A stretch of 64,000 nucleotides of DNA from a virus. The position numbers and the translations under genes were made by a program. The DNA lies in the IMG/VR virus record IMGVR_UViG_3300020392_000004. One strand, 5' to 3'. Below the pieces are notes generated by a model that was given only the letters and a program-made list of their open reading frames with translations, was not told the DNA's origin and made no database searches. How positions within the stretch are numbered: the stretch's first letter is position 1; the number at the start of each line of letters is the position of its first letter. Below are positions 1-64,000 of this stretch, piece after piece.

Positions 1-881
1 TGAACTTCGTGGGGATACATTACACCCACTGGGGTTGAAACTGGATTATTCAGACCCTCCGCGGTCAGACCCCAAACAAGAATCTTACCCTGAATATTTG
101 AATTAGATAAATCGGCTGCTGATATTCTGTCAAAATCATTCCAATATGAAATCATAACATCAGCAGTCGGAGTTGTTTCTATAGGTGGATTCCTTCCTAT
201 ACGAATCCACTCTATTCCAACTTCGGGAGTCACTCTAGTTTGATAATTCTTTTGGTCAAACATTGCACGCATAACCTCTAGTGCAACCGAAGGATATACA
301 ACTTCATTTGCAGAAACTATCAAAGGTGCAGAACGAACAGTCCCGTCAAAGTTTGGAGTTCCGCTTACAGCTGGTGTGGTGACCGTCACACCAACTCCAT
401 ATGTGTTTTGTTTCAGGATATCAACTGGACTTGCAATACCCGAGAAGTTCCATATGTGTTCTGATATATCTCCACCTCCAAATACAGATGTCCTGACATA
501 TGGTGCAGAACCAGTATCTTTTTGAATTGTAGGTGCAGCTGAAAGTATTGTTAAACGATTTACTAATCCTTCTGCAAATGACTCGTCACCCTGAAACCTA
601 TCAGGTTCTTTGAATAATTGTGTGAATACATGTGTATTAGAATAATGAGTTTCAAAAAGTATATCTGAATATATGTTTCTAGGCCAAGGATATTGACCAT
701 ATTTTTCTAGAGATTTTTCGTCTATATCAACAAGAACTATATTGTCTACTTGTTCTATTTCGTGTTGTTGGTGTAGAAAGTCAAACCATGACCATGTGAT
801 ATTTTCTACTAGATATGGATTCCAAACTTTAAGACCGAAGAGCAACCCTATAGTCACTAGGACTGTCTTCCAAGAATACAT
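1..881 (-). CDS. CHASE2-domain membrane sensor protein (5' part; runs off the window; probably adenylate/guanylate cyclase-type)
   Basis: Not in the ORF track. Hand translation from ATG at 881 (TAATG overlap with the upstream stop): MYSWKTVLVTIGLLFGLKVWNPYLVE...IVLVDIDEKSLEKYGQYPWPR...DGTVRSAPL...YPSVALE...GKILVWG...TPVGVMYPHEVQ, matching CHASE2 signature motifs. The output domain lies outside the window. Confidence 0.85.
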   Translation of the reverse strand, partial: MYSWKTVLVTIGLLFGLKVWNPYLVENITWSWFDFLHQQHEIEQVDNIVLVDIDEKSLEKYGQYPWPRNIYSDILFETHYSNTHVFTQLFKEPDRFQGDESFAEGLVNRLTILSAAPTIQKDTGSAPYVRTSVFGGGDISEHIWNFSGIASPVDILKQNTYGVGVTVTTPAVSGTPNFDGTVRSAPLIVSANEVVYPSVALEVMRAMFDQKNYQTRVTPEVGIEWIRIGRNPPIETTPTADVMISYWNDFDRISAADLSNSNIQGKILVWGLTAEGLNNPVSTPVGVMYPHEV

Positions 882-1603
882 TAGTTCCCTTGAGATACAC
901 TAACTGAACAACCACCAACTGTATAACAATTTTGAGTTATACTATATGATTTATTATTCCAACCATTTTGATATACAGTGATATCAGTTGGTTGTGTTCC
1001 ATTTAGTATGACACTCATATAATGGTCGCCTGAATTTGTTTGTCGAAGGTCGACTTCATTGTTGTCGTTATAGATATCTAAATTAATATATTGACTTCCA
1101 CCTTCTCTTTGAACTGTGTAGATATCGTTATTATCTCCTTCTAGGTGCAACCAATATTGGTGGCCAGAAGAAGAACTGTTTGTTCTTTGTGTCATAAGAA
1201 CATCATTATAATCACCTGTAATGTTTATGTGTGCAAATGTATTTCCGTATTCTGAATTATCTATAGTAAAGTTTCCGTTAGTTCCAACTTGATATCCTTG
1301 ACCAAGTTTTAAAGTATTTCCGTCTCCCCAAACTCTACGAAGTTCTATGATATTTTGACCTGTTCCATTACCTCTATCTCTAGCTTGTTTTATAATAACA
1401 GTATTGTCGATACCGTCTATTCCTTCTGAAGCAGTCCACTGTTTAACAACATTACGGTATCCTATTTGAGTTATATCGAGTTCGAAGTTATTACCTTCTT
1501 GTTTGATTGTTATTTCGTTGTCGTCTGCGAAAACCATAGGGAGTGACAATGTCACTCCCGTTATAATTCCTAATATTAATAATAATCTTTTTAAAATATC
1601 CAT
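881..1603 (-). CDS. Secreted curlin-like beta-repeat protein (CsgA/CsgB-like)
   Basis: Signal peptide (...PMVFA|DDNEI); Q-x-G-x-x-N and GDxN repeats with alternating hydrophobics; lies in the csgF/csgG operon. Confidence 0.7.
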   Translation of the reverse strand: MDILKRLLLILGIITGVTLSLPMVFADDNEITIKQEGNNFELDITQIGYRNVVKQWTASEGIDGIDNTVIIKQARDRGNGTGQNIIELRRVWGDGNTLKLGQGYQVGTNGNFTIDNSEYGNTFAHINITGDYNDVLMTQRTNSSSSGHQYWLHLEGDNNDIYTVQREGGSQYINLDIYNDNNEVDLRQTNSGDHYMSVILNGTQPTDITVYQNGWNNKSYSITQNCYTVGGCSVSVSQGN

Positions 1604-1737
1604 GACAATAAAAACACAACTACAATACCTTTAACAAAGGCAAACCACATTGCTTGATACTCTGTTATTTGTAGTCTTTCTATCCACTTATAAGTCAAAT
1701 CTTCATGCCAGTCCCAAATTTTTCTTAATAAGTCCAT
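1591..1737 (-). CDS. Small membrane protein, 48 aa
   Basis: Hand translation MDLLRKIWDWHEDLTYKWIERLQITEYQAMWFAFVKGIVVVFLLSWIF; AGGAGA RBS; C-terminal TM helix. Confidence 0.7.
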   Translation of the reverse strand: MDLLRKIWDWHEDLTYKWIERLQITEYQAMWFAFVKGIVVVFLLSWIF

Positions 1738-1760
1738 ATATTTCTCCTGTAAATAAGTAT

Positions 1761-2915
1761 TTAGTTAGATTGATTAATGAAGATTTGTATTGCGGGGTCT
1801 CCATTCCCAAATTCAATGATACCTTCATATCCTTCAACTCTAGTATCTATGAATCCTGAATTACCATTTTGTATGATAATCTCAATGACTCCATTTACTT
1901 CTCTAAAGAATACTAAATTCCCGTCTTCCTCAAATACATTATATTGTGAATCTTTGTTGAATCCAAAGATTGCACCCTGTAAATTTACTCCTCCAGTTGT
2001 TGCCTGTTTATCTGCAAGAGAAGCTGTTGTCCTAGTTAATTCTTCCACAACATCTAAAACATCTGTTAAGAAGTCTACATCTAAAAAATCTATATCTAAT
2101 CTACTACCCCTTGCATCATAATCGGGGTCATTTGCATAGTCGTCATAGTCTTTTTCTAGTTCATTGAACTCTAAAAAGTCCACATCTAACACCCCTTGGT
2201 CATCATTCATATCTTCTCTAGCCTGCTCTTCTACGGCCTCCTGAACCTCCGTAGGCGGTGCTACAATGAACATATTGTCTATCATAGAGGTTGTTAGGTT
2301 GTTGATTACTACTGACCCTGTAGGTGGTGTTTCTATGGTTGACACCATGGTTGCCTGATACGCTTGATTGAGAGTGACACTTCCACCCTCATTTGATACA
2401 ACTATCTCTCCCGAAGGTGTGACTCCGTCTTCATCAGGAAGCAGAATTACCAATGTTCTTCCGAGTTCGTCTATAGTTGTTGTAAAATCTGTGCCGTTGA
2501 TAGCAATTTGTGCTGTTGGTGTGCTGATATCTATATTTGCTTTCTTTATTTTTTGACCTTGGCCCGAAGCAAAACGGGCGGTTCCTTGAACCATTCTCAA
2601 GGACATTTTTGATAGTGAAGGATTTGGGTCGTAATAGACCTCGTCTATAAAAACTAATGTGTGTTCTATTAAGTCTAGGAATTCTTTGTCAAGGAATTGT
2701 ATTTTCATTCTTCCATTGACTGTTTCAGCAGAGTCGTATAACTCTACACCATATCCAACTGAATGTGGTATGGTTTCATTGTTTCGAACTATCTGTCCGA
2801 TACCTGTGGATTCAACGATGTCTCCAATGGGGTCAGCAAACCCGACCCCACTGATGAACAATAAAAAACTAACTATCGTTAGCTGCGTCTTTCTGATTGA
2901 TTTGAATAACTGCAT
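1761..2915 (-). CDS. Secreted/periplasmic FecR-domain protein
   Basis: Signal peptide, then FecR-like motifs (ETVNGRMKIQFLD, LRMVQGTARF, ISTPTAQIAINGTDF); acidic C-terminal half. Confidence 0.8.
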   Translation of the reverse strand: MQLFKSIRKTQLTIVSFLLFISGVGFADPIGDIVESTGIGQIVRNNETIPHSVGYGVELYDSAETVNGRMKIQFLDKEFLDLIEHTLVFIDEVYYDPNPSLSKMSLRMVQGTARFASGQGQKIKKANIDISTPTAQIAINGTDFTTTIDELGRTLVILLPDEDGVTPSGEIVVSNEGGSVTLNQAYQATMVSTIETPPTGSVVINNLTTSMIDNMFIVAPPTEVQEAVEEQAREDMNDDQGVLDVDFLEFNELEKDYDDYANDPDYDARGSRLDIDFLDVDFLTDVLDVVEELTRTTASLADKQATTGGVNLQGAIFGFNKDSQYNVFEEDGNLVFFREVNGVIEIIIQNGNSGFIDTRVEGYEGIIEFGNGDPAIQIFINQSN

Positions 2916-3609
2916 TATCACTTTCTATATCTAATACAATAGTTGCATCAGGTGAGGAACAAGTATTACCTGCTCCACTCACACATGTTCCTGATAACTG
3001 GTTGATATCTACATCTGCACTATCTCCAACCAAAGTGAAGTCCAATGTTTGTTCTCCATCTTTTTGAAGTGTGTTAATGTTATTAGAATCACCTGTTATT
3101 TCAAAGTCCCATGTCAAATCATCTGATTCCCAATCAACATCAAAAATGTTTGAGCTTCCGATTAATATTAAGTCGGCATTTAATCTTTCAGCTGATAAAG
3201 CATAACCTTGGTCTAGGTCAAACTGGTTGCTTGAACCTGTGACATCAAAGTTAATGTTTGAATCATCTGTGCTACCTATATAACCGATATTCCAATCTAT
3301 CTTGTTTGAGTCTCCAGTAAAATCTAATTTATAATAACTATCATCAGATATGACTGGCCCAAATAAAATATTTGAATTACCTGCGAAATCTAAATCAAAT
3401 TCTAAACCTGAACCAGTGATTGTCATTGCTGACAGTGAACCACCACTTGCATCATCTCCACCGACTTTGTTTCCAAAACCGATTTGGTCGATGTAAAGTT
3501 TTAGTGTATCACCTTCTTGTGTGATTTTGATTTCGTTATCATCAGTGGCTTGTGCGAAAAGATTTGTCGACAGTAATGCAATTACGCATAAACTAATTAA
3601 TTTATTCAT
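2869..3609 (-). CDS. Secreted curlin-like beta-repeat protein
   Basis: Signal peptide (...NLFA|QATDDNEI); about 23-aa G-[DS]-S-N repeats; N-terminus paralogous to 881-1603 (DDNEI.I.QEG....L.I.QIG..N). Confidence 0.7.
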   Translation of the reverse strand: MNKLISLCVIALLSTNLFAQATDDNEIKITQEGDTLKLYIDQIGFGNKVGGDDASGGSLSAMTITGSGLEFDLDFAGNSNILFGPVISDDSYYKLDFTGDSNKIDWNIGYIGSTDDSNINFDVTGSSNQFDLDQGYALSAERLNADLILIGSSNIFDVDWESDDLTWDFEITGDSNNINTLQKDGEQTLDFTLVGDSADVDINQLSGTCVSGAGNTCSSPDATIVLDIESDNAVIQINQKDAANDS

Positions 3610-4495
3610 TTTCGTTATACCCCTCTATTTCCCAAAAACCTCTATCGTGTCCTTGGTATACTAATTCCAACACTGCAGCTTCAATTGCTGACCGTGTTGC
3701 ATATGTCACTGATTCATTATTACCCACTCCGTCCTCGATTTCTACGAGTTGAGTTCCTTCTTCGATGAATCTAAAAACATCGCCTCCTGAACCATAACTC
3801 AAAATAGTCTTTCGAGATTGGACATTCAATAAAACTTCTCCAGTAAGAACTGATACAGCTCTCATGGAAACTGTGACAGCGTCTTGTCGATACTGTCTAC
3901 TAAAACCAATACCTAGGGTTCGTGCGCCTCGTCCCCCAGTCTTGATATTAGAATCATAACCAATCAAACCACCCTCTATAATAATTCCTGCGAAGAGCAG
4001 TGGCTGAATTCCTTCATCGTCCTGTTCCATTTTCTTTGCATAATCTGACCTTGCAGAACGAATGATTTGTCTTTCACGGACTAAATGGTCTATACCGTTT
4101 CTTTCAACGACTCTGAACCATGTCCCACCTCCAGCAGTCTTTAGTGCGTCTATAACCATTTCTGTTGCACCTTGGGTGACTGCTGTAGAGAAACTTGCAA
4201 TGTTGGTCACTGACTTTCTCTGTCCTGTTTTGTCCATAAAATTATAGACTGCAACTATAGGTTTTTCTTTTGCTGGTGGTAAATTTAATAATTCAACATA
4301 GGCTGGTAGGCTTACAACTTCGGGATTTTCGACACAAATATATTTCCTCGATAGTTGTTTCTTAACTGCACTGTAGACATCTTTCTTGATTCCTTCGTCC
4401 CAACGACTACAGTCCTGTGGTTTTTCAGACCACTGCGGAAAACTTGCACAACCTGACAATGCAATAACCATTGCAAGTAAACCTACTCTTAACAT
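3602..4495 (-). CDS. csgG: Curli secretion channel CsgG-like lipoprotein
   Basis: Lipobox LSGC; AVYNFMDKTGQRK, FSTAVTQG, WFRVVER, L.RERQIIR, EGGLIGYDSN, TGEVL motifs of CsgG. Confidence 0.9.
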   Translation of the reverse strand: MLRVGLLAMVIALSGCASFPQWSEKPQDCSRWDEGIKKDVYSAVKKQLSRKYICVENPEVVSLPAYVELLNLPPAKEKPIVAVYNFMDKTGQRKSVTNIASFSTAVTQGATEMVIDALKTAGGGTWFRVVERNGIDHLVRERQIIRSARSDYAKKMEQDDEGIQPLLFAGIIIEGGLIGYDSNIKTGGRGARTLGIGFSRQYRQDAVTVSMRAVSVLTGEVLLNVQSRKTILSYGSGGDVFRFIEEGTQLVEIEDGVGNNESVTYATRSAIEAAVLELVYQGHDRGFWEIEGYNENE

Positions 4496-4989
4496 TAACC
4501 GCCTCCTGTATCAGGGTCTTGACCAAAGTTTCCAGTTCCTACTGGAATCTCTACTATGGTTTCAGAACCGTCCTCTGCTATAATTGTTAACCTAATAAAC
4601 TCTGCACCTGATTCGTCTGTAATAACTTCCCATGTAATAGTATTACCTTCTAGTATGAAGGAACCAAAACCTACAGGATTATCGTTTGCAAACATAGATT
4701 CAACTAATTGTTTTGCAAATTGAGCATAGATTCGCGATTCTAAATTCCTGATAAATTTAGCAAGCGTGGTGTTATCTGCCTCTCTTTCTGCAGCTTTTCT
4801 CGCTGCCTCCAGTGCATCTTCGATTGATTTTTTTCTGCTATGTTCTTGGTTCTCAATCGTAAGATAATGTGCGCCTGTCCCTATTCCACTAAAGCTAGGG
4901 TTCTTAAACTTATGAACTATTTCGTCTGATATTACTGGACTTGATAATCCCAGTAATATTATAAATGTTAAAATATTATTTCTCTTCAT
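4495..4989 (-). CDS. csgF: Curli assembly protein CsgF-like
   Basis: Signal peptide then EIVHKFKNPSFSG (CsgF N-terminal F.NP.FGG-like motif), F..NLESRI, C-terminal T.VEIP; directly upstream of csgG. Confidence 0.8.
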   Translation of the reverse strand: MKRNNILTFIILLGLSSPVISDEIVHKFKNPSFSGIGTGAHYLTIENQEHSRKKSIEDALEAARKAAEREADNTTLAKFIRNLESRIYAQFAKQLVESMFANDNPVGFGSFILEGNTITWEVITDESGAEFIRLTIIAEDGSETIVEIPVGTGNFGQDPDTGGG

Positions 4990-5272
4990 TCTTTTCCTCT
5001 AAAGCTTTCTTCTCTTCTGCGTCTTCTAATAATTCCTCTTTTTCACGATATTCTAATACCGTGTTCACTTTCGACTGTAATCTAATTAAGTCGTTGTCTA
5101 ACATTCTGATTTGGTCTATGAGTCTAACTAACTCTACTTGGGATTTAGATAGTTTGGGTTTTAACTCTGTAGTTATAAACTTCCAAACGAAGTATATGAA
5201 ATAACCCATGCCCAATGCAAGAACCACGGGGAACCCGAATTCTGCAATCAGTTGAGCTAACTTGTCCATCAA
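4976..5272 (-). CDS. Small membrane protein, YvrJ/holin-like
   Basis: IAEFGFPVV TM helix followed by a coiled coil; paralogous to 5269-5562. Confidence 0.6.
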   Translation of the reverse strand: MMDKLAQLIAEFGFPVVLALGMGYFIYFVWKFITTELKPKLSKSQVELVRLIDQIRMLDNDLIRLQSKVNTVLEYREKEELLEDAEEKKALEEKNEEK

Positions 5273-5562
5273 TCTCTACGGGAATCTATCTTCTCGTCTT
5301 CAAGAAAATTCTCAGCTCTTGCAATCCTGTCTATGTCGGGTTTCAATTCTAATGCTGATGATATAAGTAAGTCTATTTTTATCATGTCATTGTTCATCAT
5401 TCGAACTCTTGACTCTAGACTTCCTATGATATTTGCTAATCCAGTGACTTGTCCAACCACTGATTCCAAGATATACTTCAAAGTTAGGAATATAAAGAAC
5501 GCCATTATCACAGCACTTCCTATAGGGATTCCGACTTCACTCAAAAATGTTAACATATTCAT
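5269..5562 (-). CDS. Small membrane protein, YvrJ/holin-like; first gene of curli-like operon
   Basis: SEVGIPI TM helix; RMMNNDMIKI resembles RMLDNDLIRL of its neighbour. Start placed downstream of the late promoter. Confidence 0.6.
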   Translation of the reverse strand: MNMLTFLSEVGIPIGSAVIMAFFIFLTLKYILESVVGQVTGLANIIGSLESRVRMMNNDMIKIDLLISSALELKPDIDRIARAENFLEDEKIDSRRD

Positions 5563-5567
5563 ACCAT

Positions 5568-5575
5568 TATTTATA
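5568..5575 (-). promoter_or_regulatory. T4-type late promoter TATAAATA for the curli-like operon
   Basis: Exact gp55 consensus just downstream of a terminator. Confidence 0.8.
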
Positions 5576-5597
5576 CTTTTGAGTTTACTGTAGGCGT

Positions 5598-5625
5598 AAA
5601 AAAACACGACCCGAAGGTCGTGTTT
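5598..5625 (-). terminator. Rho-independent terminator with C(UUCG)G loop
   Basis: Minus strand ACACGACC-TTCG-GGTCGTGT followed by a T tract. Confidence 0.9.
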
Positions 5626-5637
5626 AGTATTCTCTTG

Positions 5638-5901
5638 TTATTTTATTTGAGAATGGATTGAATTAACAACTGAAGCCTTTTTTGCAGACCTTTTAATTGA
5701 GAGATTTCTCTTATCTGCAAATTCTATTAGTTGTGCTTTTGTGAGTCTATTCAACTCTGCCTTTGAAGTAATTCCATTATCGTTTGCATCTGCAACGACT
5801 TCACTCGGAGTATCAACTACTACGGGTGAAGATGAGGTATCTCTCCAAAAGTAAACACCAACGGCTAGCAATACTAACAATCCTATCGCTAAATATTCCA
5901 T
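5638..5901 (-). CDS. Hypothetical membrane-anchored protein with Rho-N/HeH-like C-terminus
   Basis: N-terminal TM; DANDNGITSKAE EF-hand-like loop; LTKAQLIEFA...KASVVNSI helix-extension-helix pattern. Confidence 0.55.
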   Translation of the reverse strand: MEYLAIGLLVLLAVGVYFWRDTSSSPVVVDTPSEVVADANDNGITSKAELNRLTKAQLIEFADKRNLSIKRSAKKASVVNSIHSQIK

Positions 5902-5937
5902 AATATTTCCTCATAATTAATTAATTATCATAGGTAT

Positions 5938-6114
5938 TTATTTGTCCTTTGCCTTACCGATATTGAGCGCAAACCAATCAATTACTTTATAATATTTGGC
6001 TACCCACTCATCATCTTTAGGTGTAGGTGTTAAGGCTGCAACTGCTGAAGCACCCATAACTAACCACGGGACAATTTTAACCAATACTAAAATCATCTGA
6101 ATGAATTCTAACAT
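5938..6114 (-). CDS. Small membrane protein
   Basis: GGAGGAG RBS before MLEFIQ; TM segment plus ASAVAALTPTPKDD. Confidence 0.6.
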   Translation of the reverse strand: MLEFIQMILVLVKIVPWLVMGASAVAALTPTPKDDEWVAKYYKVIDWFALNIGKAKDK

Positions 6115-6161
6115 TGTATCTCCTCCCGAAACCATTTATGATTCCGTAAGGTTATTTAGGA

Positions 6162-6566
6162 CTAATTACCACCTATACTGTATTTAGTCGTCAATTTCCA
6201 GTCGTTTTTTTCCTTAAAAGGAATGATTTTGATTTGTGATAACGGTGCTTTTGGTTCCTCAATTTGTGATTTATTGACTACAGATACTAGGTTCCATTGT
6301 TCTAAAAGACCAACAATAGTGTTCCTTCTACCTATATCTGACTCGTCAATATTTGTAGGTTTACCGTCTAATTTGAATAGTTCTTTGAAATGGGTAATGT
6401 AATACTTACCCCTTTTGTGTAGTATATGACATGATTGGAAGAGTTCTTGCTCCCTTCTAGAGGCCACTCCTATGCGTGATAAGGTTTCTCTTATCTTTAA
6501 GAAATCGTCTCTTTCGGGAAATGTGACCTCGACTAGGTCTTTTACTATATCTTCTTGGTTATCCAT
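6162..6566 (-). CDS. regA: Translational repressor RegA
   Basis: DDFLKIRETLSRIGVAS, LFQSCHILHKRGKYYITHFKELF motifs; T4 synteny 45-44-62-regA. Confidence 0.95.
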   Translation of the reverse strand: MDNQEDIVKDLVEVTFPERDDFLKIRETLSRIGVASRREQELFQSCHILHKRGKYYITHFKELFKLDGKPTNIDESDIGRRNTIVGLLEQWNLVSVVNKSQIEEPKAPLSQIKIIPFKEKNDWKLTTKYSIGGN

Positions 6567-6951
6567 TATCCTTACCACCAGTTTTCATACTGTTTTTCAA
6601 TTCTCGAATCTGTTTATCAGATAAGATTTCAACATAATCTTTTGCCTCTCTAGTTGATATCTGATAATATTCCTTTACAGTATCGAGTTTTTTACTAACA
6701 TATGGCTTTTGCCATTTGGAAAATCTTTGTCTTTTCCTTAAGGTATTTAGGAAAAACATGTATTGAAGACGGTTGTCTACTCCATGTCTGACATTCATTT
6801 CGTTAGTAAGAAAAACAGAATCTTGGTGATAAGATAATGCTTTGTTAATAAGGAATGGTTGATATGCTTTCTCTTCGACCTCATCAACCATGAGGTCTTT
6901 TTTGTCGTAAGAGACCGACTTTACAAAATCAAATGGATTTCTTTTACCCAA
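6559..6951 (-). CDS. gp62: Clamp loader small subunit gp62
   Basis: YQPFLINKALS, NEMN, QYMFFLNTLRKRQRFSKW; synteny. Start (TTG at 6951) uncertain. Confidence 0.9.
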   Translation of the reverse strand: MGKRNPFDFVKSVSYDKKDLMVDEVEEKAYQPFLINKALSYHQDSVFLTNEMNVRHGVDNRLQYMFFLNTLRKRQRFSKWQKPYVSKKLDTVKEYYQISTREAKDYVEILSDKQIRELKNSMKTGGKDNG

Positions 6952-7237
6952 GTTGCTTACCCGAATCTGCAAGCTGTCTAGTGACTTCTTGGACTAAATC
7001 TGCACCTGTTTTACCTTCAACAAGGATATATTTTTTACCGTTCTTGAGAGTTCTTTCAACTCTTCCGTCCATGTATTGTATATCCATAACACCGTCTGCA
7101 ACATCTTTTACAGTATCTTCTGTTTCATACCACATAGATGGTAGACTGTGTGCATGTATCGATGTAGGTCTATTCACATAGTCTTCTGCTTTTAGTATTT
7201 GTCTTTGTAGTTCTACTTTGTCGTTATATTCTGTCAT
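6944..7237 (-). CDS. Hypothetical protein
   Basis: Translationally coupled ORF between gp44 and gp62. Confidence 0.6.
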   Translation of the reverse strand: MTEYNDKVELQRQILKAEDYVNRPTSIHAHSLPSMWYETEDTVKDVADGVMDIQYMDGRVERTLKNGKKYILVEGKTGADLVQEVTRQLADSGKQLG

Positions 7238-7506
7238 AATAAATTATATCTGCACTCCAATTCAAATTTTGCTTTTTCCCAATATAGAGAACCTTCGTCA
7301 AAATTATCCAAGACCCAACTCAAATAATATTCAGGCAAGTCCATCAGTTTATATTTTCCACAATATTTACCTTTACACTCCCAAACTTCGTTTCTCCACT
7401 TTGTTCTGATTTCTTCATGAGTATATTGATTTTCAATATCATTACTGTAATCTTTATTGTAATGATTTACATTTCTGTTATGTTTTTCGTGATTGATTTT
7501 ACCCAT
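7234..7506 (-). CDS. Hypothetical protein, DUF3820-like motif
   Basis: GKYCGKYKLMDLPEYYLSW resembles the FGKYKG..l.dlP..YL.W motif. Confidence 0.55.
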   Translation of the reverse strand: MGKINHEKHNRNVNHYNKDYSNDIENQYTHEEIRTKWRNEVWECKGKYCGKYKLMDLPEYYLSWVLDNFDEGSLYWEKAKFELECRYNLL

Positions 7507-8446
7507 CTTTAAATTTACACTCTGACATAATCTCTGTCATACATGCAGTAAAATTAATTTCAGAATCCATTGCAAATGCAGCTTTGTATTGATAATCTGC
7601 AATAAACAAAACTGCAGCTGGAATACTGGAAGGTTCTAGTCTTTTCTCAAGTGCATTAAACACTTTTCTATATAGGGCATTGAAATCATTATCAGAGTTC
7701 TGACCGACCCATTTTCTCATTCCACCCCAGTTTTTGTTTGCCAACATATCAATCAAGGGTGTAAGTTTCTCTTCTGATAGTGTAGATAATAACCCACTAT
7801 CAATTACACCACTTGCACCATATCTTTGAACTTCATTGATACACCTTCTGAAATCGGGAAAGAACTTGATAACTAATTCAACTAGAACCTTTTGGTCATA
7901 CTTGATACTTTCCTTATCACATATCTCCATAAGTCTTGCAAGGAAAACCGAGGCAAGTCTTTGTTTTTCATTTGGTGTCATTGTAAAGTCAATGACAGTT
8001 GTTCTTGAATGTAAAGGTGGTATGATTCTATTCTTGTAATTACATGTGAATATAAATCTACAGTTTGAAGAGAACTCTTCGATAAAGTTTCTCAAAGCTG
8101 GTTGAACAGAGTCAGCTGAAATATAATCTGCCTCGTCTAGGATTACAACCTTTGGTGCGTCTGATAATGAAACAGTGGACGCAAAGTTTTTGATTTTAGT
8201 TCTCAAAGTATCAATCAATCTTCCTTCGTCTGAACCATTGATTACAATAAAGTCTGCACCCAGTTCATTACATAGTGCTTTTGCAATCGTAGTCTTACCA
8301 ACACCAGCAGAACCACACAACATGAGATTAGGAATCTCACCTTGTTTTACAAATTCTTCAAATGTTGATTTTAGTCCAGCAGGAAGTATCGTGTCCTCAA
8401 TTGTTTGAGGACGATACTTTTCTACAAATAGAAATTCTTGATTCAT
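7499..8446 (-). CDS. gp44: Clamp loader large subunit gp44
   Basis: VEKYRP, Walker A GSAGVGKT, ILDEAD, LHSR, FPDFRR. Confidence 0.97.
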   Translation of the reverse strand: MNQEFLFVEKYRPQTIEDTILPAGLKSTFEEFVKQGEIPNLMLCGSAGVGKTTIAKALCNELGADFIVINGSDEGRLIDTLRTKIKNFASTVSLSDAPKVVILDEADYISADSVQPALRNFIEEFSSNCRFIFTCNYKNRIIPPLHSRTTVIDFTMTPNEKQRLASVFLARLMEICDKESIKYDQKVLVELVIKFFPDFRRCINEVQRYGASGVIDSGLLSTLSEEKLTPLIDMLANKNWGGMRKWVGQNSDNDFNALYRKVFNALEKRLEPSSIPAAVLFIADYQYKAAFAMDSEINFTACMTEIMSECKFKDG

Positions 8447-8560
8447 AAGAGTAAACCCCCCGCCGAGTTTACAGTGTTATTCACCCTTGAAGATTGATGA
8501 GATTGAATAACTCCCGTATGCATTGCAGAGACTGGCACAATACTTACACTAATATATAGG

Positions 8561-9229
8561 TTAGGCATTGTATTTTGAATCTGGCTCTAATGCAATAAAA
8601 TACTCCAAATCAATATCTGTATTGTTGAAGTGTGAAATACCTTTACTTGACACAGAAACCTCATAATTTCCGTCAAGGACTTTCAAGTTTTCAATCTTGA
8701 AGTTCATTGTATAAGATACTCCGTTTCCTTCACCCACGATTCTTGAGAATGTGTTTGAAGTAGGATTCTTTTTATCAGTCACTTCCAGTCTGATAACTGT
8801 TCCGTCACTGGATAACACCATGTCGTTTACTCCTAACACACTTGCAGCTTTCTGTAGTTCACTTAAGAGTGAAGAAGAAAGATTAATTACAATCTCTGCG
8901 TCAGGCATGGTTATCATTTTATCGGGTGCTGTGACCATTCCTTCACTTGCATAGAAATATGCAAGACTTGAGTTATCATCTGCAACCGTCAAACTTGTAT
9001 CTCCGAATTCAAATTCGGGGTCTGACAACAATGAAGTTGCACCCAAGAATTCAGGCAAGTTGTATATACTAAAATCTTGAGGGAACGATTCGTTTACCGT
9101 TGCCACTGCAAGAATGTTTTTCATATTTGAAATGGTCTCAAGTTTGTTCCCACTCTTAACTCTTATACCCGAGTTAATAGTAGAAAAGTTTTTAAGAACA
9201 CTCCTCGTATCATTACTAATTTTCATCAC
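8561..9229 (-). CDS. gp45: Sliding clamp gp45
   Basis: LKNFSTINSGI, FSIYNLPEFL, YFIALEPDS; synteny. Confidence 0.95.
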   Translation of the reverse strand: MMKISNDTRSVLKNFSTINSGIRVKSGNKLETISNMKNILAVATVNESFPQDFSIYNLPEFLGATSLLSDPEFEFGDTSLTVADDNSSLAYFYASEGMVTAPDKMITMPDAEIVINLSSSLLSELQKAASVLGVNDMVLSSDGTVIRLEVTDKKNPTSNTFSRIVGEGNGVSYTMNFKIENLKVLDGNYEVSVSSKGISHFNNTDIDLEYFIALEPDSKYNA

Positions 9230-9521
9230 TTTTAGCCTCCTTTATATGCGTGTCGTGATTATATAAAGCAAGGAACCCATAATGTATGACTTTCAACAAG
9301 TCAGCACGATTGTATCCGTCCTTCTTACCGTATCTTTGTGCATACTTTAAGATATTACCGATACAGAATCCCTCTCCGTGACCACCGTCCATGATAAATT
9401 CAGTTGCCTGAAACTTATCCTTGGAGTAATGCTGGTCGTAAGTTTTATCTACATAGAGAGAGAACTCCTTGAGGAGTTCTTTCTCGTTGTATTTGTAGTC
9501 AACTTTGTTTTTTCCAAACAT
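9216..9521 (-). CDS. DUF3310-like conserved phage protein
   Basis: TYDQHY, GFCIGNILKYAQRYGKK, DLLKVIHY. Confidence 0.75.
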   Translation of the reverse strand: MFGKNKVDYKYNEKELLKEFSLYVDKTYDQHYSKDKFQATEFIMDGGHGEGFCIGNILKYAQRYGKKDGYNRADLLKVIHYGFLALYNHDTHIKEAKSDEN

Positions 9522-9528
9522 TGAAACC

Positions 9529-9557
9529 ATTATACTACTCGTAGTCTGATTCGTCAA
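9529..9557 (-). promoter_or_regulatory. Sigma70-like promoter TTGACG-N17-TATAAT
   Basis: Near-consensus, overlapping the 3' end of cobS; 7 nt between the -10 box and the ATG at 9521. Confidence 0.75.
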
Positions 9558-10791
9558 CTGGGTTTTCTTCTGAATCTGAAACTTCTGCTTCTTCGTTCAG
9601 ATTAACCCCAGCGTCAATCTTGGAATAAAGGTCAAGGATAGAGTTTCTAGTCTCGATATCGAATCTAGAAATACACATCTCAATTGACTTGAGTCTATCT
9701 TTGAACATTCTGAAAGCATTCACAATGTGAACAAGTCTTCTTGTTGTAATCACATCGTCAATACCACCTTCGTAGTAAGTTTTTCTGATTATGTCAGCCC
9801 AGTCAACCAACTTCTTGGTAAACTCTGAATCAACATCACCAGTCAACTCCATTTCTTTTTCAAGAATTTTCAATTCAGTTTTCACTGGTGGATATTCTTG
9901 TTGCATTGTGATTGCAAATCTTTCCAACATAGCTTCGTTCATGATTTGAGTTCCAATGAACTTTCCATCTTCGGAACCTTGTCCTTTAGTATTTGCAGTT
10001 GCAAGGATTGTGAACCCAGCTTTTGGAGTCACCCACTCACCAGTTTTCTTGATTAGGTATCCTTTACCTTCAAGAACTGATTGTAAACACATGAGTTTGT
10101 TAGAACCCAAGTCAACTTCGTCAAGAAGAAGAACAGCTCCTTTTCTCATGGCTTTGATAACAGGGCCTTCTCTGAAAACAATGTTTCCATTGACTAGAGT
10201 GTGACCACCCATTAAGTCATCTTCATCAGTTTCGATAGTAATGTTGACCCTGTAAAGTTCTCTCTTCAACTGGGCACACACTTGTTCAATCATAAGTGTT
10301 TTACCATTACCACTCAATCCAGTGACAAACACTGGGAAGAATATTTTAGACTTGATTATGTTCTTGACATCTTTGAAGTGTCCAAAAGGAACATAGTTAG
10401 ACATTTTCTCGGGAATGATTTTGACATTGTCGTCAAGAACATTCACGGACTCTGTTGCAGCTGCAACTGGCATGTTTGAAGGAACTGCCTTCGAAGGAAC
10501 AGCCACTGGTTGTGGTGCAACTGGAGTCTCACCACCGTGAGAATATCCACCGTTGTATCCACTGATTACAGCTTCAAGGTTGAAGAGAACAGAACCATCG
10601 GGTTGTTTCTCTTTGAATGGGAACCTAGACGACTTCACCCAATAAGGGAGATAACCATCGGTTGCCTCTTTGATTTCAGCCCTCGAGAACGAGGTCTGAT
10701 TAGGATAAGCAGAACATAGAGTATCTATGACCTCTGTCTTATCGGGGGTAAGAGTAAAGTCCTTACCATTCACTTTTATTGATTTCTTCAT
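9535..10791 (-). CDS. cobS: CobS-like MoxR-family AAA+ ATPase
   Basis: GLSGNGKT, LLLDEVD, ATANTKGQG, ERF; AGGAG RBS before ATG at 10791. Typical of marine T4-like phages. Confidence 0.9.
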   Translation of the reverse strand: MKKSIKVNGKDFTLTPDKTEVIDTLCSAYPNQTSFSRAEIKEATDGYLPYWVKSSRFPFKEKQPDGSVLFNLEAVISGYNGGYSHGGETPVAPQPVAVPSKAVPSNMPVAAATESVNVLDDNVKIIPEKMSNYVPFGHFKDVKNIIKSKIFFPVFVTGLSGNGKTLMIEQVCAQLKRELYRVNITIETDEDDLMGGHTLVNGNIVFREGPVIKAMRKGAVLLLDEVDLGSNKLMCLQSVLEGKGYLIKKTGEWVTPKAGFTILATANTKGQGSEDGKFIGTQIMNEAMLERFAITMQQEYPPVKTELKILEKEMELTGDVDSEFTKKLVDWADIIRKTYYEGGIDDVITTRRLVHIVNAFRMFKDRLKSIEMCISRFDIETRNSILDLYSKIDAGVNLNEEAEVSDSEENPVDESDYE

Positions 10792-10819
10792 ATAGTCTCC
10801 TTTTCTCATCAATACATAT

Positions 10820-10849
10820 ATGCTAACAGAAAGCTGGGGTCATTGTCAA
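10820..10849 (-). promoter_or_regulatory. Early promoter TTGACA-N18-TAGCAT
   Basis: One of three GCCTTGAC[AT]-N18-TAGCATA copies. Confidence 0.75.
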
Positions 10850-10853
10850 GGCC

Positions 10854-11126
10854 CTATTTGATAGGTTCAAGGTTCCTTCCCATTTTCTCAATACATTTAA
10901 TCTTATCACCTTTCTTATTTTTTTCAGTAAGATAAGGTTCACCATTATTCACCCAAGTCCTAAATGCAAAACATTCAACCTTCTCATCTCTACATTGGTT
11001 GTAATTATCACAGTTATGGAAAACACAGGGACTTGGCCCAACTTCCATTACAGCGTCAGCGAACTTTGAAACATTCTCCACTGTTGGAATGTAATAACTT
11101 GGGTCTACTCTTAACGGTTCTCTCAT
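10854..11126 (-). CDS. Hypothetical Cys-rich protein
   Basis: PC...NC....QC.....EC.AF..WV pattern, a possible metal site. Confidence 0.65.
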   Translation of the reverse strand: MREPLRVDPSYYIPTVENVSKFADAVMEVGPSPCVFHNCDNYNQCRDEKVECFAFRTWVNNGEPYLTEKNKKGDKIKCIEKMGRNLEPIK

Positions 11127-11303
11127 TTAGTCACTCCCAGTAATATCATCTAATAAATCCAAGTCTACTTTTTCCAATAGTGTGACCTTGAACTTTTCAC
11201 CTACTGTTTCTACTATGTGAGGAACTTCTACACCCTTTGAACTTGCAATGTCCACTCTTTGTGTGAATTCCCTATAGTCGTCTTTATTCAGAATTGCTTC
11301 CAT
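11127..11303 (-). CDS. Hypothetical protein, 58 aa
   Basis: Hand translation MEAILNKDDYREFTQRVDIASSKGVEVPHIVETVGEKFKVTLLEKVDLDLLDDITGSD; coupled to both neighbours. Confidence 0.65.
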   Translation of the reverse strand: MEAILNKDDYREFTQRVDIASSKGVEVPHIVETVGEKFKVTLLEKVDLDLLDDITGSD

Positions 11304-13702
11304 TATGCTATCTCCTTGATAAATTCATTAGTCAAAAACCTAGATGTTGTCTTTGACTTTTGGTTTTTCTTGAAAGCAGCCAACACTTTAGTTTTTTTAG
11401 CGTCGACCAACTCGTCATCTAGTTCGTCTGAACCTTCCACTCCAAGATTTGAAGCAGCGGTTATGAATAGTTTGTTGTATCCGTGGGAGTCCATTACGAA
11501 TCCACCTTTTCTTGCTTGTCTCCAAGCACTGTCTGTATCTGTTTCCCAATGAACAAGTTCTGCCTCTCTGATAACTTGAACTGCCTCATGTTTCTTTCCA
11601 CAAACAAAGTATCCAGTGATTATACTTCCTGTTTCTTTACTCAACCAGTGTAGAAGGTTTTGAGTAGTTTTGAAACTAGAACCACCACTGTATCTTTCAG
11701 CGTCTTGTAAAGGGTAAACTTTTCTTGAATATGGGTCAATGATTTCTCTGATATGTTTTGTATCCCATCTGTCAGTTTCACCTCTTTGTTCTCTCTCACT
11801 TGCATACTCGTCATCTTTTTTCTCAAGACTTCTTGCAGAGTGTGAATACCCGTCTGTAATAACTGTTAGGATTGACTTTTCAATTCCGTAGTTCTTGATA
11901 AAGTTTCTCAATAGAGTTCTTGAAGCAACAAGTGCTTGGTCTAGAGGAGTTCCACCTAGCTGCATTTCTCTAGGAATATATTCTCTAGGAATATCAATGT
12001 ATCCACCCATGTGATTACCATAACCGTCATCTTTGAAAAATGGTTCTTGATATCCTCTATACCACTCATCATACTTTTGAACTTTCTTTTCCCAACCTCT
12101 TCCCCAAGCATAACCAAGTTTCTCATAGAAATACTCATTGTAGATTGAAGAGAACCAAACACAAGCTTTCTTGAAATCTTTTCCACTCATTTCATTTGAG
12201 AACAATTCAATCAATGTAGAGTTGTCACTTCTCCATTCACTGTCAGCGTCTCTTCTGTAAGCGTCACTGAATAAGTAAACTCTGTGAGGAATGTTAACTT
12301 TTCTACAGAACATTGTAAGAATATATGCTTGTTCTAGAATGTCCATGACCTCACCACAAATAGAACCACTCCAGTCAACTAGAATATTGACACCATGGTT
12401 TTTACCGTCAGGCATGTAAGTCACTCTTTTGAAAACATCATCAACAATCTGATATTTTGCAAGTCTGTTCATATCCAACTTACCAGTTTTACCACTGAAT
12501 GAATGAACAGCTCTTTGTGCAGTTTGTCTCATTTCAAACTCTTTTGCCATGTGCATGACAATTGCTTTGTTCTTCTGTTCCATTTTCTTTGCAGTCCACT
12601 TTGCTCTTCCAAGAGACTGTTCTTTGTATTTGAAACCGTATTCTTCTTTACCACCTTCGTGGAATGTTTCGAATAGTTTGTGGAGTTCTTTGTAAGAAGT
12701 CACATAGTCTTTGAAGTAATCTGCATTCTTGAATCTTTCACCAAGGTCAATTTGATACTTGGTATGGTTTGAATCTGAAATGAACATTTCTTCATTGTTG
12801 TGTGCATTGTGTTCTGTGATAGATTCTCTTGCACCGTCTTTGTCATCGAAGTCTGAAGCTTCAGCAGGATTACCTTTACTTGCAATACTTCCAGTAGGTT
12901 TTTCTTCTTCTGTTTCTTCTTCACCTTCGTCTGATTCTTCTTCACCACTTCCTGTAGTTTCTTGTTCTACTTCGGGAAGATTGTCCTCTTCCTCTTCTTC
13001 TGAATCTGAATAACTGTCACTGTAAGATTCTTCACCTTCGTTCTCTTCGAAGTCTTCGAAGTCATCTTCACCTTCTTCTTCGTCACCAACATCAAACATT
13101 TGAGGAACTAACGATTCATCAACTTCTGTTCTTACTTCGTTTTCTTTTGACCACTCATAGATTGCAGTTGCACATTCTTCAACCTCTTCCCATGTTTGAC
13201 ATTTCATTGACCAGTCAAGGAAGAATTTTTCTTCTTTAGAAAGATTGATATTTACTCTAGAACCACACTTTGTAATCAAGTTGATTTTGTCAATCAATGA
13301 ACATTCTTTGTCTAGGTCTCTTCCCTTGACTCCAAAGAAATCCATTTCCATAAGTTCATTGTATGCTTTGAAGAATGACTTTCTTAAGCCTGGATATTTG
13401 TCTTTGATAAATCTCTCGATTCTGACATCTTCAACAACATTGAGATATCCTTTGAGAGTTCTGTTTTTAGTGACAGCAGAATGAACACCTTCAAATGGTG
13501 TATGTAATGCATGAGAAACTTCGTGACCCATGAACAAGTCATAAAGTTCGGAAGATATATCTTCTTTAAGAATAGGACAACAAAGTAATCTATTCTTTAA
13601 GTCGAAGTATGCAGTAGGAACCTTCCTATGAACAATAGTAAGATTCTCTGTTGCCATTAGTCTGGCAAGGTTGTCTTTTTGGTTTGTTAGTCTCTCATTC
13701 AT
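11303..13702 (-). CDS. CobT-like metallopeptidase/VWA-domain protein
   Basis: HEVSH motif, NVVEDVRIE, acidic linker, MIDAS DWSGS, GGTPL, VITDG; partner of the CobS-like ATPase. Confidence 0.85.
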   Translation of the reverse strand: MNERLTNQKDNLARLMATENLTIVHRKVPTAYFDLKNRLLCCPILKEDISSELYDLFMGHEVSHALHTPFEGVHSAVTKNRTLKGYLNVVEDVRIERFIKDKYPGLRKSFFKAYNELMEMDFFGVKGRDLDKECSLIDKINLITKCGSRVNINLSKEEKFFLDWSMKCQTWEEVEECATAIYEWSKENEVRTEVDESLVPQMFDVGDEEEGEDDFEDFEENEGEESYSDSYSDSEEEEEDNLPEVEQETTGSGEEESDEGEEETEEEKPTGSIASKGNPAEASDFDDKDGARESITEHNAHNNEEMFISDSNHTKYQIDLGERFKNADYFKDYVTSYKELHKLFETFHEGGKEEYGFKYKEQSLGRAKWTAKKMEQKNKAIVMHMAKEFEMRQTAQRAVHSFSGKTGKLDMNRLAKYQIVDDVFKRVTYMPDGKNHGVNILVDWSGSICGEVMDILEQAYILTMFCRKVNIPHRVYLFSDAYRRDADSEWRSDNSTLIELFSNEMSGKDFKKACVWFSSIYNEYFYEKLGYAWGRGWEKKVQKYDEWYRGYQEPFFKDDGYGNHMGGYIDIPREYIPREMQLGGTPLDQALVASRTLLRNFIKNYGIEKSILTVITDGYSHSARSLEKKDDEYASEREQRGETDRWDTKHIREIIDPYSRKVYPLQDAERYSGGSSFKTTQNLLHWLSKETGSIITGYFVCGKKHEAVQVIREAELVHWETDTDSAWRQARKGGFVMDSHGYNKLFITAASNLGVEGSDELDDELVDAKKTKVLAAFKKNQKSKTTSRFLTNEFIKEIA

Positions 13703-13708
13703 ATGTAT

Positions 13709-13738
13709 ATGCTACCATAAAGCCTGACACATAGTCAA
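13709..13738 (-). promoter_or_regulatory. Early promoter TTGACT-N18-TAGCAT
   Basis: Second copy of the motif; 6 nt between the -10 box and ATG. Confidence 0.75.
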
Positions 13739-13746
13739 GGCTTAAT

Positions 13747-13866
13747 TTACTCACTGTTTTCAAGGGCTTCCAGTGCATACGCAACTGCTTGGTCTTCATT
13801 TAGACCTTTTTCAAGTCCCTCTTCGAACATGTTTTCTAAAAATATTTCTGTATATTCACAACTCAT
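13747..13866 (-). CDS. Small acidic early protein, 39 aa
   Basis: Hand translation MSCEYTEIFLENMFEEGLEKGLNEDQAVAYALEALENSE; has its own promoter. Confidence 0.6.
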   Translation of the reverse strand: MSCEYTEIFLENMFEEGLEKGLNEDQAVAYALEALENSE

Positions 13867-13872
13867 ACTACT

Positions 13873-13902
13873 ATGCTACCAAAAAAGCATAGTCACTGTC
13901 AA
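13873..13902 (-). promoter_or_regulatory. Early promoter TTGACA-N18-TAGCAT
   Basis: Third copy of the motif; 6 nt between the -10 box and ATG. Confidence 0.75.
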
Positions 13903-13910
13903 GGCTTGAG

Positions 13911-14696
13911 TTAGAATTTTTTGGCGTAATTCAGATATTCATGCCAGAGTTCTTTATTTCTGTGCATTTCAGTCTGTTTTGTGAATAGGGTATCACCCAA
14001 ATCAAAAGGTAGGTGGTGTTTAATAGAAGATTCATCTTGGTCTAAATCTTGGACATAATTTTGAGTTGCACATTTTTCAATGTCATCTGTAAACCATATT
14101 GCCATTGTGTGTCTAGACTTTCTTCTGACTTTAAAAACACCATGAGAATGATAGATTCCTTGGAATAATAATCCGTCACCAGCTTTTCTGTCTTCACCCA
14201 TGTTTGCAGATTGCCAACCAAAAGGGTAATAATCAGAAGGTGGAAAATATGTTTCACCACCACTGTGGTCATCATTTAGATATAAGATACAAGTCCATTC
14301 TCTTGAAGGGCCTCGTTCTCCTCTCTGTATCTTCCCCTCATACTCGGGGTCTATTGCCATTTCTTGATTAGAATATGTATCTAGGTGAGGATTTTGGACA
14401 CCACCAATTGGCCACTCTGTGACTGTTGCCATTTCTGTGTGGTAAACTCTGTTTGTTGCTTTATATATCTCTGCAATGCAATGATTTTCTACTTGCTGAA
14501 AGATTCTACGAATCGTTTCATTTCGTATATGCATTTTACGGATTCCCCAATAGTCGGAACCGTCACCAACTCTACGAAGATGTTTGTGACTCAAGTGCCA
14601 CCGAATCATCGTTTGGCACTGTTCCTCCGTTAGTATCGGAATCAGCTTGTGATTGTATACTTTGGAGTTGTCTAGCAATTTCCATTCTGCGCTCAT
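13911..14696 (-). CDS. 2OG-Fe(II) oxygenase (prolyl 4-hydroxylase-like)
   Basis: HLD...ILYLNDDHSGGETYF...HGV...R motif set. Confidence 0.85.
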   Translation of the reverse strand: MSAEWKLLDNSKVYNHKLIPILTEEQCQTMIRWHLSHKHLRRVGDGSDYWGIRKMHIRNETIRRIFQQVENHCIAEIYKATNRVYHTEMATVTEWPIGGVQNPHLDTYSNQEMAIDPEYEGKIQRGERGPSREWTCILYLNDDHSGGETYFPPSDYYPFGWQSANMGEDRKAGDGLLFQGIYHSHGVFKVRRKSRHTMAIWFTDDIEKCATQNYVQDLDQDESSIKHHLPFDLGDTLFTKQTEMHRNKELWHEYLNYAKKF

Positions 14697-15198
14697 AATC
14701 TAATCTCTTTCTTCTCTCTTTTGGTCGAGCCTGTAATGCTCTTTCTATTTTCAATCGAGAAGCTCTTTGTAGGAATATAATACCGTTTAGGTGGTCTAAT
14801 TCATGTTGAACACACCTTGAACCTATTCCATCTAATTGTAAGGTTCTTCTCTCTCCGTCTGAATCTGTATAATCAAACTCTATAACTTTTGACCTCTTTA
14901 TCATTAAGTATATATCGGGGAAAGAAAGGCAACCTTCTTTCATTAATTCTGTTTCTTGGGATAACTTTGTAATCTCGGGATTGAAGAATGCTTTGGTTCC
15001 ACTATCTGCTGTTTTCATAACAAAAACTCTATAATCTAAACCTAATTGATTTGCAGATAAACCTATACCTCCAAATCTATCCATGGCTTCTCCAAGATTT
15101 TTTTCTATTTCTTTTGGGTCTTCGGGTGGATTTTCGAAATCGAACTCTGTTGTAGGGTTGCGTAAAACCTTCGAAGCTTCTTCTACTAAATCATACAT
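14572..15198 (-). CDS. def: Peptide deformylase
   Basis: GIGLSANQLG, EGCLS, QHELDHLNG. Confidence 0.95.
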   Translation of the reverse strand: MYDLVEEASKVLRNPTTEFDFENPPEDPKEIEKNLGEAMDRFGGIGLSANQLGLDYRVFVMKTADSGTKAFFNPEITKLSQETELMKEGCLSFPDIYLMIKRSKVIEFDYTDSDGERRTLQLDGIGSRCVQHELDHLNGIIFLQRASRLKIERALQARPKERRKRLDYERRMEIARQLQSIQSQADSDTNGGTVPNDDSVALESQTSS

Positions 15199-15200
15199 AA

Positions 15201-16484
15201 TTAAAATTTTACTGTTGGATTCACTTTCACATTTACATCTAATTCAAACACTCTTATTGATTCATGAATCCCTTTATTTATAAGGTCTTTAACACCCTTA
15301 ACTAATTCTTGTATTTTTTCTTTGAACCAATTGAAGGCTGCTTTAAGTTTCTGAAATATCCAACTTATTATAGATTTTATTTTATCTAAAAATTTTCCCT
15401 CGTCTATAACCCCTTCGGTTAACATATTATTTGCAAGTTCTATCTGTTCGTTTGCACCTGTCTCTATCTCACCAGTCTTATCTAAAAGAACTTTTGCTGA
15501 AACTCTAACTGCTTGGTAAAAATTATATCCTGCTTTTTGGCCACTAACTTTATATGAACCCGATTTTAAATCTGCACGAATTCCCATTTTTGCAGCTGTC
15601 TTACTTGCAAAATTTTTATCTATTGGAAGCATTTTGATTCTATCCATTTTATAATCCCATATAACCATATGAGTTGCTTCTGCAAGTGGGTCACCTTTCC
15701 CTTTATTAAATGCTTTACCACCAAACTTTTCAAACCCAGTCATGGCTTCATATGCAAATGCAGTTCCTACTTCGGGGTCTTTGAATGCTTTTTCGAATAG
15801 TTTATTGACATCGTCTTTAGTTTTATCTTGTTCGTCAATTATTTTCTTTGCAGCTTCATTTCCAGTTTTGATTGCTTCTTCGGGTGTCATTTTTTTAAGA
15901 ACACCAGCATTAACCTCTTCACCAATAGTTCGTGTATTATCAACAAAACTATCTACTGCATTTATTAAATCTGTTCTTAAAGGTTCACTTACCTTTGCCA
16001 TTTCTACAGCTGCCAATACGGTTGCTTTTGATTCACCTTTTTTACCCGACATTAATTGTGCAACTGGGCCCTTAACAGAACACTTCTGTCCAGCTAATAA
16101 TATATCAGTTTTAGATGTATCTTTACCTGTTTTACCACTCAATTCACTCCATATGGGTGACATATTTCTTTTTGATTGACCAAAACCTGCGTCATGTTTA
16201 CCACTTGGAATTTTTCTTTTACAAACTTTTGCAAAATTATATAAAATTTTATATTTTTCTTCTTTGTCTTTTGTTTTTGCAACTGCCCAATTACCTTTTG
16301 CAACTCGAAGAAAACCTTGAACATAATCATCTTTTTGCATTTCTACTTTAAACTTTTCGAAAGGTAGTTTTGCATGTTGTGTGCAAGCAACTATGACTCC
16401 TTCAAAGTAAGTAGAAGCATCAGCAGAAGCCTCCATTAGATTCTCTTTTCTTTCTTTTATAAGTCTGTAGACTGTTTCTGACAT
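15201..16484 (-). CDS. Hypothetical protein, possible PD-(D/E)XK-like fold / internal head protein
   Basis: FE...SKTDI...CSVK pattern; N-terminal L-x-E site. Confidence 0.5.
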   Translation of the reverse strand: MSETVYRLIKERKENLMEASADASTYFEGVIVACTQHAKLPFEKFKVEMQKDDYVQGFLRVAKGNWAVAKTKDKEEKYKILYNFAKVCKRKIPSGKHDAGFGQSKRNMSPIWSELSGKTGKDTSKTDILLAGQKCSVKGPVAQLMSGKKGESKATVLAAVEMAKVSEPLRTDLINAVDSFVDNTRTIGEEVNAGVLKKMTPEEAIKTGNEAAKKIIDEQDKTKDDVNKLFEKAFKDPEVGTAFAYEAMTGFEKFGGKAFNKGKGDPLAEATHMVIWDYKMDRIKMLPIDKNFASKTAAKMGIRADLKSGSYKVSGQKAGYNFYQAVRVSAKVLLDKTGEIETGANEQIELANNMLTEGVIDEGKFLDKIKSIISWIFQKLKAAFNWFKEKIQELVKGVKDLINKGIHESIRVFELDVNVKVNPTVKF

Positions 16485-16488
16485 GATA

Positions 16489-17208
16489 CTATTTGTTTCT
16501 TTGATTACCGATTGCGTCTGTATAAGATAATGTTAAAGGTAATAATTCTCTGATAGGTAAATCAATTGCAATTGTATTAACAGATATATTAGGGTCAATC
16601 AACATTGCAGTCAAAAATCTATGGTGACCGTCAATAATTGCATTGTCATTAGATATAATGAATATGTTTTTGTCACTTTTTAAAAACTTCAAACTATCTT
16701 TTAAATCATAGTCTGCAATATTCTTAAATGACTTGTCGAAATATATTTGTTTTTGTATGGGTTTCAAATTTTTTACTGCAACCTTTTTTGCACTTACAGT
16801 GACAATATCGTCCTTTGCATTACCGTCAAATCTAGGTAGACCACTTTTAACCCATGTCTTACCTGTATTCCTATCTAACCCCTGTGGGAAAGGTTCATCG
16901 GGAAGGTCGTTCTTTGCAAATGGAGCTCTTATATCTATAAGTCCATTTGATAATCTCTTTTGAAAATTCTTAACATCTGTATTATCAATTACGGGCATAT
17001 CTTTTCTTTTTGCAAACCCTTTTGCAGCTAGTTTTTTTGCCATTTCAAAATTCTTTTTGAATGACGGTATCATCTCTTCTATCTTTACACCCTTTGATTT
17101 TGCATGTTCTAAAGCCTTTTCATAGCTAGTTTTAACCAACTCTAGGGTTCCCGCAGCTGCACCACCACCCTCCATAACTGTTCTTATGTCTTTGATTAAT
17201 TTATCCAT
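16489..17208 (-). CDS. ParB/Srx-like nuclease-domain protein
   Basis: LKPIQKQIY, IIS.DN.IIDGHHRF. Confidence 0.75.
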   Translation of the reverse strand: MDKLIKDIRTVMEGGGAAAGTLELVKTSYEKALEHAKSKGVKIEEMIPSFKKNFEMAKKLAAKGFAKRKDMPVIDNTDVKNFQKRLSNGLIDIRAPFAKNDLPDEPFPQGLDRNTGKTWVKSGLPRFDGNAKDDIVTVSAKKVAVKNLKPIQKQIYFDKSFKNIADYDLKDSLKFLKSDKNIFIISNDNAIIDGHHRFLTAMLIDPNISVNTIAIDLPIRELLPLTLSYTDAIGNQRNK

Positions 17209-17213
17209 AGAAC

Positions 17214-17221
17214 TATTTATA
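17214..17221 (-). promoter_or_regulatory. Late promoter TATAAATA
   Basis: Exact consensus upstream of the ParB-like gene. Confidence 0.75.
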
Positions 17222-18937
17222 TTATTCTGCTATTCTTGAGAAATTTTTGTATTTTTCAAACTTAATTACATTCTCAAATTTATCATATAAGATATCACCT
17301 TTATGAGATATAACAAATGCATTTGTATTCTCTGTAAGTGTGTTCAACATTTTCATGAACTCATCTGTTCCAGCAGCGTCTAATGAAGAATCAAACACCT
17401 CGTCTAGTATCAGTAGATTAGTATTTACAGAGTTCTTCATTCTTGCAACTGCTCTCCATGTGAATAGTAATGCAAGGTCAATCCTCATTTTCTCACCTTG
17501 AGAGAAGTTCTCATATTTGAATACATCTCTGAATCTAGATTTGATTGTTTCATCAAAACTTTCGTCTAGTTCAAACCCAACATAAAATTCTAATTGTGCA
17601 AGATACTTGTTAATTAGTTTATTCATGATAGGAACATATTGTTTTATTATCTTCTCTTTTACACCTTGGTCTCTTAATAGAAGAGTTGCAATTTCTAAAT
17701 AATGACCGTGTTCAGACAAGTGTTCTTTCTTTTTAACAAGTATTGATAAGTCGTCCTCTGCTTTTGTTAGGTCTTCATGTGTATCAGTATTACCTTCTTG
17801 TTCCTTTTCTAATGAATCTATTTCACCTTGTAGTTTCTTAATATACTTTTGATTAGATACAACCTCTGTCTGTAGTAAACCAATCTCTCTTTGTATTTCA
17901 GAAATCTCGTCTTGGATTATATTGATTCCTTGAATTCTTTCGTGGAGTTCTTTGATTTGTTGGTCGAGAGTTGACAACGCCTCCTTGACTTCTGCAACCT
18001 TCTGATTCTTTTCTTGAATGCATTTTTCTTTGTGTTCATGGTCTAGACCCTGTTTACATGTTGGACAGTTGTCGTGGTTTTCATAAAACTCAATGTCTGC
18101 AATTGCTTTCTTTCGAGCTCCTTCCAATTGTTTCTCCACCTCAATTGTTTGTTGCAATCTATCTTCCGTAGAAACTTTATCCTCGATACTGGATTTTTTC
18201 TCCACCACATTTTTCGTCTTTTCATCAACTTCTCCTAAAATTTTTGTTATATTGTTTTGGGTTTGCTCTATCGTTGATTCGAATTTAGAGATTTTTTCTT
18301 CTCTATTTTCACGGAGTGCATTAAGTTGAGAATTCAAACCATTGATTCTTTCTTCAAGTATTGCAATTTCATGTTGATTTTCTTTTATATCTAATGCATG
18401 ATTAGATTTCTTTTTTCTCAACAATTGCATCATGGTTGTAAATATGGTAATATCCAAAAGGTCTTCTACTAACTTTCTTCTATCTTTTGCTCTTAACTGC
18501 ATGAATGGAGTAAAGTTTGCAGAACCTAGGATTGCCACCTGTGTAAAAGAACGATAACTCATTTTGAGTATGTTAGATTCTAGGTGGTCTTGATAGTCAC
18601 GGACACTGGCGTCTTGGTTTACCATAATACCATTACACCATAACTCAAACTTATTAGGTTTGGTTCCACGGACTATCTTATAGTCTTTTTTCCCGATTGT
18701 AAAATCAAGTTCGACTAATAAATCTTTTTGATTAATAGAGTTTACAAGAAGGTCTTTCTTGAGGTTTCTGAATCCACGACCATACAATGCATAACATAAT
18801 GCATCTAATAGTGTGGATTTACCAGCACCATTCTCTCCCAATATAAGTGTAGTTTGGTGAGTGTTGAGTGGTATAGTTGTAAATCGGTTTCCCGAAGATA
18901 ACAAATTTTTGTATCTTACTTCTGTAAATTTTATCAT
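17222..18937 (-). CDS. gp46: Recombination endonuclease subunit gp46 (Rad50/SbcC-like)
   Basis: GENGAGKST, CPTC hook, FSQGEKMRIDLA, LDEVFD, ISH. Confidence 0.97.
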   Translation of the reverse strand: MIKFTEVRYKNLLSSGNRFTTIPLNTHQTTLILGENGAGKSTLLDALCYALYGRGFRNLKKDLLVNSINQKDLLVELDFTIGKKDYKIVRGTKPNKFELWCNGIMVNQDASVRDYQDHLESNILKMSYRSFTQVAILGSANFTPFMQLRAKDRRKLVEDLLDITIFTTMMQLLRKKKSNHALDIKENQHEIAILEERINGLNSQLNALRENREEKISKFESTIEQTQNNITKILGEVDEKTKNVVEKKSSIEDKVSTEDRLQQTIEVEKQLEGARKKAIADIEFYENHDNCPTCKQGLDHEHKEKCIQEKNQKVAEVKEALSTLDQQIKELHERIQGINIIQDEISEIQREIGLLQTEVVSNQKYIKKLQGEIDSLEKEQEGNTDTHEDLTKAEDDLSILVKKKEHLSEHGHYLEIATLLLRDQGVKEKIIKQYVPIMNKLINKYLAQLEFYVGFELDESFDETIKSRFRDVFKYENFSQGEKMRIDLALLFTWRAVARMKNSVNTNLLILDEVFDSSLDAAGTDEFMKMLNTLTENTNAFVISHKGDILYDKFENVIKFEKYKNFSRIAE

Positions 18938-20001
18938 AAAAATGTATGTTCGTCTAATGCTTCATTATACAATGTAGTCATTAAATCTGTAAGGGGTTTT
19001 TTCCTTCCCTGTATATCCATTTCTTCTACATATTTGTTTAGTATTGTTAAAGTGTCTTCCACATTTTCCACATCTGTATCGTCCATTAAGTCCATGTGTT
19101 TATGGTCGTCTACTACATTTAAGTGTAGAGGACTTGCAGAATGAATCTTATCTAAAAATGAATCGAACCAATATGGGTTGTCTTTATTAACTACTATAAC
19201 TTTTGTAAACTTTCCTGTGACATTACTATAATCTTTGTTTACTATAGTCTCAAAAGTTTCTTTTGTATCGTCATAGAATATTTTTTCAAAGATAGTAAGT
19301 GGATTTGGAACTGGAAGCATTTCTCTAGTGTCGGTATCAAAGATATGGAAGTATTTGTTATCTCCATAATCTGACCAAGTAAACTGCATTTGAGAACCTA
19401 GGTATTTGATATTTGCAAACTCTGACTTCTGATGAAAATGACCACTGTAAACCTTTTCATACCTACTAACATATGAATGGTCAAGACCATGTTGACATGT
19501 CATGCCTGGCAACATAAGAGCTCCCTCAAATTCAAAGTGACCCATACATATGGGTGCATTTGCAGACATAAGAAACTCAACTGAATCTGCATAGTTTTCT
19601 GAATTAATCCATGGGACAAGTGCAATATCTAAACCGTCATACTGTATCACTTCGGGTTCTTGTATGACATTTATATTATCTGATTCAAATAATAAAAGGT
19701 CGGGAGAGTTTACTTCATTTGTATTCTTAAAATAAGTATCATGATTACCTATAATCAAGTCCATGGATATACCATATTCTAACATAGGTTTGATAAAATG
19801 TTCTCTGTTTAATTTAAGAGTAGAAAAATTTATGTATTTTCTTCTATCAAAGTAATCACCCAAATGTAATATGTGTTTGATATTATGTTCATTTAGATAT
19901 GGAAAAAATATTTCATTATAAAAACGCCCTGCATAATCGGACATTGCTACCATATCACCACGGACACCTGCGTGTGTGTCGTTAAGTATTGCTATCTTCA
20001 T
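18934..20001 (-). CDS. gp47: Recombination endonuclease subunit gp47 (Mre11/SbcD-like)
   Basis: DTH, GDYFD, GNHD, SGHFH. Confidence 0.97.
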   Translation of the reverse strand: MKIAILNDTHAGVRGDMVAMSDYAGRFYNEIFFPYLNEHNIKHILHLGDYFDRRKYINFSTLKLNREHFIKPMLEYGISMDLIIGNHDTYFKNTNEVNSPDLLLFESDNINVIQEPEVIQYDGLDIALVPWINSENYADSVEFLMSANAPICMGHFEFEGALMLPGMTCQHGLDHSYVSRYEKVYSGHFHQKSEFANIKYLGSQMQFTWSDYGDNKYFHIFDTDTREMLPVPNPLTIFEKIFYDDTKETFETIVNKDYSNVTGKFTKVIVVNKDNPYWFDSFLDKIHSASPLHLNVVDDHKHMDLMDDTDVENVEDTLTILNKYVEEMDIQGRKKPLTDLMTTLYNEALDEHTFL

Positions 20002-20549
20002 TCAGTAAATTTTTCTAAATTAGTCGATTCTTTTACCTTTTTAGTTCTCTTGGATTTCCTTGGTTCATATTCAACCCGATTCATGTTCTCTTGCATCCAT
20101 TCTACATTTGTATTGGTAAGAGTTGGGTCATGTTCACCGTCTATGGTTGTATATGCGTCCATAGTAATATTAGCTTCCTCTATAGATTTTTGTTTTATAA
20201 AAACCTGTTTCTTCTCCTTTTGAATTCTTCGAAGGAATGCATAATAGCATATCTGTGTGATATATGCAAACGCGTTATTTGATTTTTCTTGATTGAAATT
20301 ACCGATATATTGTATACAATTCTCGATTGCATCACATATCATTTCATCTCTGTATGTGTAATTAATAAAATTAGGTCTAGTCGATAATCGAGTAGCAATT
20401 TTATAGATACATTCACCAATGTATTCTGGCATTCTAGGTGGGGTTTTATCCTTTGATTCTGCGAGTTTACATGCTTGATTAAACTCGGAGACTGCTTGAG
20501 TGAACTCTTTGTTATTTACATAGTGTTCATTTTGTTTTTTAGTAGTCAT
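19998..20549 (-). CDS. gp55: Late sigma factor gp55
   Basis: HYVNNKEF, PNFINYTYRDEMICDAIENC, AFAYITQICYYAFLRRIQKEKKQ. Confidence 0.97.
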   Translation of the reverse strand: MTTKKQNEHYVNNKEFTQAVSEFNQACKLAESKDKTPPRMPEYIGECIYKIATRLSTRPNFINYTYRDEMICDAIENCIQYIGNFNQEKSNNAFAYITQICYYAFLRRIQKEKKQVFIKQKSIEEANITMDAYTTIDGEHDPTLTNTNVEWMQENMNRVEYEPRKSKRTKKVKESTNLEKFTE

Positions 20550-20555
20550 GTATAC

Positions 20556-20584
20556 ATTATACCTAAAAAATCCAGTATTGTAAG
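20556..20584 (-). promoter_or_regulatory. Sigma70-like promoter for gp55 (TATAAT, weak -35)
   Basis: CTTACA-N17-TATAAT-GTATAC-ATG. Confidence 0.6.
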
Positions 20585-20598
20585 GGGGTTTTTAGTAT

Positions 20599-21174
20599 TT
20601 ATTTTTCGGAGTATTTTAAGTTGATTTTACTATGGTGTTGTTCGTCTGCACGAACTTTTTTGATTAGGTCTGATAATTTTGCTGTCTTTTTCATTTTATA
20701 GTAGTCAATTGCAATCTGTGGTGCTGGGACATTCTCTACTTCTCCAGTTTCCACCATGTGAAGGTATTCTGTATATGACTTTACTGCTTCTTCTTCAAAG
20801 TAATGAATCATTCTATGTGCAGTCTTGGGGAAGAACACATATAATATAAAGTAAAATATCCAAAAGATTCCTTGAGAAAATAAGACCAACCACCTTTCTA
20901 ATAGATTGGGTTTTGTGATTTCTATAAAGAACATGAGGTGCATTCTCTCATTCTCTGCCTCTGCAAGTAGTTCTCTTATCATTGGGCCGTATCCTGTCTC
21001 CATTTGACGAAGACTTTTTAAGTGAACCCACATACCAGCAACCATGCCTGGCACACCTGCGATAGTCTCTAGGACAACTGCTCTGTGTCCATATCTATGT
21101 GCAAAAAATGTATCTGCTATGAATCTGAAAAACTTTGTCATAAACAAAGCAAAAAAGTTTGAAATTTTTTTCAT
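20599..21174 (-). CDS. aox: Alternative oxidase (ubiquinol oxidase, AOX)
   Basis: All di-iron motifs: LETIAGVPGM, EAENERMH, FEEEAVKSY, RADEQHH; GAGG RBS before ATG at 21174. Confidence 0.93.
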   Translation of the reverse strand: MKKISNFFALFMTKFFRFIADTFFAHRYGHRAVVLETIAGVPGMVAGMWVHLKSLRQMETGYGPMIRELLAEAENERMHLMFFIEITKPNLLERWLVLFSQGIFWIFYFILYVFFPKTAHRMIHYFEEEAVKSYTEYLHMVETGEVENVPAPQIAIDYYKMKKTAKLSDLIKKVRADEQHHSKINLKYSEK

Positions 21175-21231
21175 AAAGCCTCTTGTCAAATAGAAAATAT
21201 GTGATAAGATGAATATGTTCCCGAGAGGGTA

Positions 21232-21363
21232 TTAGCTATAAAGGGATTGATTCCTTATTATTGCAGATTTGATTTCTACACCCCGTCCCATTCTTTCTAT
21301 ATCTCCCGTAATCATATATGTAAACGACATTCCTATCATTCCATATAATATATATTGTTTCAT
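21232..21363 (-). CDS. Small membrane protein, 43 aa
   Basis: MKQYILYGMIGMSFTYMITGDIERMGRGVEIKSAIIRNQSLYS; ATGA-coupled. Confidence 0.6.
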   Translation of the reverse strand: MKQYILYGMIGMSFTYMITGDIERMGRGVEIKSAIIRNQSLYS

Positions 21364-21434
21364 ACAAGACTCAATAGGAATATGAGTCCTATCTCCCAAG
21401 GTATAAGTATTGCAGCGTATATTATGTATTTCAT
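21360..21434 (-). CDS. Small membrane peptide, 24 aa
   Basis: MKYIIYAAILIPWEIGLIFLLSLV; ATGA overlaps on both sides. Confidence 0.55.
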   Translation of the reverse strand: MKYIIYAAILIPWEIGLIFLLSLV

Positions 21435-21715
21435 GAGAAATATGATTGATTGAATAACATGACTGCAGCCATAAAACCTAATGCAGACATCTGAACGATA
21501 ACTGCAATCGTGACAAACATTAGTTGTCTTTCACCCCACCAGTGTAGTTCTTTCTCTTGCCATTCGTTGAACTCTTCGGGTGTTGCGTCTCGTGGTTTGA
21601 AATGGAGTTCTAATTGTTGCTCATATCCTCTCCCCGACATTACATCAGCTGCATCGTCTACGGCAGAGGGAACTGTTTTCCATCTTTTCCAAACTTGGTC
21701 ATATTCTTGTTTCAT
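21431..21715 (-). CDS. Membrane protein, 94 aa
   Basis: MKQEYDQVW...; C-terminal TM; ATGA-coupled. Confidence 0.65.
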   Translation of the reverse strand: MKQEYDQVWKRWKTVPSAVDDAADVMSGRGYEQQLELHFKPRDATPEEFNEWQEKELHWWGERQLMFVTIAVIVQMSALGFMAAVMLFNQSYFS

Positions 21716-21813
21716 ACTTGTGGTGTTATTGCAAATAGAGAAAGACAAAAGATAGCAACCAACGCTGTGAGTTCGAGGCTATCTCTTATCTTTGTTCTAT
21801 CCTTATCGGACAT
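21712..21813 (-). CDS. Small membrane peptide, 33 aa
   Basis: MSDKDRTKIRDSLELTALVAIFCLSLFAITPQV; TAATG-coupled, GGAG RBS. Confidence 0.6.
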   Translation of the reverse strand: MSDKDRTKIRDSLELTALVAIFCLSLFAITPQV

Positions 21814-21983
21814 TAAATACTCCAGCCTGACAGTATCATAATGCCAAAAGGTAATAATATGGGAAGAGTCAACAGTGTTAGAAATTCTACTGCTTCTATC
21901 AACATTGATATTATCTTTGTATCAATAATGTTTTCGATTCTCACCACCATGCTCTTCACAATCTCTAAAATTGTTGCGGTCAT
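21813..21983 (-). CDS. Small membrane protein, 56 aa
   Basis: MTATILEIVKSMVVRIENIIDTKIISMLIEAVEFLTLLTLPILLPFGIMILSGWSI; AGGA RBS. Confidence 0.6.
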   Translation of the reverse strand: MTATILEIVKSMVVRIENIIDTKIISMLIEAVEFLTLLTLPILLPFGIMILSGWSI

Positions 21984-22081
21984 GGTTTTCCTAAAATTAG
22001 TTATAAAGAAGACTTATGATGTATTATAATCATAAATTATCCGTAGTATATATATGATTCAAAAGTCTAACAAAAATATTT

Positions 22082-22606
22082 CTAATGAATTTTTTTCTTG
22101 TCTGTTGGGACAACCGAAGATTCGAAATCTGCAAAAGCTTCATCGTCTATATTCCATTCTTCTTCTTCAATTCTCTTCAACATTCTTTCTTCTCTTTCAG
22201 TGATTGGGCCACCCGTTGCATTCATGAGTTCGTCTATGACTCTTCTCACATAATCTTTATGAGCTGTTTTTGGATTCGTCACCAAAGGTATCTTTTTATT
22301 CTCAACCATGTCAAACCATTTTGAACTTGCCTCGTCATAGTGTTCTACAAACTGTGTGTTCATAGCATTTCTATGTGCAATTAAATCTTTTGGTATTATG
22401 ACTGTTGGGTCTGAACTCAAAGGTGAGTAGGGGTAAAAAGTAGCAAGAGTTGCACTTCTGTCGGGAACAACTTCTAATTGACATATCATAGGTAAAGTTA
22501 TCTCAACACCATCGTGGGTGTCTCTAACCATTCCTACTATTTCGGAACCAGTTCTTAATTTAAGAACTTCGTATCTTTGTGGTATTAAATCTTTAGGTGC
22601 TGTCAT
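22082..22606 (-). CDS. Conserved T4-like phage protein downstream of uvsW (Sm-like N-terminus)
   Basis: VLKLRTGSEIVG pattern; position typical of marine T4-like phages. Confidence 0.65.
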   Translation of the reverse strand: MTAPKDLIPQRYEVLKLRTGSEIVGMVRDTHDGVEITLPMICQLEVVPDRSATLATFYPYSPLSSDPTVIIPKDLIAHRNAMNTQFVEHYDEASSKWFDMVENKKIPLVTNPKTAHKDYVRRVIDELMNATGGPITEREERMLKRIEEEEWNIDDEAFADFESSVVPTDKKKIH

Positions 22607-24008
22607 TTAAGTCGAATTGTTTTATTTCGTATGGAAATCTTTCCTCGTTGTATATATTTATACGGTCTTTGAGGTGACGCAGAGTGTAATTATCACATTG
22701 TAAATCATCTGCAATATCAAATAACCTCATAGAATCTTTTCCTTCTGTCTTTCGAAGACCTCGACCTATTGATTGTAAGTTTCTTATTTTAGATTTAGAC
22801 GGACTTGCAAATACAATATTATCTATTCTCTTTATATTTACACCTGTAGAAAATGTTCCGTAAGAAGCCAATATAACATTATCATCTGACTTCTCTACTA
22901 ATTCTCTAACCTTCTCTCTATCTTCTGTATCTGTTCCACCATAAACATAATGCAAATCTTTTACTCTGCCGTCTAACAAGGGATATAAGACCTCTCCATG
23001 TTTCTCTACATATTGAAACAATACTAATGAATTACCTTTAAGACTTGCAACTAAATTAGTTATAAACATATTTCTATGTTCACTGGAAACAAGATAGTCC
23101 ATTTCTTCTTGGTATGACATAGTATGACACTTTTTATGTTTTAATATTATGCAGTGTATGTCTATGTCTGCAATAGTTCCTTCGTCCATAAGTTGTTTCG
23201 AAGATATAACTTTTTTGACTGGGCCAAACATTCCTTCAAGTTGCAATCTATGACATTCAGAACCGTCTAGTGTTCCTGTAGTTCCAAATCTGATTGCAGT
23301 CTTCTTCATTTTTTCGAGGATTCCTTTGAGGACATTTGCTTTGAAGAGGTGGGCTTCGTCTCCGAAGACAACATCGAAACTTTCCAAGACATTTTTAGGA
23401 GCCTTACTAAATGACTGCCATGTCGTAATCGTAATATCTGCATCAAATACAGGCTGACCCGAATAAATTTTACAAATCTTTTTATCATATCCATATTCTT
23501 CAAAATCCTTTGCCATTTGTTCCACCAGTGAAGTTGTAGGAACTATAATAACAGTTTTCTTGTTGTAATATCTTGCAAGTAAATAAATGATTAGTGACTT
23601 ACCACTTGCAGTTGGTGAGAGTAATAGTTGTCTACCATATTGCACGGCAGTTCTAAATGCATCTAATTGATAGTCTCTAGGTTCAAAAGGTAATCCTAGT
23701 TCTTGTATGAAGTTCTCATCAGGTTGTCTTTCTTTCTCTCCTATAATATCATTTATACCTATGATATCATATCCTCTTTCTCTACAGAACTCGTCTACAT
23801 ATGGAAGTAATCCAATGTATATTTTATTTGTTTTGATAGAAAAGAGTCTAACTTTACCGTCCCAATATCTATGTTTTACCGAAGGCATGAATTTTGCATT
23901 TGGAACTGTAAACGAAAAGAAATCATGAAGGTCTTTTGCCAGACCGTCATCACATTGAACTTGCATGAAGACTTCGTCAATCTTCTTGAGAATTATTTCA
24001 GAGGCCAT
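22593..24008 (-). CDS. uvsW: RNA-DNA/DNA-DNA helicase UvsW
   Basis: PRDYQ, SPTASGKS, DEAH, TTGT, QSIGRGLR. Confidence 0.97.
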   Translation of the reverse strand: MASEIILKKIDEVFMQVQCDDGLAKDLHDFFSFTVPNAKFMPSVKHRYWDGKVRLFSIKTNKIYIGLLPYVDEFCRERGYDIIGINDIIGEKERQPDENFIQELGLPFEPRDYQLDAFRTAVQYGRQLLLSPTASGKSLIIYLLARYYNKKTVIIVPTTSLVEQMAKDFEEYGYDKKICKIYSGQPVFDADITITTWQSFSKAPKNVLESFDVVFGDEAHLFKANVLKGILEKMKKTAIRFGTTGTLDGSECHRLQLEGMFGPVKKVISSKQLMDEGTIADIDIHCIILKHKKCHTMSYQEEMDYLVSSEHRNMFITNLVASLKGNSLVLFQYVEKHGEVLYPLLDGRVKDLHYVYGGTDTEDREKVRELVEKSDDNVILASYGTFSTGVNIKRIDNIVFASPSKSKIRNLQSIGRGLRKTEGKDSMRLFDIADDLQCDNYTLRHLKDRINIYNEERFPYEIKQFDLNDST

Positions 24009-24673
24009 CCTGTATTCCATATCACTAGAGATTGTCTAACTCCTCTAGTCACGGGTGTCACTTGGTGGTGCAACCATGAAGGAAACACCAAGAGAGAACC
24101 AATCTCTTTTCCACTGAAAGGTGCAGTCTGAACAAGGTCGTCTGCACTTATGTTTTGTGATTGAAACTTTAAATTATCAAAAGGTTTACAATGTTCTATC
24201 CATTGAAAATGTCCACCTTCATAATCGTTTGGGTCTGATAATTGAATTGAAGCAGATAGTTTTCTTATCTGACCATTTGGATATGGTTCTGCACCTGCGT
24301 CTGTATGCCATGTATAGAAATCACCTGTAGGTAAATCGGGTTGGTGTTTATAATATGTGTATTGCCATGTCTCCATATCATTTACATCATAGTTCCAACC
24401 TGACATTTTATTTGCAGCCATCATACCGTCAAAAATTTTCTTTTTGAGTTCTTGATTAAACTCGGGGTCGTTATGGTCTAACCATTTGTTTGTTGATTGT
24501 CTTATCTTATTATCTGTATTACCGTCTGTATTACCAGCTGCGTCTTGGTCTTTAGACTTGAATCCTATTCTTGCGTCTATTGTTTCAAGTCTACTTGCAT
24601 ATCCATGAATGTAATCTATATCTTCTCTTGATAGGAAGTTTGGTGTTATACTACAGTAAGTATTATAAAGCAT
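23993..24673 (-). CDS. 2OG-Fe(II) oxygenase (PKHD-type)
   Basis: WHTD, RKLSASIQLSDPNDYEGG, VFPSWLHHQVTPVTRGVRQSLV.W. Confidence 0.9.
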   Translation of the reverse strand: MLYNTYCSITPNFLSREDIDYIHGYASRLETIDARIGFKSKDQDAAGNTDGNTDNKIRQSTNKWLDHNDPEFNQELKKKIFDGMMAANKMSGWNYDVNDMETWQYTYYKHQPDLPTGDFYTWHTDAGAEPYPNGQIRKLSASIQLSDPNDYEGGHFQWIEHCKPFDNLKFQSQNISADDLVQTAPFSGKEIGSLLVFPSWLHHQVTPVTRGVRQSLVIWNTGWPLK

Positions 24674-25116
24674 TATGAACCCGCCATGAACTTTCTCCAA
24701 TCGATTGTATTCTTAATCGTTTGGTGTCTCCAAGTGATATTTTGCATACACTCTTTTAGAAAATTAATTTTAATATTCACAAGTTCTAATGACGCAGAAA
24801 CTTTTTGTAAATCTATATCTGCATTGAAAAATATTTGCATATCATTCTTCATAATTTTTAGACCGTCAAAAGGGTCGGGATTCCACCCTTTCTCTTTAAT
24901 TGTATCATCGTCCATTTTACCATTGAAATATAACCACTTGTCTTTGAGTAAAGTGTTATATTGAAATTGTAGATTTTTCTGTGCGATTACAGCGTCTGTT
25001 AGGTATTCTGAATATTTTGCATGAAGTTTTGGAACCTCAAGTGAAGATTTATCTAGTTCGATATCGTCAATTTCACAATCAACTTTCCATTCTGCTTTCA
25101 AATCATCTAATGTCAT
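24673..25116 (-). CDS. uvsY: Recombination mediator UvsY
   Basis: PKLHAKY, YFNGK, IKNTIDWRKFMAG; synteny. Confidence 0.93.
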   Translation of the reverse strand: MTLDDLKAEWKVDCEIDDIELDKSSLEVPKLHAKYSEYLTDAVIAQKNLQFQYNTLLKDKWLYFNGKMDDDTIKEKGWNPDPFDGLKIMKNDMQIFFNADIDLQKVSASLELVNIKINFLKECMQNITWRHQTIKNTIDWRKFMAGS

Positions 25117-25122
25117 AATATA

Positions 25123-25144
25123 ATTATATCACAAAATGTGATAT
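25123..25144 (-). promoter_or_regulatory. Extended -10 promoter (TGTGATATAAT) inside palindrome ATATCACA-N3-TGTGATAT
   Basis: Read directly; 6 nt between the -10 box and the uvsY ATG. Confidence 0.6.
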
Positions 25145-25681
25145 TTAACTAGTGGATTCTATGTCGTAATATGTAAATCTAAACTCCACAGTTGCAACAA
25201 CGGTTTCACCGTCTGCACCTGATTCTAATTCTATACCACTTAAGGATATAGGGAATGCATCGTGGAATCTAAAGTATTTATTTGCAATATTTTTATTAGT
25301 GTTTGTCACCAATGTTATATCTGAATACTGAACCAAGTCATTATCAATGGAACTTGATACATTTGTTTCAGTCTTTTTTGCACTTACATAATTTGCAAAA
25401 CTTTGTGGGTCTGAAACTGGAACAATAGAATCCATCCAGTCAAATATCTCTTTGAAGTTTTGTAAATCTTCGTCAACTAAAAATGATACATTCAATGTTT
25501 CAAACGAAACTTTGTCGCCTGGAAAGAATGCATCTAAACCAATACCAGCAGCTGCAACAGTTTCAGAAAACTGAAGGCCTGGAATGTTTACAGTCTTCAC
25601 AAAGAACTCAACATTTGGAACTTTGTCTATAAGAAGTCTGAAATTATTCTTACTTAATAGTGATTTATTAATAGTTGTCAT
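25145..25681 (-). CDS. gp3: Tail completion / tube terminator gp3
   Basis: NNFRLLI.K.PNVEFF...NIPG, FLVDEDLQNF.EIFDWM, DAFPISLS. Confidence 0.88.
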   Translation of the reverse strand: MTTINKSLLSKNNFRLLIDKVPNVEFFVKTVNIPGLQFSETVAAAGIGLDAFFPGDKVSFETLNVSFLVDEDLQNFKEIFDWMDSIVPVSDPQSFANYVSAKKTETNVSSSIDNDLVQYSDITLVTNTNKNIANKYFRFHDAFPISLSGIELESGADGETVVATVEFRFTYYDIESTS

Positions 25682-25694
25682 ATAACTATTTAGG

Positions 25695-25910
25695 TTATTT
25701 CTCGTTTACAAATTCATTGAGTTGTCTTGCAACTGCAATTACTTCTTCGGTTGACACAAATTGGTCACCATAAGGTTTTCTATCATTTGGGAAGTTATTG
25801 TTGTGTTCAACAACTGCCTCGTTATTACGATAGATATTACCTTCTAGTAATCCTTGTGCTTGGTTTAGTAATTCGGCTCTGATTTCGAACCCTGATTTTC
25901 CGTTTGACAT
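25695..25910 (-). CDS. Hypothetical protein, 71 aa
   Basis: KSGFEIRAELL...EVIAVARQLNEFV; GGAGG RBS; late promoter at 25947-25954. Confidence 0.7.
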   Translation of the reverse strand: MSNGKSGFEIRAELLNQAQGLLEGNIYRNNEAVVEHNNNFPNDRKPYGDQFVSTEEVIAVARQLNEFVNEK

Positions 25911-25957
25911 AATTTCCTCCTGTGTGTTTGTGTGTTAATGTCCTTATATTTATAGCT

Positions 25958-25986
25958 AAAAAAAACCCTCCGATTGGAGGGTTTTT
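25958..25986 (-). terminator. Rho-independent terminator after gp23
   Basis: AAAAACCCTCC-AATC-GGAGGGTTTTTTTT. Confidence 0.9.
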
Positions 25987-26005
25987 CTTTCGAAACTTAA
26001 TTCGA

Positions 26006-27310
26006 TTACAGAATATTGCTAACAGCCATTTTTCTGTAGTATTGGTTAGTTCCAGCACTTGCTAAACCGTCAGAAGGTGTTGAACCTACGAATGGATTAG
26101 AAACCATACCATATCTAGTTTTGAAACCGATTTTTGGTTGGAAAGTGTTTTCGCCAACTGCTCTCACCATTTGTAGTGGAACATATGGGCAATAGAACAT
26201 ACCAGCGTCATAAGGATTACTTCCTCTATAACCAACAGTCATGTAATCAACACCAGCATATGGGTCGATGTAGACTTTAACTCTTCCGTTTAGGACACCA
26301 GCAAATGTATTACCTGTGTCGTCAACATTGATGTTAGTGTTAAGAGCTGGAGTGTAATCTAATACACCAGCCATTGAAAGTGCAGATGCAACATCAGAAG
26401 AACAAAGAATAAAGTTTCCTTTACCCCTTCTTGTTTCTTTTGCAATTACATTTGATTCTCTTTCAATTTGGAATAATAAACCTTTAAACTTCTCTACAGA
26501 CCATCTTCCGTTTGCATCAACATCAAGGTTAAATGTTCCAGCAGAAGCAGTTGCTGACGCACCTGTTTTTGCTTGTAAGTTAACATTTCTTACAACTTCT
26601 CTGTTGATTTCAGCAAGAATTTCTGATGATAGAATGTTTGCTAGTTCTGATTCTGCATCAAGACCGTGGATTGCTTTGAGGTCTTGTGCTAATTCTAATG
26701 TATACTCTGCTTTGAGTGCTCTTGACTTTGCTGTCACAGTCGCTTTCTCAATAGTGAAAGACATCTGTGCAAAGTGGTTCCCAGCTGCATCACCTAAACT
26801 CTCTGCATTTGCAGTAGACATACCACTACCTGTAGTAGATGAGTATGAAGGTGAAGATGTATCAAATGGGTCACCGATTGGGTCTGAACCCGCAGGGCCT
26901 GCTGTTGGGTCTGCACTACCTGAATAGTCTGAACGAGCTTCATTAAATAAAGCTTCTGAATTGTTCAGTCTTGTTTCTGTTGGGTAGTCATTGTATCTTG
27001 CTTTCATAGCAAAGATAAGACCTGTTGGGCCTGTCATTGGTTGAACACCGCAAATGTCGTATGCAACGAGATTTGGCATAGCTCTTCGAACTAGGGATAT
27101 TAATATTGGATCCCAGTTAGATATTGAGCTACCAGTAGAGTTTAAAGGTGCAGCTTCCTCAAGAGTTGCTCTATCTTCGTTAAGAGCTTTTTCTTGGTTT
27201 TCAAGTATAACTGCTGTGACTGCCTTCTTGTAGTTGTCTTCGATTTTTGGTAAATCGGAGTGTTCTAGAATAGGCTCCCACTTCTCTTGTAAGTTTTCTG
27301 ATAAAAACAT
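26006..27310 (-). CDS. gp23: Major capsid protein gp23
   Basis: LVRRAMPNL.AYDICGVQPMTGPTGLIFAM, ELAQDLKAIHGLDAE, FQPKIGFKTRYG. Confidence 0.99.
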   Translation of the reverse strand: MFLSENLQEKWEPILEHSDLPKIEDNYKKAVTAVILENQEKALNEDRATLEEAAPLNSTGSSISNWDPILISLVRRAMPNLVAYDICGVQPMTGPTGLIFAMKARYNDYPTETRLNNSEALFNEARSDYSGSADPTAGPAGSDPIGDPFDTSSPSYSSTTGSGMSTANAESLGDAAGNHFAQMSFTIEKATVTAKSRALKAEYTLELAQDLKAIHGLDAESELANILSSEILAEINREVVRNVNLQAKTGASATASAGTFNLDVDANGRWSVEKFKGLLFQIERESNVIAKETRRGKGNFILCSSDVASALSMAGVLDYTPALNTNINVDDTGNTFAGVLNGRVKVYIDPYAGVDYMTVGYRGSNPYDAGMFYCPYVPLQMVRAVGENTFQPKIGFKTRYGMVSNPFVGSTPSDGLASAGTNQYYRKMAVSNIL

Positions 27311-27329
27311 TTTACAGTTCCCCTTTAAA

Positions 27330-28703
27330 TTAACCTAATGGTTTTAGTTTAGTTAAAGCTTCGGAATACCTAGCAATTGAAGGGTCTAAAACCTTCTCTT
27401 CGTCAGAAGAAAATTCTCCAGTTCCTTCTTCTTGCTTGGTTTCCTCGGCAATAGACTCACCGTCTACAGAGAAATAAGCTTCTTTAATTTCTGCAACTTT
27501 CTCTTCGAAATCTGCTTCGTCTGTGAAGTCTATCCCTTTAGATAGTGAAATCAATTTTTCTCGTTGTGATTCAGTTAGGTCTTCACCTGCTTGTTTCACA
27601 ACATTGTCTCTCTTTAATGAACCTAACTCTTCTGTGATGTCCATATTTTTTTGAACTTCACCGTCAAGTTTTGCTTCCATTTCTTCGAGACGATTTGCGA
27701 GTTCGTCAACGACATTATACTTATCTTCGGGGACTTCAACATAATGTTCTACGAACAATGTTTTTAATCCTTCGATAAAGTTTTCTGTCATTTCAGACCT
27801 CAAACCTCTTTCTATTGCAAGTTCGTTTTCTTTCGACCACTCTTCAGCAACATAAGATAGATATTTGTCAACGGCTTCTGATAAGTCACCTTTAACTTTT
27901 TCTATCGAGGTTTTTAATTCTTCTGAATATTGAGATTCCAGTTGTTCTTTAATCTCTTCAACTTTGCTTGTGACAGCAGCTTTGAAGATTGTTTTTGCTT
28001 TTTCTGAATTCTCTTCTGATAATTCTAGTGCTTCTGAAATTTTTGATAGGTCGTCATCTATTTCAATTTCAACTAATGAAGATTCGAGTTCAGCAGAAGT
28101 TTCTTCGTCAACGGCTTCAGATTTGACTGACTCTTCCTTTTCGTCATCGTCATCGTCATCATCTTCTTCTTCGTCTTCCATTCCGTATCCTTCTACGAAT
28201 TTTGCAACATCTTCTTGAGACATTGCCTTCAAACTTTCTACTACTTTTCTTGCGACTTCTGCTTTAGTCAAGGATTCATCGACCTCTTCGTCCTCTTCTG
28301 ACAATGAAGCGAGCATTTCTTTAATACTTGCTTTGTCTAGACCTTTCATCTTGTCGACTACTGCCTTGATATTTTCCATCTTGGAAGTTGTTGATTCATC
28401 TACTTTAGACTCTTCTTCACCTTCTTTGAGTTTCCCACCTTTTTCAGCAGGTGCTGCACCTTTCTTCTGCGCGTCCCCTTCGTTAGAAGGAGCTTTCTCT
28501 GCAGCTTTAACAGATGCTACGGCTTTGTCAACAGGATTTTCTTCAGGCTTGACGACTTCAGCCTTGCCAGATTCAATTTTCTCGGCATCGGATGAACCTT
28601 GTTTAACAGCAGATTTATCGCCCTGTTCTGCACCGTCATGTGGTTGCTTAACTTCAGCAACAACTTCTTCGGTGTTTTCCACTTGGTTTTCTAAATCTGA
28701 CAT
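27330..28703 (-). CDS. gp22: Prohead core scaffold gp22
   Basis: LSEE..EKAKTIF.AAV, VDKYLSYVAEEW..ENELAIERG; acidic N-terminal extension. Confidence 0.93.
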   Translation of the reverse strand: MSDLENQVENTEEVVAEVKQPHDGAEQGDKSAVKQGSSDAEKIESGKAEVVKPEENPVDKAVASVKAAEKAPSNEGDAQKKGAAPAEKGGKLKEGEEESKVDESTTSKMENIKAVVDKMKGLDKASIKEMLASLSEEDEEVDESLTKAEVARKVVESLKAMSQEDVAKFVEGYGMEDEEEDDDDDDDEKEESVKSEAVDEETSAELESSLVEIEIDDDLSKISEALELSEENSEKAKTIFKAAVTSKVEEIKEQLESQYSEELKTSIEKVKGDLSEAVDKYLSYVAEEWSKENELAIERGLRSEMTENFIEGLKTLFVEHYVEVPEDKYNVVDELANRLEEMEAKLDGEVQKNMDITEELGSLKRDNVVKQAGEDLTESQREKLISLSKGIDFTDEADFEEKVAEIKEAYFSVDGESIAEETKQEEGTGEFSSDEEKVLDPSIARYSEALTKLKPLG

Positions 28704-28740
28704 AAATTTCTCCTGTTTATGTAATTATTGATTACTTTTT

Positions 28741-28748
28741 TATTTATA
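28741..28748 (-). promoter_or_regulatory. Late promoter TATAAATA
   Basis: Exact consensus upstream of gp22. Confidence 0.8.
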
Positions 28749-28750
28749 TG

Positions 28751-29404
28751 TTAAAGGCTTTCAACAAACCTTTTCCATAGGTTCAATTTGGTTTCTTGAA
28801 GTTTATTTAACCTTGCAGACTTTAATTCTTTCTGCATTTGGTCAATATCATAAGCTTTCAATCTACCGTTTTCATAAATCCATTCTACACCTTCCATAAT
28901 ACCTTCTACGAAAGCTTCGGGTGCAGACGGGTCTGCAACGATATCACCTGCTGTTGCAAGTTGAAAATCGTCTTTTACATACTGTGCATTTCCTTTAGAT
29001 TCTAGTGAACCTAGACCTCTAGAAGAAACACCCAGTTTTGCACCATCATCTATCAAATTTTTTACTATTTGACCGTTTGGTGTTGATAAAATCTTTGCTC
29101 TCCCAACGAAATTGTTTCCATCTTCTTCTAATTTCGTAATTAAATGGGATACTTTGTCTAAATTGATTGTTGGCCCTTCGGGGTGTCCTAACTCTCCGAA
29201 TGCTCTATCTTTGTTTACGAACTCTTTGTTATACCTTTTTACTTCGTTCTGTATAACTTCTTTAGGGTATATACGACCATTTCGATTTTTAATCTCTGAT
29301 TGCATAAAGATACCCTCGATAAAATAATCTTTTTTACCGTCTTTGTTTTCCTCGACTATTACGGGACTTACCCCGTAGTCATTAAATTCAGAAATTAATT
29401 TCAT
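28751..29404 (-). CDS. gp21: Prohead protease gp21
   Basis: IEGIFMQ, KNRNGRIYP, GELGHP, GVSSRGLGS, DIVADPSAP. Confidence 0.97.
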   Translation of the reverse strand: MKLISEFNDYGVSPVIVEENKDGKKDYFIEGIFMQSEIKNRNGRIYPKEVIQNEVKRYNKEFVNKDRAFGELGHPEGPTINLDKVSHLITKLEEDGNNFVGRAKILSTPNGQIVKNLIDDGAKLGVSSRGLGSLESKGNAQYVKDDFQLATAGDIVADPSAPEAFVEGIMEGVEWIYENGRLKAYDIDQMQKELKSARLNKLQETKLNLWKRFVESL

Positions 29405-29681
29405 TTGTTATTTCCTCTATCGATATTCCTTCTTCGGACATGTCTACTAACATATTCTTCACTGCTTTCATACCGACTTTTAAGGACTCTGTGTCCTCGA
29501 AGGTTTCTTGTATCTCTTGTCCGTTTAGAAATACTGTGATACCTTCATCACATTCTGTGTATACAATATTTATACTTTCTTCACCTATTTTGAAGATTTC
29601 TCTTTTGAGTTCTATATGTCCCTCGGGAACCATGAATCTAGATTCATGCAACTCTTGAGATATTTCAGAAAAGGTTCTCAC
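29388..29681 (-). CDS. Putative prohead core protein (gp68 position)
   Basis: Position between gp20 and gp21; N-terminus MRTFSEISQELHE resembles a capsid-targeting sequence. Confidence 0.55.
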   Translation of the reverse strand: MRTFSEISQELHESRFMVPEGHIELKREIFKIGEESINIVYTECDEGITVFLNGQEIQETFEDTESLKVGMKAVKNMLVDMSEEGISIEEITNEINF

Positions 29682-29857
29682 TTTTCTACTTCACCTGTTG
29701 AAGTATTATTATCCATCCAGTTAACACTCTTTTCTACTCTTTTCATGTCAACCACTTCTGCAGCTTTCTGTTTGATACCGTCAAAGATTTCACTCTTTGC
29801 TTGTTCTAACTTTCCTGCCTCAATACTATCAACTATTTTATCTGATATTTCACTCAT
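29678..29857 (-). CDS. Putative prohead core protein (gp67 position), 59 aa
   Basis: Hand translation MSEISDKIVDSIEAGKLEQAKSEIFDGIKQKAAEVVDMKRVEKSVNWMDNNTSTGEVEK; GGAGG RBS. Confidence 0.7.
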   Translation of the reverse strand: MSEISDKIVDSIEAGKLEQAKSEIFDGIKQKAAEVVDMKRVEKSVNWMDNNTSTGEVEK

Positions 29858-29859
29858 TT

Positions 29860-31407
29860 CTAAAAGCCTCCAAAGCTATTTCCATCGTCTTCTTCTCCAC
29901 CTTCCTCATTGTCACCCTCTCCTTCTTTAGAGATTTGTTTGTCAATGAGTTTGATTTCGTCTTCCGACTGGTGTAGGACATACTTTCTAACATATTCGTT
30001 TGAATAGTATTTACCTACATAATCACCTATTGCACCAAGAGTATCTAATCTCTCTCTCAATATCTCTGCTTCCTTCAACTCTGTAAAGTGGTTGTCGGTT
30101 GCAAAATCAAAATAGAAGAAGTCCTTTATCTTATCGAACTCTTCTCCATTTACAATATTCTTAAGAACTAATTGTGTCTTAAGGATATCTATAAATGTTC
30201 TTGCAAACTTTGCCTGTAATCTTTGAGTGAACTTATTAAATTTAAGTTCGTCTCTTGAGATTTCTGAAGCACGACCCATGTTAAATCCATTGTCAGCTTC
30301 TAATCTCGTTGCAGGCACATTTAATGACTGATATAACTTCTTCTTGAAGTATTCTATATCGTCAATATCTGCAAGGTTCTGTCCGCCTGGAAGTGTAGTA
30401 ATCTCTGTTCCACGACCACCTTCTCTTCTAGGCAACCAAAAATCTTCAAGCATAGACATGTGTTTTCTATCATCTTTGATTTCACCTGTCTGTGCATTAT
30501 AAACAAGTTTATTTCTATACTTGTTCATTACATCTGCAAGATATTGTTCTGCTTTTGCTTTTGGCAAGTTTCCAACATCAATATAGAAGATTCTTCTTTC
30601 AGGAGCTCTTGATATCCTGTAGATAACAAGTGCATCTTCCATCATCGATAACTGGTTTGCAGTCTTCAATGCCTTATGCAGATATCCAACTACTACATTC
30701 TTTGTGTAGTCTAGAAGGCCACTAGTAGTGTATGAGACGGCTTCAGGTGCAATTCTTACGGTATTACCGTCTGTTGCACTAGATTTGTCAAATCCTTTGT
30801 CATTGAAGACATAGAACTCTTCAATCTTCTCAACTCGTTCTATCTTTGTCTTTGGGTCTTTACCCTTTTCGACATTTCTAACCTTCTTAATTTTAAGTGG
30901 GTCTATGATTCTTAAATCAACCACACCTAAATTAGGTCGTTTGCTATCAACGACCTTATGGAAGTATATCCTTCCATCTACATACCACTTTCTGAATATT
31001 TCATGAGAGTTCTGATTGAACTTCATTAAAGATAAGATATGATTGAACTCGGTGTGTATCTTTTTCTTGATTTTATCAGAGAGATTCACATCTCTCAAAT
31101 CGAGTGTCACAATCTTATCGGAAACATCAGCAGTGATACACTCATTCACGATATCTTCTATCGCAGAGTCACATTCGGGGACTAATGATATCTCACGGTA
31201 TCTACGAATGAGTTCTGCCTCATTCTTGATACCACCTTCCATATCAACATACGCACCATATGCTCCGCCAGATATATACCCAGCTTGTTGTTGAATGACG
31301 GGAGTGCCATCATCGTCAACAGGAGGCACAAACGACTTTGCAGTCTGTGTCTCCTTGACTCTTAACTCGTCTTTCTTACGAGTTATTTCAAACCCAAATA
31401 TTTCCAT
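29860..31407 (-). CDS. gp20: Portal protein gp20
   Basis: WYVDGR, IYRISRAPERRIFYIDVGNLPK, EDFWLPRREGGRGTEI. Confidence 0.99.
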   Translation of the reverse strand: MEIFGFEITRKKDELRVKETQTAKSFVPPVDDDGTPVIQQQAGYISGGAYGAYVDMEGGIKNEAELIRRYREISLVPECDSAIEDIVNECITADVSDKIVTLDLRDVNLSDKIKKKIHTEFNHILSLMKFNQNSHEIFRKWYVDGRIYFHKVVDSKRPNLGVVDLRIIDPLKIKKVRNVEKGKDPKTKIERVEKIEEFYVFNDKGFDKSSATDGNTVRIAPEAVSYTTSGLLDYTKNVVVGYLHKALKTANQLSMMEDALVIYRISRAPERRIFYIDVGNLPKAKAEQYLADVMNKYRNKLVYNAQTGEIKDDRKHMSMLEDFWLPRREGGRGTEITTLPGGQNLADIDDIEYFKKKLYQSLNVPATRLEADNGFNMGRASEISRDELKFNKFTQRLQAKFARTFIDILKTQLVLKNIVNGEEFDKIKDFFYFDFATDNHFTELKEAEILRERLDTLGAIGDYVGKYYSNEYVRKYVLHQSEDEIKLIDKQISKEGEGDNEEGGEEDDGNSFGGF

Positions 31408-31449
31408 AATATTATTTAGTCTCCCCTAAAGGAGTCTTTTTCACTCGGG

Positions 31450-31947
31450 TTAAACGACTCTTTCCCAGTGAGAATATGTGAAGTCAACTGTAAACTCCTC
31501 TAATGCATCTACTGTTTCGTAATTTAAGTCGATAGCAGCGATGTTTTTAGGGAACATGTTGAAGAATTCATATCTCGCTAGAACTGCGTCATCTTTACCC
31601 AGTTGTTCTACAAAAGCTCTAGATAGTAAGTAATCATTACTTGCCATACCTACACCTGAATCAAGCTCTTGAATATCCTGTTGCCAAGCCTCTAATGCTG
31701 ACCTCGCAGAAAATTCTGAATCATTGATTATGGTCACTGACCAATCTTCAAATGTTCTATCTCCTGCTAATTTAAGATTGTGTCCTCTGAAAGGAACGAT
31801 AATCTCACCTAGGGTTGCAGCTGGAACCTGTGCAGCTTTACAAAGGAACTCAATCCTTTGACCACTACGAGGAATGAAAACTTTAAATCGGTTAGGTCTT
31901 GGGCCTCCTCCGATTAATTGTGCTTTAAATTCATCTATTGTTGCCAT
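31450..31947 (-). CDS. gp19: Tail tube gp19
   Basis: GGGPRPNRF, AGDRTFEDWSVTIIND, EEFTVDF.Y. Confidence 0.97.
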   Translation of the reverse strand: MATIDEFKAQLIGGGPRPNRFKVFIPRSGQRIEFLCKAAQVPAATLGEIIVPFRGHNLKLAGDRTFEDWSVTIINDSEFSARSALEAWQQDIQELDSGVGMASNDYLLSRAFVEQLGKDDAVLARYEFFNMFPKNIAAIDLNYETVDALEEFTVDFTYSHWERVV

Positions 31948-31957
31948 TCTTTACTCC

Positions 31958-33928
31958 TTAAACTGCTCCGTAGATTTCTTCAAACTCGACTCCTGACCTT
32001 GCAGCCACAAAGTTGAGAGTGATAAAGTTAATACTTCTAGCAGGTTTCACAAAGATAGAACAAACAAATTCGTTTCTATCTATAACTGTATCAGTGTTGT
32101 TAGTTTCATCACATAATACAGCGAAGTCTACTAGACCCCTTCTGTTCTTAACATCTCTTAAGAAAGGTTCTACTGCAGCTCTAAACTGTGCTCTTGTGAA
32201 TGCATCGTTGAATTCAAAGAGTTGTGCTTTTGCAGCTGTTGAGATTGCCTTTTCTAATACGATGAACAACCTTCTGACATTGATTCTATCAAATGCTGAA
32301 GGTGTCGATAATGCAGTTTTGTCTCCGAAAAGAACTGTTCCTTGGCCTGGGAATGTGACGATTGGGTTAATTCTTGCACTGTATAAGTCGTCTCTAGACG
32401 ATTGCGATGGGTTGAATGCAAGTTTTGTTATACCCAAGTATTGACCTCTTGAGAATCCTGCTGGTGAGAACCATGGGTCTCTTAATAGGTCACTTCTAGC
32501 CATAATCCCTGCTGTGTGTCCATTGCCTGGCACCCAACAGAATCTATCGTTATATCTGTCATATTGATAGACCCAACCTGAATCTAACACTGCATATGAA
32601 CTTGATGTCACACTCGCGTAGTCTGCAATCACATTTACTGATTGTGCTGACTCTGATGCAACATTTACGACTGATACTTTTTTAGGTGAAGCAACAACCA
32701 TACAGTCTTTTCGACTTTCTGCTATTTGTATAAGTTGATTTACGATAGTGTTGTGGTCTGCCTCATTTGCATTGTCTGTTCTAGTTGAACCTACAATTAA
32801 GAATGAAACATCTTGTGTCTCACTATCTCCGAATAGGTCTACATATGCACCGAACTTCTGACCCGCTGTGTGTTGACTTCCGTCAGCACCGTCTGCAAGT
32901 GAAGTATTAATTGGTGCAGAAGGTCTACCGAAAGCACTTGACCCTGAAGCAGCGTGTGTTGTCACACTATTTGCAGCTGCATGAGTCGAGGTGCTATGAC
33001 CTGTCCACCAAACCCAATCGGATTGATTATTAATTACTTGTTTGTAATAGTTAGACGCACCTTGTGAATCTTTTGCGTCTGAAGCACATGAAACAAATCC
33101 GTATGTTTCCATAACTTCGTGTTGTTTACCTGTGATTGCACCGTCTTCGTCTACGACTACTACATGAATTTCGTCTGCACTTCCTGAAGCAGCTGATGCT
33201 GATACAGATGTGCCTGGAGCTTTTTCAAATTGATTGAAGAACTCCCAATATCTGTGAACTTGAGCTCCCGAAGATAATGCTTCTACGAGACCTGTTCCTG
33301 CTGGTTTGTTTAAAGCTTCGATGGTTATAGTTCCTGTTGCAGTAGCAGTCACTCTATATTCCTGAACATTAGTTCCAAATCTGACAATGTCTCTTACTTG
33401 GAATCCTGCTTCGGAAGTGACTGATATTACTGTCTGACCCACAGCTTCGTTTGCATCTAAAGTAGTCACATTGTCATTGAAATATGCATCAGATGATGCA
33501 CAAACACTGACTTTTAGTGAATTACCTAGTGCGCCTGGGTATTTTGCAGTCCATGAACCTACAGTGCCTGCAGCTCCACCATTCTCAAATCCTGATTGGT
33601 AAGCATCTAGGTTTTTGATAACTGCATCGCTATCATTACCTGAATTTGCATTATAGGTTGTTGCACTTGCAACACGAACAACTTTGAGTGATGAACCATA
33701 TCTTAAGAAACTCTCTGCAGCATAGAAATCCTCGGCACCTGCGTCTGTGTCAGCAGGTGTGTAGAATGTATCTACTAAATCGACAGCATCTGAAACCGAT
33801 ACTACTTCATCAACAGGGCCCCATCGAAATGCACCCGCGAATGCTCCAGTGACACTGGAAACTGCAGGCACAACATTTGTCAAGTCTATTTCTTTGACCT
33901 GAACGCCTGGTGATACTTGAAATGCCAT
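31958..33928 (-). CDS. gp18: Tail sheath gp18
   Basis: SPGVQVKEIDLT, PWFSPAG..RG, FDRINVRRLF, KPARSINFITLNF. Confidence 0.98.
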   Translation of the reverse strand: MAFQVSPGVQVKEIDLTNVVPAVSSVTGAFAGAFRWGPVDEVVSVSDAVDLVDTFYTPADTDAGAEDFYAAESFLRYGSSLKVVRVASATTYNANSGNDSDAVIKNLDAYQSGFENGGAAGTVGSWTAKYPGALGNSLKVSVCASSDAYFNDNVTTLDANEAVGQTVISVTSEAGFQVRDIVRFGTNVQEYRVTATATGTITIEALNKPAGTGLVEALSSGAQVHRYWEFFNQFEKAPGTSVSASAASGSADEIHVVVVDEDGAITGKQHEVMETYGFVSCASDAKDSQGASNYYKQVINNQSDWVWWTGHSTSTHAAANSVTTHAASGSSAFGRPSAPINTSLADGADGSQHTAGQKFGAYVDLFGDSETQDVSFLIVGSTRTDNANEADHNTIVNQLIQIAESRKDCMVVASPKKVSVVNVASESAQSVNVIADYASVTSSSYAVLDSGWVYQYDRYNDRFCWVPGNGHTAGIMARSDLLRDPWFSPAGFSRGQYLGITKLAFNPSQSSRDDLYSARINPIVTFPGQGTVLFGDKTALSTPSAFDRINVRRLFIVLEKAISTAAKAQLFEFNDAFTRAQFRAAVEPFLRDVKNRRGLVDFAVLCDETNNTDTVIDRNEFVCSIFVKPARSINFITLNFVAARSGVEFEEIYGAV

Positions 33929-33966
33929 ACTTTTCTCCTGTTAATGTAAAAAGTTGTTTACTGTTT

Positions 33967-33974
33967 TATTTATA
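33967..33974 (-). promoter_or_regulatory. Late promoter TATAAATA
   Basis: Exact consensus upstream of gp18. Confidence 0.8.
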
Positions 33975-33993
33975 ACTAAACCTTCCCTAACAA

Positions 33994-35598
33994 TTACCAT
34001 TTAATCTCCACATCATTAGAATTAGAGAACCAACGGTCACCTTCATCGTCTACGAAAGTGGTCTCTTCGGGTTTTTGACCCCCGAATACTCCTGCTGGAA
34101 GTAAATCGTCTTCTATCATCTTCTGTTGTTCTGCATATAACAGGTCTTTCACCTGTGTATCTGTTAAATGATAGAAGTAATCAGTTGTTATAAACCATGA
34201 AAATAATACTAGATTCATTACCATATCGTCATGATATCCTCTGTCTGCTTCAAATGAATTACCCTTATTGACAAATGTCATTAGCTCTGTTATAGTAGGT
34301 CGGTCTATTACAGATAGACGGTCTTCCTCTAATAGTTCTTTTAGAGTAGAACACCCAATTCTCTTAATTTTTTTGTTGACCGATATCCCTATATCTTCTG
34401 ATTTTAACTGTCCTTGAGTAAAAACATTTGGATACTCAATATCATAATGCAATTGTGTTGCAACAATTCCACCCTCTGCATTATTTTCTATAATTACAAG
34501 AGCCTCGTTAAAAGGTCTTGCATATTTATTTATAATATCAGGAAACAGCATGGGACTTATCATGTCGTCTCTGAATGTGCAAACTTGTCTGAATGGTTTT
34601 GTTGTGACATCAAAAATACTAAATGTAGAGAAGTCCATACCTCTTCCTTTTGCAACATCAACTGTGCAAACATAATTATGACCCTCTACTGGTTTCTCAT
34701 ATAGACTTACATTGTCTTTTGACCATTCGGGGTCTACTGCTCTCATTCCTAATAAAGTATTAGAATTAATTAATGTATTACCAGTTCCAAGGAAACTATT
34801 ACCATACTCTTGTTCAAATTGTGCCTCTGATGTGTTTGCAATGGTCATTTCCTTCCATTCTTTATCACGGCCCGGCACATCATACCAGTTTATTATAAAA
34901 CTCTTGTATTCGGACTGCTCGTGGACAGCACTCTCATATATTTTATGGAACATATTACCCACACCATTTGCAGTTGAGGTTATAATAACCTTTGAATCTT
35001 TACCCGAGGTAATAACGGGATATGTTGCAGTATAGAATGTCTCTGCATCGTCCACGAATGCAAACTCGTCCAAGTATAGTAAATTGATTGACATACCACG
35101 AATTGAACTTGAACTTGTTGCAGCTGCAACTACTTTTGAATCATTTGAAAATTCTATAGAACCTTTGTTGAGAATCTTAACGCCTGGCTGTAAAAAGAAT
35201 GGAACAGACTCTAACATGGTCACGATTCTTGCAATCATTTCTCTTGCAATTGCACCTTTGTTTGCAAGAACAGCTACAGTGACTTCGGGGTGAAACAATA
35301 AGAACCATAATAGATATGCACACGAGGTTATTGATTTACCACTCTGTCTACTTGCAAGAACTACATTAAATCTATTTTTATCATAGAAGTTTATAAGGTC
35401 TTCTTGATAACCGCGAAGTTTAAATGGAACCATACCTTCATCAAGAGATATAATCTGTGTATAATTCTCTATGAAATGTGCTGGGTCTTTGGAACATTTA
35501 AGATACTCCTCCATTTGTTCAGAGGTATAAGCAGTATCAACACCAGCTCTCTTAATGAGTGTGTTTCCTAGATATCCTTCATTAGTCGGTTTAACCAT
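33994..35598 (-). CDS. gp17: Terminase large subunit gp17
   Basis: SRQSGKS, YLDEFAF, ITSTANG, FEQEY, DVAKG, HDDMVM. Confidence 0.98.
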   Translation of the reverse strand: MVKPTNEGYLGNTLIKRAGVDTAYTSEQMEEYLKCSKDPAHFIENYTQIISLDEGMVPFKLRGYQEDLINFYDKNRFNVVLASRQSGKSITSCAYLLWFLLFHPEVTVAVLANKGAIAREMIARIVTMLESVPFFLQPGVKILNKGSIEFSNDSKVVAAATSSSSIRGMSINLLYLDEFAFVDDAETFYTATYPVITSGKDSKVIITSTANGVGNMFHKIYESAVHEQSEYKSFIINWYDVPGRDKEWKEMTIANTSEAQFEQEYGNSFLGTGNTLINSNTLLGMRAVDPEWSKDNVSLYEKPVEGHNYVCTVDVAKGRGMDFSTFSIFDVTTKPFRQVCTFRDDMISPMLFPDIINKYARPFNEALVIIENNAEGGIVATQLHYDIEYPNVFTQGQLKSEDIGISVNKKIKRIGCSTLKELLEEDRLSVIDRPTITELMTFVNKGNSFEADRGYHDDMVMNLVLFSWFITTDYFYHLTDTQVKDLLYAEQQKMIEDDLLPAGVFGGQKPEETTFVDDEGDRWFSNSNDVEIKW

Positions 35599-36485
35599 TA
35601 ATAAAGATTCCCATATGAATATTGATTAGGACTATCATTCCATTCATTATGGAAGTCCCAATAATTATGTAAACACCAGTGTGTAGGTTCTCTAAAATTA
35701 CTAAACAAATACTTGTTATCAAATCCTACTTCCCAACCACAACAGTTGTCACTGTAGAATTCATATTCTAATCCACCGTAAAAGTCTCCATCGTAAATAA
35801 GTTTCATATCTGCTATGTTATCTCTAGAGTCGAACCACCTTTGTCCAGTATATCTTGAACCCATACCTTCTATTATAGGTTCCATTAGTTTTAAAAACTC
35901 TGCTGTATAAGGTTCTATCACGCCACCATCGTCTGTCATAATTTTCTTTTCTTCTTTTAATTTGATATCATACAGTTTGACTGTGTTCGGATATAATTTA
36001 TCGTAGACACCTCTGTCTTTAGCAGCGTCACATAGGTCTATCAATCCTTCTTGATATACATTGTTTCCAATCATTTCATGGATATAGATATCTGCTTCAG
36101 GCCATTCAATATCTAAAAAGTCTCCTTGAATTACTTGCCACTGTGGCATTCTTCCTTTCAAATAAACAATAGGGTGAAATTGTGCATCAACTCCGATACA
36201 CTTTTTTGCACCAAAAAAATCTGCAAGAAATAACAATGCACCAGGCCCACAACCTAAATCACATACAACTTTACCTTCTGCATTTGCAGCTAAAAAATCT
36301 GCATATGCTTTTTGTCTCTGTGAATCTCTAATCATTCTCCAATATCCACCTGCTCTTTTACTCATGGTTTCAACTGCAAGAAACCACGCAGGGTGTGATT
36401 CGTCCACATGTGCTGGTGCAATCGGGCACTTATCGTTTTCTACTTCTTGTCTTAATCTTTGTAAGTGTTGTTCACGGTTATTCAT
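35598..36485 (-). CDS. SAM-dependent methyltransferase, PRMT-like
   Basis: MIRDSQRQKAY, motif I VCDLGCGPG, post-I CIGVD, double-E loop HEMIGNNVYQE, PTHW. Confidence 0.8.
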   Translation of the reverse strand: MNNREQHLQRLRQEVENDKCPIAPAHVDESHPAWFLAVETMSKRAGGYWRMIRDSQRQKAYADFLAANAEGKVVCDLGCGPGALLFLADFFGAKKCIGVDAQFHPIVYLKGRMPQWQVIQGDFLDIEWPEADIYIHEMIGNNVYQEGLIDLCDAAKDRGVYDKLYPNTVKLYDIKLKEEKKIMTDDGGVIEPYTAEFLKLMEPIIEGMGSRYTGQRWFDSRDNIADMKLIYDGDFYGGLEYEFYSDNCCGWEVGFDNKYLFSNFREPTHWCLHNYWDFHNEWNDSPNQYSYGNLY

Positions 36486-36876
36486 CTTTATTTTTCTTCA
36501 AGAACTTTTGCAACTCACTTGTCGAACCGACATATAAATGGTTGTGTTGAGTCTTGATAGAACTATCCTCTTTCTCTAAATCCTTTAATTTTTTCTGTAT
36601 GTCAATAAGTTTCTCTGCCGTCTCTGAAACGGTTTTTATCAATTGACCAGCAACCTCATATGCACGAGGGTGTTCTGTTTCTTTGGATAGTTCTAATATG
36701 CCGTCTATGGCGTCTTGTCCTCGTTCTACGAGGTCGTAGAGGTTCTCACGGGCATATTTGTAGTCAGTTTCAATGTTCTCTGTCCTAGCAGGAACTTTGA
36801 CTAACTTGGTTTCTTGTTTGATATCAGAATTGATATCTAGAAGATTATCTAATGTTTTATCTATTTCCTTTGTCAT
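36478..36876 (-). CDS. gp16: Terminase small subunit gp16
   Basis: DYKYARENLY, HPRAYEVAGQLIK, LYVGSTSELQK. Confidence 0.95.
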   Translation of the reverse strand: MTKEIDKTLDNLLDINSDIKQETKLVKVPARTENIETDYKYARENLYDLVERGQDAIDGILELSKETEHPRAYEVAGQLIKTVSETAEKLIDIQKKLKDLEKEDSSIKTQHNHLYVGSTSELQKFLKKNKDE

Positions 36877-36878
36877 AA

Positions 36879-37931
36879 TTAACCGTCACTGGTTCTATCC
36901 TCTGAATATGTAGAAGTAGCTCCTTCATCATAAAAAGTCACTGTCTCTGCAACAACAAATGTGTCGTTTGGTTGAACTGAACCAACAAATTTCAGTTTTG
37001 TTCCAGCAGATATAGTAATTGGATTATTCAATACAATTGATAAATTATCAGATGCAATGGACGAAATAGTTGGGTTTGTTGTTAAATTAGTTCCAAACAC
37101 TTCGTCTCCAACTCCTATCTTACTATTTATTGCACTAGTAAATGACACTGTTGCACTGTTAGATACTGCATTATTTGTAGTTTCTGCAAACGCAGGTTCA
37201 TAGTGTTTAACTTCTTTGACTAATCCACTTCCCTCTATCTGTGAAGTTGTGAATCCTGCTTGTAGGTCTGTATTAATATAATCTCTTTCGATAACATTTT
37301 TAATAACCTCACCTGTATATACAGGGCCAAAGAAATAAGTTTTCATAGTAAACTCTAAAGAATATTCTAATACTCTTCTTTCTTCAAATGTTCCCTCGTA
37401 TTGGTCTTCCATTGATACACTATTCAATGTAATAGGAACATCTCTAGTTTCTGACATTGAATCAACCAACTTCATAGTCACCGTATACTCGGGTTGAAAA
37501 TATGGTAGTATTTGTTCTACTATTTGAATTGCATCTATAACATTTTTTGCAAGTATTGATAATGTGAATGTTAAGTTATACGGAGCTGGTTGATATTGGA
37601 AACCTCTCTTTCCAACATCAGAAGTTTCTAAATTTGTTTTTTGTGTTCTGATTAATTTGTTTTGTTGTCTAGTTGAATCGTATTCTAATCCAGTCATTTC
37701 AAAAGCCATACGAGGTAAAGATATAGAAGTCACACTTCCGTCTCTTGCTTTCAAGTCGTCTTGCAATCTCAATAGAAACTTTTGTTTAGGCCCGTATGAT
37801 ATAGGAACTAGGTTTTTAGATAAAACAGTTCCGTCTGATTGTATCTTACTGGTGTATATCTGATTAAATAAAGTTCCGAATACTGAAATCGACCTTTTTA
37901 TAGTTTCATTGTAAAAGAAAGTTCCAAACAT
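36879..37931 (-). CDS. gp15: Tail sheath stabilizer gp15
   Basis: FGTLFN, VPISYGPKQKFL, LPRMAFE, QIVEQILPYFQP. Confidence 0.95.
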   Translation of the reverse strand: MFGTFFYNETIKRSISVFGTLFNQIYTSKIQSDGTVLSKNLVPISYGPKQKFLLRLQDDLKARDGSVTSISLPRMAFEMTGLEYDSTRQQNKLIRTQKTNLETSDVGKRGFQYQPAPYNLTFTLSILAKNVIDAIQIVEQILPYFQPEYTVTMKLVDSMSETRDVPITLNSVSMEDQYEGTFEERRVLEYSLEFTMKTYFFGPVYTGEVIKNVIERDYINTDLQAGFTTSQIEGSGLVKEVKHYEPAFAETTNNAVSNSATVSFTSAINSKIGVGDEVFGTNLTTNPTISSIASDNLSIVLNNPITISAGTKLKFVGSVQPNDTFVVAETVTFYDEGATSTYSEDRTSDG

Positions 37932-38791
37932 TATGGTTCTCCAAATGGATTGATTTCAGATAGGTCAAGATAACTAGTATCCTTATCTTCAAACTCTTTG
38001 TTTTGTGCAGAAGATAAGTTGTTAAATGTTAATACATCTGTAATAGTTTGTATAGTTCTTGAAGTTCCTGATGTCTCACCAATTATTGTATCACCAACTG
38101 ATAGAGTTCTTGTATTGTCTTTGATTGTAAGAACCCTTGTATCTGACCTCCATAGTAATACTTCACCAACAATACTTTCTGTTCCACTGATAGTAGCTTT
38201 CACATTCTCTCCTACTGTATAGTTTCCTGAACCAGTATTCATGGTCATTTCTATTGTATAAGCTTGGTCTGATTCCACCAAGTCTGCAGCTGTTCCAGTA
38301 TCGAAATCCTCTCCACTGTATTCGAACAATGAACATTTTAATTTGAAAACAAATAATTTTCCTAACTGGAAGAAAGGGTCTTGGTCTTCTACAAATCTAA
38401 TTTCAAACATGGAACCTGACAATGGGAAGTATATTAAATCCCCTTCATTAGGTCTTAAGGAAGTTGCAAGGTTTGAATCAAGTGAAACAAATCTTTCCCA
38501 TGTTCTCAAACTGATTATGAAACTTGCTTCTTCTTGAATTTGAACACCAAACTTTGATACTAAATCTCCTTCACCTTCAAATCCTTCTGTATTTTCTAAA
38601 TACATTTCTACAGAATATGCGTCACCGTATCTAGATTGAACATCTTCTGTAAAAATAGTATCTTCTTCTATAATTTCTCTAGGAAGATACAAAACATCAT
38701 GACCATAGAATCGTAAAGATTCAACAACTAAATCTTCATAAAGGTGTTGTTCTGTGTTAACAGAATGGTTAAAATATACATTTGTAGGCAT
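37931..38791 (-). CDS. gp14: Neck protein gp14
   Basis: EQ.LYEDLV.ES, YLPR, RPNEGDLIYFP, PFFQLG, NPFGE. Confidence 0.95.
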   Translation of the reverse strand: MPTNVYFNHSVNTEQHLYEDLVVESLRFYGHDVLYLPREIIEEDTIFTEDVQSRYGDAYSVEMYLENTEGFEGEGDLVSKFGVQIQEEASFIISLRTWERFVSLDSNLATSLRPNEGDLIYFPLSGSMFEIRFVEDQDPFFQLGKLFVFKLKCSLFEYSGEDFDTGTAADLVESDQAYTIEMTMNTGSGNYTVGENVKATISGTESIVGEVLLWRSDTRVLTIKDNTRTLSVGDTIIGETSGTSRTIQTITDVLTFNNLSSAQNKEFEDKDTSYLDLSEINPFGEP

Positions 38792-38795
38792 TTAT

Positions 38796-39611
38796 CTATC
38801 CCATTAAATCCATAACTGGAAGTTCATAATTCAGTCTAGATTCTTCTTCTAATTTTGTTATTTCCTCTTGTGCTTGTGATTTCATTTCAGCTGCACTCAA
38901 TGTCACTCCGCCTGGCAATGCAATACCGTCAAATTTAGATAAGTTCTCTGCCCATTGATATTTGACTAATGCAGTTGCATATCGTTTCAACCACATATCA
39001 TTAAAGATATCTGTGAAGTCTGTTGGGTCAATTTTTCTATGACATTCTATGACTATAAATTCACCAGCCGAGAAACTTTCAATATCTGCATCTAGATATA
39101 ACCTATTCATATTTTGTTTATATCTAATAGGAGTTTGACCTGTCAATATCATATCCATCATAGAAATGTGTTGTTGAACCATTTCGTAATGTAATATGTT
39201 TGTTGAGGTTAGGTCGTATAAATCATTCAACCTTAATTGATATCGAAGGTCGAACATGTTTAAATTACTTTTATCGTTGAACGGAAATATTCTATTTACG
39301 GCTAATACAAATTCAGGTAATACAATATAATTTTTTTGTTGTTTGACTATTTGATTATCATAATCATGTGTTCCTGCTGAACTCTCTACAAACTGTTCGT
39401 CTGTTCTCATAGTTGCAAGATTATCTGATGTTAGTTGGTGTTTAAGATAAACACGCATAGAACCGTCATAATGATACTCTTGGAAGTATTGTATTGCTTC
39501 GTCCATTCTATCGTCAAATTGGTCATCGTCAACATTGATTTCTAGAACAGGGGCTCCAAGTTTTCTCTTTATGTATTCTTTAAGTGTTGATTTAGAGTTT
39601 GGTTTTGCCAT
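38796..39611 (-). CDS. gp13: Neck protein gp13
   Basis: RKLGAPVLEINVDDDQ, WLKRYATALVK.QW..NL.KF.G..LPGGV. Confidence 0.95.
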   Translation of the reverse strand: MAKPNSKSTLKEYIKRKLGAPVLEINVDDDQFDDRMDEAIQYFQEYHYDGSMRVYLKHQLTSDNLATMRTDEQFVESSAGTHDYDNQIVKQQKNYIVLPEFVLAVNRIFPFNDKSNLNMFDLRYQLRLNDLYDLTSTNILHYEMVQQHISMMDMILTGQTPIRYKQNMNRLYLDADIESFSAGEFIVIECHRKIDPTDFTDIFNDMWLKRYATALVKYQWAENLSKFDGIALPGGVTLSAAEMKSQAQEEITKLEEESRLNYELPVMDLMG

Positions 39612-39636
39612 AATAGTATAATCCTGTTTATACTAC

Positions 39637-39644
39637 TATTTATA
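39637..39644 (-). promoter_or_regulatory. Late promoter TATAAATA
   Basis: Exact consensus upstream of gp13. Confidence 0.8.
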
Positions 39645-39650
39645 CTAATA

Positions 39651-39911
39651 CTACTCTTGGAAATAAGTTTTAGATTGTAAACGGTCTAACTTCTCGTCAA
39701 TTTTGTTTATTGACGCCATTAGTTTGTCAAAATCTGCTTCGATTTGTTCTCTAGTGACATAGTCTTTTGCTATCTCTTCCCTTGTTTTATTAACAAGTAT
39801 ATCGAGTCTTTTCTGTTCTGAAAGGACATTACGGATAAGAAAACCCAATGGCAAAATGATAATTGTCATTATGAGATTCCAAAGAATATAAGGTGATACA
39901 GTGATTTCCAT
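39651..39911 (-). CDS. Small membrane protein (TM plus coiled coil)
   Basis: N-terminal TM, YVTRE motif, C-terminal heptads; holin-like architecture. Confidence 0.6.
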   Translation of the reverse strand: MEITVSPYILWNLIMTIIILPLGFLIRNVLSEQKRLDILVNKTREEIAKDYVTREQIEADFDKLMASINKIDEKLDRLQSKTYFQE

Positions 39912-39928
39912 ACACTTATTTATGAAAA

Positions 39929-40618
39929 TTACTTTGTTAAATTGAATGTTTCGTCTAAATCAAACAAGTTCCAATCTTCATCTATTTGACCTACTTGGTG
40001 ATTTCTCTGATTACCTATGTGATTAGTATTAACATTAAATGAAATAGAGTATCTATCTTTATCAGTTCTATTAGGTTCAACCATATGCATCATGGCACTT
40101 GGAAACATAATTAAACTTCCTGTGACAGGTTTTACTGCATAACTTTCTATACACCTTGCATTTGGTGGGTAATCTGATACAACCTTTGGGTCTGTATTGA
40201 TAGCTAAAAATTGACCTTCGTCTCCTTCTGAATGTATATAAAAAGCTCCACTATACCAACAACCATTGTGTAAGTGAGGTCTATTCCATGCAAGGTGGTC
40301 GTTTATATTTGCCCATGAATTACCTATATCTATCTGAACTTTTCCTCTATCGATACCATGGAATCCTGCTATCTCATTATTTAATATGTCTTTTAAAACT
40401 CTCATCAACTTAATAAATGTAGGGTGATTTTCACAACCGTCATTTGATTGCCAACCAGTATAGGCATTTGATATCTGTCTTCCAACTGGGTCTTTTTTTC
40501 TCATACCATCTATTGCGTCCTTCAACATTCCACAATATTCACTTGTAATCCTACCACTCTCTACAAGGTTTTCCTCATAACAAATAGTTGGAAATAGTAA
40601 TCTAATCCCTTTCTTCAT
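39929..40618 (-). CDS. Putative 2OG-Fe(II) oxygenase (TIGR02466-like)
   Basis: LFPT, GWQS, WANIN, PHLH, SGAFYI, MFPS.MMH.VEPN, RYSISFN. Confidence 0.85.
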   Translation of the reverse strand: MKKGIRLLFPTICYEENLVESGRITSEYCGMLKDAIDGMRKKDPVGRQISNAYTGWQSNDGCENHPTFIKLMRVLKDILNNEIAGFHGIDRGKVQIDIGNSWANINDHLAWNRPHLHNGCWYSGAFYIHSEGDEGQFLAINTDPKVVSDYPPNARCIESYAVKPVTGSLIMFPSAMMHMVEPNRTDKDRYSISFNVNTNHIGNQRNHQVGQIDEDWNLFDLDETFNLTK

Positions 40619-41546
40619 GTCCGTCCCAGTTTAAGTCTGTCAAACTTCTTTGTTTCTCTTTGAAATCCATTTCTAATTGAACTTCTTCTTTCTTATGCAT
40701 AGGGCATTCGGGTGGAGGATTTTCACCTTCTGCATATAGATTAGCTTTATTAGTTTTAAATCCACCTTTTCTATAACCACCGATATTCAGTCTATCGTCA
40801 ACTGATTTATAAGCACCAGTTTCCATATCTATTAATCCTTGTTTCACTTGCCATTTTTGCATTGATTGTTCTGATATTCCATGGGTATTAAACCAGTCTT
40901 TAGATTCTCCATAAAAATAAGTTGATTTCCATTCGTCTCTTTTATAGGGAACTATTTGTAGTATAGGTGTTCCTTTCGGTATAATAAAAGAATGTTTTAC
41001 TTTAGGATAGAATATAATTTGTGCATTATCCATACCTAAATTAAAAGTATCTGTATCAATTATACCTTGCCATACTGCAAAATATTTATTTTGAAATAAG
41101 AATGGGTCTATGAAAAAAACTGAATAGCCTGGAGGTGTAGTTATGTTCCAAAAGTTTCCCATTTTAAATGCATCTTTTACAGGCCCTTCGTCACCCATAT
41201 ATTCAAATGAATCTTGGAACTGTGCAGCTGGGTGAGTTGGTGACGCTTGCATATTATCACTTCCGTCTAAATGAAATGGGCTAGTGGTCATTCTTTCACT
41301 TTCTTCTGGCCAATCCCAATCAAATCCATTCATAACAGGAATGTCACATGCAGTAATAATATACCAACCAGTTTTTAAATAATCGTCCATGGCTGGACAA
41401 GACCTAACAGTTTGAGCTCCCTCTCCTCTATGGTCAATTCTAATCTTTGCAGTTTTCCACCATTCAGGCATGTATGTTTTTGCAACAACAGGCTTGAATC
41501 TCTGAAAAGCTTCGGGATTATATGTTCTAAATTCAATTGTTGGCAT
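40602..41546 (-). CDS. Conserved marine-phage hypothetical protein (double-stranded beta-helix-like)
   Basis: PEWWK, TVRSCPAMDD, ITTPPGYS, GIIDTD, IPKGTPILQIVPYKR; a family commonly found next to phage oxygenases. Confidence 0.65.
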   Translation of the reverse strand: MPTIEFRTYNPEAFQRFKPVVAKTYMPEWWKTAKIRIDHRGEGAQTVRSCPAMDDYLKTGWYIITACDIPVMNGFDWDWPEESERMTTSPFHLDGSDNMQASPTHPAAQFQDSFEYMGDEGPVKDAFKMGNFWNITTPPGYSVFFIDPFLFQNKYFAVWQGIIDTDTFNLGMDNAQIIFYPKVKHSFIIPKGTPILQIVPYKRDEWKSTYFYGESKDWFNTHGISEQSMQKWQVKQGLIDMETGAYKSVDDRLNIGGYRKGGFKTNKANLYAEGENPPPECPMHKKEEVQLEMDFKEKQRSLTDLNWDGHEERD

Positions 41547-42270
41547 ATCTTTGGTGTTCGTCTAGTAAACGAACTTCGTCTCCTCTTAAAACAATAGACT
41601 TCCTATCTATATATCTTGCGTCTTTAGAGGGTGATTCTGCACCGTGTGGTATTCTTCCGTCAAACATTAAGAGACGATTCGGTTTGAATCCAACTCTTCC
41701 TATTTCATATCTATCCATGAGTTTTCTTGCACCCGTAGGGACATATCTGTCATAAAATCTTAAATCACCACCCCAGTTTTCATTCCAAAAAGTATTAGTG
41801 TAATATAAAAATGATAAATTATAATCGTCTTCCATACTACAATCAGAATGACAACTTCCGTCTAAACCGTGTGTTTGTGAGTTTGTTCCCATGTATTGAA
41901 ATCTTACCCACTCAAAAGCAAAATCAGTTCTAATCTTTCTATCAAACCAATACATTAAATGTGGAGTTCCATATTTGTGTGATTCACATTCTAATTTTAA
42001 GTATCTTCCGTCACCTGCTTCTCTTCCTCTGAAATATGAAGCTCCCCATAATTGGTGATTCGGTAAACCACCTCTACCACCGTCACCTTGAACTTCGTTA
42101 TGTTTTTGCCATGAGGTTCTTTGACTTAAAAAAAGGTCTACTGCTTGATGAAGTGAGGAATCTAGATAATTGTCTATAACATATACCTTATTACCAAGAG
42201 GCAACTCGGTTATATAAAAGGGAGAATCAATATCGATTCTTTCTATAGAGTTATAGGTTTTGCTCGGCAT
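41533..42270 (-). CDS. 2OG-Fe(II) oxygenase (prolyl hydroxylase-like)
   Basis: HSD, FLYY...W.ENWGGDL.F, PNRLLMFDG.IPH, R.SIV. Confidence 0.85.
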   Translation of the reverse strand: MPSKTYNSIERIDIDSPFYITELPLGNKVYVIDNYLDSSLHQAVDLFLSQRTSWQKHNEVQGDGGRGGLPNHQLWGASYFRGREAGDGRYLKLECESHKYGTPHLMYWFDRKIRTDFAFEWVRFQYMGTNSQTHGLDGSCHSDCSMEDDYNLSFLYYTNTFWNENWGGDLRFYDRYVPTGARKLMDRYEIGRVGFKPNRLLMFDGRIPHGAESPSKDARYIDRKSIVLRGDEVRLLDEHQRYANN

Positions 42271-42826
42271 TATATCCTCCGTCCTTCAAAGTTGAAGGTG
42301 TAGGTAAAGCCATTAGATAATCTTCGATAGGTTTTAGTGTATCTTCTCTAGTGACAGATATTTCTCTAAATAAACCGTCAAGAACATTGTTAACTGCATC
42401 TGCATATTCAAGAACCCTTCTTGCGTCTGACCTGTAAGGGTGAGCAGAACCTTCTCTTCCAGCATATACTGATTCAAAAAAATCATCAAAACCATGCTTT
42501 TGTGCATGTATATGTATATTTTCTCTTGCAGTTCTATTGATTTCACCAATATATTGATTGTTCAAATTTACACCGTGAGGTGGTTCGGAATTTGCAATAT
42601 ATTGTTCAATACTATCTCTTTCTGTTTCAGATAAAGGTAATGTTTCTTGTTGTTCTAGGGGTTTATCATCTTCCCATTTCAATACTTTGACTTCTATTTG
42701 GTCATATATTAAAACTTCAAAATCAAAACCTAAATCAGGTTTATCGACATTGTCAAATCTATATTCTAGTCCATTTGGTTTTCTAATTGTTAGATTCCCA
42801 AATTCACAATAAGTTAATGCATTCAT
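42251..42826 (-). CDS. Hypothetical protein, tail-fibre-assembly-like
   Basis: C-terminal AQKHGFDD...Y....HPYRSDA.......D.V...LP resembles phage fibre-assembly proteins; weak. Confidence 0.45.
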   Translation of the reverse strand: MNALTYCEFGNLTIRKPNGLEYRFDNVDKPDLGFDFEVLIYDQIEVKVLKWEDDKPLEQQETLPLSETERDSIEQYIANSEPPHGVNLNNQYIGEINRTARENIHIHAQKHGFDDFFESVYAGREGSAHPYRSDARRVLEYADAVNNVLDGLFREISVTREDTLKPIEDYLMALPTPSTLKDGGYNAEQNL

Positions 42827-42847
42827 AATAATCTCCAGTATATCACA

Positions 42848-44509
42848 CTAGTCTTTGTTTGGTAAGGTGCTTTTTACCTTATAGTATTGCTCCAACATAT
42901 TTATGTCTGAACAATCCATGTCTTTTATCCACGGCCCACCTCTTGTATAATGGACTGCATGGTGTGAATCAAGACACTCTGTTTCAAATCCCTCTGTTGC
43001 AATTTTCCCATGAGGTATTTTACTAATTTTATCTGTCCACTCAAACTGGTGTAAGTATTTACCAGTTGCAGTATTGACAACTTCGGGTGTTAACTTTTTA
43101 CAATCTTCATGTCCGTTATTAAATATCATCATACTAGACCATAATTTTTTAGGATATGATACATTTCTTTCTCCACCCATTTTAACTTCGTCATGGTGTT
43201 CAAAATCATACTGAACACATGCCACCGCATTGTCGGGGTCAAGGAAATAGAAAAATGGTAAAGGTGTTCTTTTCCATATGTAATCATTATCTATGAAGAT
43301 ACTAAATCCTTCATAGTTTTCAAGATATGGAATTAAAAATCTACTGTAAGTAAATTCAGTAGATTGATTTGCATAGTCTCTATTATAATCTTTTAATTTG
43401 CTAATGTCAAGTAATTTAACTTCTATTTTGTAATCATTGAAGTAATCTTCTCCGACTCCTCTACTTTTTGACTTTTCTATGCTATCATGTATTGACTTTT
43501 CACAAACTTCATGTATAATATTATCGTGAGAAGAATCATAACCAATGTATATGTTTAGAGGCTTCTTTTTACATAACAATGAAACCTTTTTATTGAAATC
43601 ATAAACATATTTTCTAAAATCTGTTCCCCCTCCCTGTTGTAAAGGAACACTAAATTCTATTTTTCTTTGGTCTGTATAAATTGCACTTACATTTTTAGAA
43701 TTTTCAGGGACTAGAGATAACCAATATGTTTTTAAATCTTCATATGATAAACTAGGGTGTCTTGGAAAACAATTTGCATAATCTGTGACTAGACAAGTAT
43801 TATCAGGATAATCCATAGATTGAAAAGACCTACTTCTCATTGAGCCTGGGTGTATAGATAAAGAATTTATACCGCCATGATTTCCTGTGTGTTGAGTTAG
43901 TCCTTGGATAGGTTGCCAGAGACCATTATTTTGTATGTCATTTATTAACCAGTGTGCTTTTGCAGCGTGATAAAACACAGATTGTATAGTATTTTCATGT
44001 TCTAATACCATTGATTCGTCCATGGAACCACCCATTAAATCAATATAATCTTGATTACCTTCTTGATAACCATACATTTTTGCAAATCTTTTTCTTTCTT
44101 CGTCTGTAATTTTTAAGGGTGTCGTTATGGTTTTATATTCTCCTTCCACTGTCATAAAATCCATGGAACCACCTTTTATTCCATGTCGAGGTCTACATTT
44201 TTCTGTCCAACCTTCATGTAAGAATTTTAAATATTGATAAGAATTATGGTCTAGTCCACCCCATGACATAATTTCTTTATTGTCCATTAAAGGTTTTATA
44301 TCTTTCCATGTGACTAATCTGATAGGAGGCATACATTCTTCTATGATATATTTCCAAACCTCTTCGGTTTCGTCTGTATCTCTTCTATGCTCTGGTATAG
44401 GGACTTGACCTAATTTCATTTGCCTAGTAGGCATATCTTCATAAGAAGTATAAGGTTTAAAAAACTGTTTTGCTTTTTCTAGGGTGTTGATTTCTTCAAA
44501 AGTATCCAT
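42848..44509 (-). CDS. Two-domain protein with C-terminal GT-A glycosyltransferase
   Basis: IYIGYDS, STEFTYSRFLIPYL, DND (DxD), YPKKLWSSMMIFN, HYTRGGPW; N-terminal ~310 aa unassigned. CTAAATA late-promoter variant at 44520-44526. Confidence 0.8.
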   Translation of the reverse strand: MDTFEEINTLEKAKQFFKPYTSYEDMPTRQMKLGQVPIPEHRRDTDETEEVWKYIIEECMPPIRLVTWKDIKPLMDNKEIMSWGGLDHNSYQYLKFLHEGWTEKCRPRHGIKGGSMDFMTVEGEYKTITTPLKITDEERKRFAKMYGYQEGNQDYIDLMGGSMDESMVLEHENTIQSVFYHAAKAHWLINDIQNNGLWQPIQGLTQHTGNHGGINSLSIHPGSMRSRSFQSMDYPDNTCLVTDYANCFPRHPSLSYEDLKTYWLSLVPENSKNVSAIYTDQRKIEFSVPLQQGGGTDFRKYVYDFNKKVSLLCKKKPLNIYIGYDSSHDNIIHEVCEKSIHDSIEKSKSRGVGEDYFNDYKIEVKLLDISKLKDYNRDYANQSTEFTYSRFLIPYLENYEGFSIFIDNDYIWKRTPLPFFYFLDPDNAVACVQYDFEHHDEVKMGGERNVSYPKKLWSSMMIFNNGHEDCKKLTPEVVNTATGKYLHQFEWTDKISKIPHGKIATEGFETECLDSHHAVHYTRGGPWIKDMDCSDINMLEQYYKVKSTLPNKD

Positions 44510-44536
44510 AATATAAAAGTATTTAGTTAATTAAAA

Positions 44537-45433
44537 TTAACTAGAAATCGGAGTTCCAGGCCACTGTTGTTGTAATACACCGTCCCATCTTGGAACTGGT
44601 GTTCTTCCTTGTCTTGCGTAAGTGGTTGGATTCTGATTTGAATATGTAGTCGGTGTTTGACCCTGTCTAGCATAAGTCGAAGGACTTCTATGATTGTAAG
44701 TAAATGGTGTCTGACCTTGTCTTGCATAAGTTGTTGGGTTCTGATTTGCATAGGTAAAAGGAGTTCGTCCTGTTGCCTGATATGTTGAAGGTGACCTAAA
44801 GTTATATGTAAACGGTGTTTGACCTTGTCTCTCGTATGTTGACGGAGATTGATAATCATAAGTAGACGGTGTTTGACCCTGTCTTTCATAAGTTGAAGGA
44901 GACTGATAATCATATGTGAAAGGTGTTTGACCTGTTCTTTGATATGTTGAAGGTGACCTATAATCGTAAGTAGAAGGTTGCCTTGCGTCTCTTATGTTTG
45001 GTTCTTGTGCTGACCTAATGTTTGGTTCTTGTGCTGACCTAATGTTTGGTTCTTGAGCATTAGCAGGGTATGTAAATGGTTGTTGTCCTGACCTAATATT
45101 AGGCTCCTGTGCTGACACTGGGTTTCTGTAAGTGAAAGGTGACCTATGATGATATGTAAAAGGTTGTCTTGCTGGTGCTTGATATGTAAAGGGTGACCTA
45201 TAATGATATGTAAAAGGTTGTCTTGCTGGTGCCTGATAGGTGAATGGTGACCTATAATGATATGTAAATGGACTTCTAGCAGGTGCTTGATATGTAAACG
45301 GTGACCTATAGTTATAAGTGAATGGTTGTCTTGCACTTGCAATATATGGGTTTTGAGTTCCGTATGGGCTCTGATAACTTGCACCGACTGGTTGTCTTGC
45401 TTGAAATGTAAATGGACTCTGATAAAATGGCAT
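44537..45433 (-). CDS. Gln/Pro/Tyr/Thr-rich repeat protein (mirror partner of 45436-46947)
   Basis: 31 xxP-anchored units of 6-12 aa. Confidence 0.85.
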   Translation of the reverse strand: MPFYQSPFTFQARQPVGASYQSPYGTQNPYIASARQPFTYNYRSPFTYQAPARSPFTYHYRSPFTYQAPARQPFTYHYRSPFTYQAPARQPFTYHHRSPFTYRNPVSAQEPNIRSGQQPFTYPANAQEPNIRSAQEPNIRSAQEPNIRDARQPSTYDYRSPSTYQRTGQTPFTYDYQSPSTYERQGQTPSTYDYQSPSTYERQGQTPFTYNFRSPSTYQATGRTPFTYANQNPTTYARQGQTPFTYNHRSPSTYARQGQTPTTYSNQNPTTYARQGRTPVPRWDGVLQQQWPGTPISS

Positions 45434-46791
45434 AATTATCTCTTCTGCATGTTATGGACTACAAAGTCATTTGCAAAGAAGTTAGCATTATCACTTACAC
45501 GAGTCAAGTGATAGACCTCATGTTCTCCTTCCAGTTTGTTAATATTTGATATTTTTGCAGTTGATTGATTGTTTAAAATCAATGATAATGAATCTACAAG
45601 AATATCCCCCTCTTCAATTAGGCCAGAGATTTCTCCACCCCAAGCTGCACCCATGGCAACTTCTTTTTCCCAATCTTCCATGTTTATGACACACCAACCT
45701 TTATCTTGAATCAACATTGGGTGTCCACCAGTCACACCAGTAATCTTACCGTTGACTTCTATATCATATAATTCACATACTCTAGGTTGCATAATTTCTT
45801 CGACCACTCCAACTTCTAGTGTATCTCCTAGTGTCATGACTGACATACCAATCTCTATAGACTCGATAGGTCTGTATGTATTGTCTCCCATCCATATCAT
45901 AGTTCCCATTGCGAAACAACCGTGTCCAGTAGGTAAGCCTGGTGAACCACCGCCTGGGTAGTAAACTGGTTGTCTTGCTTGACCGATATATGGACTCTGA
46001 TATGAGAACGGAACTGGTTGTCTTGCACTGCCCGGCTGTCGTGCATGATAGGTAAATGGGTTTTGAGCAGACCTAATGTTTGGTTGCTGAATATTCGCAG
46101 GATATGTAATTGGTTGTTGAGCAGACCTAATGTTTGGTTGCTGAATATTCGCAGGATATGTAAATGGATTCTGTCCATTCCTGATATTCGGTTGTTGAAT
46201 ATTTGCTGGATATGTAAATGGATTCTGTCCATTCCTGATATTAGGCTCCTGTGCTGACACTGGGTTTCTGTATGTAAACGGTGACCTATAGTTATATGTA
46301 AATGGACTCCTTGCTGATGCTTGATAAGTGAACGGAGACCTGTAGTTATATGTAAACGGTGACCTATGATTGTATGTAAAAGGTGACCTATGGTCGTATG
46401 TGAACGGATTCTGTCTGTTCCTTATATTCGGTTCCTGTGCATTTGCAATGTAAGGATATGGCTGTTGTGCATTTCTGATATTAGGTTCCTGTGCATTTGC
46501 CTGATAAGGATAAGGAGTTTGTTTATTCCTTATGTTTGGTTCTTGAGCATTTGCAATGTAAGGATATGGTTGTTGTGCGTCCCTAATGTTTGGTTCCTGT
46601 GCATTTGCAATATACGGATAAGGTTGTTGTGCATTTGCAATATAAGGTGACCCACCGTTTGCAATATAAGGATAAGGTTGTTGTGCGTCTCTTATATTTG
46701 GTTCTTGAGCATTTGCAATGTATGGATATGGATTCTGTGCATTTGCAATGTATGGAGAACCACCCTGTGCAATATATGGGTAAGGTTGTTG
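44606..46791 (-). repeat. Two coding arrays of degenerate 24/30-bp units (44606-45421 and 45976-46791)
   Basis: Tandem units such as tgctgacctaatgtttggttctt; includes an identical 35-bp direct repeat at 45096-45130 and 46238-46272. Confidence 0.9.
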
Positions 46792-46947
46792 TGTTGCCTC
46801 TTGACCTGAAGCATTATTCCACCCGCCTGGAGCTTTGATATAAATTTGGTCAACTGCTTTCCAAGTAGACGGGCCTGTCTTGACCCATGCACCTTGAGTT
46901 GCATTCCAACCTGATGGGGTTTTAACTTTCTGTGAACCTGACGCCAT
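45436..46947 (-). CDS. Fibre-associated Gln/Pro/Tyr repeat protein with C-terminal HINT (intein-like) domain
   Basis: Trp-rich N-terminus (WVKTG..TWKAVDQIYIK..GGW), 31 repeat units, then CFAMGTMI...TGGHP...NFFANDFVVHN. Confidence 0.88.
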   Translation of the reverse strand: MASGSQKVKTPSGWNATQGAWVKTGPSTWKAVDQIYIKAPGGWNNASGQEATQQPYPYIAQGGSPYIANAQNPYPYIANAQEPNIRDAQQPYPYIANGGSPYIANAQQPYPYIANAQEPNIRDAQQPYPYIANAQEPNIRNKQTPYPYQANAQEPNIRNAQQPYPYIANAQEPNIRNRQNPFTYDHRSPFTYNHRSPFTYNYRSPFTYQASARSPFTYNYRSPFTYRNPVSAQEPNIRNGQNPFTYPANIQQPNIRNGQNPFTYPANIQQPNIRSAQQPITYPANIQQPNIRSAQNPFTYHARQPGSARQPVPFSYQSPYIGQARQPVYYPGGGSPGLPTGHGCFAMGTMIWMGDNTYRPIESIEIGMSVMTLGDTLEVGVVEEIMQPRVCELYDIEVNGKITGVTGGHPMLIQDKGWCVINMEDWEKEVAMGAAWGGEISGLIEEGDILVDSLSLILNNQSTAKISNINKLEGEHEVYHLTRVSDNANFFANDFVVHNMQKR

Positions 46948-46973
46948 AAATTATCCTGTATATCTCCTATTTA

Positions 46974-49031
46974 TTAGGAGTATAGAATCCATAAATCACC
47001 AACTGCTCCGTCTGAACCCGTAGGTGCAGAAGTTGACTGATAAATGTTTCTTGCAGTTCCACCGTTATTTGTTGCATTCGTAATTGTGACTGCACCAGTA
47101 TTAACTGCACTTGGTGTAATTGTTAAATTACCTGTAGATGCACCTGTAAATGAACCTGTTCCAAATGTGATTGCATCTGCACTTTCGTCCCAACCAATAA
47201 ACACATTGTCTGAACTTCCTCTCTCAATGACTAAACCTGCGTCATTTGAAGGTGAACCTGATGTTCCATTTCCTAATTCTATCAATGCATCTGATATTGT
47301 TGTGTTGGTTGAACTAACTGTTGAAGTTGTTCCGTTAACTGTTAAGTTTCCTGAAAGTGTTAAGTTTCCAAATTGAACATTACTGTTTGTTGCAACTGCC
47401 TGACCGATACTAACTTCACCTGAACTGATTGAAACACCAGTTCCACCACTGATATGAGCTCTTACTTCTGAAGCACTTGGGCCAGTATATGTAATTACAC
47501 CTGTAGAGTTATTATATGCTAATCCACCGTCTCCACCTGAATCTGTGACCGATATCGCTTGTCTTGCATTTGCATCTGCATATTGTGTTATTGAAGTTGC
47601 AACTGTTAAAGTATTACTTGCATCGTCATATGTTGTTGTGATACCTGTTCCTTCTTGTATCAATGCATTTACTCTATCGTCAACTCTTTCGTTTGTAAAA
47701 TATAAATTAGAAGAACCTTCTGATAATGCATCTGTATTTGCAAGAACTGAACCACCCAATGAAGTTGCAGAACCACCAATTGTTATACTGGAGTTTGCTA
47801 ACATTGAATTTAAAATTACACCTGAACCGATTGAAAAGTCTAAAGTTCCGTCTCCGTCTTCGTATGTGACTGCAATACCAGTTTCAGTATTAGATGATAC
47901 CATTCCACCAACAATATCTTGAACTCTTTCAGTAGTCATATAGAGATTACTTGACCCTTCTCCGATATCGTCTGTATCTAATGTAAGTGTATTTCCTAAT
48001 GCAACTGTGTTTGAATTTAATGTAATTGAACTATTTGCAAGTTTTGCGTTTGCAATTGAACCAGCAAGTTTATCGTTTGCAATTGAACCTGCTAACATGG
48101 CATTTGTTATACCACTTGCTTTTACTTGAACTGTATCAGAATCTATCTCTAAAGAACTATCATCTACTTGAACATTAAGTGTGACATCTCCTGATGTTCC
48201 ACCACCTGTTAGACCATTACCAGCAACTACTGATTCTATGTCACCAGCGTCATTTGTAAATGATATAACACCAGTTGAACTATTGTATGATAAGTCACCA
48301 CTAGCACTGATTGCACTTCTTGCTCTTGCATTTGTAAAATATTGATTTGTTGAACCTTCTGTTAGTGAATCTGTGTTCTCTGCACCACCGAGTATAACTG
48401 AATTACCCATTCCACTGTGGTTTGAACAATAGAAATACATAGGGTTATTTGATTCTTGGTCAAATGCAACTTCTGTATATGAACCACTTGAGCCTGGAGT
48501 TCCTACTTTATTATAAATTGAATAACCGTCTGTCATTTCTGAACCGTCTGCTGATTCAGAGAATCTTAATGGGTGTGAAGCGTTTGAACTATCTGACTGG
48601 TCAAATCTATAAACTACATTTGGAGTTAGTCTTAAAGGTTGTGAGGACGATTGACCGTCAAATGCATACTTATTACCACCGTCACTTATAACTGTGACAA
48701 CTACTCTATGATAATAAGGTGCAGTAGTATTGTTTAGTTGTTGTTCTACATCTAGTGTGACGGTTCCACTGGTTCCACCACCATCTAGGTTTGTTCCAGC
48801 TGTGACTCCTGTTATATCTCCAACTTGACCGTTGATAGTAAGAGTTCCAGCAGAATCATCATATGATAATGATACTCCTGTTCCAGCTGTTAGTAAAGAA
48901 TTTACTTGGTCGTCTATCTTTTCTAGGGCTGCAGTTCCGAATGCAGCTGCAGTTAAATCACCTGAACTGTCTAATACTTCGGTATCCCCTACGGATAGAC
49001 CATTTTTAATTTTAAAGTTTACATCTGCCAT
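46974..49031 (-). CDS. Tail fibre protein with cupredoxin-like insert
   Basis: TD.L.EGS.N.YFT..R repeats, GNLTVNGT, YRFDQSD...HP...YCSNHSGMG, C-terminal SAPTG....GDLW. Confidence 0.8.
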   Translation of the reverse strand: MADVNFKIKNGLSVGDTEVLDSSGDLTAAAFGTAALEKIDDQVNSLLTAGTGVSLSYDDSAGTLTINGQVGDITGVTAGTNLDGGGTSGTVTLDVEQQLNNTTAPYYHRVVVTVISDGGNKYAFDGQSSSQPLRLTPNVVYRFDQSDSSNASHPLRFSESADGSEMTDGYSIYNKVGTPGSSGSYTEVAFDQESNNPMYFYCSNHSGMGNSVILGGAENTDSLTEGSTNQYFTNARARSAISASGDLSYNSSTGVISFTNDAGDIESVVAGNGLTGGGTSGDVTLNVQVDDSSLEIDSDTVQVKASGITNAMLAGSIANDKLAGSIANAKLANSSITLNSNTVALGNTLTLDTDDIGEGSSNLYMTTERVQDIVGGMVSSNTETGIAVTYEDGDGTLDFSIGSGVILNSMLANSSITIGGSATSLGGSVLANTDALSEGSSNLYFTNERVDDRVNALIQEGTGITTTYDDASNTLTVATSITQYADANARQAISVTDSGGDGGLAYNNSTGVITYTGPSASEVRAHISGGTGVSISSGEVSIGQAVATNSNVQFGNLTLSGNLTVNGTTSTVSSTNTTISDALIELGNGTSGSPSNDAGLVIERGSSDNVFIGWDESADAITFGTGSFTGASTGNLTITPSAVNTGAVTITNATNNGGTARNIYQSTSAPTGSDGAVGDLWILYS

Positions 49032-49291
49032 TAGAATGAGCCTCCATTAACTGTTGGCAAACTTAATTCTCCATTTGAAGAATTGTATGATAAATTAGTT
49101 TCTCCACTTGCAAGTGAGATTGCACCTCTTGCTCTTGCATTCGTGAAATATTGATTTGTCGAACCTTCTGAAAGATTATCTGTGTCTAGTGTGCTTATTG
49201 CACTTGCTTGTAATTTACCCGAACTATTGATTATTTCAGTTGACCCGACACTGATACCATATTCTATAACAAAATTATTTGTAGTTGCCAT
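49031..49291 (-). CDS. Small virion/fibre protein, paralogous to segments of 46974-49031
   Basis: TDNLSEGSTNQYFTNARAR shared; ends NGGSF. Confidence 0.7.
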   Translation of the reverse strand: MATTNNFVIEYGISVGSTEIINSSGKLQASAISTLDTDNLSEGSTNQYFTNARARGAISLASGETNLSYNSSNGELSLPTVNGGSF

Positions 49292-49361
49292 TTAGTGTCC
49301 TCAATTTAAGTTTTACAAGATTATTTATGAGAATGAGGTCTCTAAAGAAAAAAGAAATATG

Positions 49362-49388
49362 AAAAAAAGGGGGTCGATTGACCCCCTT
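49362..49388 (-). terminator. Rho-independent terminator
   Basis: AAGGGGGTC-AATC-GACCCCCTTTTTTT. Confidence 0.9.
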
Positions 49389-49392
49389 AAGA

Positions 49393-49803
49393 TTATGCGT
49401 CTACCACTGTCCTATCAAATTTTATTACTGTAGAATTTGTAGAAGCAGGAGTGCATAGTAGTCTTACATTTGAACCACTAATGTCTGCGTCAAATGAAGC
49501 AAGTGTAGTATCTTTAAGTATACCATACTGCGTGATTGTCACAGTTGACCCGTCATGAATCAACATTATTTCAGTAGAATGGAAATTAGTCCCTTCTGAC
49601 ATTGCGACGATATATCTTGCAGCCCTAAAGCTTGCATGTGCAAATGTATCAAGACTAAATTGAGAAGTAGAAGTTTTAGTATCACTTCCTTTCTTTGTAT
49701 TTTTATCTTGAGTTGGTTTGCTTGTTTTAATTACATCGTCTGTCGAATCATACTCTATATGACGGATAAGTTCTGCAAGTTTGAAAGCGTTAGTTATTGC
49801 CAT
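49393..49803 (-). CDS. Virion structural protein
   Basis: LDTF....FRAARY, HSTEIMLIHDG, QYG, SGSNVRL domain typical of marine myophage structural proteins. Confidence 0.7.
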   Translation of the reverse strand: MAITNAFKLAELIRHIEYDSTDDVIKTSKPTQDKNTKKGSDTKTSTSQFSLDTFAHASFRAARYIVAMSEGTNFHSTEIMLIHDGSTVTITQYGILKDTTLASFDADISGSNVRLLCTPASTNSTVIKFDRTVVDA

Positions 49804-49813
49804 TTATATCCCC

Positions 49814-50641
49814 CTATGTAAGTCTGATTTGGAATGTATCCACTGTAGTATTAGTATTAACTGGAGTTATGAGTAATCTCATGTTTCCTGAATTAATATC
49901 TGAACTCAATGAAAACAAACTGGAACTTGAAATCACATCACCGTATTGAACGAAATATGAATTACTTCCATTGTTTACTAATAATACTTCACAAGCATGT
50001 GTGCCTGCAGAAGCATGTGTTGCGACTATCACATACTTGATTGCCTTGTTGGCAGTCCCGTTTGATGATAATACTTGGTTTGCAGTTGTTGCTGTGAATG
50101 AACTTTCTGTATAGTTCCCTTGAACTAAATCAGTTGCAGTCACGGATACAACTTCAACTACATCTCCACTTATAGCATTCTGTGCCAAAGTGACGGTTGT
50201 TGAATTTGTAGCGGTATAGTCTGTTCCTGCGTCAACTAGTTTAACACCGTTGAGGTAAACTTGTTCACTCCCTACTGTGTAGGCAAGTGCGTTTCCGTCA
50301 TCGTCATTACCAGTTATTGCAGTAGTATTAGAGGTTATAGTATATTTAAAGATAGATATACCAGCTCCACTACTTGCAGCTCCGAAACTTAATGTTCCTG
50401 AACCGTCTGTTTTTAGAACTTGACCACTAGAACCGTCAGCGGTTGGAAAAGAATATGCATCATTAACAGTTAATGTAGTTGGGTTAGACCCAATCTGAAC
50501 TATAGCTGCACTTCCATCATTTTTCTCTGTATACATTCTACCATGGTAGGTATTGATTGCAACTTCCCCAAGTGCTAAATCACTTGTTGAAGGAACATCA
50601 TTTTGAGTCGATGAACGCTTAAACTGTATAACTGTAGCCAT
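49814..50641 (-). CDS. Virion structural / fibre protein
   Basis: IQFKRSS..P...L..GE.AINT N-terminus; VYLNGVKL...DYTA domain; C-terminal domain paralogous to 49393-49803. Confidence 0.7.
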   Translation of the reverse strand: MATVIQFKRSSTQNDVPSTSDLALGEVAINTYHGRMYTEKNDGSAAIVQIGSNPTTLTVNDAYSFPTADGSSGQVLKTDGSGTLSFGAASSGAGISIFKYTITSNTTAITGNDDDGNALAYTVGSEQVYLNGVKLVDAGTDYTATNSTTVTLAQNAISGDVVEVVSVTATDLVQGNYTESSFTATTANQVLSSNGTANKAIKYVIVATHASAGTHACEVLLVNNGSNSYFVQYGDVISSSSLFSLSSDINSGNMRLLITPVNTNTTVDTFQIRLT

Positions 50642-50667
50642 ATCGTTTTCCTCCTATAAACGGTTAA

Positions 50668-52104
50668 TTAAAATGTTCCGCCGTCAATAGCAGTTATCGA
50701 TACTGCACCACTTGAAACTGTGAAGTTTGCAGAAGCAAAACTTGCAACACCTTTATTAGTTGTTGTTGCATCTTCACCAGCTATTGTGATACTCCCGTCT
50801 GCATTAGTCACATCGATACCTTCACCAGCAGTTAGAGTTCCAGCTGCAAAGTCACCGTTAGAACCGTGACCAATTAACAACTGACCTGCTGTTGGAGCAG
50901 AACCGTCTACGCTTGTGATTGAACCTGATAGTGCAAGACCTGTTGCTTCTAATCCACCGAAGACTGCATCTAATGCTGTTCCCGAGAATGTTGAAGAAGA
51001 GTCTGTTGCACTTCCTAATGCTATGAATTTACCTGTTGAATCATCGAAACCGAAGAAACCAACTTTTGCACCTGAACTGTTGTATTTGAATTTAATACCT
51101 CTGTCTAGGTTGTCGTCTGAACTATCGTCACCAATTTCAAAAACTGGGTCAGCAATACTAACTGTTGTAGAGTTAACTGTAGTAGTTGTTCCACTTACTG
51201 TTAGGTTTCCTGCGATAGTGACATTATCAGGTAAACCGATTGTGACGGTGTTTCCTGAACCTGATGTCTCAATTTCGTTTGCTGTTCCAGCAAAGACCAT
51301 AGTTTCACTATCTAAATCAATAGATAATGCACCACCTGAATCGGCTTGGAAATCCAAGTCTTGAGCAGTGTCCTGTGAATCTACATAATCTTTTACTGCA
51401 GCTGATGTTGGTAAAGTAGTATCGTTGTCGTTTGAACCAATACCTTCTGATTCTGTGACAAATACTGCGTCTGCAATCTTTGCTAATGTGATTGCGTCAT
51501 CTGCAACCATTGCTGTTTCCACAGCACCCGTTGCAATTGTTAATGCACCGTTAGATGCAAGTGTAGCGTCTCCTGATATTGAAACATTATCAAATGAGTC
51601 TGAACCATCGTGAACAAGAATTTGTCCTGATGAAGGCCCAGAAATATCTGTATCTGTTGCACCAGCAAGAGTCGATGTTGTCGATGTAAACGATAGGTTT
51701 CCACTTCCGTCTGTTCCCAAAACTTGTCCATTAGAACCGTCTGCGCCCGGCAAGGTTAATGTCACATTTGAAGCCACACTGTTAGGTGCTTTCAATGCAA
51801 CATAATGTGAACCGTTATCTGAATCTTCTAATAACTGAATCTCAGCTCCCTGCGTTGCACTATTACCAACTTTAAAGTTGGCTGGTGTTGCAGTTGAACC
51901 TGATAAAATATCAGTAAAGTATTTACCACCGATTGCATGAATCAATGGTGTTGAATTATCAGAATCTACGGATTCTATGTAAAGTTTTGCTCCAGCACCC
52001 GAATTAGACCTATCTTGCACATAAGCTAATTCACCTTCAGCTAAATCACTAACTGCTGGTGCTGATACTCCTGTGCTTCGTTTAATTTGAATTACTGTTG
52101 CCAT
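50668..52104 (-). CDS. Tail fibre protein
   Basis: IQIKRS...[38 protein letters not shown]-terminal IDGGTF. Confidence 0.75.
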
Positions 52105-52244
52105 TTTTTTCTCCTGAAAAAATAGTTGTCTATTATATTAAAAATTTGCAAATTTTTCTCTGCACTATTCGAGAAAGATTATAATATATCAATCCTCTCA
52201 CAATGAGGGTCGTGTCTCACTGAATGACACCTTGATTGTATAAG

Positions 52245-52252
52245 TATTTATA
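52245..52252 (-). promoter_or_regulatory. Late promoter TATAAATA ahead of a ~135-nt structured leader
   Basis: Exact consensus. Confidence 0.8.
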
Positions 52253-52255
52253 CTT

Positions 52256-52468
52256 TTAGAATGTTCCGCCGTCCAAAACATTAGTGGTTTCCCACTTGTC
52301 TGTAGAAGCGTTATATTGTAGAACTCCTTTGTCGTTTTCTGAAGCATCGACATCTGAAAGTTCATTTATAGATTTTGTTGATAAGTTCACCGTATCGGTA
52401 TTACCGATTGCGACTTGTTTTGCTCTGATATTACTATTGTTTAGTATTCTTGCTTTAACTGTTGCCAT
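52256..52468 (-). CDS. Small virion protein
   Basis: LSDVD...GVLQYN....KW, LDGGTF. Confidence 0.7.
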   Translation of the reverse strand: MATVKARILNNSNIRAKQVAIGNTDTVNLSTKSINELSDVDASENDKGVLQYNASTDKWETTNVLDGGTF

Positions 52469-52470
52469 AT

Positions 52471-52803
52471 TTACCTCGTCACGCCTGGGGTCACTGTTGC
52501 TTGTCCTTCGACAACTCTAGTCTTTTGACCACCTGAACTATTTATATTTAGGTCATATACATACCGACCTGCTTCTAAATTCGTAGTTTCAGAATCGGTC
52601 AAACTTAAAGTCACTTGTCCTGATGCAGCTGCAATACTTGTTGTGAATGTTGCAGATATTGCTGAAGAAGCATAAGTTTTTCTAATTTGTGCAGCTGCAG
52701 AATATCCCGTAAGATTTAATGCTGTCCCAGCTGCATCAGTCACATCTACTGTGATAGAAAAGTCTGTTCCTTGGTCAATGAATAAGTTTGCAATAATAGC
52801 CAT
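52471..52803 (-). CDS. Virion structural protein (BppU-N-like Ig fold)
   Basis: NLFIDQGTDF, NLTGY...AQIRK, GRYVYD, RVVEG...VTPGVT; late promoter at 52809-52816. Confidence 0.75.
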   Translation of the reverse strand: MAIIANLFIDQGTDFSITVDVTDAAGTALNLTGYSAAAQIRKTYASSAISATFTTSIAAASGQVTLSLTDSETTNLEAGRYVYDLNINSSGGQKTRVVEGQATVTPGVTR

Positions 52804-52823
52804 AAAACTATTTATATATTTTA

Positions 52824-54419
52824 TTATCCCTCGCCAGAGATATATGGTGTTTGTCCACCGTCACCTTCACTTCCTTTTTGGAATTGTGCGTTTGGAACTG
52901 CTTGGTGTATCTTTTCTATACCTTGAGGTGCATGGACATATACCTCTTGTGCTTTTGCAACTACACCTTGGTTATTTACAAAGACACCTTTTACTTTTGC
53001 AACAGCTCCAACTGGTCTAGTTGTAGTGTATGGTTGTCTAGCAATATACGGAGAACTGTAAATATACGGTTGTGGTTGTTGGTGTATATAAGGAAATGGT
53101 TGTCTTCCTGTTGCACTACTCGTGACTTGTTGAGTTCTCTGAACAGAATATTGAGAAGGTGATTGATAATCATATGTAAAAGGACTTCTTGCATCTGCAA
53201 TATAAGGATATGGATTTTGTTTATCTCTTATATTAGGTTGTTGTATAGAAGCAGGATTATTATAAATCGAAGGTGATTGATAATCATATGTAAATGGTGT
53301 TTGACCTGTTCTTTGATATTCAGAAGGTGACTGATAATCATATGTGCTTGGTTGTTGGTATTGATATATTACTGGTTGTCTTGCATCCTTAATAGTTGGT
53401 TGTTGTCCCTGTCTTGCCTCTGCATATGGTGAGTTATATTCATATGTGCTTGGTGACCTATTTGGTTGTCGAGAAATATAAGGTTGTTGTGTTTCGAATG
53501 TTGGTGTTCTCCCCTGTCGAGAATATGTAAATGGTGACTGTGTCTGTGCTTGTGCTTGGCCTGGGATTTGGTAAGCGTGGTCTTCCCCTGAAAAGGGGTT
53601 AAAATAAAATGTTGTATTTTGAGCCTGTGTAATATATGGAACAGGTTGACCACCATTTGCAATATACGGATACGGATTTTGTGTCGATATTGCTTGAAAG
53701 GAACTTGGAGACCGTTTACTAGCATTTGGGATAGATGTTTGATATTGATATATGGCAAAGCCTGGAGAATCATCATCAAAGAAACGCCCTGGCGCCTGTG
53801 GAAACGGAGAAGATTGATAAGTTCCGAGATTCGGTTGTTGGTGTTGGTATATAACAGGATTTTGAACATTATGTGGTTGTGATACTCCCGCCTGTGCAAT
53901 TGGTCTCTGTGCATTAAAAGAAGATTGAACACTTGTTTGTTTGTTTCTAATTACTGGTTGTGTAAATTGTCCAATATAAGGAAATGGTGATTGATAATCA
54001 TATGTAAAAGGACTCTGTTTACTTACATCTTGTTTAGTAGTTTGTTTATTTCTTATATTCGGCTCTTGTGCGCTTGCAATATATGGATATGGTTGTTGTG
54101 CGCTTCTTATAAAAGGGTTCTGTCCTTGAGTTGAATTCTGATATGTAAACGGAGACTGATAATCATATGTGCTTGGTTGTTGACCCTGTCTTGCATATGT
54201 AAAAGGTTGTTGTGCGTCCTTAATAGTTGGTTGTTGATTCTGTGCTTGGTGGACATAGAAAGCAGGACTTTGGTAAATGAAAGGATATGGTTGTTGTCCT
54301 TGTCTATTTACTGAAACCTGTGTTATTCTTTGTGTTGTTTCAAAAGCTTGATATGCAACTTGACCCTGATAGGGTTGTTGGATTTGTGTCCCTTGATTTA
54401 TGTATATTTCATCAGCCAT
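52824..54419 (-). CDS. Gln/Pro/Tyr-rich repeat protein with internal mirror symmetry
   Basis: Same unit vocabulary (QEPNIRNK, QQPYPYIASA, QSPFTYDY, QSPSEYQRTG) as 44537-46947. Confidence 0.85.
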   Translation of the reverse strand: MADEIYINQGTQIQQPYQGQVAYQAFETTQRITQVSVNRQGQQPYPFIYQSPAFYVHQAQNQQPTIKDAQQPFTYARQGQQPSTYDYQSPFTYQNSTQGQNPFIRSAQQPYPYIASAQEPNIRNKQTTKQDVSKQSPFTYDYQSPFPYIGQFTQPVIRNKQTSVQSSFNAQRPIAQAGVSQPHNVQNPVIYQHQQPNLGTYQSSPFPQAPGRFFDDDSPGFAIYQYQTSIPNASKRSPSSFQAISTQNPYPYIANGGQPVPYITQAQNTTFYFNPFSGEDHAYQIPGQAQAQTQSPFTYSRQGRTPTFETQQPYISRQPNRSPSTYEYNSPYAEARQGQQPTIKDARQPVIYQYQQPSTYDYQSPSEYQRTGQTPFTYDYQSPSIYNNPASIQQPNIRDKQNPYPYIADARSPFTYDYQSPSQYSVQRTQQVTSSATGRQPFPYIHQQPQPYIYSSPYIARQPYTTTRPVGAVAKVKGVFVNNQGVVAKAQEVYVHAPQGIEKIHQAVPNAQFQKGSEGDGGQTPYISGEG

Positions 54420-54420
54420 A

Positions 54421-55719
54421 TCATGTCACAAACCATAAGTGACCGACACTAGTTGACCCAACACCTGTCGGTGCAGAAGACACTACCTCATAATCTAATT
54501 CGACATCGTCACCATCGATTTTCACTCCGTTAGATGTATTTACACTGAATGAACCTGAACCACTTAATGCAAGTCCAGCTCCACCACTTAAGTATGATTG
54601 AACATCTGAATCACCATATTGTGCAGAACCATTTATAGTTAGGGTATTATTTGCATCGTTATATGACAAAGATATACCTGTTCCACCGATTAAACCTTCA
54701 CCACCTGTAGTAGTTCCTGATAGATAATCTAATACTCTCTCTCCTGTAAAATAGAGATTAGTTCCACCCTCTGTGACTGTATCCGAGGTTTGTTGATTAG
54801 TTGGAACATATTTACTTGAAGAAGAATTATATACTAATATCTGTCCGTCTGTTGGTGAAGTAGTATCAACATCACTTAAATCTGTTATTTGGTGATTTGT
54901 AATACTTGATACTGTTCCAGTCAATGCACCTGTTGAGGCGTCTAATACAACTGAACCACCATGTTTAACATCACCAGTAATATCACCAGTGACATTACCT
55001 GTTAAATTACCAACCAATGCACTAGAAGTTATAGAACTAAATCCTGTTCCCACTCCACCTGTTATTGTTGCAGTTCCGTCTGTTATAGAAGGTGATTCAA
55101 AAGTATGTCCTGTATCGATTTTAACATCACCATTAATGAAAGTATTACCTTCATTTTGAATTTGATATCCTGATTGTAATGAAGTGGCTGCAGTTAGAGT
55201 TCCATTTAGAATTACTCCTGCTGAATTAGTATTGTAGATTGTGTTCGAAGCAGTCTCGGTAAACTTACCTCCACCGCCACCACCGTCAGCAGCGACTCCA
55301 CTTTCAGAACCAGTGTATGAATATATTGTTATGACATCATTAGCACTTGTTGCAGCGTTTATTAGTAATCCACTATTAAAAACATCACCAGAGCTTATTG
55401 CAGAAAAACCTGCTGTTCCTGACCCACCCTCGATTAGGTGATTACCATTTAAGTAAACTTGTATTTTACCTTGTCTATATTTTAAAACATTTCCATTTTG
55501 GTCTGGCCCTGAAAAAGTCACCTGGCCTGCGGTTGCAACATATTCAAATTGTTGAAAGAAGAATGTTTTATCTTCGATTACATTTATTGCATCTACTATA
55601 GTATTTGGACTTTTTAATGAGCCTCTTAAACCTGTAAGGCTCCCCACTTCATTTACAAGTGTGTTGTATGAACCTCTAAATTCATTTAGAGTTTGATTTT
55701 CATTTATTGTATTAGCCAT
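54421..55719 (-). CDS. Tail fibre protein
   Basis: TLNEFR..YN N-terminus, VYLNG domain, GNLTGNVTG, LSDVD...DGQILVYN, C-terminal SAPTG....GHLWFV. Confidence 0.75.
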   Translation of the reverse strand: MANTINENQTLNEFRGSYNTLVNEVGSLTGLRGSLKSPNTIVDAINVIEDKTFFFQQFEYVATAGQVTFSGPDQNGNVLKYRQGKIQVYLNGNHLIEGGSGTAGFSAISSGDVFNSGLLINAATSANDVITIYSYTGSESGVAADGGGGGGKFTETASNTIYNTNSAGVILNGTLTAATSLQSGYQIQNEGNTFINGDVKIDTGHTFESPSITDGTATITGGVGTGFSSITSSALVGNLTGNVTGDITGDVKHGGSVVLDASTGALTGTVSSITNHQITDLSDVDTTSPTDGQILVYNSSSSKYVPTNQQTSDTVTEGGTNLYFTGERVLDYLSGTTTGGEGLIGGTGISLSYNDANNTLTINGSAQYGDSDVQSYLSGGAGLALSGSGSFSVNTSNGVKIDGDDVELDYEVVSSAPTGVGSTSVGHLWFVT

Positions 55720-55921
55720 GTGTTTTCTCTATAAGTTCCTTCAATAAACCTTTTATATCACTCAATTCATCTTTTAGATTATTTATGTCTTCTCTCTGAT
55801 TTCTCATAATTTGTCTTCTTCTCATTGTAAGACGATATTGTTCAACATCAGTATTAATGATTGCATGAGACTCTTCGTCTCTAACTAAATGTGAATGTCC
55901 TTCTACTTTTAAATCTGCCAT
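55712..55921 (-). CDS. Conserved hypothetical T4-like phage protein
   Basis: KVEGHSHLVRD..S.AIINTD plus C-terminal coiled coil. Confidence 0.75.
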   Translation of the reverse strand: MADLKVEGHSHLVRDEESHAIINTDVEQYRLTMRRRQIMRNQREDINNLKDELSDIKGLLKELIEKTHG

Positions 55922-58900
55922 TATGCTAATGCCATGACTCTCAATGCAGATACCATTGGAACTACACTAGAGTTTTGACCTTGTCCTACAATTTTAATTA
56001 TGAAAGAAGAGAACTCTGGCAAGTCATTTACGGTATATTCATATTCCTTAAAGTTTCTTGCATCATTCTCAACTGCACTATCGGGTGAACCATCTGTATT
56101 AAAGAATTCAAATCCTATATCGTCAAGTGGTGTTTGTTCGTCACTCTTGACAATTTTAAACATATACTTCAATTCAGTTGTCGGTGGTCTAAAGTTATCT
56201 GCAATCACCTTGAGTGAAGTAGCTGGATTTTTAAGGTTTACCTTTCTTGTCACATAGATAAATGCATTTTGGTCACCTTCGGGTTCTGTTGAAGGTATAT
56301 GTGTAATATCTGATGGTAATGACACCGTCACTCCGTCAACTTTCTTACCACTTTGATTATCTATGTTATTAATTCTATTTGATATTGCAATACAACCAAT
56401 CGTTCCAACATCTATCACTGGTGATACATTTGGATTTCTTGACAACATTTGAGTTATCAATCTGAATGACCTTTGTGATTGCATTTTATTTGTTTCGTTA
56501 ACCACTGAAGCAACTATGCCTGGAGCGTCTAGGAATGTATTATCATTCAGTGTTATAAAGTTGTTTGTTGTTCTTCTATTGTAAACTGTATCTCCTGAAC
56601 TTATGAATCCTTCTGGCGATTTCATTGCAGTTGTATTGATACTTGATACTACTTTACAACTTCCAACTTGTGTAGAAGGTATCATAGTATGTAATGAATC
56701 AAAGATATAGTTTCTAGATACTTGGACTGATGAACCACCACCTGTTGTTGTTTCTAATGCAGTATAACCACTTACAAATTTACTTTTATCTATAAAACTA
56801 GTTAGATTACATGCAACATTGAATGAATCAATACCTATATTTGCAACACCATTAGTTGAGGAGTCTCCAAATGTTGTATTGATTGCAGCGACTGGGATAC
56901 CTCCTAGTGTATCACCGATTGCCACCACTGTGATTGTTAAGTCTGCTGTTCCACCGTCAAAGTTATCGAATGTGACTGTATTACCGACTGCATATCCTTG
57001 GCCTGGATTTACAATTCTTATACCATTTGTTGTCCCTATTGCACCACTTGCTATCTCTACATTTATTATCATACCTGTTCCACTTCCATCTGTGGAATCA
57101 GCAGTTTGTGCGTTATGATTACCGTCACTTGGTGTCTCTGATAAACTTGGACTTCCTACTTCTAATACAGAACCTACTCTATCTCCGACTACTCCTGATA
57201 TTTGAACATTTGAACTTTCGTCATATAATCCATGATTGTATGCAGAAACTTTCACATTATTACTACTTACAGTTGTTAATAATGGATTTTTTCCTAATGT
57301 ATCTAATTCAAGGTCTTTATTTTCAAAATGTATAGCAGGAATTTTAGTAGTATCAAACTTACATATCTTCATAGTAAATTTCATATCATCTGTTTGTTCT
57401 GCTGTCCATGTTGAAGCATTCTGTGATAAGAATAATGAACCTGCGTATGGTTGACCTGATATCTGTTGTCCTGAAGCTAAATCAGTTTCACCCATTCTTG
57501 ATATCCATTGTTCATATTCATTTGAGTTTGAGTAAACAATCAATGCATATTCTTTCTTCTCTTCAACATAAACTGGTGATTCGAATGAGAATGTTGTTGC
57601 AACTGTTCCGTCAGCAGATATATTAACATCACTTGGATTCTTTGTGACTGTTGAGAAAGGTAATACTATTTGGCCTGGATATCCATTTACCATGTTTCTA
57701 ATTTCAACTGAAACTGGCATGTGTGTATCTTTTGCTTGGAAGAATACATCTACGGAAGATATAAACATTCCTCCACTTGCCTCACATAAGAATGATTGTG
57801 CAAGTGGGTCACCCCAACCTCTTTCTAACCTAGAACCAATTCTAAATTCTAATTCAGGTGGTAAAGGTGGAACTGGTATTGCTGGTGGTTCTGGCACCTC
57901 TATTGGGAATACAATTACTGGGTCTGCCACAATAGGTTCAGGTATCGGTATAGTATCGACTGGAATATCGGGTGCAATCGTATCGGTTGGAGATATGTTT
58001 AATCTTTCACCTCTTCTTTGTATCTGTCTCTCACCCTCTGTTAATTGTGATATAACTCTTCCATTCCTTGTTGAAACAATTTCTGTTTGTGAACTTGACA
58101 ATAATCCTTGAGCTTGGTATACTGCTGAACCTGAACTTGGTGGATTAGATAAGTTATGGAATGAAGAGGTTAACTTTAATTCTCTTTGTCCTGTAGGGAA
58201 TCTTTGAGTTTCAGTATTTGGTAATTCAAAGAACCCTCTCAATCTTCCATTACCGTCTGATTTAAGATTTGAAGAGACTGTAGTTCCACCGTCCTGTGAA
58301 TATGCAGTTGATTGTGGTCTCACAAACTTATCTACTCTGATTCCGTCAAAGAAGAAGTAATGGTTTGTATTTGGTTTTAAGTTTGTTGCATCTATCTCAA
58401 TAGTTCTTGCCCTCATGAAAGGGATAATTGCAACTGATACTATTCTATCGTTTCTTGTTTCTACAAAATCTTCTACAACACTTGTAGTGATACCTGTTCT
58501 AGTTTGTATCTCGGGTGACTCTGTAATTTCTCTAGTGACTTCTTGACCCGCTTGCCATTCACCACCTTGAGCTGGGTCACCTGACCATGAACCTGCTGTA
58601 GTTGATTGAACTTCTGATTCAACTGATGAAGGTTCTCCAACCCATGTTGTTTGCCATGAGTTCCAAACTGTTCCTAAAGAGTTTCCAACTCCTGACATAA
58701 CAGCGTCAAAGTTTCCTTCTCTATTAACTCTAACATCGGGTAATCTTTCTGTATCGTTCCATATGTCGGTGCCTGGCGTTAATTTAACATTACCGATAAA
58801 TGCAAAGACATGATATGGGTTAACATTAATATGTCTTGAAGCTTTATCTTGATTAATATAATTTACTTCTGTAAATGGTAGAGTAATCAAGTCACCAGTC

Positions 58901-61900
58901 TGTTGATAGTTCGTTGAATTTGTTGTATCTAAATTCAAATCAAAGAACTGTTGCATATTTTGAGGTCTTAACATACCCATTTTTGTATCGATAGAACATT
59001 TATAATCGGGGTGGTTAACATCACCAATCTTATGTCCTCTAAAGTTATCGACCAAGAATCCTGACTTGAATCTATCGAATCCGTCTGCATCTAATACCTG
59101 TGCAGATTGTGTATCTTTTTCTAATAGAGATAGGGAAGTGACTCTTTCTAGGTTTGTGACTCTTTTATTAATACGACCTATGTCTTTCATGGTGTATCGT
59201 CTATGGTCAAAACTTCTAACTTTAATCTCTGATAATTTTTTTGTAAATGCTGGTATGAACAATTCAAACATTTCTATTGAATCGTCAATTGCTTTAGGTC
59301 TAGTTGGTGATAATGACGGGATACCTGTTGATATTTCAAATAGTCCGTCTTTACCAAGATAGATTCTATCTATTCTAGAAGTATAGAATTCTATATCTCC
59401 AACTGTTGCACCACCCTTCATAGGTGTGTCTAAAGCAGCTGCACCTGCTCCTGTAAATACTTTGTTTTCATATTTGAATGGGTCACCACTTAATCCACTT
59501 GATATGTTTGCTGGACTACTTGGGTCGGGATTTGCAGAAGAGAAGTTTGCATCTGAAAATAATTGTGCAACTGTTGGTCTATAATCGACTGCATCTGATA
59601 GTTCGTATTCACCATCAGGTTCTAATCCACCCATATCTATTCTGTTCGGTGAGTAAACTGGTATTTCTTTATAGTCTAAACCTGCGTCTGTATATGAATT
59701 TACATCATAAAACTCTCCACCATTTGAAGTGAAGTTATCGAAGACTATGAGAATTGAATTGTTTGGTGTAGGTTCACCAGGCTTCAGTGTAATTTTTGCA
59801 ATATCATAGAAACCATCTCTCTGACCATTGTCAAAGAAATATCTTTGTGTGATATTATCTGACCCTGTTGTTATTAGGTCTATATCTGCAGCTGCATTTG
59901 TTATTTGACCTACACATGTTTCTCCGTCTGTAAAGACAAAGTCATTTAAGTAATAGAAAAATGTTGACCCTGAATTTGCATATTTAACAATTCTTGCTTG
60001 GGCACCTGATGTTTGACCTATGATTACTTCGTCTTTTACAAAGTCTGTTCCTGTATAAGAAGCACCACCTAATCTTCCACTTGGAGGTAAAGGTGTAGAA
60101 CCACCGATACCTTCATAGACTGCTCTAACTGATAATACATCTGCAACACCTAATGTTATGTCTTTGTTATCATAACATGTTCCGTAATCTGAAGCACCTG
60201 CTACAAATGCAGTATCTACTATTGCACAACGAGACCTATTTAATACTTTGTTTCTATGTTCAGGTGAATCGTCAATAACTGTAAATGATACTAGATATTT
60301 TACTCCGTCTGAAGCAGTAGTATCGAACTGAATCGATTGACCACCACCACCGAGGTTAGATGCAGTTGGAGGTGAACTTGCAAAATCTATCTCTGCACCT
60401 AATACATTTCCTCCACCTGTATTACCGTCAGTATTTAAAATTGATAACTGGAAATTATCTCTATCTACTGTAGAGAAGGTTTCACCTGCTCCAGTTGTGA
60501 TTGTGACCTTACCACCTGAAGCTGCAATCACTTTTTGTCTTCTTATTGATATTCTATCAGGTGTATGTTTTTTTACATAATCTCTTGGCCATGCATATAT
60601 TGCTACTGCTTGGTCTTGGTCAAATAGTTTGACTCTCCTTCTTGTTGCAGAAGGGTTGACATCAAATGCTGTGACACTACTTGTTGCAACTGTTTGAGCT
60701 GTGACTGAATCTGTGACGGTAGAAATTACTTGTTCGTCACCATTACCATCGATAATGATATCACCCTCTTTAAGTTCAGCAGTAAATCTTGTTCCAAAAC
60801 CAGTGATATTACCATTGGCTGCAATTGATACACTTCCTGTTAATGTGTTATCACCGTCTGCAACTGCATCTGCTGTAAAGTCTGCATCACCTGAACCACT
60901 TCTTTCTTGTCCTATACCTCTAACTCTGTCTATGTTAAATGTTCTAACTTGGTTTGCAATACCTCTAAAGTTTTCTCCGACTACAGTGAATGTTGCAGTT
61001 CCGTCACCTTCTGATGTAATTGTCTCACCATGCACGAATGTTCCTACAACATCATGAACATACATATTTACACCGTTGACATGACCTACGATACCTGTTG
61101 CACCTGATGTTCCACCGATAACTCTATCACCAACATTTGAATTTGATATTGAGCTACCAGCTTTTAATTTAGTGAACATTTTTATATCAAAGAGATATAA
61201 ACCTGTGTTATCGTTTGTGGCTCCAAAGTTGTCTATATGTCTAACTCTTGCAAAACCAATATGGTCTTCACTGTTTAGTGTTCCTGCTACTGCTGTGATA
61301 CTTGGGAATAATTTACATATTGCATATGGTGTGATTGCACTTGCACCACTCTCATTACCAAAATCGGGAAACCCAAAACCATTTTTGACTTTTATGAATT
61401 GTCCTAATCTTGTTGGAGTATTTGCAGTATTTAATGTGACTGTTTGTCTTGCTTTGTTTATGTTTAGATTGGAAGTTCCAATTTTATCTATCTCATATCC
61501 CTTAACATATGCCTTTCCTGGCGATACTTGGAATACAAATTTTTCTTCTTTACCACCTTGTGCTTTGAGATAGAATCCTCTGTTTGTTGAATCGTCTAAA
61601 TGTTCTCTTAAACTATGTGTAAACTGATTGACTATGAAATCACCGTTTGCATCGAAAGTTCTTCGTGCAAGAGTGTTTTCAATCTCTGTATACATAGGTC
61701 GATTAGTATGAAGTTCAATCTGACCTTTGTTAACTCTAACTAACTCTATGAAGTTTGCATCTTCTGTGGAAGTTAAATCATATTTGGAAAGAGTTAATGT
61801 AAACTTGAGTCTATCAGCACCAGCTGCATTTTCATTTGAAGTTCCCTGTGCATTATCATAGAGAGAACTATCTTCTGCAACTGATATTAATTCTTCTTTT

Positions 61901-62580
61901 ATTGTAAGACCTATTCTATTTGAAGGTTTTGCATTGTATTTTTCTAGAATTAATTGTTGTTCGTCTACTTTTACAAAGAATCCTCTACAAAATACTACAC
62001 CCTCTGATATATTTGCAATAGAAGTTCTTCCAACTGGAGTTGTTGAAGCAGCTGCTACTTTAAAATCATTATTACTTGCTGTATCTTCTGCTACTGTTCC
62101 ACTTGAATCGAATCCACACTTAACTAAAGTTTCGTCTCCAGCGAATGAGAATGAGTTGTTTGCATCTGTTCCTTGTCTTTCTAATCGAACATATAGAGTA
62201 ATGAAATCTGTTGAGGTTTCTGCATCTGAATTGATAACTTTTGCAACGACACCTGTTGTTTGTCCTTTTATAAACTGACCATGGTAAGAAGTTCTGTATG
62301 ATTCTACTGCAGCGTCACCACTTGAATTAGGGTTTGCAGCTAAAACTTTTACATAATATAAATCAAAGTCAATATCTGACTGGGCTCCTGTGACGATGGA
62401 ACCTTCTTTGAAGAAATGGTCACCGAATCTTTCTATTTGATTCTGTAATACAGATTGTGATTGTGTTAGTTCCCTTGCTTGTAAGGGACGACCAGCTCTG
62501 TATAACAGTTTATGAAACTGTTTTGATTCCGAATAATCATCGTAATAGGGTGATATGTTTAAATCAGTCTTTTCTGCCAT
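55921..62580 (-). CDS. Large virion structural protein (DUF4815/VrlC-like)
   Basis: LNISPYYDDY, PLQARELTQSQ, AAGADR, LARRT.D..GDF, YTMKDIG, RFKSGF.VDNF, DPLAQSF. Confidence 0.88.
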   Translation of the reverse strand: MAEKTDLNISPYYDDYSESKQFHKLLYRAGRPLQARELTQSQSVLQNQIERFGDHFFKEGSIVTGAQSDIDFDLYYVKVLAANPNSSGDAAVESYRTSYHGQFIKGQTTGVVAKVINSDAETSTDFITLYVRLERQGTDANNSFSFAGDETLVKCGFDSSGTVAEDTASNNDFKVAAASTTPVGRTSIANISEGVVFCRGFFVKVDEQQLILEKYNAKPSNRIGLTIKEELISVAEDSSLYDNAQGTSNENAAGADRLKFTLTLSKYDLTSTEDANFIELVRVNKGQIELHTNRPMYTEIENTLARRTFDANGDFIVNQFTHSLREHLDDSTNRGFYLKAQGGKEEKFVFQVSPGKAYVKGYEIDKIGTSNLNINKARQTVTLNTANTPTRLGQFIKVKNGFGFPDFGNESGASAITPYAICKLFPSITAVAGTLNSEDHIGFARVRHIDNFGATNDNTGLYLFDIKMFTKLKAGSSISNSNVGDRVIGGTSGATGIVGHVNGVNMYVHDVVGTFVHGETITSEGDGTATFTVVGENFRGIANQVRTFNIDRVRGIGQERSGSGDADFTADAVADGDNTLTGSVSIAANGNITGFGTRFTAELKEGDIIIDGNGDEQVISTVTDSVTAQTVATSSVTAFDVNPSATRRRVKLFDQDQAVAIYAWPRDYVKKHTPDRISIRRQKVIAASGGKVTITTGAGETFSTVDRDNFQLSILNTDGNTGGGNVLGAEIDFASSPPTASNLGGGGQSIQFDTTASDGVKYLVSFTVIDDSPEHRNKVLNRSRCAIVDTAFVAGASDYGTCYDNKDITLGVADVLSVRAVYEGIGGSTPLPPSGRLGGASYTGTDFVKDEVIIGQTSGAQARIVKYANSGSTFFYYLNDFVFTDGETCVGQITNAAADIDLITTGSDNITQRYFFDNGQRDGFYDIAKITLKPGEPTPNNSILIVFDNFTSNGGEFYDVNSYTDAGLDYKEIPVYSPNRIDMGGLEPDGEYELSDAVDYRPTVAQLFSDANFSSANPDPSSPANISSGLSGDPFKYENKVFTGAGAAALDTPMKGGATVGDIEFYTSRIDRIYLGKDGLFEISTGIPSLSPTRPKAIDDSIEMFELFIPAFTKKLSEIKVRSFDHRRYTMKDIGRINKRVTNLERVTSLSLLEKDTQSAQVLDADGFDRFKSGFLVDNFRGHKIGDVNHPDYKCSIDTKMGMLRPQNMQQFFDLNLDTTNSTNYQQTGDLITLPFTEVNYINQDKASRHINVNPYHVFAFIGNVKLTPGTDIWNDTERLPDVRVNREGNFDAVMSGVGNSLGTVWNSWQTTWVGEPSSVESEVQSTTAGSWSGDPAQGGEWQAGQEVTREITESPEIQTRTGITTSVVEDFVETRNDRIVSVAIIPFMRARTIEIDATNLKPNTNHYFFFDGIRVDKFVRPQSTAYSQDGGTTVSSNLKSDGNGRLRGFFELPNTETQRFPTGQRELKLTSSFHNLSNPPSSGSAVYQAQGLLSSSQTEIVSTRNGRVISQLTEGERQIQRRGERLNISPTDTIAPDIPVDTIPIPEPIVADPVIVFPIEVPEPPAIPVPPLPPELEFRIGSRLERGWGDPLAQSFLCEASGGMFISSVDVFFQAKDTHMPVSVEIRNMVNGYPGQIVLPFSTVTKNPSDVNISADGTVATTFSFESPVYVEEKKEYALIVYSNSNEYEQWISRMGETDLASGQQISGQPYAGSLFLSQNASTWTAEQTDDMKFTMKICKFDTTKIPAIHFENKDLELDTLGKNPLLTTVSSNNVKVSAYNHGLYDESSNVQISGVVGDRVGSVLEVGSPSLSETPSDGNHNAQTADSTDGSGTGMIINVEIASGAIGTTNGIRIVNPGQGYAVGNTVTFDNFDGGTADLTITVVAIGDTLGGIPVAAINTTFGDSSTNGVANIGIDSFNVACNLTSFIDKSKFVSGYTALETTTGGGSSVQVSRNYIFDSLHTMIPSTQVGSCKVVSSINTTAMKSPEGFISSGDTVYNRRTTNNFITLNDNTFLDAPGIVASVVNETNKMQSQRSFRLITQMLSRNPNVSPVIDVGTIGCIAISNRINNIDNQSGKKVDGVTVSLPSDITHIPSTEPEGDQNAFIYVTRKVNLKNPATSLKVIADNFRPPTTELKYMFKIVKSDEQTPLDDIGFEFFNTDGSPDSAVENDARNFKEYEYTVNDLPEFSSFIIKIVGQGQNSSVVPMVSALRVMALA

Positions 62581-62613
62581 AGTTTACTCTTATGTTGTTA
62601 AGATGTAATCAAA

Positions 62614-64000
62614 TTACATCTGAATAATCAGTTTAATATCTTCGATTTGGTCTGCAGCTCTTGTCACTGCACCCCTATTTTCGACATACATGATATTACC
62701 TGAATATTTTACTATTTCAGGGAATGAAGAATCTACTGAACTTACTGTTCCGATACTTGAACTCCCTTTATAGATTGTATCTGTTGCAGAAAAGTTTACA
62801 TATGTTCCACCACTGTTTGCTTGTGGGATATGAGAAACTACATTTCCACTAATTGATACTATTCTAGAAACTGCCACACCTGAACCGTCTGCATTTGCAT
62901 CACGGATAATGTCGTCTACTGATAGACCTGTGACAGATGACAATGTCATTTTGTTATAAGCTGCATAGTTAGCGTCTGTTGCAACTGTTGTTCCTGTAGA
63001 GAATGGGTCTTGAATCAAACCAATTCGTCTGAAATCGTTATCTGTTGGGAAATCACCTGAACCTTCAGCAAACTCTAATCTAGAGTTCACCATAACAAGG
63101 TTTCCACCTAATTCTTCGACTGGGTTTGCACCGTGTCCATATAAAGGTGATATGATAGGTGTGACCACTGCACTTGTGGTAGGAGTTCCAACTCCTGATA
63201 TACCGTCAATATTAATTGAAGCTCTTCGATAACCTGTTCCATTATTTGTGACTGTTATATGTGATACAACTCCTGATGCATTAACATGAACTGTGCATTG
63301 TGCAGAAGAACCGTCACCATTAATAGCAACAGTTTCATGTGTTTGTGAGGCTGTATAACCAGCTCCACCGTTCACAACTTTAACATGTAAAATACCACCG
63401 TCTATTGCGTCATTCTCTACATTCCATTGTGAACTTCCGTCATCGGATACTCCACCTAGAGCAGTCTTTGCACCAATAGTTTTAACAGGCATGAAATCTG
63501 TAGTAGTAAATTTAATTGTATCGGCAGCTGATACAGTATACATATACTTCCAAAGATATCCTCGTCCTGTCACGGTTCCAGTATCACTAGTTTCAACTAA
63601 TGCAGTTGAACTTGTTCCTGTTGGTTTTACTGTTGATTTTTGAAGAACTCCATTTGCATCTGTTCCTGTTCTAATACATTTGTAAACATTGAAATCCTCT
63701 GTGATTACATAAAATTTTGAATCGTATAGATTACTAGAGGAAGTTGCATTTGAAGTTGAAGAAGCTGATATTTCATGGTCATACTGGTCGTATATAGTAT
63801 TTCCTGTTGAGTCCCAGTTTCTTCGTGATAGTGCATGAGAAACATCTGCTGAAGATACTTTCTTCAATGCTACCATATCTGAATATGCGTCCATTTCTTC
63901 ACCTACTGAATTTGCTGGTGAAGGTGGTGCCGTGTCGTCTGTCCAAGGGAAAGGTCTCCCAATGAACATATATGTCGAGGAAGTTCCTTCCCCAAAATCT
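62614..64000 (-). CDS. gp8: Baseplate wedge subunit gp8 (5' end outside window)
   Basis: FIGRP.PW, FYV.T.DFNVYKC, GYLWKYMY, GHGANPVEELG, YSG.IMYVENR..V.RA.DQ.EDIKLI. Confidence 0.9.
   Translation of the reverse strand, partial: DFGEGTSSTYMFIGRPFPWTDDTAPPSPANSVGEEMDAYSDMVALKKVSSADVSHALSRRNWDSTGNTIYDQYDHEISASSTSNATSSSNLYDSKFYVITEDFNVYKCIRTGTDANGVLQKSTVKPTGTSSTALVETSDTGTVTGRGYLWKYMYTVSAADTIKFTTTDFMPVKTIGAKTALGGVSDDGSSQWNVENDAIDGGILHVKVVNGGAGYTASQTHETVAINGDGSSAQCTVHVNASGVVSHITVTNNGTGYRRASINIDGISGVGTPTTSAVVTPIISPLYGHGANPVEELGGNLVMVNSRLEFAEGSGDFPTDNDFRRIGLIQDPFSTGTTVATDANYAAYNKMTLSSVTGLSVDDIIRDANADGSGVAVSRIVSISGNVVSHIPQANSGGTYVNFSATDTIYKGSSSIGTVSSVDSSFPEIVKYSGNIMYVENRGAVTRAADQIEDIKLIIQM

Follow-up and report, generated by a model that had tools for sequence, protein, structure and literature searches.

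A compact PRMT-like methyltransferase gene between the terminase genes of an uncultured marine T4-like phage

Protein arginine methyltransferases (PRMTs) are textbook eukaryotic regulators; to our knowledge, protein arginine methylation has barely been studied in bacteria and their viruses. A gene with PRMT-like motifs that sits between both DNA-packaging (terminase) genes of an uncultured marine T4-like phage raises the questions of whether its product is a genuine PRMT, what it could methylate and whether its position tells anything about its role. The window analysed here is the whole 64 000 nt stretch of IMG/VR record IMGVR_UViG_3300020392_000004. The three genes concerned are as follows.

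33994..35598, minus strand: large terminase subunit TerL (gp17-like; Terminase_6N, 2.8e-23; Terminase_6C, 1.5e-10)
35598..36485, minus strand: compact PRMT-like, putatively SAM-dependent methyltransferase gene (295 aa ORF; evidence from PDB, profile, model and dN/dS)
36478..36876, minus strand: small terminase subunit TerS (gp16-like; PF11053, 2.9e-8; phrog_445, 1.1e-43)

The junction sequences show that the methyltransferase ATG is located 8 nt inside the 3′-end of TerS and that the TerL ATG shares 1 nt with the methyltransferase stop codon (TAATG). A PHROGs search assigned no family to the 295-aa protein, and Pfam and NCBIfam gave generic methyltransferase matches only, all of them sub-threshold.

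Searches against known structures gave matches well outside what chance would produce. In a phmmer search against the PDB the top matches of the 295-aa protein were all PRMTs (E-value 3.6e-9), with the alignment spanning the region from the D..R helix to the double-E loop. A family profile of 29 sequences reached PRMT3 with E-value 3.7e-24, had PRMTs only among its first 59 matches, and aligned Trypanosoma brucei PRMT7 (TbPRMT7, residues 39–301) over profile positions 7–239 of 250. The hhalign comparison with 14 canonical PRMTs gave 99.9% probability (E-value 2.6e-34); the local alignment stops after the first barrel strand, short of the THW loop. The AF2 model of the protein (pLDDT 87.5, pTM 0.86) matched type I PRMTs throughout the Foldseek top 50 (E ∼1e-10), and in VIA it matched PRMT6, PRMT7, PRMT1 and PRMT3 at Z 15–16, with rmsd 3.0–3.5 Å over 205–220 residues, all 50 matches being PRMTs; the VIA-aligned region, model residues 40–292, takes in both domains. 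Model helices 192–200 and 202–214 are placed after the first barrel strand, at the site of the PRMT1 dimerisation-arm insertion; PRMTs require dimerisation for activity.

Two other identities were considered and rejected. PrmA (PF06325) matched residues 69–101 only and scored 13.7 bits where the cutoff is 22, the NCBIfam prmA models scored 13–15 bits against cutoffs of 183–269, and no PrmA structure appeared among the top structural matches of Foldseek or VIA. A DNA N6-adenine/N4-cytosine methyltransferase would carry motif IV, (D/N/S)PP(Y/F/W), which is absent throughout the protein; strand 4 is followed by DIYIHEMIGNN. Since PRMTs (PRMT1 and PRMT7 included) account for all the best structural matches and the Glu pair of the active site is present and conserved, identification as PrmA or as a generic small-molecule methyltransferase fails. 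The protein belongs to the PRMT superfamily proper, as a preliminary description made from the sequence had proposed.

All the motifs listed in that description (D..R..AY helix, VCDLGCGPG, CIGVD, E-x8-E and PTHW) are indeed encoded in the gene, at the following positions.

36303..36326, minus strand: N-terminal helix D54-x2-R57-x3-Y61, with A60 before Y61 (PRMT ‘D..R...Y’ helix)
36240..36266, minus strand: motif I VCDLGCGPG, residues 74–82, the SAM-binding glycine loop (aligned to PRMT motif I)
36048..36077, minus strand: double-E loop E137-x8-E146, within HEMIGNNVYQEG, residues 136–147 (HMMER and hhalign alignment)
35676..35684, minus strand: THW loop, residues 268–270, within PTHW (global profile alignment)

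We assessed their conservation in 63 unique homologues, 53 of them full-length and 10 being short variants found in the slot between TerS and TerL. The helix residues D54, R57 and Y61, which phmmer aligned with the MLxDxxRTxxY helix of T. brucei PRMT1 and Hmt1, are conserved in 53 out of 53 full-length homologues; in the whole set D54 is retained in 58 and R57, presumably the residue that binds the SAM carboxylate, in 53, with loss of the Arg confined to truncated variants. Residues D76, G78, G80 and G82 of motif I are invariant (63/63), and position 100, the acidic post-I residue (D100) that ends CIGVD (residues 96–100), is E or D in all 63. E137 and E146 fall on the Glu pair of the PRMT SEWMGYxLxxE loop in both the HMMER and hhalign alignments and are both retained in 52 of the 53 full-length proteins; in the commonest homologue subgroup the loop reads HEWLTSEFWNE. 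A global HMM–HMM alignment superposed GWEVGFD..FSN..THW on the canonical WKVGF..LST.P..THW, and here [S/T]HW is retained in 47/53 and the Trp in 52/53. The complete catalytic set (D54, R57, E137, E146 and [S/T]HW) is found in 47 of the 53 unique full-length homologues at an identity of only 26–45%. We saw no covariation among homologues between D54 and H269, the counterpart of a His-Asp pair in PRMT1; D54 remains where the His is replaced. The proteins are acidic (pI 4.9–6.0).

The C-terminal barrel is strongly reduced, in line with the earlier suspicion of a minimised one: ∼25 residues follow THW versus ∼55 in canonical PRMTs, and the final 15 have pLDDT <50. The barrel stops ∼10 ordered residues past THW, thus the last canonical strands are missing. 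Folded alone, the C-terminal domain was modelled with pLDDT 78.7. A VIA-wide search with it yielded nothing significant (best Z 3.4, to unrelated beta-sandwiches), a direct VIA comparison with PRMT6 gave Z 3.0 over 89 aligned residues, and in Foldseek most of the top matches were PRMTs with E-values of 0.5–2.7, none significant. With no significant PRMT match for this domain on its own, the substrate-binding half appears much diverged, and the acceptor could be something other than protein arginine.

Relatives of the protein are encoded on at least 235 IMG/VR contigs, and many of them are shorter (235–264 aa). In a quick IQ-TREE run with phage proteins and canonical PRMTs, the phage proteins formed their own branch (SH-aLRT 99). 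By descent the label ‘eukaryote-type’ is wrong: the phage branch is separate from canonical PRMTs, and Aravind et al. had already traced PRMTs back to peptide methylases of bacteria (PMC3417536). A tblastn search with the 295-aa protein and with a relative from the nrd slot (P0156) found no match in 50 697 records of cultured or deposited phages. A scan of cellular genomes with a family-specific pattern detected one locus, which lies on a piece of phage DNA that had been binned into a Flavobacteriaceae MAG, the pattern being so narrow that this single locus is no evidence for absence of cellular relatives. Judged from these sequences, the branch appears so far to be known only from phages. In the literature on phage, viral and prokaryotic PRMTs that was within our coverage, which leaves out most subscription journals, we found no paper on a phage PRMT.

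The genomic location of the family is partly fixed. In 69 of 80 loci anchored on the methyltransferase the gene is situated between TerS and TerL and overlaps both, and in a separate lineage (L069), whose TerL is only 31% identical, it is directly upstream of TerL. A sister group occupies the gap between nrdA and nrdB, and other family members are located beside the clamp loader in the replication module. In one locus (L050) the methyltransferase is fused to an N-terminal part of 350 aa, for which we found no Pfam match and no significant PDB sequence match, the only PHROG being labelled ‘ferrochelatase’.

Anchoring on TerS gave 77 relatives. The slot is empty in 53 of them (TerS abuts TerL), 14 carry the full gene and 10 carry a remnant; in C48C1, the nearest complete phage, TerS overlaps TerL with no gene between. 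Ten unique slot variants of 188–200 aa are devoid of the catalytic residues, and the methyltransferases of four loci (L039, L041, L042 and L047) no longer have R57, the Glu pair or the barrel. The intact gene is under purifying selection: dN/dS is 0.12–0.29 (12 pairs), and 0.16–0.27 for the window gene versus its close homologues. For TerS, TerL and gp15 it is 0.03–0.09, so that constraint on the methyltransferase is 3–5 times more relaxed than on its neighbours; flanking genes are 62–99% identical where the methyltransferase is 26–45% identical. Thus, the gene is an accessory one: it evolves fast, and close relatives often lack it or retain only a decayed copy.

The time of its expression may be suggested by matches to a T4-type late-promoter-like motif.

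39637..39644, minus strand: TATAAATA, upstream of gp13 (consensus match only; predicted unit start)
33967..33974: TATAAATA, before the sheath gene (consensus match)

The motif was matched 13 times, always on the coding strand, versus 6.1 expected, and none of 100 shuffles reached 13; no intergenic copy lies between the two listed above. A unit gp13-gp14-gp15-TerS-methyltransferase-TerL is predicted to start at the upstream copy. The placement of the motif and the overlapping gene ends are consistent with the earlier proposal that the gene is coupled into the late gp16–gp17 unit.

Considering all of the above, we find it probable that the window gene encodes a catalytically intact, compact PRMT of the phage branch, an accessory enzyme made late, whose reaction is most likely arginine N-methylation, probably in protein. 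SAM would be bound through the class I Rossmann domain. The acidic pocket would be formed by the double-E loop (E137, E146), the THW loop (H269, W270) and the D54/R57 helix; as this pocket most likely holds a guanidino group, arginine N-methylation, probably of a protein, is the most likely activity. The enzyme would be produced late from the gp13-to-TerL unit, with its translation presumably coupled to that of both terminase subunits. It is dispensable for packaging and for the repeat fibres, and given that the gene is an accessory one, an essential virion component is a less likely target than a host protein or a phage protein that is itself optional. Still, peptides of secondary-metabolite pathways are the reported substrates of bacterial PRMT relatives (PMC3417536), and for this reason a protein as substrate cannot be taken for granted.

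The alternative that survives best, unlikely as we consider it, is that the acceptor is not a folded protein but a small guanidino compound or short peptide (free arginine or an arginine-derived metabolite), in the manner of bacterial PRMT-like peptide methylases. In PRMTs a large part of the surface for protein substrates is formed by the barrel, which in the phage protein is cut short after THW and, taken alone, bears no recognisable likeness to PRMTs, and no candidate protein substrate emerged from our comparisons (co-occurrence with repeat proteins; Arg columns of TerS and TerL). In streptozotocin biosynthesis a PRMT-like enzyme reportedly forms N-methyl-arginine from free arginine. However, there is no NRPS, oxygenase partner or transporter beside the gene in the TerS/TerL, nrdA/nrdB or replication-module contexts, and the two helices that occupy the dimerisation-arm site of PRMTs are retained in the model.

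One could also speculate, though we see this as a rather long shot, that the protein is a late-made effector directed at the host, possibly packaged and injected like T4 Alt, that methylates arginines of a host transcription, translation or anti-phage defence factor; the idea comes from analogy. If so, arginine methylation would be a chemistry of takeover or counter-defence parallel to arginine ADP-ribosylation in T4, and an arms race would lie behind the fast evolution of the gene, its presence/absence polymorphism and its decay.

The preliminary description had named proteins with RSP/RQP/RQG repeats as candidate substrates. The repeats were found in the sequences of three proteins.

44537..45433: RSP/RQP/RQG repeat protein
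45436..46947: RSP/RQP/RQG repeat protein
52824..54419: RSP/RQP/RQG repeat protein

That arginines of these fibre proteins, or of another virion protein, are methylated as a step of maturation seems improbable to us. Late co-expression with structural genes is predicted and the repeats are Arg-rich (a 298-aa protein has 9.1% Arg and 19 R[SQ][PG] motifs); methylated phage structural proteins do have precedents, but via host enzymes (PMC13445384, PMC13288928). Against this, the repeat proteins are present in five out of five related empty-slot records, on which, at 33–77% completeness, no methyltransferase was found (the detection gave 4/4 in a positive control), and they persist in the remnant-carrying loci L039, L041, L042 and L047 in spite of the lost catalytic residues and barrel. 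Given this co-occurrence with an empty or decayed slot, the modification would be at most dispensable, and the repeat proteins were rejected as an obligate substrate.

A role in packaging, with methylation of TerS, TerL, portal or the DNA itself, is suggested by the exact position between the terminase genes, overlapping both, and by the position upstream of TerL in the separate lineage; we regard it as very improbable. The 53 of 77 close relatives with an empty slot, as well as C48C1, package DNA without the gene, and sister proteins are encoded in the nrdA/nrdB gap or beside the clamp loader; because of these relatives and other contexts the terminase-flanked position implies no packaging role. 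In addition, neither TerS nor TerL has a carrier-specific Arg column (at least 80% versus at most 30%), and IHEMIGNN stands after strand 4 in place of the (D/N/S)PP(Y/F/W) of DNA methyltransferases. Equally remote is a window copy that is a non-catalytic relic or a prozyme-like regulatory pseudo-enzyme: the catalytically dead slot variants do indicate that the locus decays, and constraint is indeed relaxed relative to neighbours, but the window protein has every catalytic residue at a dN/dS well below one (range given above) and its motifs are conserved across homologues of 26–45% identity.

Uncultured marine T4-like phages, as it turns out, commonly carry a compact PRMT with every catalytic motif. 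If active, it would offer a minimal PRMT scaffold of ∼250–295 aa for enzymology, a phage-encoded protein modification of a new kind to seek in marine bacteria during infection and a data point on how PRMTs originated outside eukaryotes. Conclusions drawn from gene position need correction as well, as neither packaging nor the repeat fibres encoded nearby require the enzyme.

Among known systems, the eukaryotic type I PRMTs (PRMT1/yeast Hmt1, PRMT3, PRMT6, PRMT8, CARM1 and T. brucei PRMT1) have an order of elements in common with the phage protein: the D-x2-R-x3-Y helix, GxGxG, the acidic post-I residue, E-x8-E with identical spacing, YPN in the first barrel strand, the helix pair at the arm position and W..F..S[TN]..THW. 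M51 of the phage protein aligns with the Met of the type I ..EEML.D helix, which we take to be PRMT1 M48, a residue of type I product specificity. The model matches these enzymes with Z 14.6–15.3 and rmsd 3.0–3.5 Å, while identity is only 18–23%; the phage protein has 295 aa versus ∼310–350 aa of the type I catalytic core, a shortened barrel and a separate, phage-only branch. The top VIA match was TbPRMT7 (PDB 4m36/4m38/5eku), a type III enzyme, with Z 16.1 and also Z 15.3, rmsd 3.5 Å over 205–207 residues and 16% identity; the family profile aligns few PDB sequences almost end to end, and TbPRMT7 is among them. The phage protein does not obviously share the residues to which the restriction of TbPRMT7 to monomethylation has been attributed.

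PrmA, the ribosomal protein L11 methyltransferase, has the same class I Rossmann fold, and its weak Pfam and NCBIfam matches to the phage protein are near GxGxG; it lacks both the double-E loop and the THW loop, and its methyl acceptors are Lys and N-terminal amines. The T4 proteins Alt, ModA and ModB are ADP-ribosyltransferases that act on arginine side chains of host proteins, Alt being made late, packaged and injected; their likeness to the phage methyltransferase is a functional analogy only, with unrelated fold and chemistry. The bacterial PRMT-like peptide methylases form a non-eukaryotic branch of the same superfamily, so PRMT-type domains are not confined to eukaryotes (PMC3417536); compared here by description, they are found in biosynthetic operons and NRPS megasynthases (PMC3417536), whereas the phage gene is a stand-alone one.

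The window comes from a T4-like myovirus and spans its structural and late region, with all large ORFs on the minus strand and G+C of ~36%; its TerL shares 55% identity with that of Phage C48C1 (Kyanoviridae) and 44-46% with cyanomyovirus TerLs. The methyltransferase ORF (MT) is wedged between the genes of the small (TerS) and large (TerL) terminase subunits, and each motif named in the preliminary description was found in its translation:

36478-36876, minus strand, TerS; its end overlaps the MT ATG by 8 nt
35598-36485, minus strand, MT ORF, 295 aa
33994-35598, minus strand, TerL; its ATG is overlapped by the MT TAA stop (TAATG)
MT residues 54-61, D54-x2-R57-x2-A60-Y61
MT residues 74-82, VCDLGCGPG
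MT residues 96-100, CIGVD
MT E137-x8-E146, double-E loop
MT residues 268-270, THW
39637-39644, match to TATAAATA just before gp13
33967-33974, match to TATAAATA before the sheath gene, the next intergenic motif after the gp13 one

The T4 late-promoter consensus TATAAATA, used for the motif count, is enriched in the window (13 matches versus 6.1 expected), with 13/13 on the coding strand. Since it occurs before gp13 and next, between genes, before the sheath gene, MT is predicted to belong to a putative gp13-gp14-gp15-TerS-MT-TerL late unit. Upstream of the neck genes, three overlapping genes (39929-42270) code for two 2OG-Fe(II) oxygenases (PF13759, 4e-17; PF13640, 2e-7) and a family-less 314-aa protein, a block kept in related loci; a single ORF of 2219 aa occupies 55921-62580 on the minus strand. 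Three other window proteins (44537-46947 and 52824-54419) carry RSPFTY, ARQPFTY, RQGQTPFTY and AQEPNIR repeats, one with a terminal Hint-like domain; their conservation in the clade holds both with and without MT.

No PHROGs family matched MT, the Pfam and NCBIfam matches were sub-threshold and to generic methyltransferases, and inspection of the protein sequence found no (D/N/S)PP(Y/F/W) motif of DNA amino-methyltransferases. In a phmmer search of all PDB sequences the best matches were protein arginine methyltransferases (PRMTs): TbPRMT1 (3.6e-9), Hmt1, PRMT3, CARM1, PRMT6 and PRMT8, with alignments that span the D..R helix to the double-E loop and pair E137 and E146 with both PRMT glutamates. 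An exhaustive phmmer search of 1.84 billion representatives gave 269 relatives at E ≤0.001, ∼30 of them short proteins (230-320 aa) that match MT end to end. A profile of 29 sequences from these short relatives found PRMT3 in the PDB at 3.7e-24, rows 1-59 being all arginine methyltransferases, and TbPRMT7 was aligned to its positions 7-239 of 250. Comparison by hhalign with 14 canonical PRMTs gave 99.9% probability (E 2.6e-34, residues 45-180), and global alignment placed W251-E-V-G-F-D..F-S-N..T-H-W of MT on the canonical W-K-V-G-F..L-S-T-x-P..T-H-W.

The AlphaFold model of MT (pLDDT 87.5, pTM 0.86) retrieved only type I PRMTs among the Foldseek top 50 (E ∼1e-10, with global rmsd of 11-13 Å in most rows); in VIA-align 50/50 rows were PRMTs (Z 15-16, rmsd 3.0-3.5 Å, 205-220 residues across both domains). 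Sensitive sequence and structure comparisons unambiguously identify MT as a PRMT relative where curated libraries fail; as the preliminary description proposed, MT is a PRMT-superfamily enzyme, in a compact viral form. In the model, helices 192-200 and 202-214 come after the first barrel strand, the position of the dimerisation arm of PRMT1. The barrel itself is strongly reduced, judging by the model, because the C-terminal domain modelled alone (residues 160-295, pLDDT 78.7) has no significant match: the best VIA-wide Z was 3.4, to unrelated beta-sandwiches, PRMT6 had Z 3.0, yet the longest alignment (89 residues), and Foldseek rows were mostly PRMTs, but with E of 0.5-2.7. The suspected minimisation of the barrel is also visible after THW, where MT has only ∼25 residues, the last 15 disordered, versus ∼55 in canonical PRMTs.

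From 94 metagenomic and viral loci we obtained 63 unique complete ORFs, of which 53 were full-length homologues (235-322 aa, plus two fusions). Each Glu of E-x8-E is kept, at the same spacing, in 52 of the 53 and [S/T]HW in 47; in these 47, D54, R57, E137, E146 and [S/T]HW all occur together, at only 26-45% identity to the window protein. The double-E sequence of the commonest subgroup, HEWLTSEFWNE, is close to the canonical SEWMGYxLxxE. Proteins of the family are acidic (pI 4.9-6.0). With dN/dS of 0.12-0.29 (12 pairs) versus 0.03-0.09 for TerS, TerL and gp15, MT is under purifying selection 3-5 times more relaxed than that on these neighbours.

A pattern scan of IMG/VR found at least 235 contigs with MT relatives. 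The order TerS-MT-TerL was observed in 69 of the best 80 loci, where flanking genes are 62-99% identical to those of the window and MT only 26-45%. Among 77 TerS-anchored loci with both terminase genes, TerS abuts TerL (gap ≤20 nt) in 53, a full-length MT is present in 14, and in 10 a remnant (188-200 aa or less) is left; R57, the two Glu residues and the barrel are missing from the remnants. In C48C1, the nearest complete phage, TerS overlaps TerL. These empty slots, the remnants and the C48C1 overlap show that MT is optional within the phage clade and decays in some lineages. Two truncated types keep the GxGxG domain, one of 188-189 aa (loci L042, L046, L048, L051, L036) and one of 198-200 aa (L027, L029, L032, L041, L043); in L101 and L103 ∼550 nt separate the 188-aa remnant from TerL. 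An 11-kb phage fragment of the clade with a truncated MT (L099, PACV01000026.1; TerL 87% identical) was binned in the Flavobacteriaceae MAG NAT163, and three Atlas neighbour clusters bear the label Bacteroidota or Pseudomonadota, which may be a weak hint at the host or mis-binning.

Family members also occur elsewhere. In another lineage (L069; TerL 31% identical) one immediately precedes TerL; others (L075, L087-L094) have a gp44-like clamp loader, PhoH and a ClpB-like AAA+ ATPase as neighbours, with NSW or NQW at the THW position in L075, L087 and L091-L094. As one 128-kb record of this clamp-loader group is estimated to be only 37% complete, the genome is probably that of a jumbo phage. The next tier of relatives are phage genes of 305-318 aa with invariant E-x8-E and no clear THW; on T4-like contigs as long as 195 kb they sit between nrdA and nrdB, with an overlap on each side. 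The nrd-slot genes are:

L050, 8936-10705, fusion between nrdA and nrdB, MT being the C-terminal third of a 580-589-aa protein
L059, 8960-10702, fusion of the same kind and place
L095, 8001-8957, next-tier PRMT-like gene
L096, 8001-8957, next-tier PRMT-like gene
L097, 4270-5187, next-tier PRMT-like gene

The sole match of the N-terminal part of the fusions was the PHROG 'ferrochelatase' (phrog_2954, 4.6e-37), with no Pfam match and no significant PDB sequence match. Given L095-L097, PRMT-like genes recur between the subunit genes of two-subunit enzymes (TerS/TerL, NrdA/NrdB). Neither the MT family nor the nrd-slot group was found among 50 697 deposited phage genomes.

The predicted catalytic pocket is intact, and the gene evolves fast, is polymorphic for presence or absence, decays in some lineages and has varied insertion sites. 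These features suit an accessory gene for host interaction better than an enzyme of virion maturation. The acceptor may possibly be a small molecule or peptide, as the substrate-binding half is so strongly diverged. The repeat fibre proteins, earlier named as candidate substrates, are not supported as such, because they are kept where MT is missing or decayed: they were found in 5/5 records of related phages whose slot is empty (E down to 8e-59), where no methyltransferase was detected anywhere on the record (records 33-77% complete; positive control 4/4), and in the decayed-MT loci L039, L041, L042 and L047. Their modification by MT, if it occurs, is at most dispensable. A link to packaging finds no support either, since TerS and TerL have no Arg column that sets MT carriers apart, and DNA packaging does without the gene in most relatives.

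The label 'eukaryote-type' holds for architecture and fails for ancestry: in a quick unrooted IQ-TREE analysis all members of the 29-sequence profile and the verified nrd-slot proteins lie on one side of a branch and canonical PRMTs on the other (SH-aLRT 99), and the ESM Atlas neighbours are nearly all 'Viruses 100%, Uroviricota' clusters. Aravind et al. (PMC3417536) had already traced eukaryotic PRMTs back to peptide methylases of bacteria. A literature search found no published description of a phage-encoded PRMT; in recent work phage protein methylation was ascribed to host enzymes (PMC13288928, PMC13445384).

Follow-up and report, generated by a model that had tools for sequence, protein, structure and literature searches.

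Mirror-image repeat arrays in two adjacent genes of a marine T4-like phage: a candidate antiparallel two-chain fibre shaft

Introduction

The needle of phage T4 gp37 is reportedly six-stranded, a description attributed to Bartual et al. 2010. The gp37 domain D10 is made of residues 811-881 and 1010-1026, the needle lying between these two stretches (PMC6957217). Its antiparallel segments run out and back, with the distal tip at the turn, which is also how we picture the two proteins described here, called A and B. However, each gp37 hairpin is a single chain of about 15 nm, held together by seven iron ions on His motifs and devoid of any code in unit length or type, whereas in the A/B pair the hairpin would be split into two genes, with up to 540 residues per arm. 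Neither Pfam nor PHROG revealed sequence similarity to gp37-type proteins, and no HxH motif occurs in either repeat array. In arms of the SMC/Rad50 type, the chain doubles back so that its N- and C-terminal parts run alongside each other for tens of nanometres, and lengths and interruptions must match at mirrored positions. Such antiparallel coiled-coil arms are the topic of PMC4345284. They consist of alpha-helical heptads, are intramolecular and use no discrete complementary alphabet, whereas A and B look beta-type, with a dyad periodicity, and are two chains.

The stalk of streptococcal antigen I/II is said, after Larson et al. 2010, to be built from an Ala-rich helix and a Pro-rich polyproline-II helix wound antiparallel, with a domain at the tip. 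Here an alpha helix faces polyproline-II within one chain and a single unit length is used, in contrast to the units of 6, 8, 10 and 12 residues in A and B, whose even lengths make them a poor fit to polyproline-II, with its period of three. A collagen-like or polyproline-II repeat fibre was considered for A and B and rejected, as their units do not come in multiples of three and their residue classes segregate by period two. A last parallel is the tandem beta-zipper, in which fibronectin-binding repeats add antiparallel strands to fibronectin F1 modules in reverse order. The term is found in PMC3105298. It involves a disordered peptide laid on folded host modules of 45 residues, for a handful of units, without length matching and with partners that are not co-encoded. 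No description of a mirror-coded pairing of two proteins was found in the literature searched.

The gene pair and its surroundings

The pair comes from an uncultured marine T4-like phage, in a DNA stretch of 64,000 nucleotides (IMG/VR record IMGVR_UViG_3300020392_000004), hereafter the window. All features given below are on the minus strand. Gene A (45436..46947) codes for 503 aa, arranged as a base domain, a repeat array, a Gly-rich linker and a Hint domain. Gene B (44537..45433), the ATG of which lies 2 nt past the stop of gene A, codes for 298 aa with a 4-residue head, a repeat array and a conserved tail. Residues 1-52 of A (46792..46947) form the Trp-rich N-terminal base domain, which lies at a constant mirror distance in nearly all pairs and shows many invariant columns, including W14, W21, W29 and W43, among 43 aligned homologues. 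The array that follows (residues 53-324; 45976..46791) comprises 31 units over 272 aa. It is succeeded by the last anchor and the Gly-rich linker (residues 325-342; 45922..45975), with Gly-Cys at the Hint junction, and by a predicted tip Hint (bacterial-intein-like) autoprocessing domain (residues 343-503; 45439..45921). The array of B (residues 5-276; 44606..45421) also has 31 units and 272 aa, and its C-terminal tail (residues 277-298; 44540..44605) carries the invariant columns R282, W283, D284, W291 and P292. In the antiparallel register, this tail adjoins the N-terminal domain of A.

Homologues of gene A are numerous in metagenomes (410 at E <= 0.001), and those from named sources are all labelled hypothetical protein. 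Pfam and PHROG contain no family for gene B and no match for the A array, and the ESM Atlas gave no usable neighbour for gene B. Searches of the GenBank phage collection with A and B, by blastn and tblastn, returned only intein or low-complexity matches and no relative; no cultured phage was found to carry the pair.

The two genes lie amid tail-fibre-like and baseplate-like genes. Directly 5' of gene A, in 56/56 distinct related loci, stands a fibre-like gene of 685 aa (46974..49031) with structural and tail-fibre matches in PHROG. On the other side, a conserved block (39929..44509), delineated by Pfam (PF13640, PF13759) and synteny, encodes a 553-aa protein with a glycosyltransferase-like C-half, a 191-aa protein, a 2OG-Fe(II) oxygenase of 245 aa, a 314-aa protein and a second 2OG-Fe(II) oxygenase of 229 aa. 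Its synteny holds in 56/56, 53/56 and 44/56 loci, within the flank length covered. Glycosyltransferase-annotated homologues occur in phages Mosig, S-SCSM2R and CcrColossus, and tailoring or assembly genes are a possible reading of it. The designation of A and B as fibre genes, and their presumed location in the virion, derive entirely from this position in the tail-fibre region and from the conserved synteny.

An exact mirror between the two arrays

A sequence-only reading of the window had described A and B as exact mirror images of 31 units each, with A unit lengths, from N to C, of 10,8,10,8,10,8,10,8,10,8,10,8,10,8,8,8,8,10,8,12,8,10,8,10,8,10,8,8,6,8,8. An independent rule-based parse, with anchor prolines at a spacing of 6, 8 or 10 residues, recovers this series, the sole difference being that the 12-mer becomes 6+6 under the anchor rule. 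The interval series of A read from N to C is identical to that of B read from C to N over the 272 residues of each array. With a Markov grammar trained on the remaining arrays of the family as null model, the chance of obtaining the exact series of this pair is about 1e-10 (first order) or 1e-8 (second order).

The facing unit types proposed in that reading also stand in the re-parse. Q[EQ]PNIRxx faces xxP[FS]TYx[YHF], whichever chain carries it; QxPYPYxAxx faces xxP[ST]TYx[RA]xG, RSPFTYQAxA faces QxPxTYPANx, and both GSPYIANA units face xTPxTYxN, while the 12-mer faces itself and the 6-mers face each other. As had been stated as well, inverted repetition is absent from the DNA. The arrays match on opposite strands over 8-9 nt only (E >= 2), as against 128 HSPs on the same strand. 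The A array contains 54-nt direct repeats. The antisense translation of A bears no resemblance to B. With no inverted similarity and an unrelated antisense product, an origin of the mirror in a DNA palindrome or in antisense coding has been rejected.

Covariation among homologous pairs

The sequence-only reading had proposed to ask whether homologous gene pairs are matched at mirrored positions. In 57 distinct pairs from viromes, representing 46 distinct architectures of 23-70 units, the mirror is kept although unit number and order differ. The reversed B series coincides with the beginning of A without any edit in 22 of the 46 architectures and with <=3 edits in 32, and the median is 2 edits when reversed B is compared with A (antiparallel), against 15 in the parallel comparison. 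A parse-free reflection of the prolines gives the same picture: the fraction of B prolines landing on A prolines has a median of 0.89 for cognate and 0.36 for non-cognate pairs, and it is at least 0.85 in 41/57 cognate but only 34/3176 non-cognate pairs. On the tree of a neighbouring gene, six sister pairs differ in A and B alike and are still mirrored. The mirror origin lies in nearly all pairs at a fixed distance from the A N-domain and the B C-terminus (lenB+34 or +35). Length variation, which reaches 2.7-fold between the arrays of different lineages, and extra modules are all found at the opposite end.

Five of the 57 pairs (L014, L020, L022, L034 and L058) contain one unmatched block each, of 18-80 residues, counting only offset changes without return to the origin, which excludes periodic +18 aliases. 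All five stand at tips of the tree, and these blocks may thus be assembly errors; if real, they would mean that mismatch is tolerated at least transiently.

Complementary unit types and two-residue periodicity

The type analysis covered 1365 facing unit pairs. All of the classified 8-mer pairs are heterotypic (627/627), and no self-facing 8-mer or 10-mer class was found among the 1365. PxI[RK] units stand opposite PxxY units in 336 facing pairs, PYIA opposite PxxY in 291, and PYPY opposite RxG-ending units in 274. At the residue level, mutual information within the PxI[RK]:PxxY pairs yields significant couplings (z up to 27) which follow no single anti-diagonal, so that the physical register is not fixable by that analysis.

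A strict two-residue periodicity runs through the arrays. Unit lengths are even throughout, 5166/5199 array prolines fall on one parity, shared by 95% of Ile, and Tyr and Phe, at 99% each, occupy the other. This unbroken dyad pattern in the sequences argues for extended beta strands. In beta-sheet geometry, prolines placed on one parity in this way have their NH position pointing away from a single partner strand. The low-complexity arrays could perhaps be partly disordered before assembly or modification.

A complex prediction with A(1-342) and B, from a 43-row alignment of each and run without controls, gave an ipSAE of 0.00 and counts neither way. As structure prediction provided no usable model, we infer both geometry and stoichiometry: A and B would contact each other directly, either 1:1 in a single ribbon of two strands some 90 nm long or, just as conceivably, in a higher-order assembly such as three A:B ribbons.

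A Hint domain at the predicted tip

The C-terminal domain of A matches Intein_splicing, Vint and Hom_end_hint in Pfam, all under the curated cut-off, the window copy alone scoring 24.5-29 bits against a cut-off of 35.8. A profile of eight Hint homologues performs better, with E = 2.8e-13 against the bacterial intein-like domain of PDB 2LWY and E = 1e-9 against DnaB inteins, and PF14890 is matched by 8/8 members of this profile (best E = 9e-13). Only 14/57 homologues possess the domain. In those lacking it, A stops shortly past the equivalent Gly-rich stretch, and the tip domains of about 150 aa of other lineages had no match in a Pfam search.

Sequence features of the Hint superfamily are present: profile similarity, an N-terminal Cys at the junction, a Thr-x-x-His block and a His-Asn. 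Cys343 directly follows a Gly, Cys-Phe is invariant in 14/14 Hint-bearing homologues, and the T..HP block and the terminal HN are conserved in the Hint alignment. A canonical splicing intein would be expected to continue differently, since HN is followed here by Met, Arg, Phe, Gly, Tyr or Ile, then by 4-30 residues and the stop. With no Cys, Ser or Thr at +1, cleavage is expected rather than splicing, and the domain is presumably self-cleaving. It resembles the bacterial intein-like (BIL) and Hint domains in its Cys1, T..H block and terminal His-Asn, and shares with BIL domains a variable host protein of surface type and the missing +1 nucleophile. Unlike them, it would be placed where two zipped chains are predicted to end in a tip.

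A single-chain relative

A related protein of 531 aa is encoded in the same window (52824..54419, minus strand), with units of its N-arm and C-arm mirror-coded around a central non-repeat domain. Two relatives of this protein (L082, L083) display 13-15 consecutive complementary unit pairs. This arm-to-arm code is as expected of a hairpin stalk, judging from the unit series. AlphaFold2 predictions were poor: mean pLDDT was 40 for the window protein (39 rows), with about 31 in the arrays, and 32, unusable, for L082. In the former, pLDDT rose to 50-70 only in strands 13-38 and 445-470, the segments that the mirror register would bring together, in a run for which contacts were not output. The A N-domain matches the C-domain of the single-chain protein weakly (8/26 identities, E = 0.022 in a single comparison).

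Proposed assembly and alternatives

The core of the initial proposal, namely antiparallel pairing in a register set by a complementary code and selected at the protein level, receives strong support from the mirrored homologues, the sister lineages and the type complementarity, all of them features of the sequences. We consider it likely that A and B are the two strands, antiparallel and in register, that make up the shaft of a single elongated virion fibre. Both arrays would adopt an extended beta conformation, unit i of A lying opposite unit n+1-i of B. The register would be governed by two rules, facing units having the same even length and complementary types: aromatic PxTY-type units would lie opposite small or polar units of PxI[RK], PYIA or PVxA type, and PYPY 10-mers opposite RxG-ending 10-mers. 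The A N-domain and the conserved B tail would together build the base, presumably the end that attaches to the virion or the upstream fibre. The A C-terminus and the B N-terminus would form the distal tip, bearing lineage-specific modules; in the window phage this module would be the Hint domain, expected to release itself by cleavage at Gly-Cys. Counting against an A:B shaft, we know of no precedent for so long a ribbon that consists of two strands and lacks a conventional hydrophobic core.

The functional unit may also be larger. Almost all phage fibres are trimeric, and a strand face rich in Tyr, Phe and His could pack between ribbons, for instance with three A:B ribbons around a threefold axis in a six-stranded needle like the T4 gp37 tip, which would keep the antiparallel A:B pairing. 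The chains of the gp37 needle likewise go out and return (PMC6957217). Yet edge prolines at every second position would prevent a further strand from hydrogen-bonding on that side, which leaves only face packing, and the metal-binding HxH motifs are absent from both arrays. Such a bundle is somewhat less likely than not. A quite different geometry would turn each facing pair into a rung perpendicular to the axis, in a two-chain cross-beta or solenoid-like stack that would be short, about 15 nm as against a ribbon of 90 nm. A constant rung width would also demand equal facing lengths, and 10+8 gives the 18 residues that make up one coil in beta-rolls and left-handed beta-helices. The turns required in each unit should nevertheless break the two-residue phase, whereas parity is held over hundreds of residues; a unit of six residues leaves no room for both a strand and a turn, and runs of 8,8,8 and 6,6 disrupt any constant coil length. 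This stack is therefore improbable.

It is also conceivable that A and B do not touch, and that both lie in opposite orientations along a third periodic partner dictating their order, such as the upstream trimeric fibre, the gene of which is adjacent in 56/56 loci. A third partner might in principle be what recognises the complementary types; a shared template would, however, select the same types at facing positions, whereas the types are strictly complementary. Moreover, array length varies 2.7-fold while the upstream gene, in a cursory comparison, gives no sign of varying in step with it, and the single-chain relative pairs its own arms, all of which makes this template very improbable. Finally, the mirror might be a by-product of mutation, through inverted duplication or antisense coding, or an artefact of metagenome assembly. 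Tandem 54-nt repeats are indeed prone to slippage and hard to assemble, and certain contigs, otherwise nearly identical, disagree in a single gene. Still, slippage or assembly errors would destroy rather than create a mirror between directly oriented genes, inverted DNA similarity is lacking, antisense A is unrelated to B, and many independent samples yield the mirror again, in 46 architectures; a by-product of this kind is scarcely credible.

Significance

Beyond the likely antiparallel A:B shaft, a more far-reaching view, held with slightly more doubt than belief, is that the arrays embody a combinatorial protein pairing code. Its alphabet would be a small set of even-length beta-strand units, none of which accepts any partner but its complement. 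It would bring chains of 200-540 residues into a unique antiparallel register over about 65-180 nm, in cis as well as in trans, and the Hint thioester might possibly serve beyond hydrolysis, for example in tip sealing. Should A and B physically pair, they would provide, to our knowledge, the first natural case in which the register of two beta-strand chains is set by a discrete code of complementary units. Such a code would represent a protein analogue of strand complementarity, and would offer an evolution-tested alphabet for designing programmable rigid heteromeric rods of defined length. It also raises the evolutionary question of how indels come to be compensated between two genes prone to slippage, which is testable with the present data. 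For the phages themselves, A and B point to a widespread, unannotated fibre module in marine T4-like phages related to Pelagibacter and OM43 myophages. Its base is conserved, its shaft varies in length, and its tips are exchangeable and likely to govern contact with the host.

Mirror symmetry of the A and B arrays

In the product of gene A (45436-46947, minus strand; 503 aa), the first 52 residues form a Trp-rich domain, which is followed by an array of proline-anchored units 272 residues long, then by a linker rich in Gly and a Hint domain of 161 residues. The product of its neighbour B (44537-45433, minus strand; 298 aa) starts with a head of 4 residues and continues with an array of likewise 272 residues, after which 22 conserved residues make up the tail. 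The sequence-only reading had claimed that the unit lengths of A, read from N to C, are those of B read from C to N. An independent rule-based parse, in which anchor prolines 6, 8 or 10 residues apart are picked by dynamic programming, indeed yields identical interval series in these two directions; the unit previously read as a 12-mer becomes 6+6 under this rule, which leaves the symmetry unaffected. The probability of obtaining the exact window series by chance is about 1e-10 with a first-order Markov grammar trained on the family's other arrays, and about 1e-8 with a second-order one.

It had also been stated that the DNA is not an inverted repeat, and this holds. The array DNA contains direct repeats only, with a 54-nt period, and a search for inverted repeats in it found none. 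The A and B arrays share 128 HSPs on the same strand, and just chance matches of 8-9 nt on opposite strands. An antisense-coding origin was rejected, the antisense translation of A being unlike B.

Covariation across homologous pairs

Hundreds of A homologues are found in metagenomes, and all those bearing a source name are called hypothetical protein. A scan of IMG/VR provided 80 loci with adjacent A-like and B-like genes, among which 57 pairs are distinct, with 46 different architectures of 23-70 units per array. Such a comparison of virome pairs had been proposed in the sequence-only reading, and the mirror proves to be kept across the 46 architectures, in which the number and order of units differ. 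When the prolines of B are reflected onto A, a test requiring no parse, the median fraction landing on a proline is 0.89 for cognate pairs (A and B of one locus) versus 0.36 for non-cognate ones; values of at least 0.85 are reached by 41 of the 57 cognate and 34 of the 3176 non-cognate pairs. The best antiparallel alignment of A and B is always far better than the best parallel one. Reversed B is a prefix of A without any edit in 22 of the 46 architectures and with at most three edits in 32, the median being 2 edits against 15 in the parallel comparison. Many of the residual edits are parse slips at substituted anchor prolines; others arise where ORF calling overlooked what is probably a non-ATG start of B, as at the virome locus L011. 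There (L011:5431-5750), no stop codon interrupts the B frame over about 100 codons ahead of the first ATG, and this stretch starts with a Val-Pro-Ile-Gly head resembling the Met-Pro-Ile-Gly head of related B proteins. A non-ATG start of B is thus probable, and with it the pairing of 13 A units that seem to lack a partner.

Compensation between A and B is directly shown by the closest relative, L001 (91% identity in A and 90% in B over aligned columns), which is three units shorter and differs locally in several places, every change being mirrored in the partner gene. A tree of a conserved neighbouring gene shows six sister pairs in which both A and B differ and the mirror is kept, as well as three near-identical sister pairs that differ in one gene only. 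In five pairs (L014, L020, L022, L034 and L058), a single block of 18-80 residues lacks a counterpart in the partner gene, and beyond it the mirror is lost. Near-identical contigs that differ by such a block in only one gene are L021 against L022, L049 against L058, and L014 against L032, with L020 and L034 as two further cases. Each of the five reflects either misassembly of the 54-nt tandem repeats or a variant that is short-lived and uncompensated.

A complementary unit alphabet

Unit types are complementary across 1365 facing unit pairs, which upholds the consistent type pairing initially described in the window. PxI[RK] 8-mers face PxxY 8-mers 336 times and PYIA 8-mers face PxxY 8-mers 291 times, with no homotypic pair among the named 8-mer classes. 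PYPY 10-mers face RxG-ending 10-mers in 274 cases, and neither type ever faces itself. Aromatic 6-mers face small 6-mers in 378 cases and other aromatic 6-mers in 47. The rule is independent of the chain: either A or B may carry either type.

The same rules of length and type are obeyed within a single 531-aa protein (52824-54419, minus strand), between the units of its N-terminal and C-terminal arms read in opposite directions; a non-repeat domain of about 160 aa lies between the arms. This single-chain family, represented here by loci L081-L109, has about 280 metagenomic homologues, and members such as L082 and L083 show 13-15 complementary unit pairs in a row between arms. The arm mirror suggests that the unit alphabet would therefore also work in one chain, as a hairpin stalk, and this relative supports direct arm-to-arm pairing.

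Conformation

Every unit length is even, and 5166 of the 5199 array prolines lie on one parity. Over some 33,000 positions, Tyr and Phe are each found 99% of the time on the opposite parity, as are Ala, Val, His and Glu in most cases; the proline parity holds Pro, Ile and Asp, with the majority of Thr, Gln and Arg. An uninterrupted beta strand demands just such a two-residue phase, here maintained across hundreds of residues; a solenoid, with its turn in each unit, and polyproline-II, with its period of three, agree poorly with it. In a sheet, every second residue of a strand has its NH and CO facing the same edge. The one-parity prolines of both chains would therefore lie on the outer edges of a two-stranded ribbon, where no hydrogen bond would be lost and further lateral pairing would be blocked. 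At about 0.33 nm per residue, the extended arrays would span about 90 nm in the window and about 65-180 nm across the family. We infer this geometry and these lengths from the periodicity and standard sheet geometry; a complex prediction and two AlphaFold2 runs gave no usable model.

Proposed base and tip

In nearly all pairs, the mirror origin is at a constant offset from the A N-domain and the B C-terminus, both strongly conserved, and all variation is confined to the opposite end. A either stops just past the Gly-rich stretch, or ends with a Hint domain (14 of the 57 pairs) or with a variable non-repeat domain of about 150 residues, for which no Pfam match was found. The Hint profile matches a solved bacterial intein-like domain (E = 2.8e-13). 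Because the catalytic Cys, the T..H block and the terminal His-Asn are present and no +1 nucleophile follows, this domain should cleave itself off without splicing. In lineages with the variable domain, A and B are separated by an additional gene of about 95-100 codons (loci L026, L027, L040, L041, L043-L045, L052, L055, L064, L065, L075 and L013), which may encode a tip-specific assembly factor. Phage fibres usually have a conserved proximal and a variable distal end. A and B share this logic, but differ in that a second chain would return from the tip to the base.

Gene neighbourhood

The window belongs to the genome of a marine T4-like myovirus. Its genes for portal, sheath, terminase, scaffold and major capsid protein can be recognised, and the last of these products shares 65-67% identity with its counterparts in Methylophilales phage Melnitz and the Pelagibacter phages HTVC008M and Mosig. 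A and B lie end to end within the tail-fibre region on the minus strand, with 2 nt between the A stop and the B ATG. As far as the fetched flanks extend, related contigs keep the order fibre gene, A, B, 553-aa protein, 191-aa protein, oxygenase, 314-aa protein, oxygenase. In the window, these downstream genes are also on the minus strand: the 553-aa protein, within 39929-44509, has a glycosyltransferase-like C-terminal half, and the two 2OG-Fe(II) oxygenases of the same region match PF13640 and PF13759. The oxygenases and the glycosyltransferase-like protein may serve to tailor the arrays, which are rich in Pro, Thr, Asn and Tyr, plausibly by hydroxylation or glycosylation.

Two fibre-like genes (46974-49031 and 54421-55719, both minus strand) each immediately precede a zipper gene. 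Their C-termini are alike, with SAPTG, a few residues, then G-[DH]-LW; this motif is possibly the docking site of the zipper base. Upstream of the fibre and zipper modules lies a 2219-aa ORF (55921-62580, minus strand) matching PHROG 358 and 877, both of unknown function.

Relation to known architectures

No description of such paired arrays was found in the literature searched, and the GenBank collection of cultured phages contains no A/B pair. The functionally nearest systems are the T4 gp37 needle, the antiparallel coiled-coil arms of SMC-type proteins, the antigen I/II stalk and the tandem beta-zipper of fibronectin-binding proteins. None is homologous to A/B, and in none of the four do two chains encoded together use a discrete alphabet of complementary units matched in length. 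The gp37 needle is described as running out and back (PMC6957217). Of the zipper put forward in the sequence-only reading, the antiparallel, in-register pairing of A with B is strongly supported by the comparative sequence evidence; the exact geometry, such as a two-stranded ribbon, and the stoichiometry are tentative. The A/B pair is rated as a new kind of protein architecture.

What the first reader, a model, noticed from the sequence alone, without database searches (positions are those of the whole stretch)
45436..45918. HINT domain placed at the predicted zipper tip, where the hairpin is split into two genes
Seen: after a GGGSPGLPTGHG linker comes C344-FAMGT, a TGGHP block-B motif and a terminal VVHN followed only by MQKR, with no C/S/T +1 nucleophile. 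Known: such bacterial-intein-like/Hedgehog-type HINT domains form a thioester at the first Cys and cleave or ligate rather than splice. Inference: antiparallel pairing would put this thioester next to the N-terminus of the partner chain (M-PFYQ, encoded 2 nt after the stop). The domain could be a self-removing folding chaperone, could ligate the two chains or a small molecule, or could react with a host surface nucleophile.
Basis: partly seen in the sequence, partly recalled or inferred. Interest (0 to 1): 0.8.

Follow-up and report, generated by a model that had tools for sequence, protein, structure and literature searches.

The report
Optional self-excising Hint cap on fibre tip
A repeat-fibre protein of an uncultured marine T4-like phage ends in a real intein-like (Hint) domain at the far turn of a two-chain fibre, but sister phages lack it at that same spot, so it most likely cuts itself out rather than joining the two chains.

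Summary
Residues 344-499 of the 503-aa protein (window 45451-45918, minus strand) form a Hint domain: AlphaFold2 pLDDT 92, and its closest solved relatives are bacterial-intein-like (BIL) domains. Cys1, block-B TxxH and the terminal His-Asn are invariant in all relatives examined. The +1 residue is Met, only MQKR follows, and gene B starts 2 nt after the stop.

My own tests also support the antiparallel A/B "zipper", so the Hint does sit at the tip. A and B repeat lengths correlate at r=0.998-0.999. A's unit boundaries match reversed B (0.93) and not forward B (0.47), in 18 of 18 pairs.

The new result is that the Hint is optional. Related phages carry "bare" alleles in which the same Gly linker runs straight into the same kind of short tail. 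Others carry a globular tip domain instead. All three classes keep the two-gene split and the length matching. A Lys in the tail goes with the Hint: 32 of 32 Hint tails against 5 of 13 bare ends.

Best reading: a type-A-BIL-like cap that removes itself by cleavage or by splicing onto its tail. Ligation to B stays possible but is not required. This scan has noted Gly-Hint-Lys caps on phage fibres in other genomes before (39 notes, at least 38 genomes).

The parts
45436..46947 (-). Gene A, 503 aa: N-terminal adaptor, repeat array, Gly linker, Hint domain, 4-aa tail
   Evidence: ORF list. 51 homologues found through the N-terminal 56 aa. 319 related stretches in IMG/VR.
46798..46947 (-). Conserved N-terminal domain of A (residues 1-50). 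It lies at the base end of the fibre and is a likely docking adaptor.
   Evidence: Mean pairwise identity is 83% across 31 homologues, against 40% for the Hint. Many columns are invariant.
45955..46797 (-). Repeat array of A (residues 51-331), built of 6-10-residue units of the PYPYIAN, EPNIR and SPFTY types, with an 18-aa (54-nt) period
   Evidence: Tandem Repeats Finder. Unit segmentation. Unit boundaries match those of reversed B.
45919..45954 (-). Gly-rich linker GGGSPGLPTGHG (residues 332-343). Gly343 is the -1 residue.
   Evidence: The -1 Gly is invariant in 31 aligned homologues and in all parsed Hint alleles.
45451..45918 (-). Hint domain, 156 aa (Cys344-Asn499), type-A BIL-like, with no endonuclease insert
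   Evidence: dN/dS is 0.15-0.22.
45916..45918 (-). Cys344, the Hint residue 1 that would form the thioester
   Evidence: Invariant together with Phe345.
45718..45732 (-). Block B, TGGHP (Thr406...His409-Pro410)
   Evidence: His409 and Pro410 are invariant and Thr406 is at least 90% conserved.
45451..45456 (-). Terminal His498-Asn499 (block G)
   Evidence: Invariant in both alignments.
45436..45450 (-). C-flank tail MQKR (Met500 is the +1 residue; Lys502) plus the TAA stop. Its purine-rich codons also lie where gene B's ribosome-binding site is expected.
   Evidence: 32 of 32 distinct Hint tails of the family hold Lys. So do 67 of 74 tails across terminal Hint proteins in general.
44537..45433 (-). 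Gene B, 298 aa: partner chain. Its repeat array mirrors A's, its C-terminus is conserved (RWDG...WPGTPISS), and it holds no Lys.

Best explanation
Residues 344-499 are an active, type-A bacterial-intein-like (BIL) Hint domain. It is inserted between the Gly-rich distal end of chain A and a 4-residue Lys-bearing tail, at the turn of an antiparallel two-chain repeat fibre made of A and B.

It is an optional, self-excising cap and not part of the finished fibre. The inferred steps are these:
1. After translation, the Gly343-Cys344 peptide bond shifts to a thioester.
2. Asn499 cyclises and frees the tail.
3. The thioester is resolved in one of two ways. Water gives plain cleavage, leaving A(1-343). 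An amine of the tail, either the freed alpha-amine of Met500 or the epsilon-amine of Lys502, gives BIL-type splicing or an isopeptide.

The product has a tip like that of the natural Hint-less alleles.

Shown here: fold, family, conserved catalytic residues, position, optional presence, Lys linkage and purifying selection. Inferred only: that processing happens, and which nucleophile wins. Whether the cap also helps assembly, for example by keeping the tip free until B has zipped on, is open.
For: **Fold and family.**
- AlphaFold2 pLDDT is 92.2.
- The best Foldseek matches are Tetrahymena BIL2 (6y75/6tmm, TM 0.78/0.85), DnaB mini-inteins and the C. thermocellum BIL 2lwy.
- The family profile ranks BIL2 (1.8e-21) and the C. 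thermocellum BIL (1.3e-17) above true inteins (4e-15) and Hedgehog (3e-4).

**Catalytic residues.**
- Gly-1, Cys1, Phe2, block-B His-Pro and the terminal His-Asn are invariant in 31 family members. These share only 40% mean Hint identity, against 83% in the N-domain.
- dN/dS is 0.15-0.22.

**Optional presence at one site.** IMG/VR relatives fall into Hint-capped, bare and globular-tip classes.
- Bare alleles read linker plus tail directly, for example ...PGGGSPG-HQQK. The window reads ...PGGGSPGLPTGHG[Hint]MQKR.
- Another bare allele reads ...YFYGGGGGGGG-FFPQQLK, where its Hint-bearing relative reads ...YFYGGGG[Hint]ISTK.
- On the tree of the neighbouring gene, Hint presence needs at least 4-5 changes. 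A bare allele nests with Hint alleles at 100% support.

**Lys linkage.**
- 32 of 32 distinct Hint tails hold Lys, against 5 of 13 bare ends (Fisher p=6e-6, not corrected for relatedness).
- Among terminal Hint proteins in general the figure is 67 of 74 tails, against about 23 expected.

**Chemistry precedent.**
- Type-A BILs have a terminal His-Asn and lack a +1 nucleophile. They mostly cleave, but can splice through attack of the freed amine (PMC4031507).
- BIL2 joins a C-terminal Gly to a Lys epsilon-amine (PMC8616854).
Against: - No processing has been observed. Everything about the chemistry is inferred from conserved residues and from relatives.
- Lys and Arg codons in the tail overlap the expected ribosome-binding site of gene B in some lineages. 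Part of the tail's composition may therefore be a translational signal. In L001 and L010, however, the Shine-Dalgarno sequence is intergenic and the Lys is still there.
- The Lys contrast between Hint and bare alleles rests on few independent clades.
- A domain with no homing endonuclease that is kept across so much divergence hints at a benefit that simple self-removal does not explain.
- The neighbour-gene tree may not reflect the history of gene A, because these modules recombine. dS against L015 is 0.03 in the N-domain and 0.41 in the Hint.
Confidence: 0.6

Rival explanations
1. Trans-ligation. The Gly343 thioester is attacked by the N-terminal amine of partner chain B (Pro2 after Met removal). 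This would covalently close the split hairpin into one chain. Alternatively it is attacked by an amine of another virion protein.
For: - The Hint lies at the tip, next to where B's N-terminus must lie in the antiparallel pair.
- Residue 2 of B is Pro or Ala in all six lineages read first, so the Met should be removed, which is general knowledge of Met aminopeptidase.
- B has no Lys in 4 of 6 lineages, leaving its N-terminus as the only amine.
- BIL domains can ligate without nucleophilic side chains (PMC4031507).
- BIL2 transfers its N-flank to other proteins (PMC8616854).
Against: - Bare and globular-tip alleles keep the same two-gene split and the same length matching without any Hint. Closure is therefore not needed for this fibre type.
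- B's N-terminus is no more conserved in Hint lineages than in Hint-less ones: MP.. or MA.. in both.
- The Hint-linked Lys in A's own tail points to an acceptor in cis.
- Aminolysis by a Pro secondary amine is chemically unfavourable. This last point is inference.
Confidence: 0.12
2. Retained tip domain or inert relic. The Hint stays on the mature fibre as a structural or binding knob, like the globular tip domains of sister alleles, or it is a decaying former intein with no activity.
For: - Other alleles carry a non-Hint globular domain of about 145 aa at the same place. The tip therefore tolerates, and may use, a domain.
Against: - All catalytic residues are invariant while the rest of the domain drifts to 24-40% identity. 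This is the pattern of conserved chemistry, not of a conserved binding surface.
- dN/dS of 0.15-0.22 argues against decay.
- No allele with a mutated Cys1 or His-Asn was seen among the complete family alleles parsed.
Confidence: 0.08
3. Reactive warhead. The Hint is kept in the virion in amide-thioester equilibrium and couples the fibre tip covalently to a nucleophile on the host surface.
For: - Only the position at the distal tip of a virion fibre, and the known ability of BIL2 to acylate foreign Lys residues.
Against: - Hint-less alleles exist in close relatives.
- A Hint thioester would not be expected to survive long in free particles. This is inference.
- No supporting feature was found.
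Confidence: 0.03

Closest known systems
Type-A bacterial intein-like (BIL) domains (Amitai 2003; Dassa 2004; C. thermocellum BIL, PDB 2lwy)
   Same: - Small Hint fold with no endonuclease.
- Starts with CF..GT and has TxxHP in block B.
- Ends in His-Asn with no +1 nucleophile.
- Sits in a hypervariable surface protein.
- The family profile matches 2lwy at 1.3e-17 and Foldseek at 2e-7.
   Different: - Here it is phage-encoded.
- It sits at the very C-terminus, behind a Gly run, with only a 4-15-residue Lys-bearing tail.
- It is placed at the turn of a two-chain repeat fibre.
- It is present or absent at one fixed site among alleles.
- Its activity is untested.
BIL2 of the Tetrahymena thermophila BUBL1 polyubiquitin-like locus (PDB 6y75, 6tmm)
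   Same: - It is the best structural match (TM 0.78/0.85) and the best profile match (1.8e-21).
- Its N-flank ends in Gly.
- The +1 residue is Met.
- A Lys in the C-flank is the acceptor of the N-flank, forming an isopeptide (PMC8616854).
   Different: - Its flanks are ubiquitin-like domains of a ciliate.
- Here the flanks are a phage fibre and a tetrapeptide.
- Conjugation is not shown here.
Canonical mini-inteins (for example Ssp DnaB, gp41-1)
   Same: - Same fold and the same A, B and G block residues.
- Intein-free alleles exist with conserved flanks at the same site.
- 27% identity to helicase mini-inteins of Vibrio phages.
   Different: - The +1 residue is Met, and the family uses M, R, F, G, I, K, L, Y and A, with Ser once. 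The branched intermediate therefore cannot form.
- The host site is a Gly linker of a hypervariable structural protein, not a conserved enzyme motif.
Hedgehog/Hog C-terminal autoprocessing domain
   Same: - C-terminal Hint domain.
- Cleavage-site motif Gly|Cys-Phe.
- The N-terminal product is released through a thioester.
   Different: - No sterol-recognition region follows the Hint here.
- A terminal His-Asn is present here.
- Similarity is weak: profile E=3e-4 and TM 0.55.
Self-cleaving C-terminal intramolecular chaperone domains of phage fibres and tailspikes (Peptidase_S74)
   Same: A functional analogy only: a C-terminal module of a phage fibre that is thought to be cut off after assembly. 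An upstream fibre in relative L006 has a weak S74 hit.
   Different: The fold and the chemistry are unrelated. There is no sequence or fold match to the Hint domain.

Membership tests
Hint superfamily | Hint fold | tested here: met
   The AlphaFold2 model has pLDDT 92.2. Foldseek gives probability 1.0 to 57 solved Hint chains at E<=1e-3.
Type-A BIL domain | N-terminal Cys/Ser nucleophile and block-B Thr-x-x-His | tested here: met
   Cys344 and Thr406...His409 are invariant or nearly invariant in the two alignments.
Type-A BIL domain | C-terminal His-Asn | tested here: met
   His498-Asn499 is invariant.
Type-A BIL domain | No nucleophilic +1 residue in the C-flank | tested here: met
   The +1 residue is Met500. 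Across the 32 distinct family tails it is F, G, M, L, I, K, R, Y or A, with Ser once.
Type-A BIL domain | Closer in sequence to BILs than to inteins or Hog domains | tested here: met
   Profile E-values are BIL2 1.8e-21, C. thermocellum BIL 1.3e-17, DnaB intein 4e-15 and Hedgehog 3e-4.
Type-A BIL domain | Sits in variable, non-enzymatic (surface or secreted) host proteins | tested here: met
   The host is a hypervariable repeat fibre protein in the tail-fibre module of a T4-like phage.
Type-A BIL domain | Auto-cleavage or splicing activity | not testable with these tools
   This needs expression of the wild type against C344A and N499A.
Canonical (class 1) intein | Cys, Ser or Thr at +1 to form the branched intermediate | tested here: not met
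   The +1 residue is Met500.
Canonical (class 1) intein | Intein-free alleles with conserved flanks at the same insertion site | tested here: met
   Bare alleles show linker plus tail without a Hint. At least 4-5 changes are needed on the neighbour-gene tree.
Canonical (class 1) intein | Homing endonuclease domain (optional in mini-inteins) | tested here: not met
   The domain is 156 aa with no insert.
Hedgehog/Hog autoprocessing domain | Hint followed by a sterol/adduct-recognition region, with no terminal His-Asn requirement | tested here: not met
   Only 4 residues follow Asn499. Profile and fold similarity are weak.
BUBL-type BIL (Gly-to-Lys conjugating) | N-flank ending in Gly and an acceptor Lys in the C-flank | tested here: met
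   Gly343 is invariant. Lys is present in 32 of 32 Hint tails against 5 of 13 bare ends.
BUBL-type BIL (Gly-to-Lys conjugating) | Ubiquitin-like flanking domains | tested here: not met
   The flanks are a repeat array and a tetrapeptide.
Peptidase_S74 intramolecular chaperone | S74 fold with a Ser-Lys dyad | tested here: not met
   No Pfam or PHROG hit of that kind on gene A. The fold is Hint.

The most novel reading that the evidence does not exclude
The Hint thioester is used productively in virion assembly. It would join Gly343 of chain A to the N-terminus of chain B, closing the split hairpin, or to another protein at the fibre tip. That would be an ATP-independent, single-turnover protein ligation step built into a phage fibre. 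The Hint-less alleles would then represent a non-covalent version of the same fibre.
Probability: 0.12. Interest if true: 0.85.

Novelty: new variant of a known kind. Interest (0 to 1): 0.55.

Why it matters
Terminal Hint domains behind a Gly run, followed by a tiny Lys-bearing tail, cap many phage tail and fibre proteins. My searches of the held library turned up no paper describing them.

This locus is a good natural experiment for three reasons:
- The same fibre exists with the Hint, without it, and with another tip domain. What the domain adds can therefore be asked directly.
- The conserved flanks predict exact products: a cleaved end ...TGHG, a spliced ...TGHG-MQKR, a Gly-to-Lys502 isopeptide, or a Gly343-Pro2(B) junction.
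- A candidate trans acceptor lies one gene away.

If processing is confirmed, it adds thioester chemistry to the known ways of maturing phage fibres. It would also offer a compact (156 aa) natural C-terminal self-cleaving or ligating tag. If the domain turns out to be selfish, it is an intein-like element that spreads without a homing endonuclease in hypervariable structural genes.

Tried and rejected
- **Complex prediction.** I submitted A 262-503 with B 1-90.
- **The window's genome.** No whole genome is held for this window.
- **Searches of isolated phages.** Megablast of the locus found no match. tblastn of the repeat part of A found no match either, with the low-complexity filter on.
- **Pfam and PHROGs.** Gene A gave only sub-threshold Hint hits and gene B gave nothing.
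- **Literature.** Four searches for Hint or intein-like domains in phage fibre or structural proteins found only true inteins in terminases and other enzymes. Dassa 2004 is not held, so I cite it through the review PMC4031507.
- **Read-through or frameshift joining A to B.** Rejected, because spacing (-1 to 19 nt), frame and stop codon all vary among lineages.
- **The Hint as the remnant of an intein in an ancestral single-chain hairpin.** Rejected for two reasons. No fused A-Hint-B or A-B form appears among 51 N-domain homologues, although lengths of 276-881 aa were searched. Hint-less alleles are split in the same way.
- **Other Hint domains in the window.** There are none.
- **P0009, a Hint followed by 153 further residues.** I read this as an out-of-frame run through the repeats and not as a real C-extein.

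Full report
**1. The observation**

The window is the structural module of an uncultured marine T4-like myovirus.
- It encodes a portal, major head protein, tail sheath, terminase and fibre-like proteins.
- The portal is 57% identical to those of Pelagibacter phage Mosig and Methylophilales phage Melnitz.
- No isolated phage matches the locus at the DNA level.

Gene A (45436-46947, minus strand, 503 aa) has these parts:
- a 50-residue N-terminal domain
- about 280 residues of short repeats
- the linker GGGSPGLPTGHG
- then Cys344-FAMGT, TGGHP (406-410), VVHN (496-499) and MQKR before the stop

Gene B (44537-45433, 298 aa, MPFYQ...) starts 2 nt after the stop, in another frame. Every element in the finding is therefore present at the stated coordinates.

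**2. It is a real Hint domain of the bacterial-intein-like kind**

- Pfam gives only sub-threshold Hint hits.
- A search of 1.84 billion representative proteins finds 751 relatives at E<=1e-3.
- An AlphaFold2 model built on 33 relatives has pLDDT 92.2.
- Foldseek puts BIL2 of the Tetrahymena BUBL1 locus first (TM 0.78/0.85). Mini-inteins and the C. thermocellum BIL follow, and Hedgehog is far behind.
- A family profile gives the same order: BIL2 1.8e-21, C. thermocellum BIL 1.3e-17, DnaB intein 4e-15, Hedgehog 3e-4.
- In 31 full-length homologues Gly343, Cys344, Phe345, His409, Pro410, His498 and Asn499 are invariant and Thr406 is nearly so.
- Mean pairwise Hint identity is only 40%, against 83% for the N-terminal domain.
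- dN/dS of the Hint is 0.15-0.22.
- The +1 residue is never Cys or Thr in this family, and is Ser once.

These are the defining features of type-A BIL domains. Such domains mostly cleave, but can splice when the amine freed by Asn cyclisation attacks the thioester (PMC4031507).

**3. The Hint does sit at the tip of an antiparallel A/B pair**

I tested this independently.
- In six diverged lineages gene B follows gene A within -1 to 14 nt, in any frame.
- The repeat-region lengths of A and B correlate at r=0.999.
- In IMG/VR relatives the correlation is 0.998 over lengths of 205-374 residues.
- Cutting the arrays into units shows that A's series of unit lengths equals B's series read backwards, almost unit for unit.
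- Boundary overlap is 0.93 with reversed B and 0.47 with forward B, and reversed is the better fit in 18 of 18 pairs.

The conserved non-repeat ends, A's N-terminus and B's C-terminus, therefore lie together at the base. The Gly linker, the Hint and B's N-terminus lie at the far end.

**4. The Hint is optional**

A scan of IMG/VR gave 70 loci with a recognisable A gene, and 63 of them have a B-like gene downstream. The loci fall into three tip classes.

| Tip class | What follows A's repeats | Gap before B |
|---|---|---|
| Hint-capped | Gly linker, Hint, short tail | -1 to 19 nt |
| Bare | Gly linker, then directly a short tail | -1 to 51 nt |
| Globular | a non-Hint domain of about 145 aa, with a small extra gene found in the gap in L013 | 283-529 nt |

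Two pairs show how closely bare alleles match Hint alleles:
- bare ...PGGGSPG-HQQK, against the window's ...PGGGSPGLPTGHG[Hint]MQKR
- bare ...YFYGGGGGGGG-FFPQQLK, against ...YFYGGGG[Hint]ISTK

All three classes keep the two-gene split and the A/B length matching. The correlations are 0.998, 0.969 and 0.992, the last with a constant offset equal to the extra domain.

On a tree of the neighbouring 553-aa gene, Hint presence needs at least 4-5 changes, and a bare allele nests with Hint alleles at 100% support.

In the Hint-domain tree the family's Hints form one loose group. That group also holds Hints from other phage proteins, including a lambda gpI-like tail protein.

Three conclusions follow:
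- The split of the hairpin does not depend on the Hint.
- The finished fibre does not need the Hint.
- Bare alleles look like the product expected if the Hint excised itself.

**5. The tail matters**

- All 32 distinct tails behind the Hint in this family contain Lys.
- Only 5 of 13 bare C-termini do (p=6e-6, not corrected for relatedness).
- Among terminal Hint proteins of all kinds, 67 of 74 tails hold Lys against about 23 expected, and Lys is the commonest +1 residue.
- Part of this could reflect the purine-rich ribosome-binding site of gene B inside the tail codons. The Lys persists, however, where the Shine-Dalgarno sequence is intergenic.
- BIL2, the closest solved relative, joins the C-terminal Gly of its N-flank to a Lys epsilon-amine of its C-flank or of other proteins (PMC8616854).

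**6. Mechanism**

Self-excision is the most likely mechanism (about 0.6):
1. The Gly343-Cys344 bond shifts to a thioester.
2. Asn499 cyclises.
3. The thioester is resolved by water, or by an amine of the tail (Met500 alpha-amine or Lys502 epsilon-amine).

The result is a tip like that of the bare alleles. Whether the transient cap aids assembly or is merely tolerated is open.

The rivals rank as follows:
- Ligation to B's N-terminus (about 0.12) remains chemically possible and is well placed. The bare alleles show it is not needed, and B's N-terminus carries no Hint-specific signature.
- A retained or inert domain (about 0.08) conflicts with invariant catalytic residues on a drifting scaffold.
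- A host-directed warhead (about 0.03) has no support.

**7. Novelty**

- The domain is a member of a known kind, type-A BIL.
- BFVD lists many uncharacterised phage 'Hint domain containing' proteins.
- This scan already holds 39 notes, in at least 38 genomes, on Hint caps on phage fibres, several describing the Gly-Hint-Lys form.
- My four searches of the held library found no paper on it.

What is new here:
- the fixed-site presence/absence polymorphism, with bare alleles that look like the spliced product
- the Hint-linked Lys within one family
- the position at the turn of a split, mirror-repeat, two-chain fibre

Noticed in passing
window 44537-46947; loci L001, L006, L008-L010, L015-L094: Genes A and B encode repeat arrays that match in total length (r about 0.97-0.999 over 205-543 residues). 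They also match unit for unit when B is read backwards. This holds in all three tip classes. It is strong comparative support for an antiparallel two-chain fibre.
   Followed up: yes
window 39929-44509; the same gene order in L001, L005, L006, L009 and L010: Directly downstream of B lies a conserved block. It holds a 553-aa protein whose C-terminal half matches glycosyltransferases (tblastn), a 191-aa protein, and two 2OG-Fe(II) oxygenase-family proteins (PF13640, PF13759). This suggests hydroxylation or glycosylation of the Pro/Ser/Thr/Tyr-rich repeats.
   Followed up: partly
L013:1490-3925, and about 13 further IMG/VR loci (for example L051, L070, L082): Some alleles replace the Hint with a non-Hint globular domain of about 145 aa. 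In L013 a 94-aa gene lies between A and B. This is possibly a receptor-binding tip with a helper protein.
   Followed up: partly
P0006, P0007, P0010, P0014 and others: Metagenomic proteins made of up to seven tandem Hint domains, joined head to tail by ...VHN-K-(G)-CF... junctions. P0153 has Hint domains followed by a ubiquitin-like start (HN|SMQIFVKT), like the ciliate BUBL loci.
   Followed up: no
L012:6001-7302: In a lambda-like tail-tip cluster (Phage_min_tail, Phage_tail_L, JAB+NlpC/P60, then this gene, then an 1830-aa J-like protein), the gpI-position protein ends in a Hint domain of the same family, followed by a 10-residue Lys-bearing tail.
   Followed up: partly
P0064, P0070, P0084, P0102, P0116: A second protein family has an unrelated N-terminal domain of about 150-180 aa, then GGGGGG, then a terminal Hint of the same clade and a short Lys-bearing tail. 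Its Hints nest among those of the A family in the domain tree.
   Followed up: partly
L005:7362-8232: In the closest relative (Hint 97-98% identical) gene B is read as two ORFs of 167 and 134 aa in different frames. This is either a frameshift or an assembly error within the repeats.
   Followed up: no
window 45436-46947 compared with L015: Synonymous divergence is 0.03 in the N-terminal 50 codons but 0.41 in the Hint. Either gene A is a recombination mosaic or the 5' end is constrained at the DNA level.
   Followed up: no
L006:243-2075: A 610-aa fibre-like protein two genes upstream of gene A in a relative has a weak Peptidase_S74 (self-cleaving intramolecular chaperone) hit. Two different self-processing C-terminal modules may therefore serve neighbouring fibres.
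   Followed up: no

What the first reader, a model, noticed from the sequence alone, without database searches (positions are those of the whole stretch)
52824..54419. A third protein uses the same complementary code as an intramolecular hairpin
Seen: N-half units QQPTIKDA, QQPFTYARQG, QQPSTYDY, QSPFTYQNSTQG, QNPFIRSA, QQPYPYIASA, QEPNIRNK, (QTTKQDVSK), QSPFTYDY, QSPFPYIGQF, TQPVIRNK have lengths 8,10,8,12,8,10,8,9,8,10,8. They line up with C-half units read backwards: RSPFTYDY, QNPYPYIADA, QQPNIRDK, QSPSIYNNPASI, QTPFTYDY, QSPSEYQRTG, QQPSTYDY, RQPVIYQY, QQPTIKDA, NSPYAEARQG, RSPSTYEY (8,10,8,12,8,10,8,8,8,10,8). The same rules hold: PxI[RK] units face PxTYxY units, and PYPYI-type 10-mers face RxG-ending 10-mers. 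The centre is irregular with aromatic/acidic loops (GRFFDDDSPG, FYFNPFSGEDH). Inference: a single-chain hairpin stalk with a possibly branched, receptor-binding tip. It independently supports the code seen in the two-gene pair.
Basis: partly seen in the sequence, partly recalled or inferred. Interest (0 to 1): 0.9.

Follow-up and report, generated by a model that had tools for sequence, protein, structure and literature searches.

The report
Phage fibre that zips onto itself
A 531-residue protein of an uncultured marine T4-like phage has two arrays of short repeats that match each other in reverse order, length for length and type for opposite type, here and in diverged relatives; the chain most likely folds back and zips onto itself into a thin virion fibre of a design not described before.

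Summary
ORF 52824-54419 (minus strand, 531 aa) has an N arm (residues 62-160) and a C arm (321-418) of 11 units each. Read in opposite directions, 10 of 11 pairs have equal length and 10 of 11 have complementary types. Read in the same direction, only 7 of 11 are complementary. The shuffle P is 1.5e-5, or 1.2e-3 when the 8/10 alternation is kept.

The pattern holds in orthologues of 35-45% identity that have different unit orders. A 7-mer subfamily shows six architectures, each with exactly mirrored arms, which implies concerted indels. One orthologue pairs six 4-mers with six different 4-mers. There is no DNA inverted repeat between the arms.

The termini are conserved and the centre is the most variable part. 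AlphaFold2 predicts a beta-hairpin apex at 267-286. A chain that folds back on itself is therefore the best reading, but it is not shown: AlphaFold2 leaves the arms unstructured.

The gene lies in a conserved fibre module between T4 gp8-like and neck genes. It has no Pfam, PHROG, PDB or isolate-phage match.

This scan had already found mirror-complementary two-gene pairs on other DNA. This protein is the single-chain form.

The parts
52824..54419 (-). Whole gene, 531 aa; Q 17%, P 11%, Y 9%; repeat protein P0001
   Evidence: ORF and translation. 417 metagenomic homologues.
54297..54419 (-). Conserved N-terminal segment (residues 1-41) with a strand-like motif that resembles the C-terminal strands
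   Evidence: 45% mean identity across 43 orthologues and no gaps. Near-invariant positions E4, I5, N8, Q14-Y17.
53940..54236 (-). N arm, residues 62-160: 11 units with types K G Y W K C K (9-mer) Y C K
   Evidence: Segmentation and typing.
53715..53909 (-). Extra N-side segment, residues 171-235, with the acidic/aromatic loop at 211-220. Candidate side branch; it has no counterpart on the C side.
   Evidence: The arms' mirror centre is at about residue 240, while the apex is at about 277. The loop is conserved only in the two closest relatives.
53562..53621 (-). Apex: predicted beta-hairpin, residues 267-274 and 279-286, around a conserved NPxxGED turn
   Evidence: AlphaFold2 strands with pLDDT about 65-80 in two independent runs. 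The motif is conserved in 18 proteins of two subfamilies.
53166..53459 (-). C arm, residues 321-418: 11 units with types Y G K Y Y G Y W K C Y. This is the complement of the N arm read backwards.
   Evidence: N arm against C arm scores z = 7.1.
52872..53021 (-). Conserved C-terminal beta domain, residues 467-516 (four predicted strands)
   Evidence: 51% mean identity. AlphaFold2 strands at 480-506 with pLDDT 71-77.
52471..52803 (-). Downstream 110-aa gene, similar to a T5 L-shaped tail fibre assembly protein; always follows the zipper gene
   Evidence: phrog_3304 E = 2e-25 and PF23926 E = 1.3e-3, below cutoff. Present in L001, L004 and L005 at 69-81% identity.
54421..55719 (-). Upstream 432-aa fibre-like gene that ends in a conserved SAP..G[DH]LW motif; always precedes the zipper gene
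   Evidence: Synteny.
44537..46947 (-). Context: two-gene mirror pair. P0003 (45436-46947) carries a C-terminal Hint domain; P0002 (44537-45433) follows it. Both use the same unit alphabet.
   Evidence: The mirror-complement score of P0003 against P0002 is 47, z = 10.8.

Best explanation
P0001 is a structural fibre protein of an uncultured marine T4-like myophage. Its chain runs out along the N arm, reverses at a small beta-hairpin apex near residue 277, and returns along the C arm.

The two extended arms zip together antiparallel, unit against unit. Each unit is a short strand of 4-12 residues that begins with a Q-x-P anchor. A unit pairs only with a unit of equal length and of the opposite type: a basic/aliphatic 'IR' 8-mer with an aromatic 'TY' 8-mer, a PYPYI-type 10-mer with an RxG-type 10-mer, and a 12-mer with a 12-mer. 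The order of the units therefore fixes both the partner and the register.

The conserved N-terminal strand and the C-terminal beta domain end up together at the base, where the protein docks to the neighbouring fibre or baseplate proteins. The variable centre (apex plus an N-side excursion) is distal and is the likely host-contact end.

Shown: the mirror complementarity, its conservation through concerted changes in both arms, and the gene context.
Inferred: physical contact between the arms, the intrachain topology, the oligomeric state (probably trimeric, as in other fibres), and the role in adsorption.
For: 1. In P0001, 10 of 11 unit pairs are complementary in mirror order against 7 of 11 in direct order, P = 1.5e-5 or 1.2e-3.
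2. Unit-level alignment in 43 orthologues: the mirror-complement score is far above shuffles in the 8/10-mer group (z = 4.4-10.4 in 13 proteins; P0001 z = 6.6). The direct-complement score is mostly near shuffle level (z = -1.0 to 3.8). Mirror exceeds direct in 34 proteins, equals it in 5 and is lower in 4.
3. When the arms are aligned on unit length only, blind to type, the 8-mer pairs are IR/TY 39 times and same-type 2 times. Direct alignment gives 10 IR/TY against 27 same-type.
4. The 7-mer subfamily has six different architectures, each with the N arm equal to the reversed C arm. This includes the positions of the 9-mer and 11-mer irregular units (the gaps are visible).
5. P0104 pairs six QSEY-type 4-mers in the N arm with six RQP[VL]-type 4-mers in the C arm.
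6. Next to the conserved apex, P0001 has a PYI-type unit before it and an RxG-type unit after it. P0007 has the two types swapped.
7. There is no DNA inverted repeat between the arms, only direct repeats. Duplication therefore cannot create the mirror order.
8. The termini are conserved (45-51% identity) and the centre is not (18% identity, 36% gaps).
9. The apex beta-hairpin is predicted twice.
10. Cognate arms match best: N arm against C arm z = 7.1, against z = 0.2-3.4 for arms of P0002 or P0003.
11. The gene lies between the gp8 and DUF4815 baseplate genes and the gp13-like and gp15 neck genes. Synteny is conserved in three other phage contigs. It is the fastest-evolving gene of the module.
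Against: - No structural support for arm pairing. AlphaFold2 leaves residues 1-266 and 288-474 almost entirely below pLDDT 50.
- One orthologue cluster (P0009) lacks 36 residues of the C arm with no matching loss in the N arm. This is either tolerated or an assembly collapse between direct repeats.
- About 15 of the 43 aligned homologues show no mirror signal above shuffles with my unit parser (z below 2). Examples are P0012, P0022, P0039, P0046, P0063, P0104, P0106, P0112 and P0117. The parser was tuned to 8/10-mers.
- The apex lies about 37 residues from the arms' mirror centre, so an unpaired excursion of about 65 residues has to be assumed.
- The N arm also shows partial self-complementarity (z = 4.6).
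- Orthologues share ancestry, so the pair counts are not independent events.
Confidence: 0.6

Rival explanations
1. The arms pair antiparallel, but between chains. Two or more extended chains lie head to tail, with the N arm of one chain on the C arm of another. This gives a rod with identical ends and no intrachain hairpin.
For: Mirror complementarity within one sequence fits an antiparallel homodimer as well as a hairpin. No tool gave contacts that decide between the two.
Against: - The central 160 residues are not self-complementary about the dyad at residue 240.
- A conserved apex is predicted as a tight beta-hairpin at 267-286, flanked by complementary unit types.
- The split two-gene version has its gene boundary exactly where the hairpin would turn.
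- A rod with two identical ends is unusual for a virion fibre (general knowledge).
Confidence: 0.15
2. The arms do not touch each other. The mirror order arises because both arms bind a common third component (for example the neighbouring fibre), or from the repeat grammar plus shared ancestry.
For: The units alternate 8/10, which by itself gives many matches: direct order already yields 7 of 11. Orthologues are related, so the counts are inflated.
Against: - Six distinct 7-mer architectures have exactly matched indels in both arms.
- Unit types switch together.
- A type-blind alignment gives 39 opposite-type 8-mer pairs against 2 same-type.
- The alternation-preserving null still gives P = 1.2e-3 for this one protein.
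Confidence: 0.08
3. The repeat region is an intrinsically disordered, low-complexity linker or adhesive tract with no fixed structure. Only the termini and the small apex fold.
For: AlphaFold2 pLDDT is below 50 over both arms. The composition is rich in Q and P.
Against: Disorder does not explain the conserved unit lengths, the mirror order or the concerted indels. Oligomeric fibres are often modelled badly as monomers (general knowledge).
Confidence: 0.07

Closest known systems
Needle domain (D11) of the T4 long tail fibre tip protein gp37
   Same: It is a fibre of a T4-type phage in which the chain runs out to a receptor-binding tip and comes back. The collar domain D10 is built from residues 811-881 and 1010-1026, which flank the needle (PMC6957217). 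The tip is distal and the base is made from both flanks.
   Different: No sequence or profile similarity. There are no HxH iron sites. The gp37 needle has no alphabet of complementary repeat units. The arms here are about 100-125 residues long and are built of 4-12-residue units. The trimeric state is known for gp37 and not tested here.
Two-gene mirror pairs of the same repeat family: P0003/P0002 in this window, P0249/P0250 in L001, and pairs reported by this scan on other DNA (e1-5703445, e1-5790583)
   Same: Same unit alphabet, same pairing rules and the same antiparallel order. A similar terminal beta motif sits at the base (weak, E = 0.028).
   Different: In the pairs the two arms are separate polypeptides, and the first ends in a Hint domain where the turn would be. 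P0001 is one chain with a beta-hairpin apex and no Hint domain.
Triple beta-helix fibres with 8-residue repeats (T4 gp5 C-terminal needle, gp12 and tailspike stalks; own knowledge)
   Same: Short strand-per-unit repeats of about 8 residues build a long thin phage fibre.
   Different: Those are three parallel identical chains with one repeat type. Here two unlike repeat types face each other in antiparallel order. There is no sequence match.
Antiparallel lateral pairing of repeats in spectrin alpha/beta dimers, and acidic/basic keratin pairs (own knowledge)
   Same: The partner and the register are set by complementary repeat arrays.
   Different: Those units are 106-residue helical bundles or coiled-coil heptads, not 4-12-residue proline-anchored strands. 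There is no relation in sequence or biology.

Membership tests
Unnamed Q/P/Y repeat fibre family of marine T4-like phages (metagenomic only) | Conserved N-terminal segment and conserved C-terminal beta domain that flank proline-anchored repeat arrays | tested here: met
   417 homologues, many covering 97% of the query. Termini are 45-51% identical across 43 sequences.
Unnamed Q/P/Y repeat fibre family of marine T4-like phages (metagenomic only) | Fixed place in the module: DUF4815 giant gene, ~67-aa gene, ~400-430-aa fibre, this gene, ~110-aa LtfC-like gene | tested here: met
   Window and loci L001, L004 and L005.
T4 gp37 needle-type out-and-back fibre tip | Sequence or profile similarity to gp37 or to any solved fibre chain | tested here: not met
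   No Pfam or PHROG hit. The orthologue profile has no PDB match at E up to 1.
T4 gp37 needle-type out-and-back fibre tip | HxH motifs that coordinate iron along the needle | tested here: not met
   No HxH motif in the translation.
T4 gp37 needle-type out-and-back fibre tip | The chain leaves the base and returns to the same base | tested here: inconclusive
   Implied by the mirror complementarity and the predicted apex hairpin, but no model or contact data exist for the arms.
T4 gp37 needle-type out-and-back fibre tip | Homotrimer | not testable with these tools
Hint-bearing split zipper proteins (P0003 type) | C-terminal Hint domain directly after the repeat arm | tested here: not met
   P0001 has no Hint hit, while P0003 has one (PF14890, E = 2.7e-5).
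Collagen-like or polyproline-II triple helices | Gly at every third residue, or unit lengths that are multiples of three | tested here: not met
   Units are 4, 7, 8, 10 and 12 residues long and have no G-X-Y periodicity.
Triple beta-helix (gp5C type) | A single 8-residue repeat type in three parallel chains | tested here: not met
   Two or more unlike unit types stand in mirror order. Same-type direct pairing is not what is conserved.

The most novel reading that the evidence does not exclude
These proteins use a modular, sequence-addressed pairing code for extended polypeptide strands. At least five kinds of complementary unit pairs are seen: IR/TY 8-mers, PYPYI/RxG 10-mers, 12/12, 7/7 with matched 9- or 11-mer irregular units, and QSEY/RQPV 4-mers. 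The code sets partner choice and register much as base pairing does for nucleic acids. It would build a fibre fold that current predictors do not model, and it works both within one chain (this gene) and between two chains (the neighbouring pair).
Probability: 0.45. Interest if true: 0.9.

Novelty: new variant of a known kind. Interest (0 to 1): 0.8.

Why it matters
If the arms really zip by unit type, this is a simple natural rule for making long, thin protein rods of defined length, register and partner from very short repeats. That would interest protein designers. It would also be a new fibre fold class for structural virology.

The family is common in metagenomes of marine T4-like phages related to those of SAR11 and OM43, and is absent from sequenced isolates. 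It is the fastest-evolving gene of its fibre module, so it is a candidate host-range determinant in some of the most abundant virus-host systems in the ocean.

The single-chain form reported here is the natural control for the two-gene pairs. It shows the same rules operating where no partner choice is needed. It also points to the turn as the place where the gene can be split or can receive a Hint domain.

Tried and rejected
- AlphaFold2 on the full protein with 43 orthologues: mean pLDDT 39, arms unstructured.
- AlphaFold2 on the apex fragment (residues 230-325) with 18 sequences: only the same 2x8-residue hairpin is confident.
- Complex prediction with three copies each of the N arm (42-170) and the C arm (311-446): no answer, score 0.00, controls not run. 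This is evidence neither for nor against binding.
- Pfam, PHROGs, PDB profile search and tblastn against 50,697 phage records: no match. Pelagibacter phage Mosig has no such gene next to its VrlC gene.
- ESM Atlas: the top four clusters are all viral; three carry only generic automatic names, and the Pfam families listed for two of them (Cementoin, Keratin_B2) cover under 30% of members. No model is held.
- Full-text search for four unit motifs: nothing relevant.
- Constant-sum boundary test: brittle to a single indel; P = 0.034 for P0001.
- Length-only alignment: not discriminating for P0001.
- The idea that the mirror order reflects a DNA palindrome is rejected: there are only three short, imperfect inverted repeats, unrelated to the arms.
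- Search for a fused arm-Hint-arm form: none among four Hint-region hits, and all 20 Hint-bearing proteins end within 13 residues after the terminal HN.
- Residue-level mutual information within IR/TY pairs gave high values. I do not interpret them, because the pairs are not independent.
- No whole genome is held for this window.

Full report
**What is there.** The minus-strand ORF 52824-54419 encodes a 531-residue protein (P0001) with 17% Gln, 11% Pro and 9% Tyr. All genes of the window run on the minus strand.

The neighbourhood is the baseplate-to-neck part of a T4-like myophage:
- a gp8-like gene (62614-63969);
- a 2219-aa DUF4815/VrlC-like gene (55921-62580), whose DNA resembles Pelagibacter phage Mosig and Methylophilales phage Melnitz at 68-70% identity;
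- several fibre-like genes;
- two 2OG-Fe(II) oxygenase genes;
- a gp13/14-like neck gene and a gp15 gene.

P0001 has no Pfam, PHROG or PDB match and no match in 50,697 phage records. It does have 417 homologues in marine metagenomes, all unnamed.

**Check of the observation.** The N arm is residues 62-160 and the C arm is 321-418, with eleven units each.
- Read in opposite directions, ten pairs have equal length. Ten are complementary in type: six pairs of an IR-type with a TY-type 8-mer, three pairs of a PYPYI-type with an RxG-type 10-mer, and one pair of 12-mers.
- The only irregular pair is a 9-mer facing an 8-mer.
- Read in the same direction, only seven pairs are complementary.
- Shuffling the C-arm units reaches the observed score with P = 1.5e-5. 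Shuffling that preserves the alternation of 8-mers with longer units gives P = 1.2e-3.

One caution applies. The length series alone is nearly a palindrome within each arm, so lengths by themselves do not separate mirror order from direct order in this protein. The unit types do.

**Homologues.** This is the strongest evidence.
- I aligned each of 43 full-length homologues against its own reverse at the level of units. In the 13 proteins built of 8- and 10-mers, the mirror-complement score lies 4.4 to 10.4 standard deviations above shuffles. The direct-complement score is mostly near the shuffle mean (z = -1.0 to 3.8). Mirror beats direct in 34 proteins, ties in 5 and loses in 4.
- When the arms are aligned on length only, blind to type, the facing 8-mers are of opposite type 39 times and of the same type twice. 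The direct alignment gives 10 opposite and 27 same.
- These orthologues are only 35-45% identical to P0001 and have different unit orders, so the two arms have been rearranged together.
- A subfamily built of 7-mers shows six architectures (for example 7x6,11,7,6; 7x6,9,9; 7x4,9,7,7,6; 7x5,9,9). In each, the N arm equals the C arm read backwards, including the position of the odd 9- or 11-mer. The matching gaps are visible in the alignment.
- One diverged member pairs six QSEY-type 4-mers in the N arm with six RQP[VL]-type 4-mers in the C arm.
- Next to the conserved apex, P0001 has a PYI-type unit before it and an RxG-type unit after it. P0007 has the two types the other way round.
- DNA duplication gives direct repeats, not mirror order. 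The gene contains only direct DNA repeats and no inverted repeat between the arms. The mirror order must therefore be maintained by selection on the protein.

**Exceptions.**
- P0009 lacks 36 residues of the C arm only.
- About fifteen homologues give no signal above shuffles with my parser.
- Some relatives made almost only of TY-type units (P0088, P0098), or with another order (P0011, P0019-P0025), are not self-complementary and may need a partner in trans.

**Topology.**
- Both termini are the best conserved parts (45% and 51% mean identity). The centre is the worst (18% identity, 36% gaps).
- AlphaFold2 predicts a beta-hairpin at 267-274 and 279-286 around a conserved NPxxGED turn, in two separate runs. 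This motif is shared with the 7-mer subfamily.
- The split two-gene version of the family has its gene boundary, and a Hint domain, exactly where the turn would be.

These points favour one chain folding back on itself, with both termini at the base.

The apex (about residue 277) does not coincide with the mirror centre of the arms (about 240). The N side carries about 65 extra residues (171-235), which include the acidic/aromatic loop at 211-220.

An extended antiparallel dimer remains possible. I give it 0.15.

**Structure prediction.** AlphaFold2 leaves both arms below pLDDT 50. This neither supports nor refutes the model, because fibres that fold only as oligomers are often modelled badly as single chains (own knowledge).

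**Specificity.** The N arm of P0001 matches its own C arm (z = 7.1) better than it matches any arm of the two other repeat proteins of the window (z = 0.2-3.4). Those two match each other (score 47, z = 10.8). The same rules hold in the pair of a related phage that has different unit counts.

**Context and function.**
- In three other phage contigs, which represent three subfamilies, the gene sits in the same place. It follows a ~400-430-aa fibre-like gene that ends in a conserved SAP..G[DH]LW motif. It precedes a ~110-aa gene similar to the T5 L-shaped tail fibre assembly protein.
- The position between gp8 and the neck genes corresponds to the place of gp9-gp12 and wac in T4 (own knowledge).
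- Against those three contigs the protein is 35-41% identical, while its five neighbours are 43-84% identical. This is typical of a host-contact protein, but may also reflect fast repeat turnover.

I therefore read it as a baseplate- or fibre-attached virion fibre whose distal centre contacts the host. This role is inferred.

**Comparison with what is known.**
- The nearest known design is the needle of T4 gp37, where the chain leaves the collar domain, forms the needle and returns (PMC6957217). P0001 shares that out-and-back logic and the phage type. It shares no sequence similarity and no HxH iron sites, and gp37 has no alphabet of complementary units.
- Triple beta-helices share the ~8-residue unit, but they are parallel and of one repeat type.
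- No paper in the library contains the unit motifs.
- This scan had already reported mirror-complementary two-gene pairs on other DNA (e1-5703445) and in this window (e1-5790583). The present gene is the single-chain form.

**Verdict.**
- Observation: confirmed.
- Antiparallel pairing of the arms: about 0.85 in total, the sum of the hairpin and between-chain readings plus other antiparallel arrangements.
- Intrachain hairpin: 0.6.
- Receptor-binding, branched tip: plausible and untested.
- Novelty: a new variant of the out-and-back phage fibre, with a pairing rule that has no described precedent.

Noticed in passing
window 45436-45970 (minus): P0003 ends in a Hint domain that starts at Cys343 and ends in HN plus four residues. 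The next gene, P0002, starts right after its stop codon. All 20 Hint-bearing family members fetched end within 13 residues after the terminal HN, and no fused arm-Hint-arm form was seen. The Hint domain sits where the hairpin turn is in P0001, so it may cleave itself off or ligate the two arms.
   Followed up: partly
window 41533-42270 and 39929-40618 (minus): Two 2OG-Fe(II) oxygenase genes (PF13640 E = 1.8e-7; PF13759 E = 4e-17) lie just downstream of the proline-anchored repeat genes. They are candidates for hydroxylating the anchor prolines or other fibre residues.
   Followed up: no
window 54421-55719 and 46974-49031 (minus); L001, L004, L005: Both fibre-like genes that precede a zipper gene end in a conserved SAP..G[DH]LW motif. 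The motif is kept in three related contigs. It may be a docking site for the base of the zipper.
   Followed up: partly
P0104 (homologue, 477 aa): A new pair of unit types: six QSEY-type 4-mers in the N arm face six RQP[VL]-type 4-mers in the C arm. This hints at Tyr/Pro and Glu/Arg contacts.
   Followed up: partly
P0009 versus P0008 (homologues): P0009 lacks 36 residues of the C arm, between two copies of the same short repeat, with no matching loss in the N arm. This is either an assembly collapse or a tolerated unpaired end.
   Followed up: no
P0088, P0098, P0011, P0019-P0025 (homologues): Family members made almost only of TY-type units, or with a non-mirror order, are not self-complementary. 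They may pair with a separate partner protein.
   Followed up: no
window 52471-52803 (minus): The 110-aa LtfC-like gene is 69-81% identical across phages in which the zipper protein is only 35-41% identical. It is a conserved helper next to a fast-evolving fibre.
   Followed up: partly
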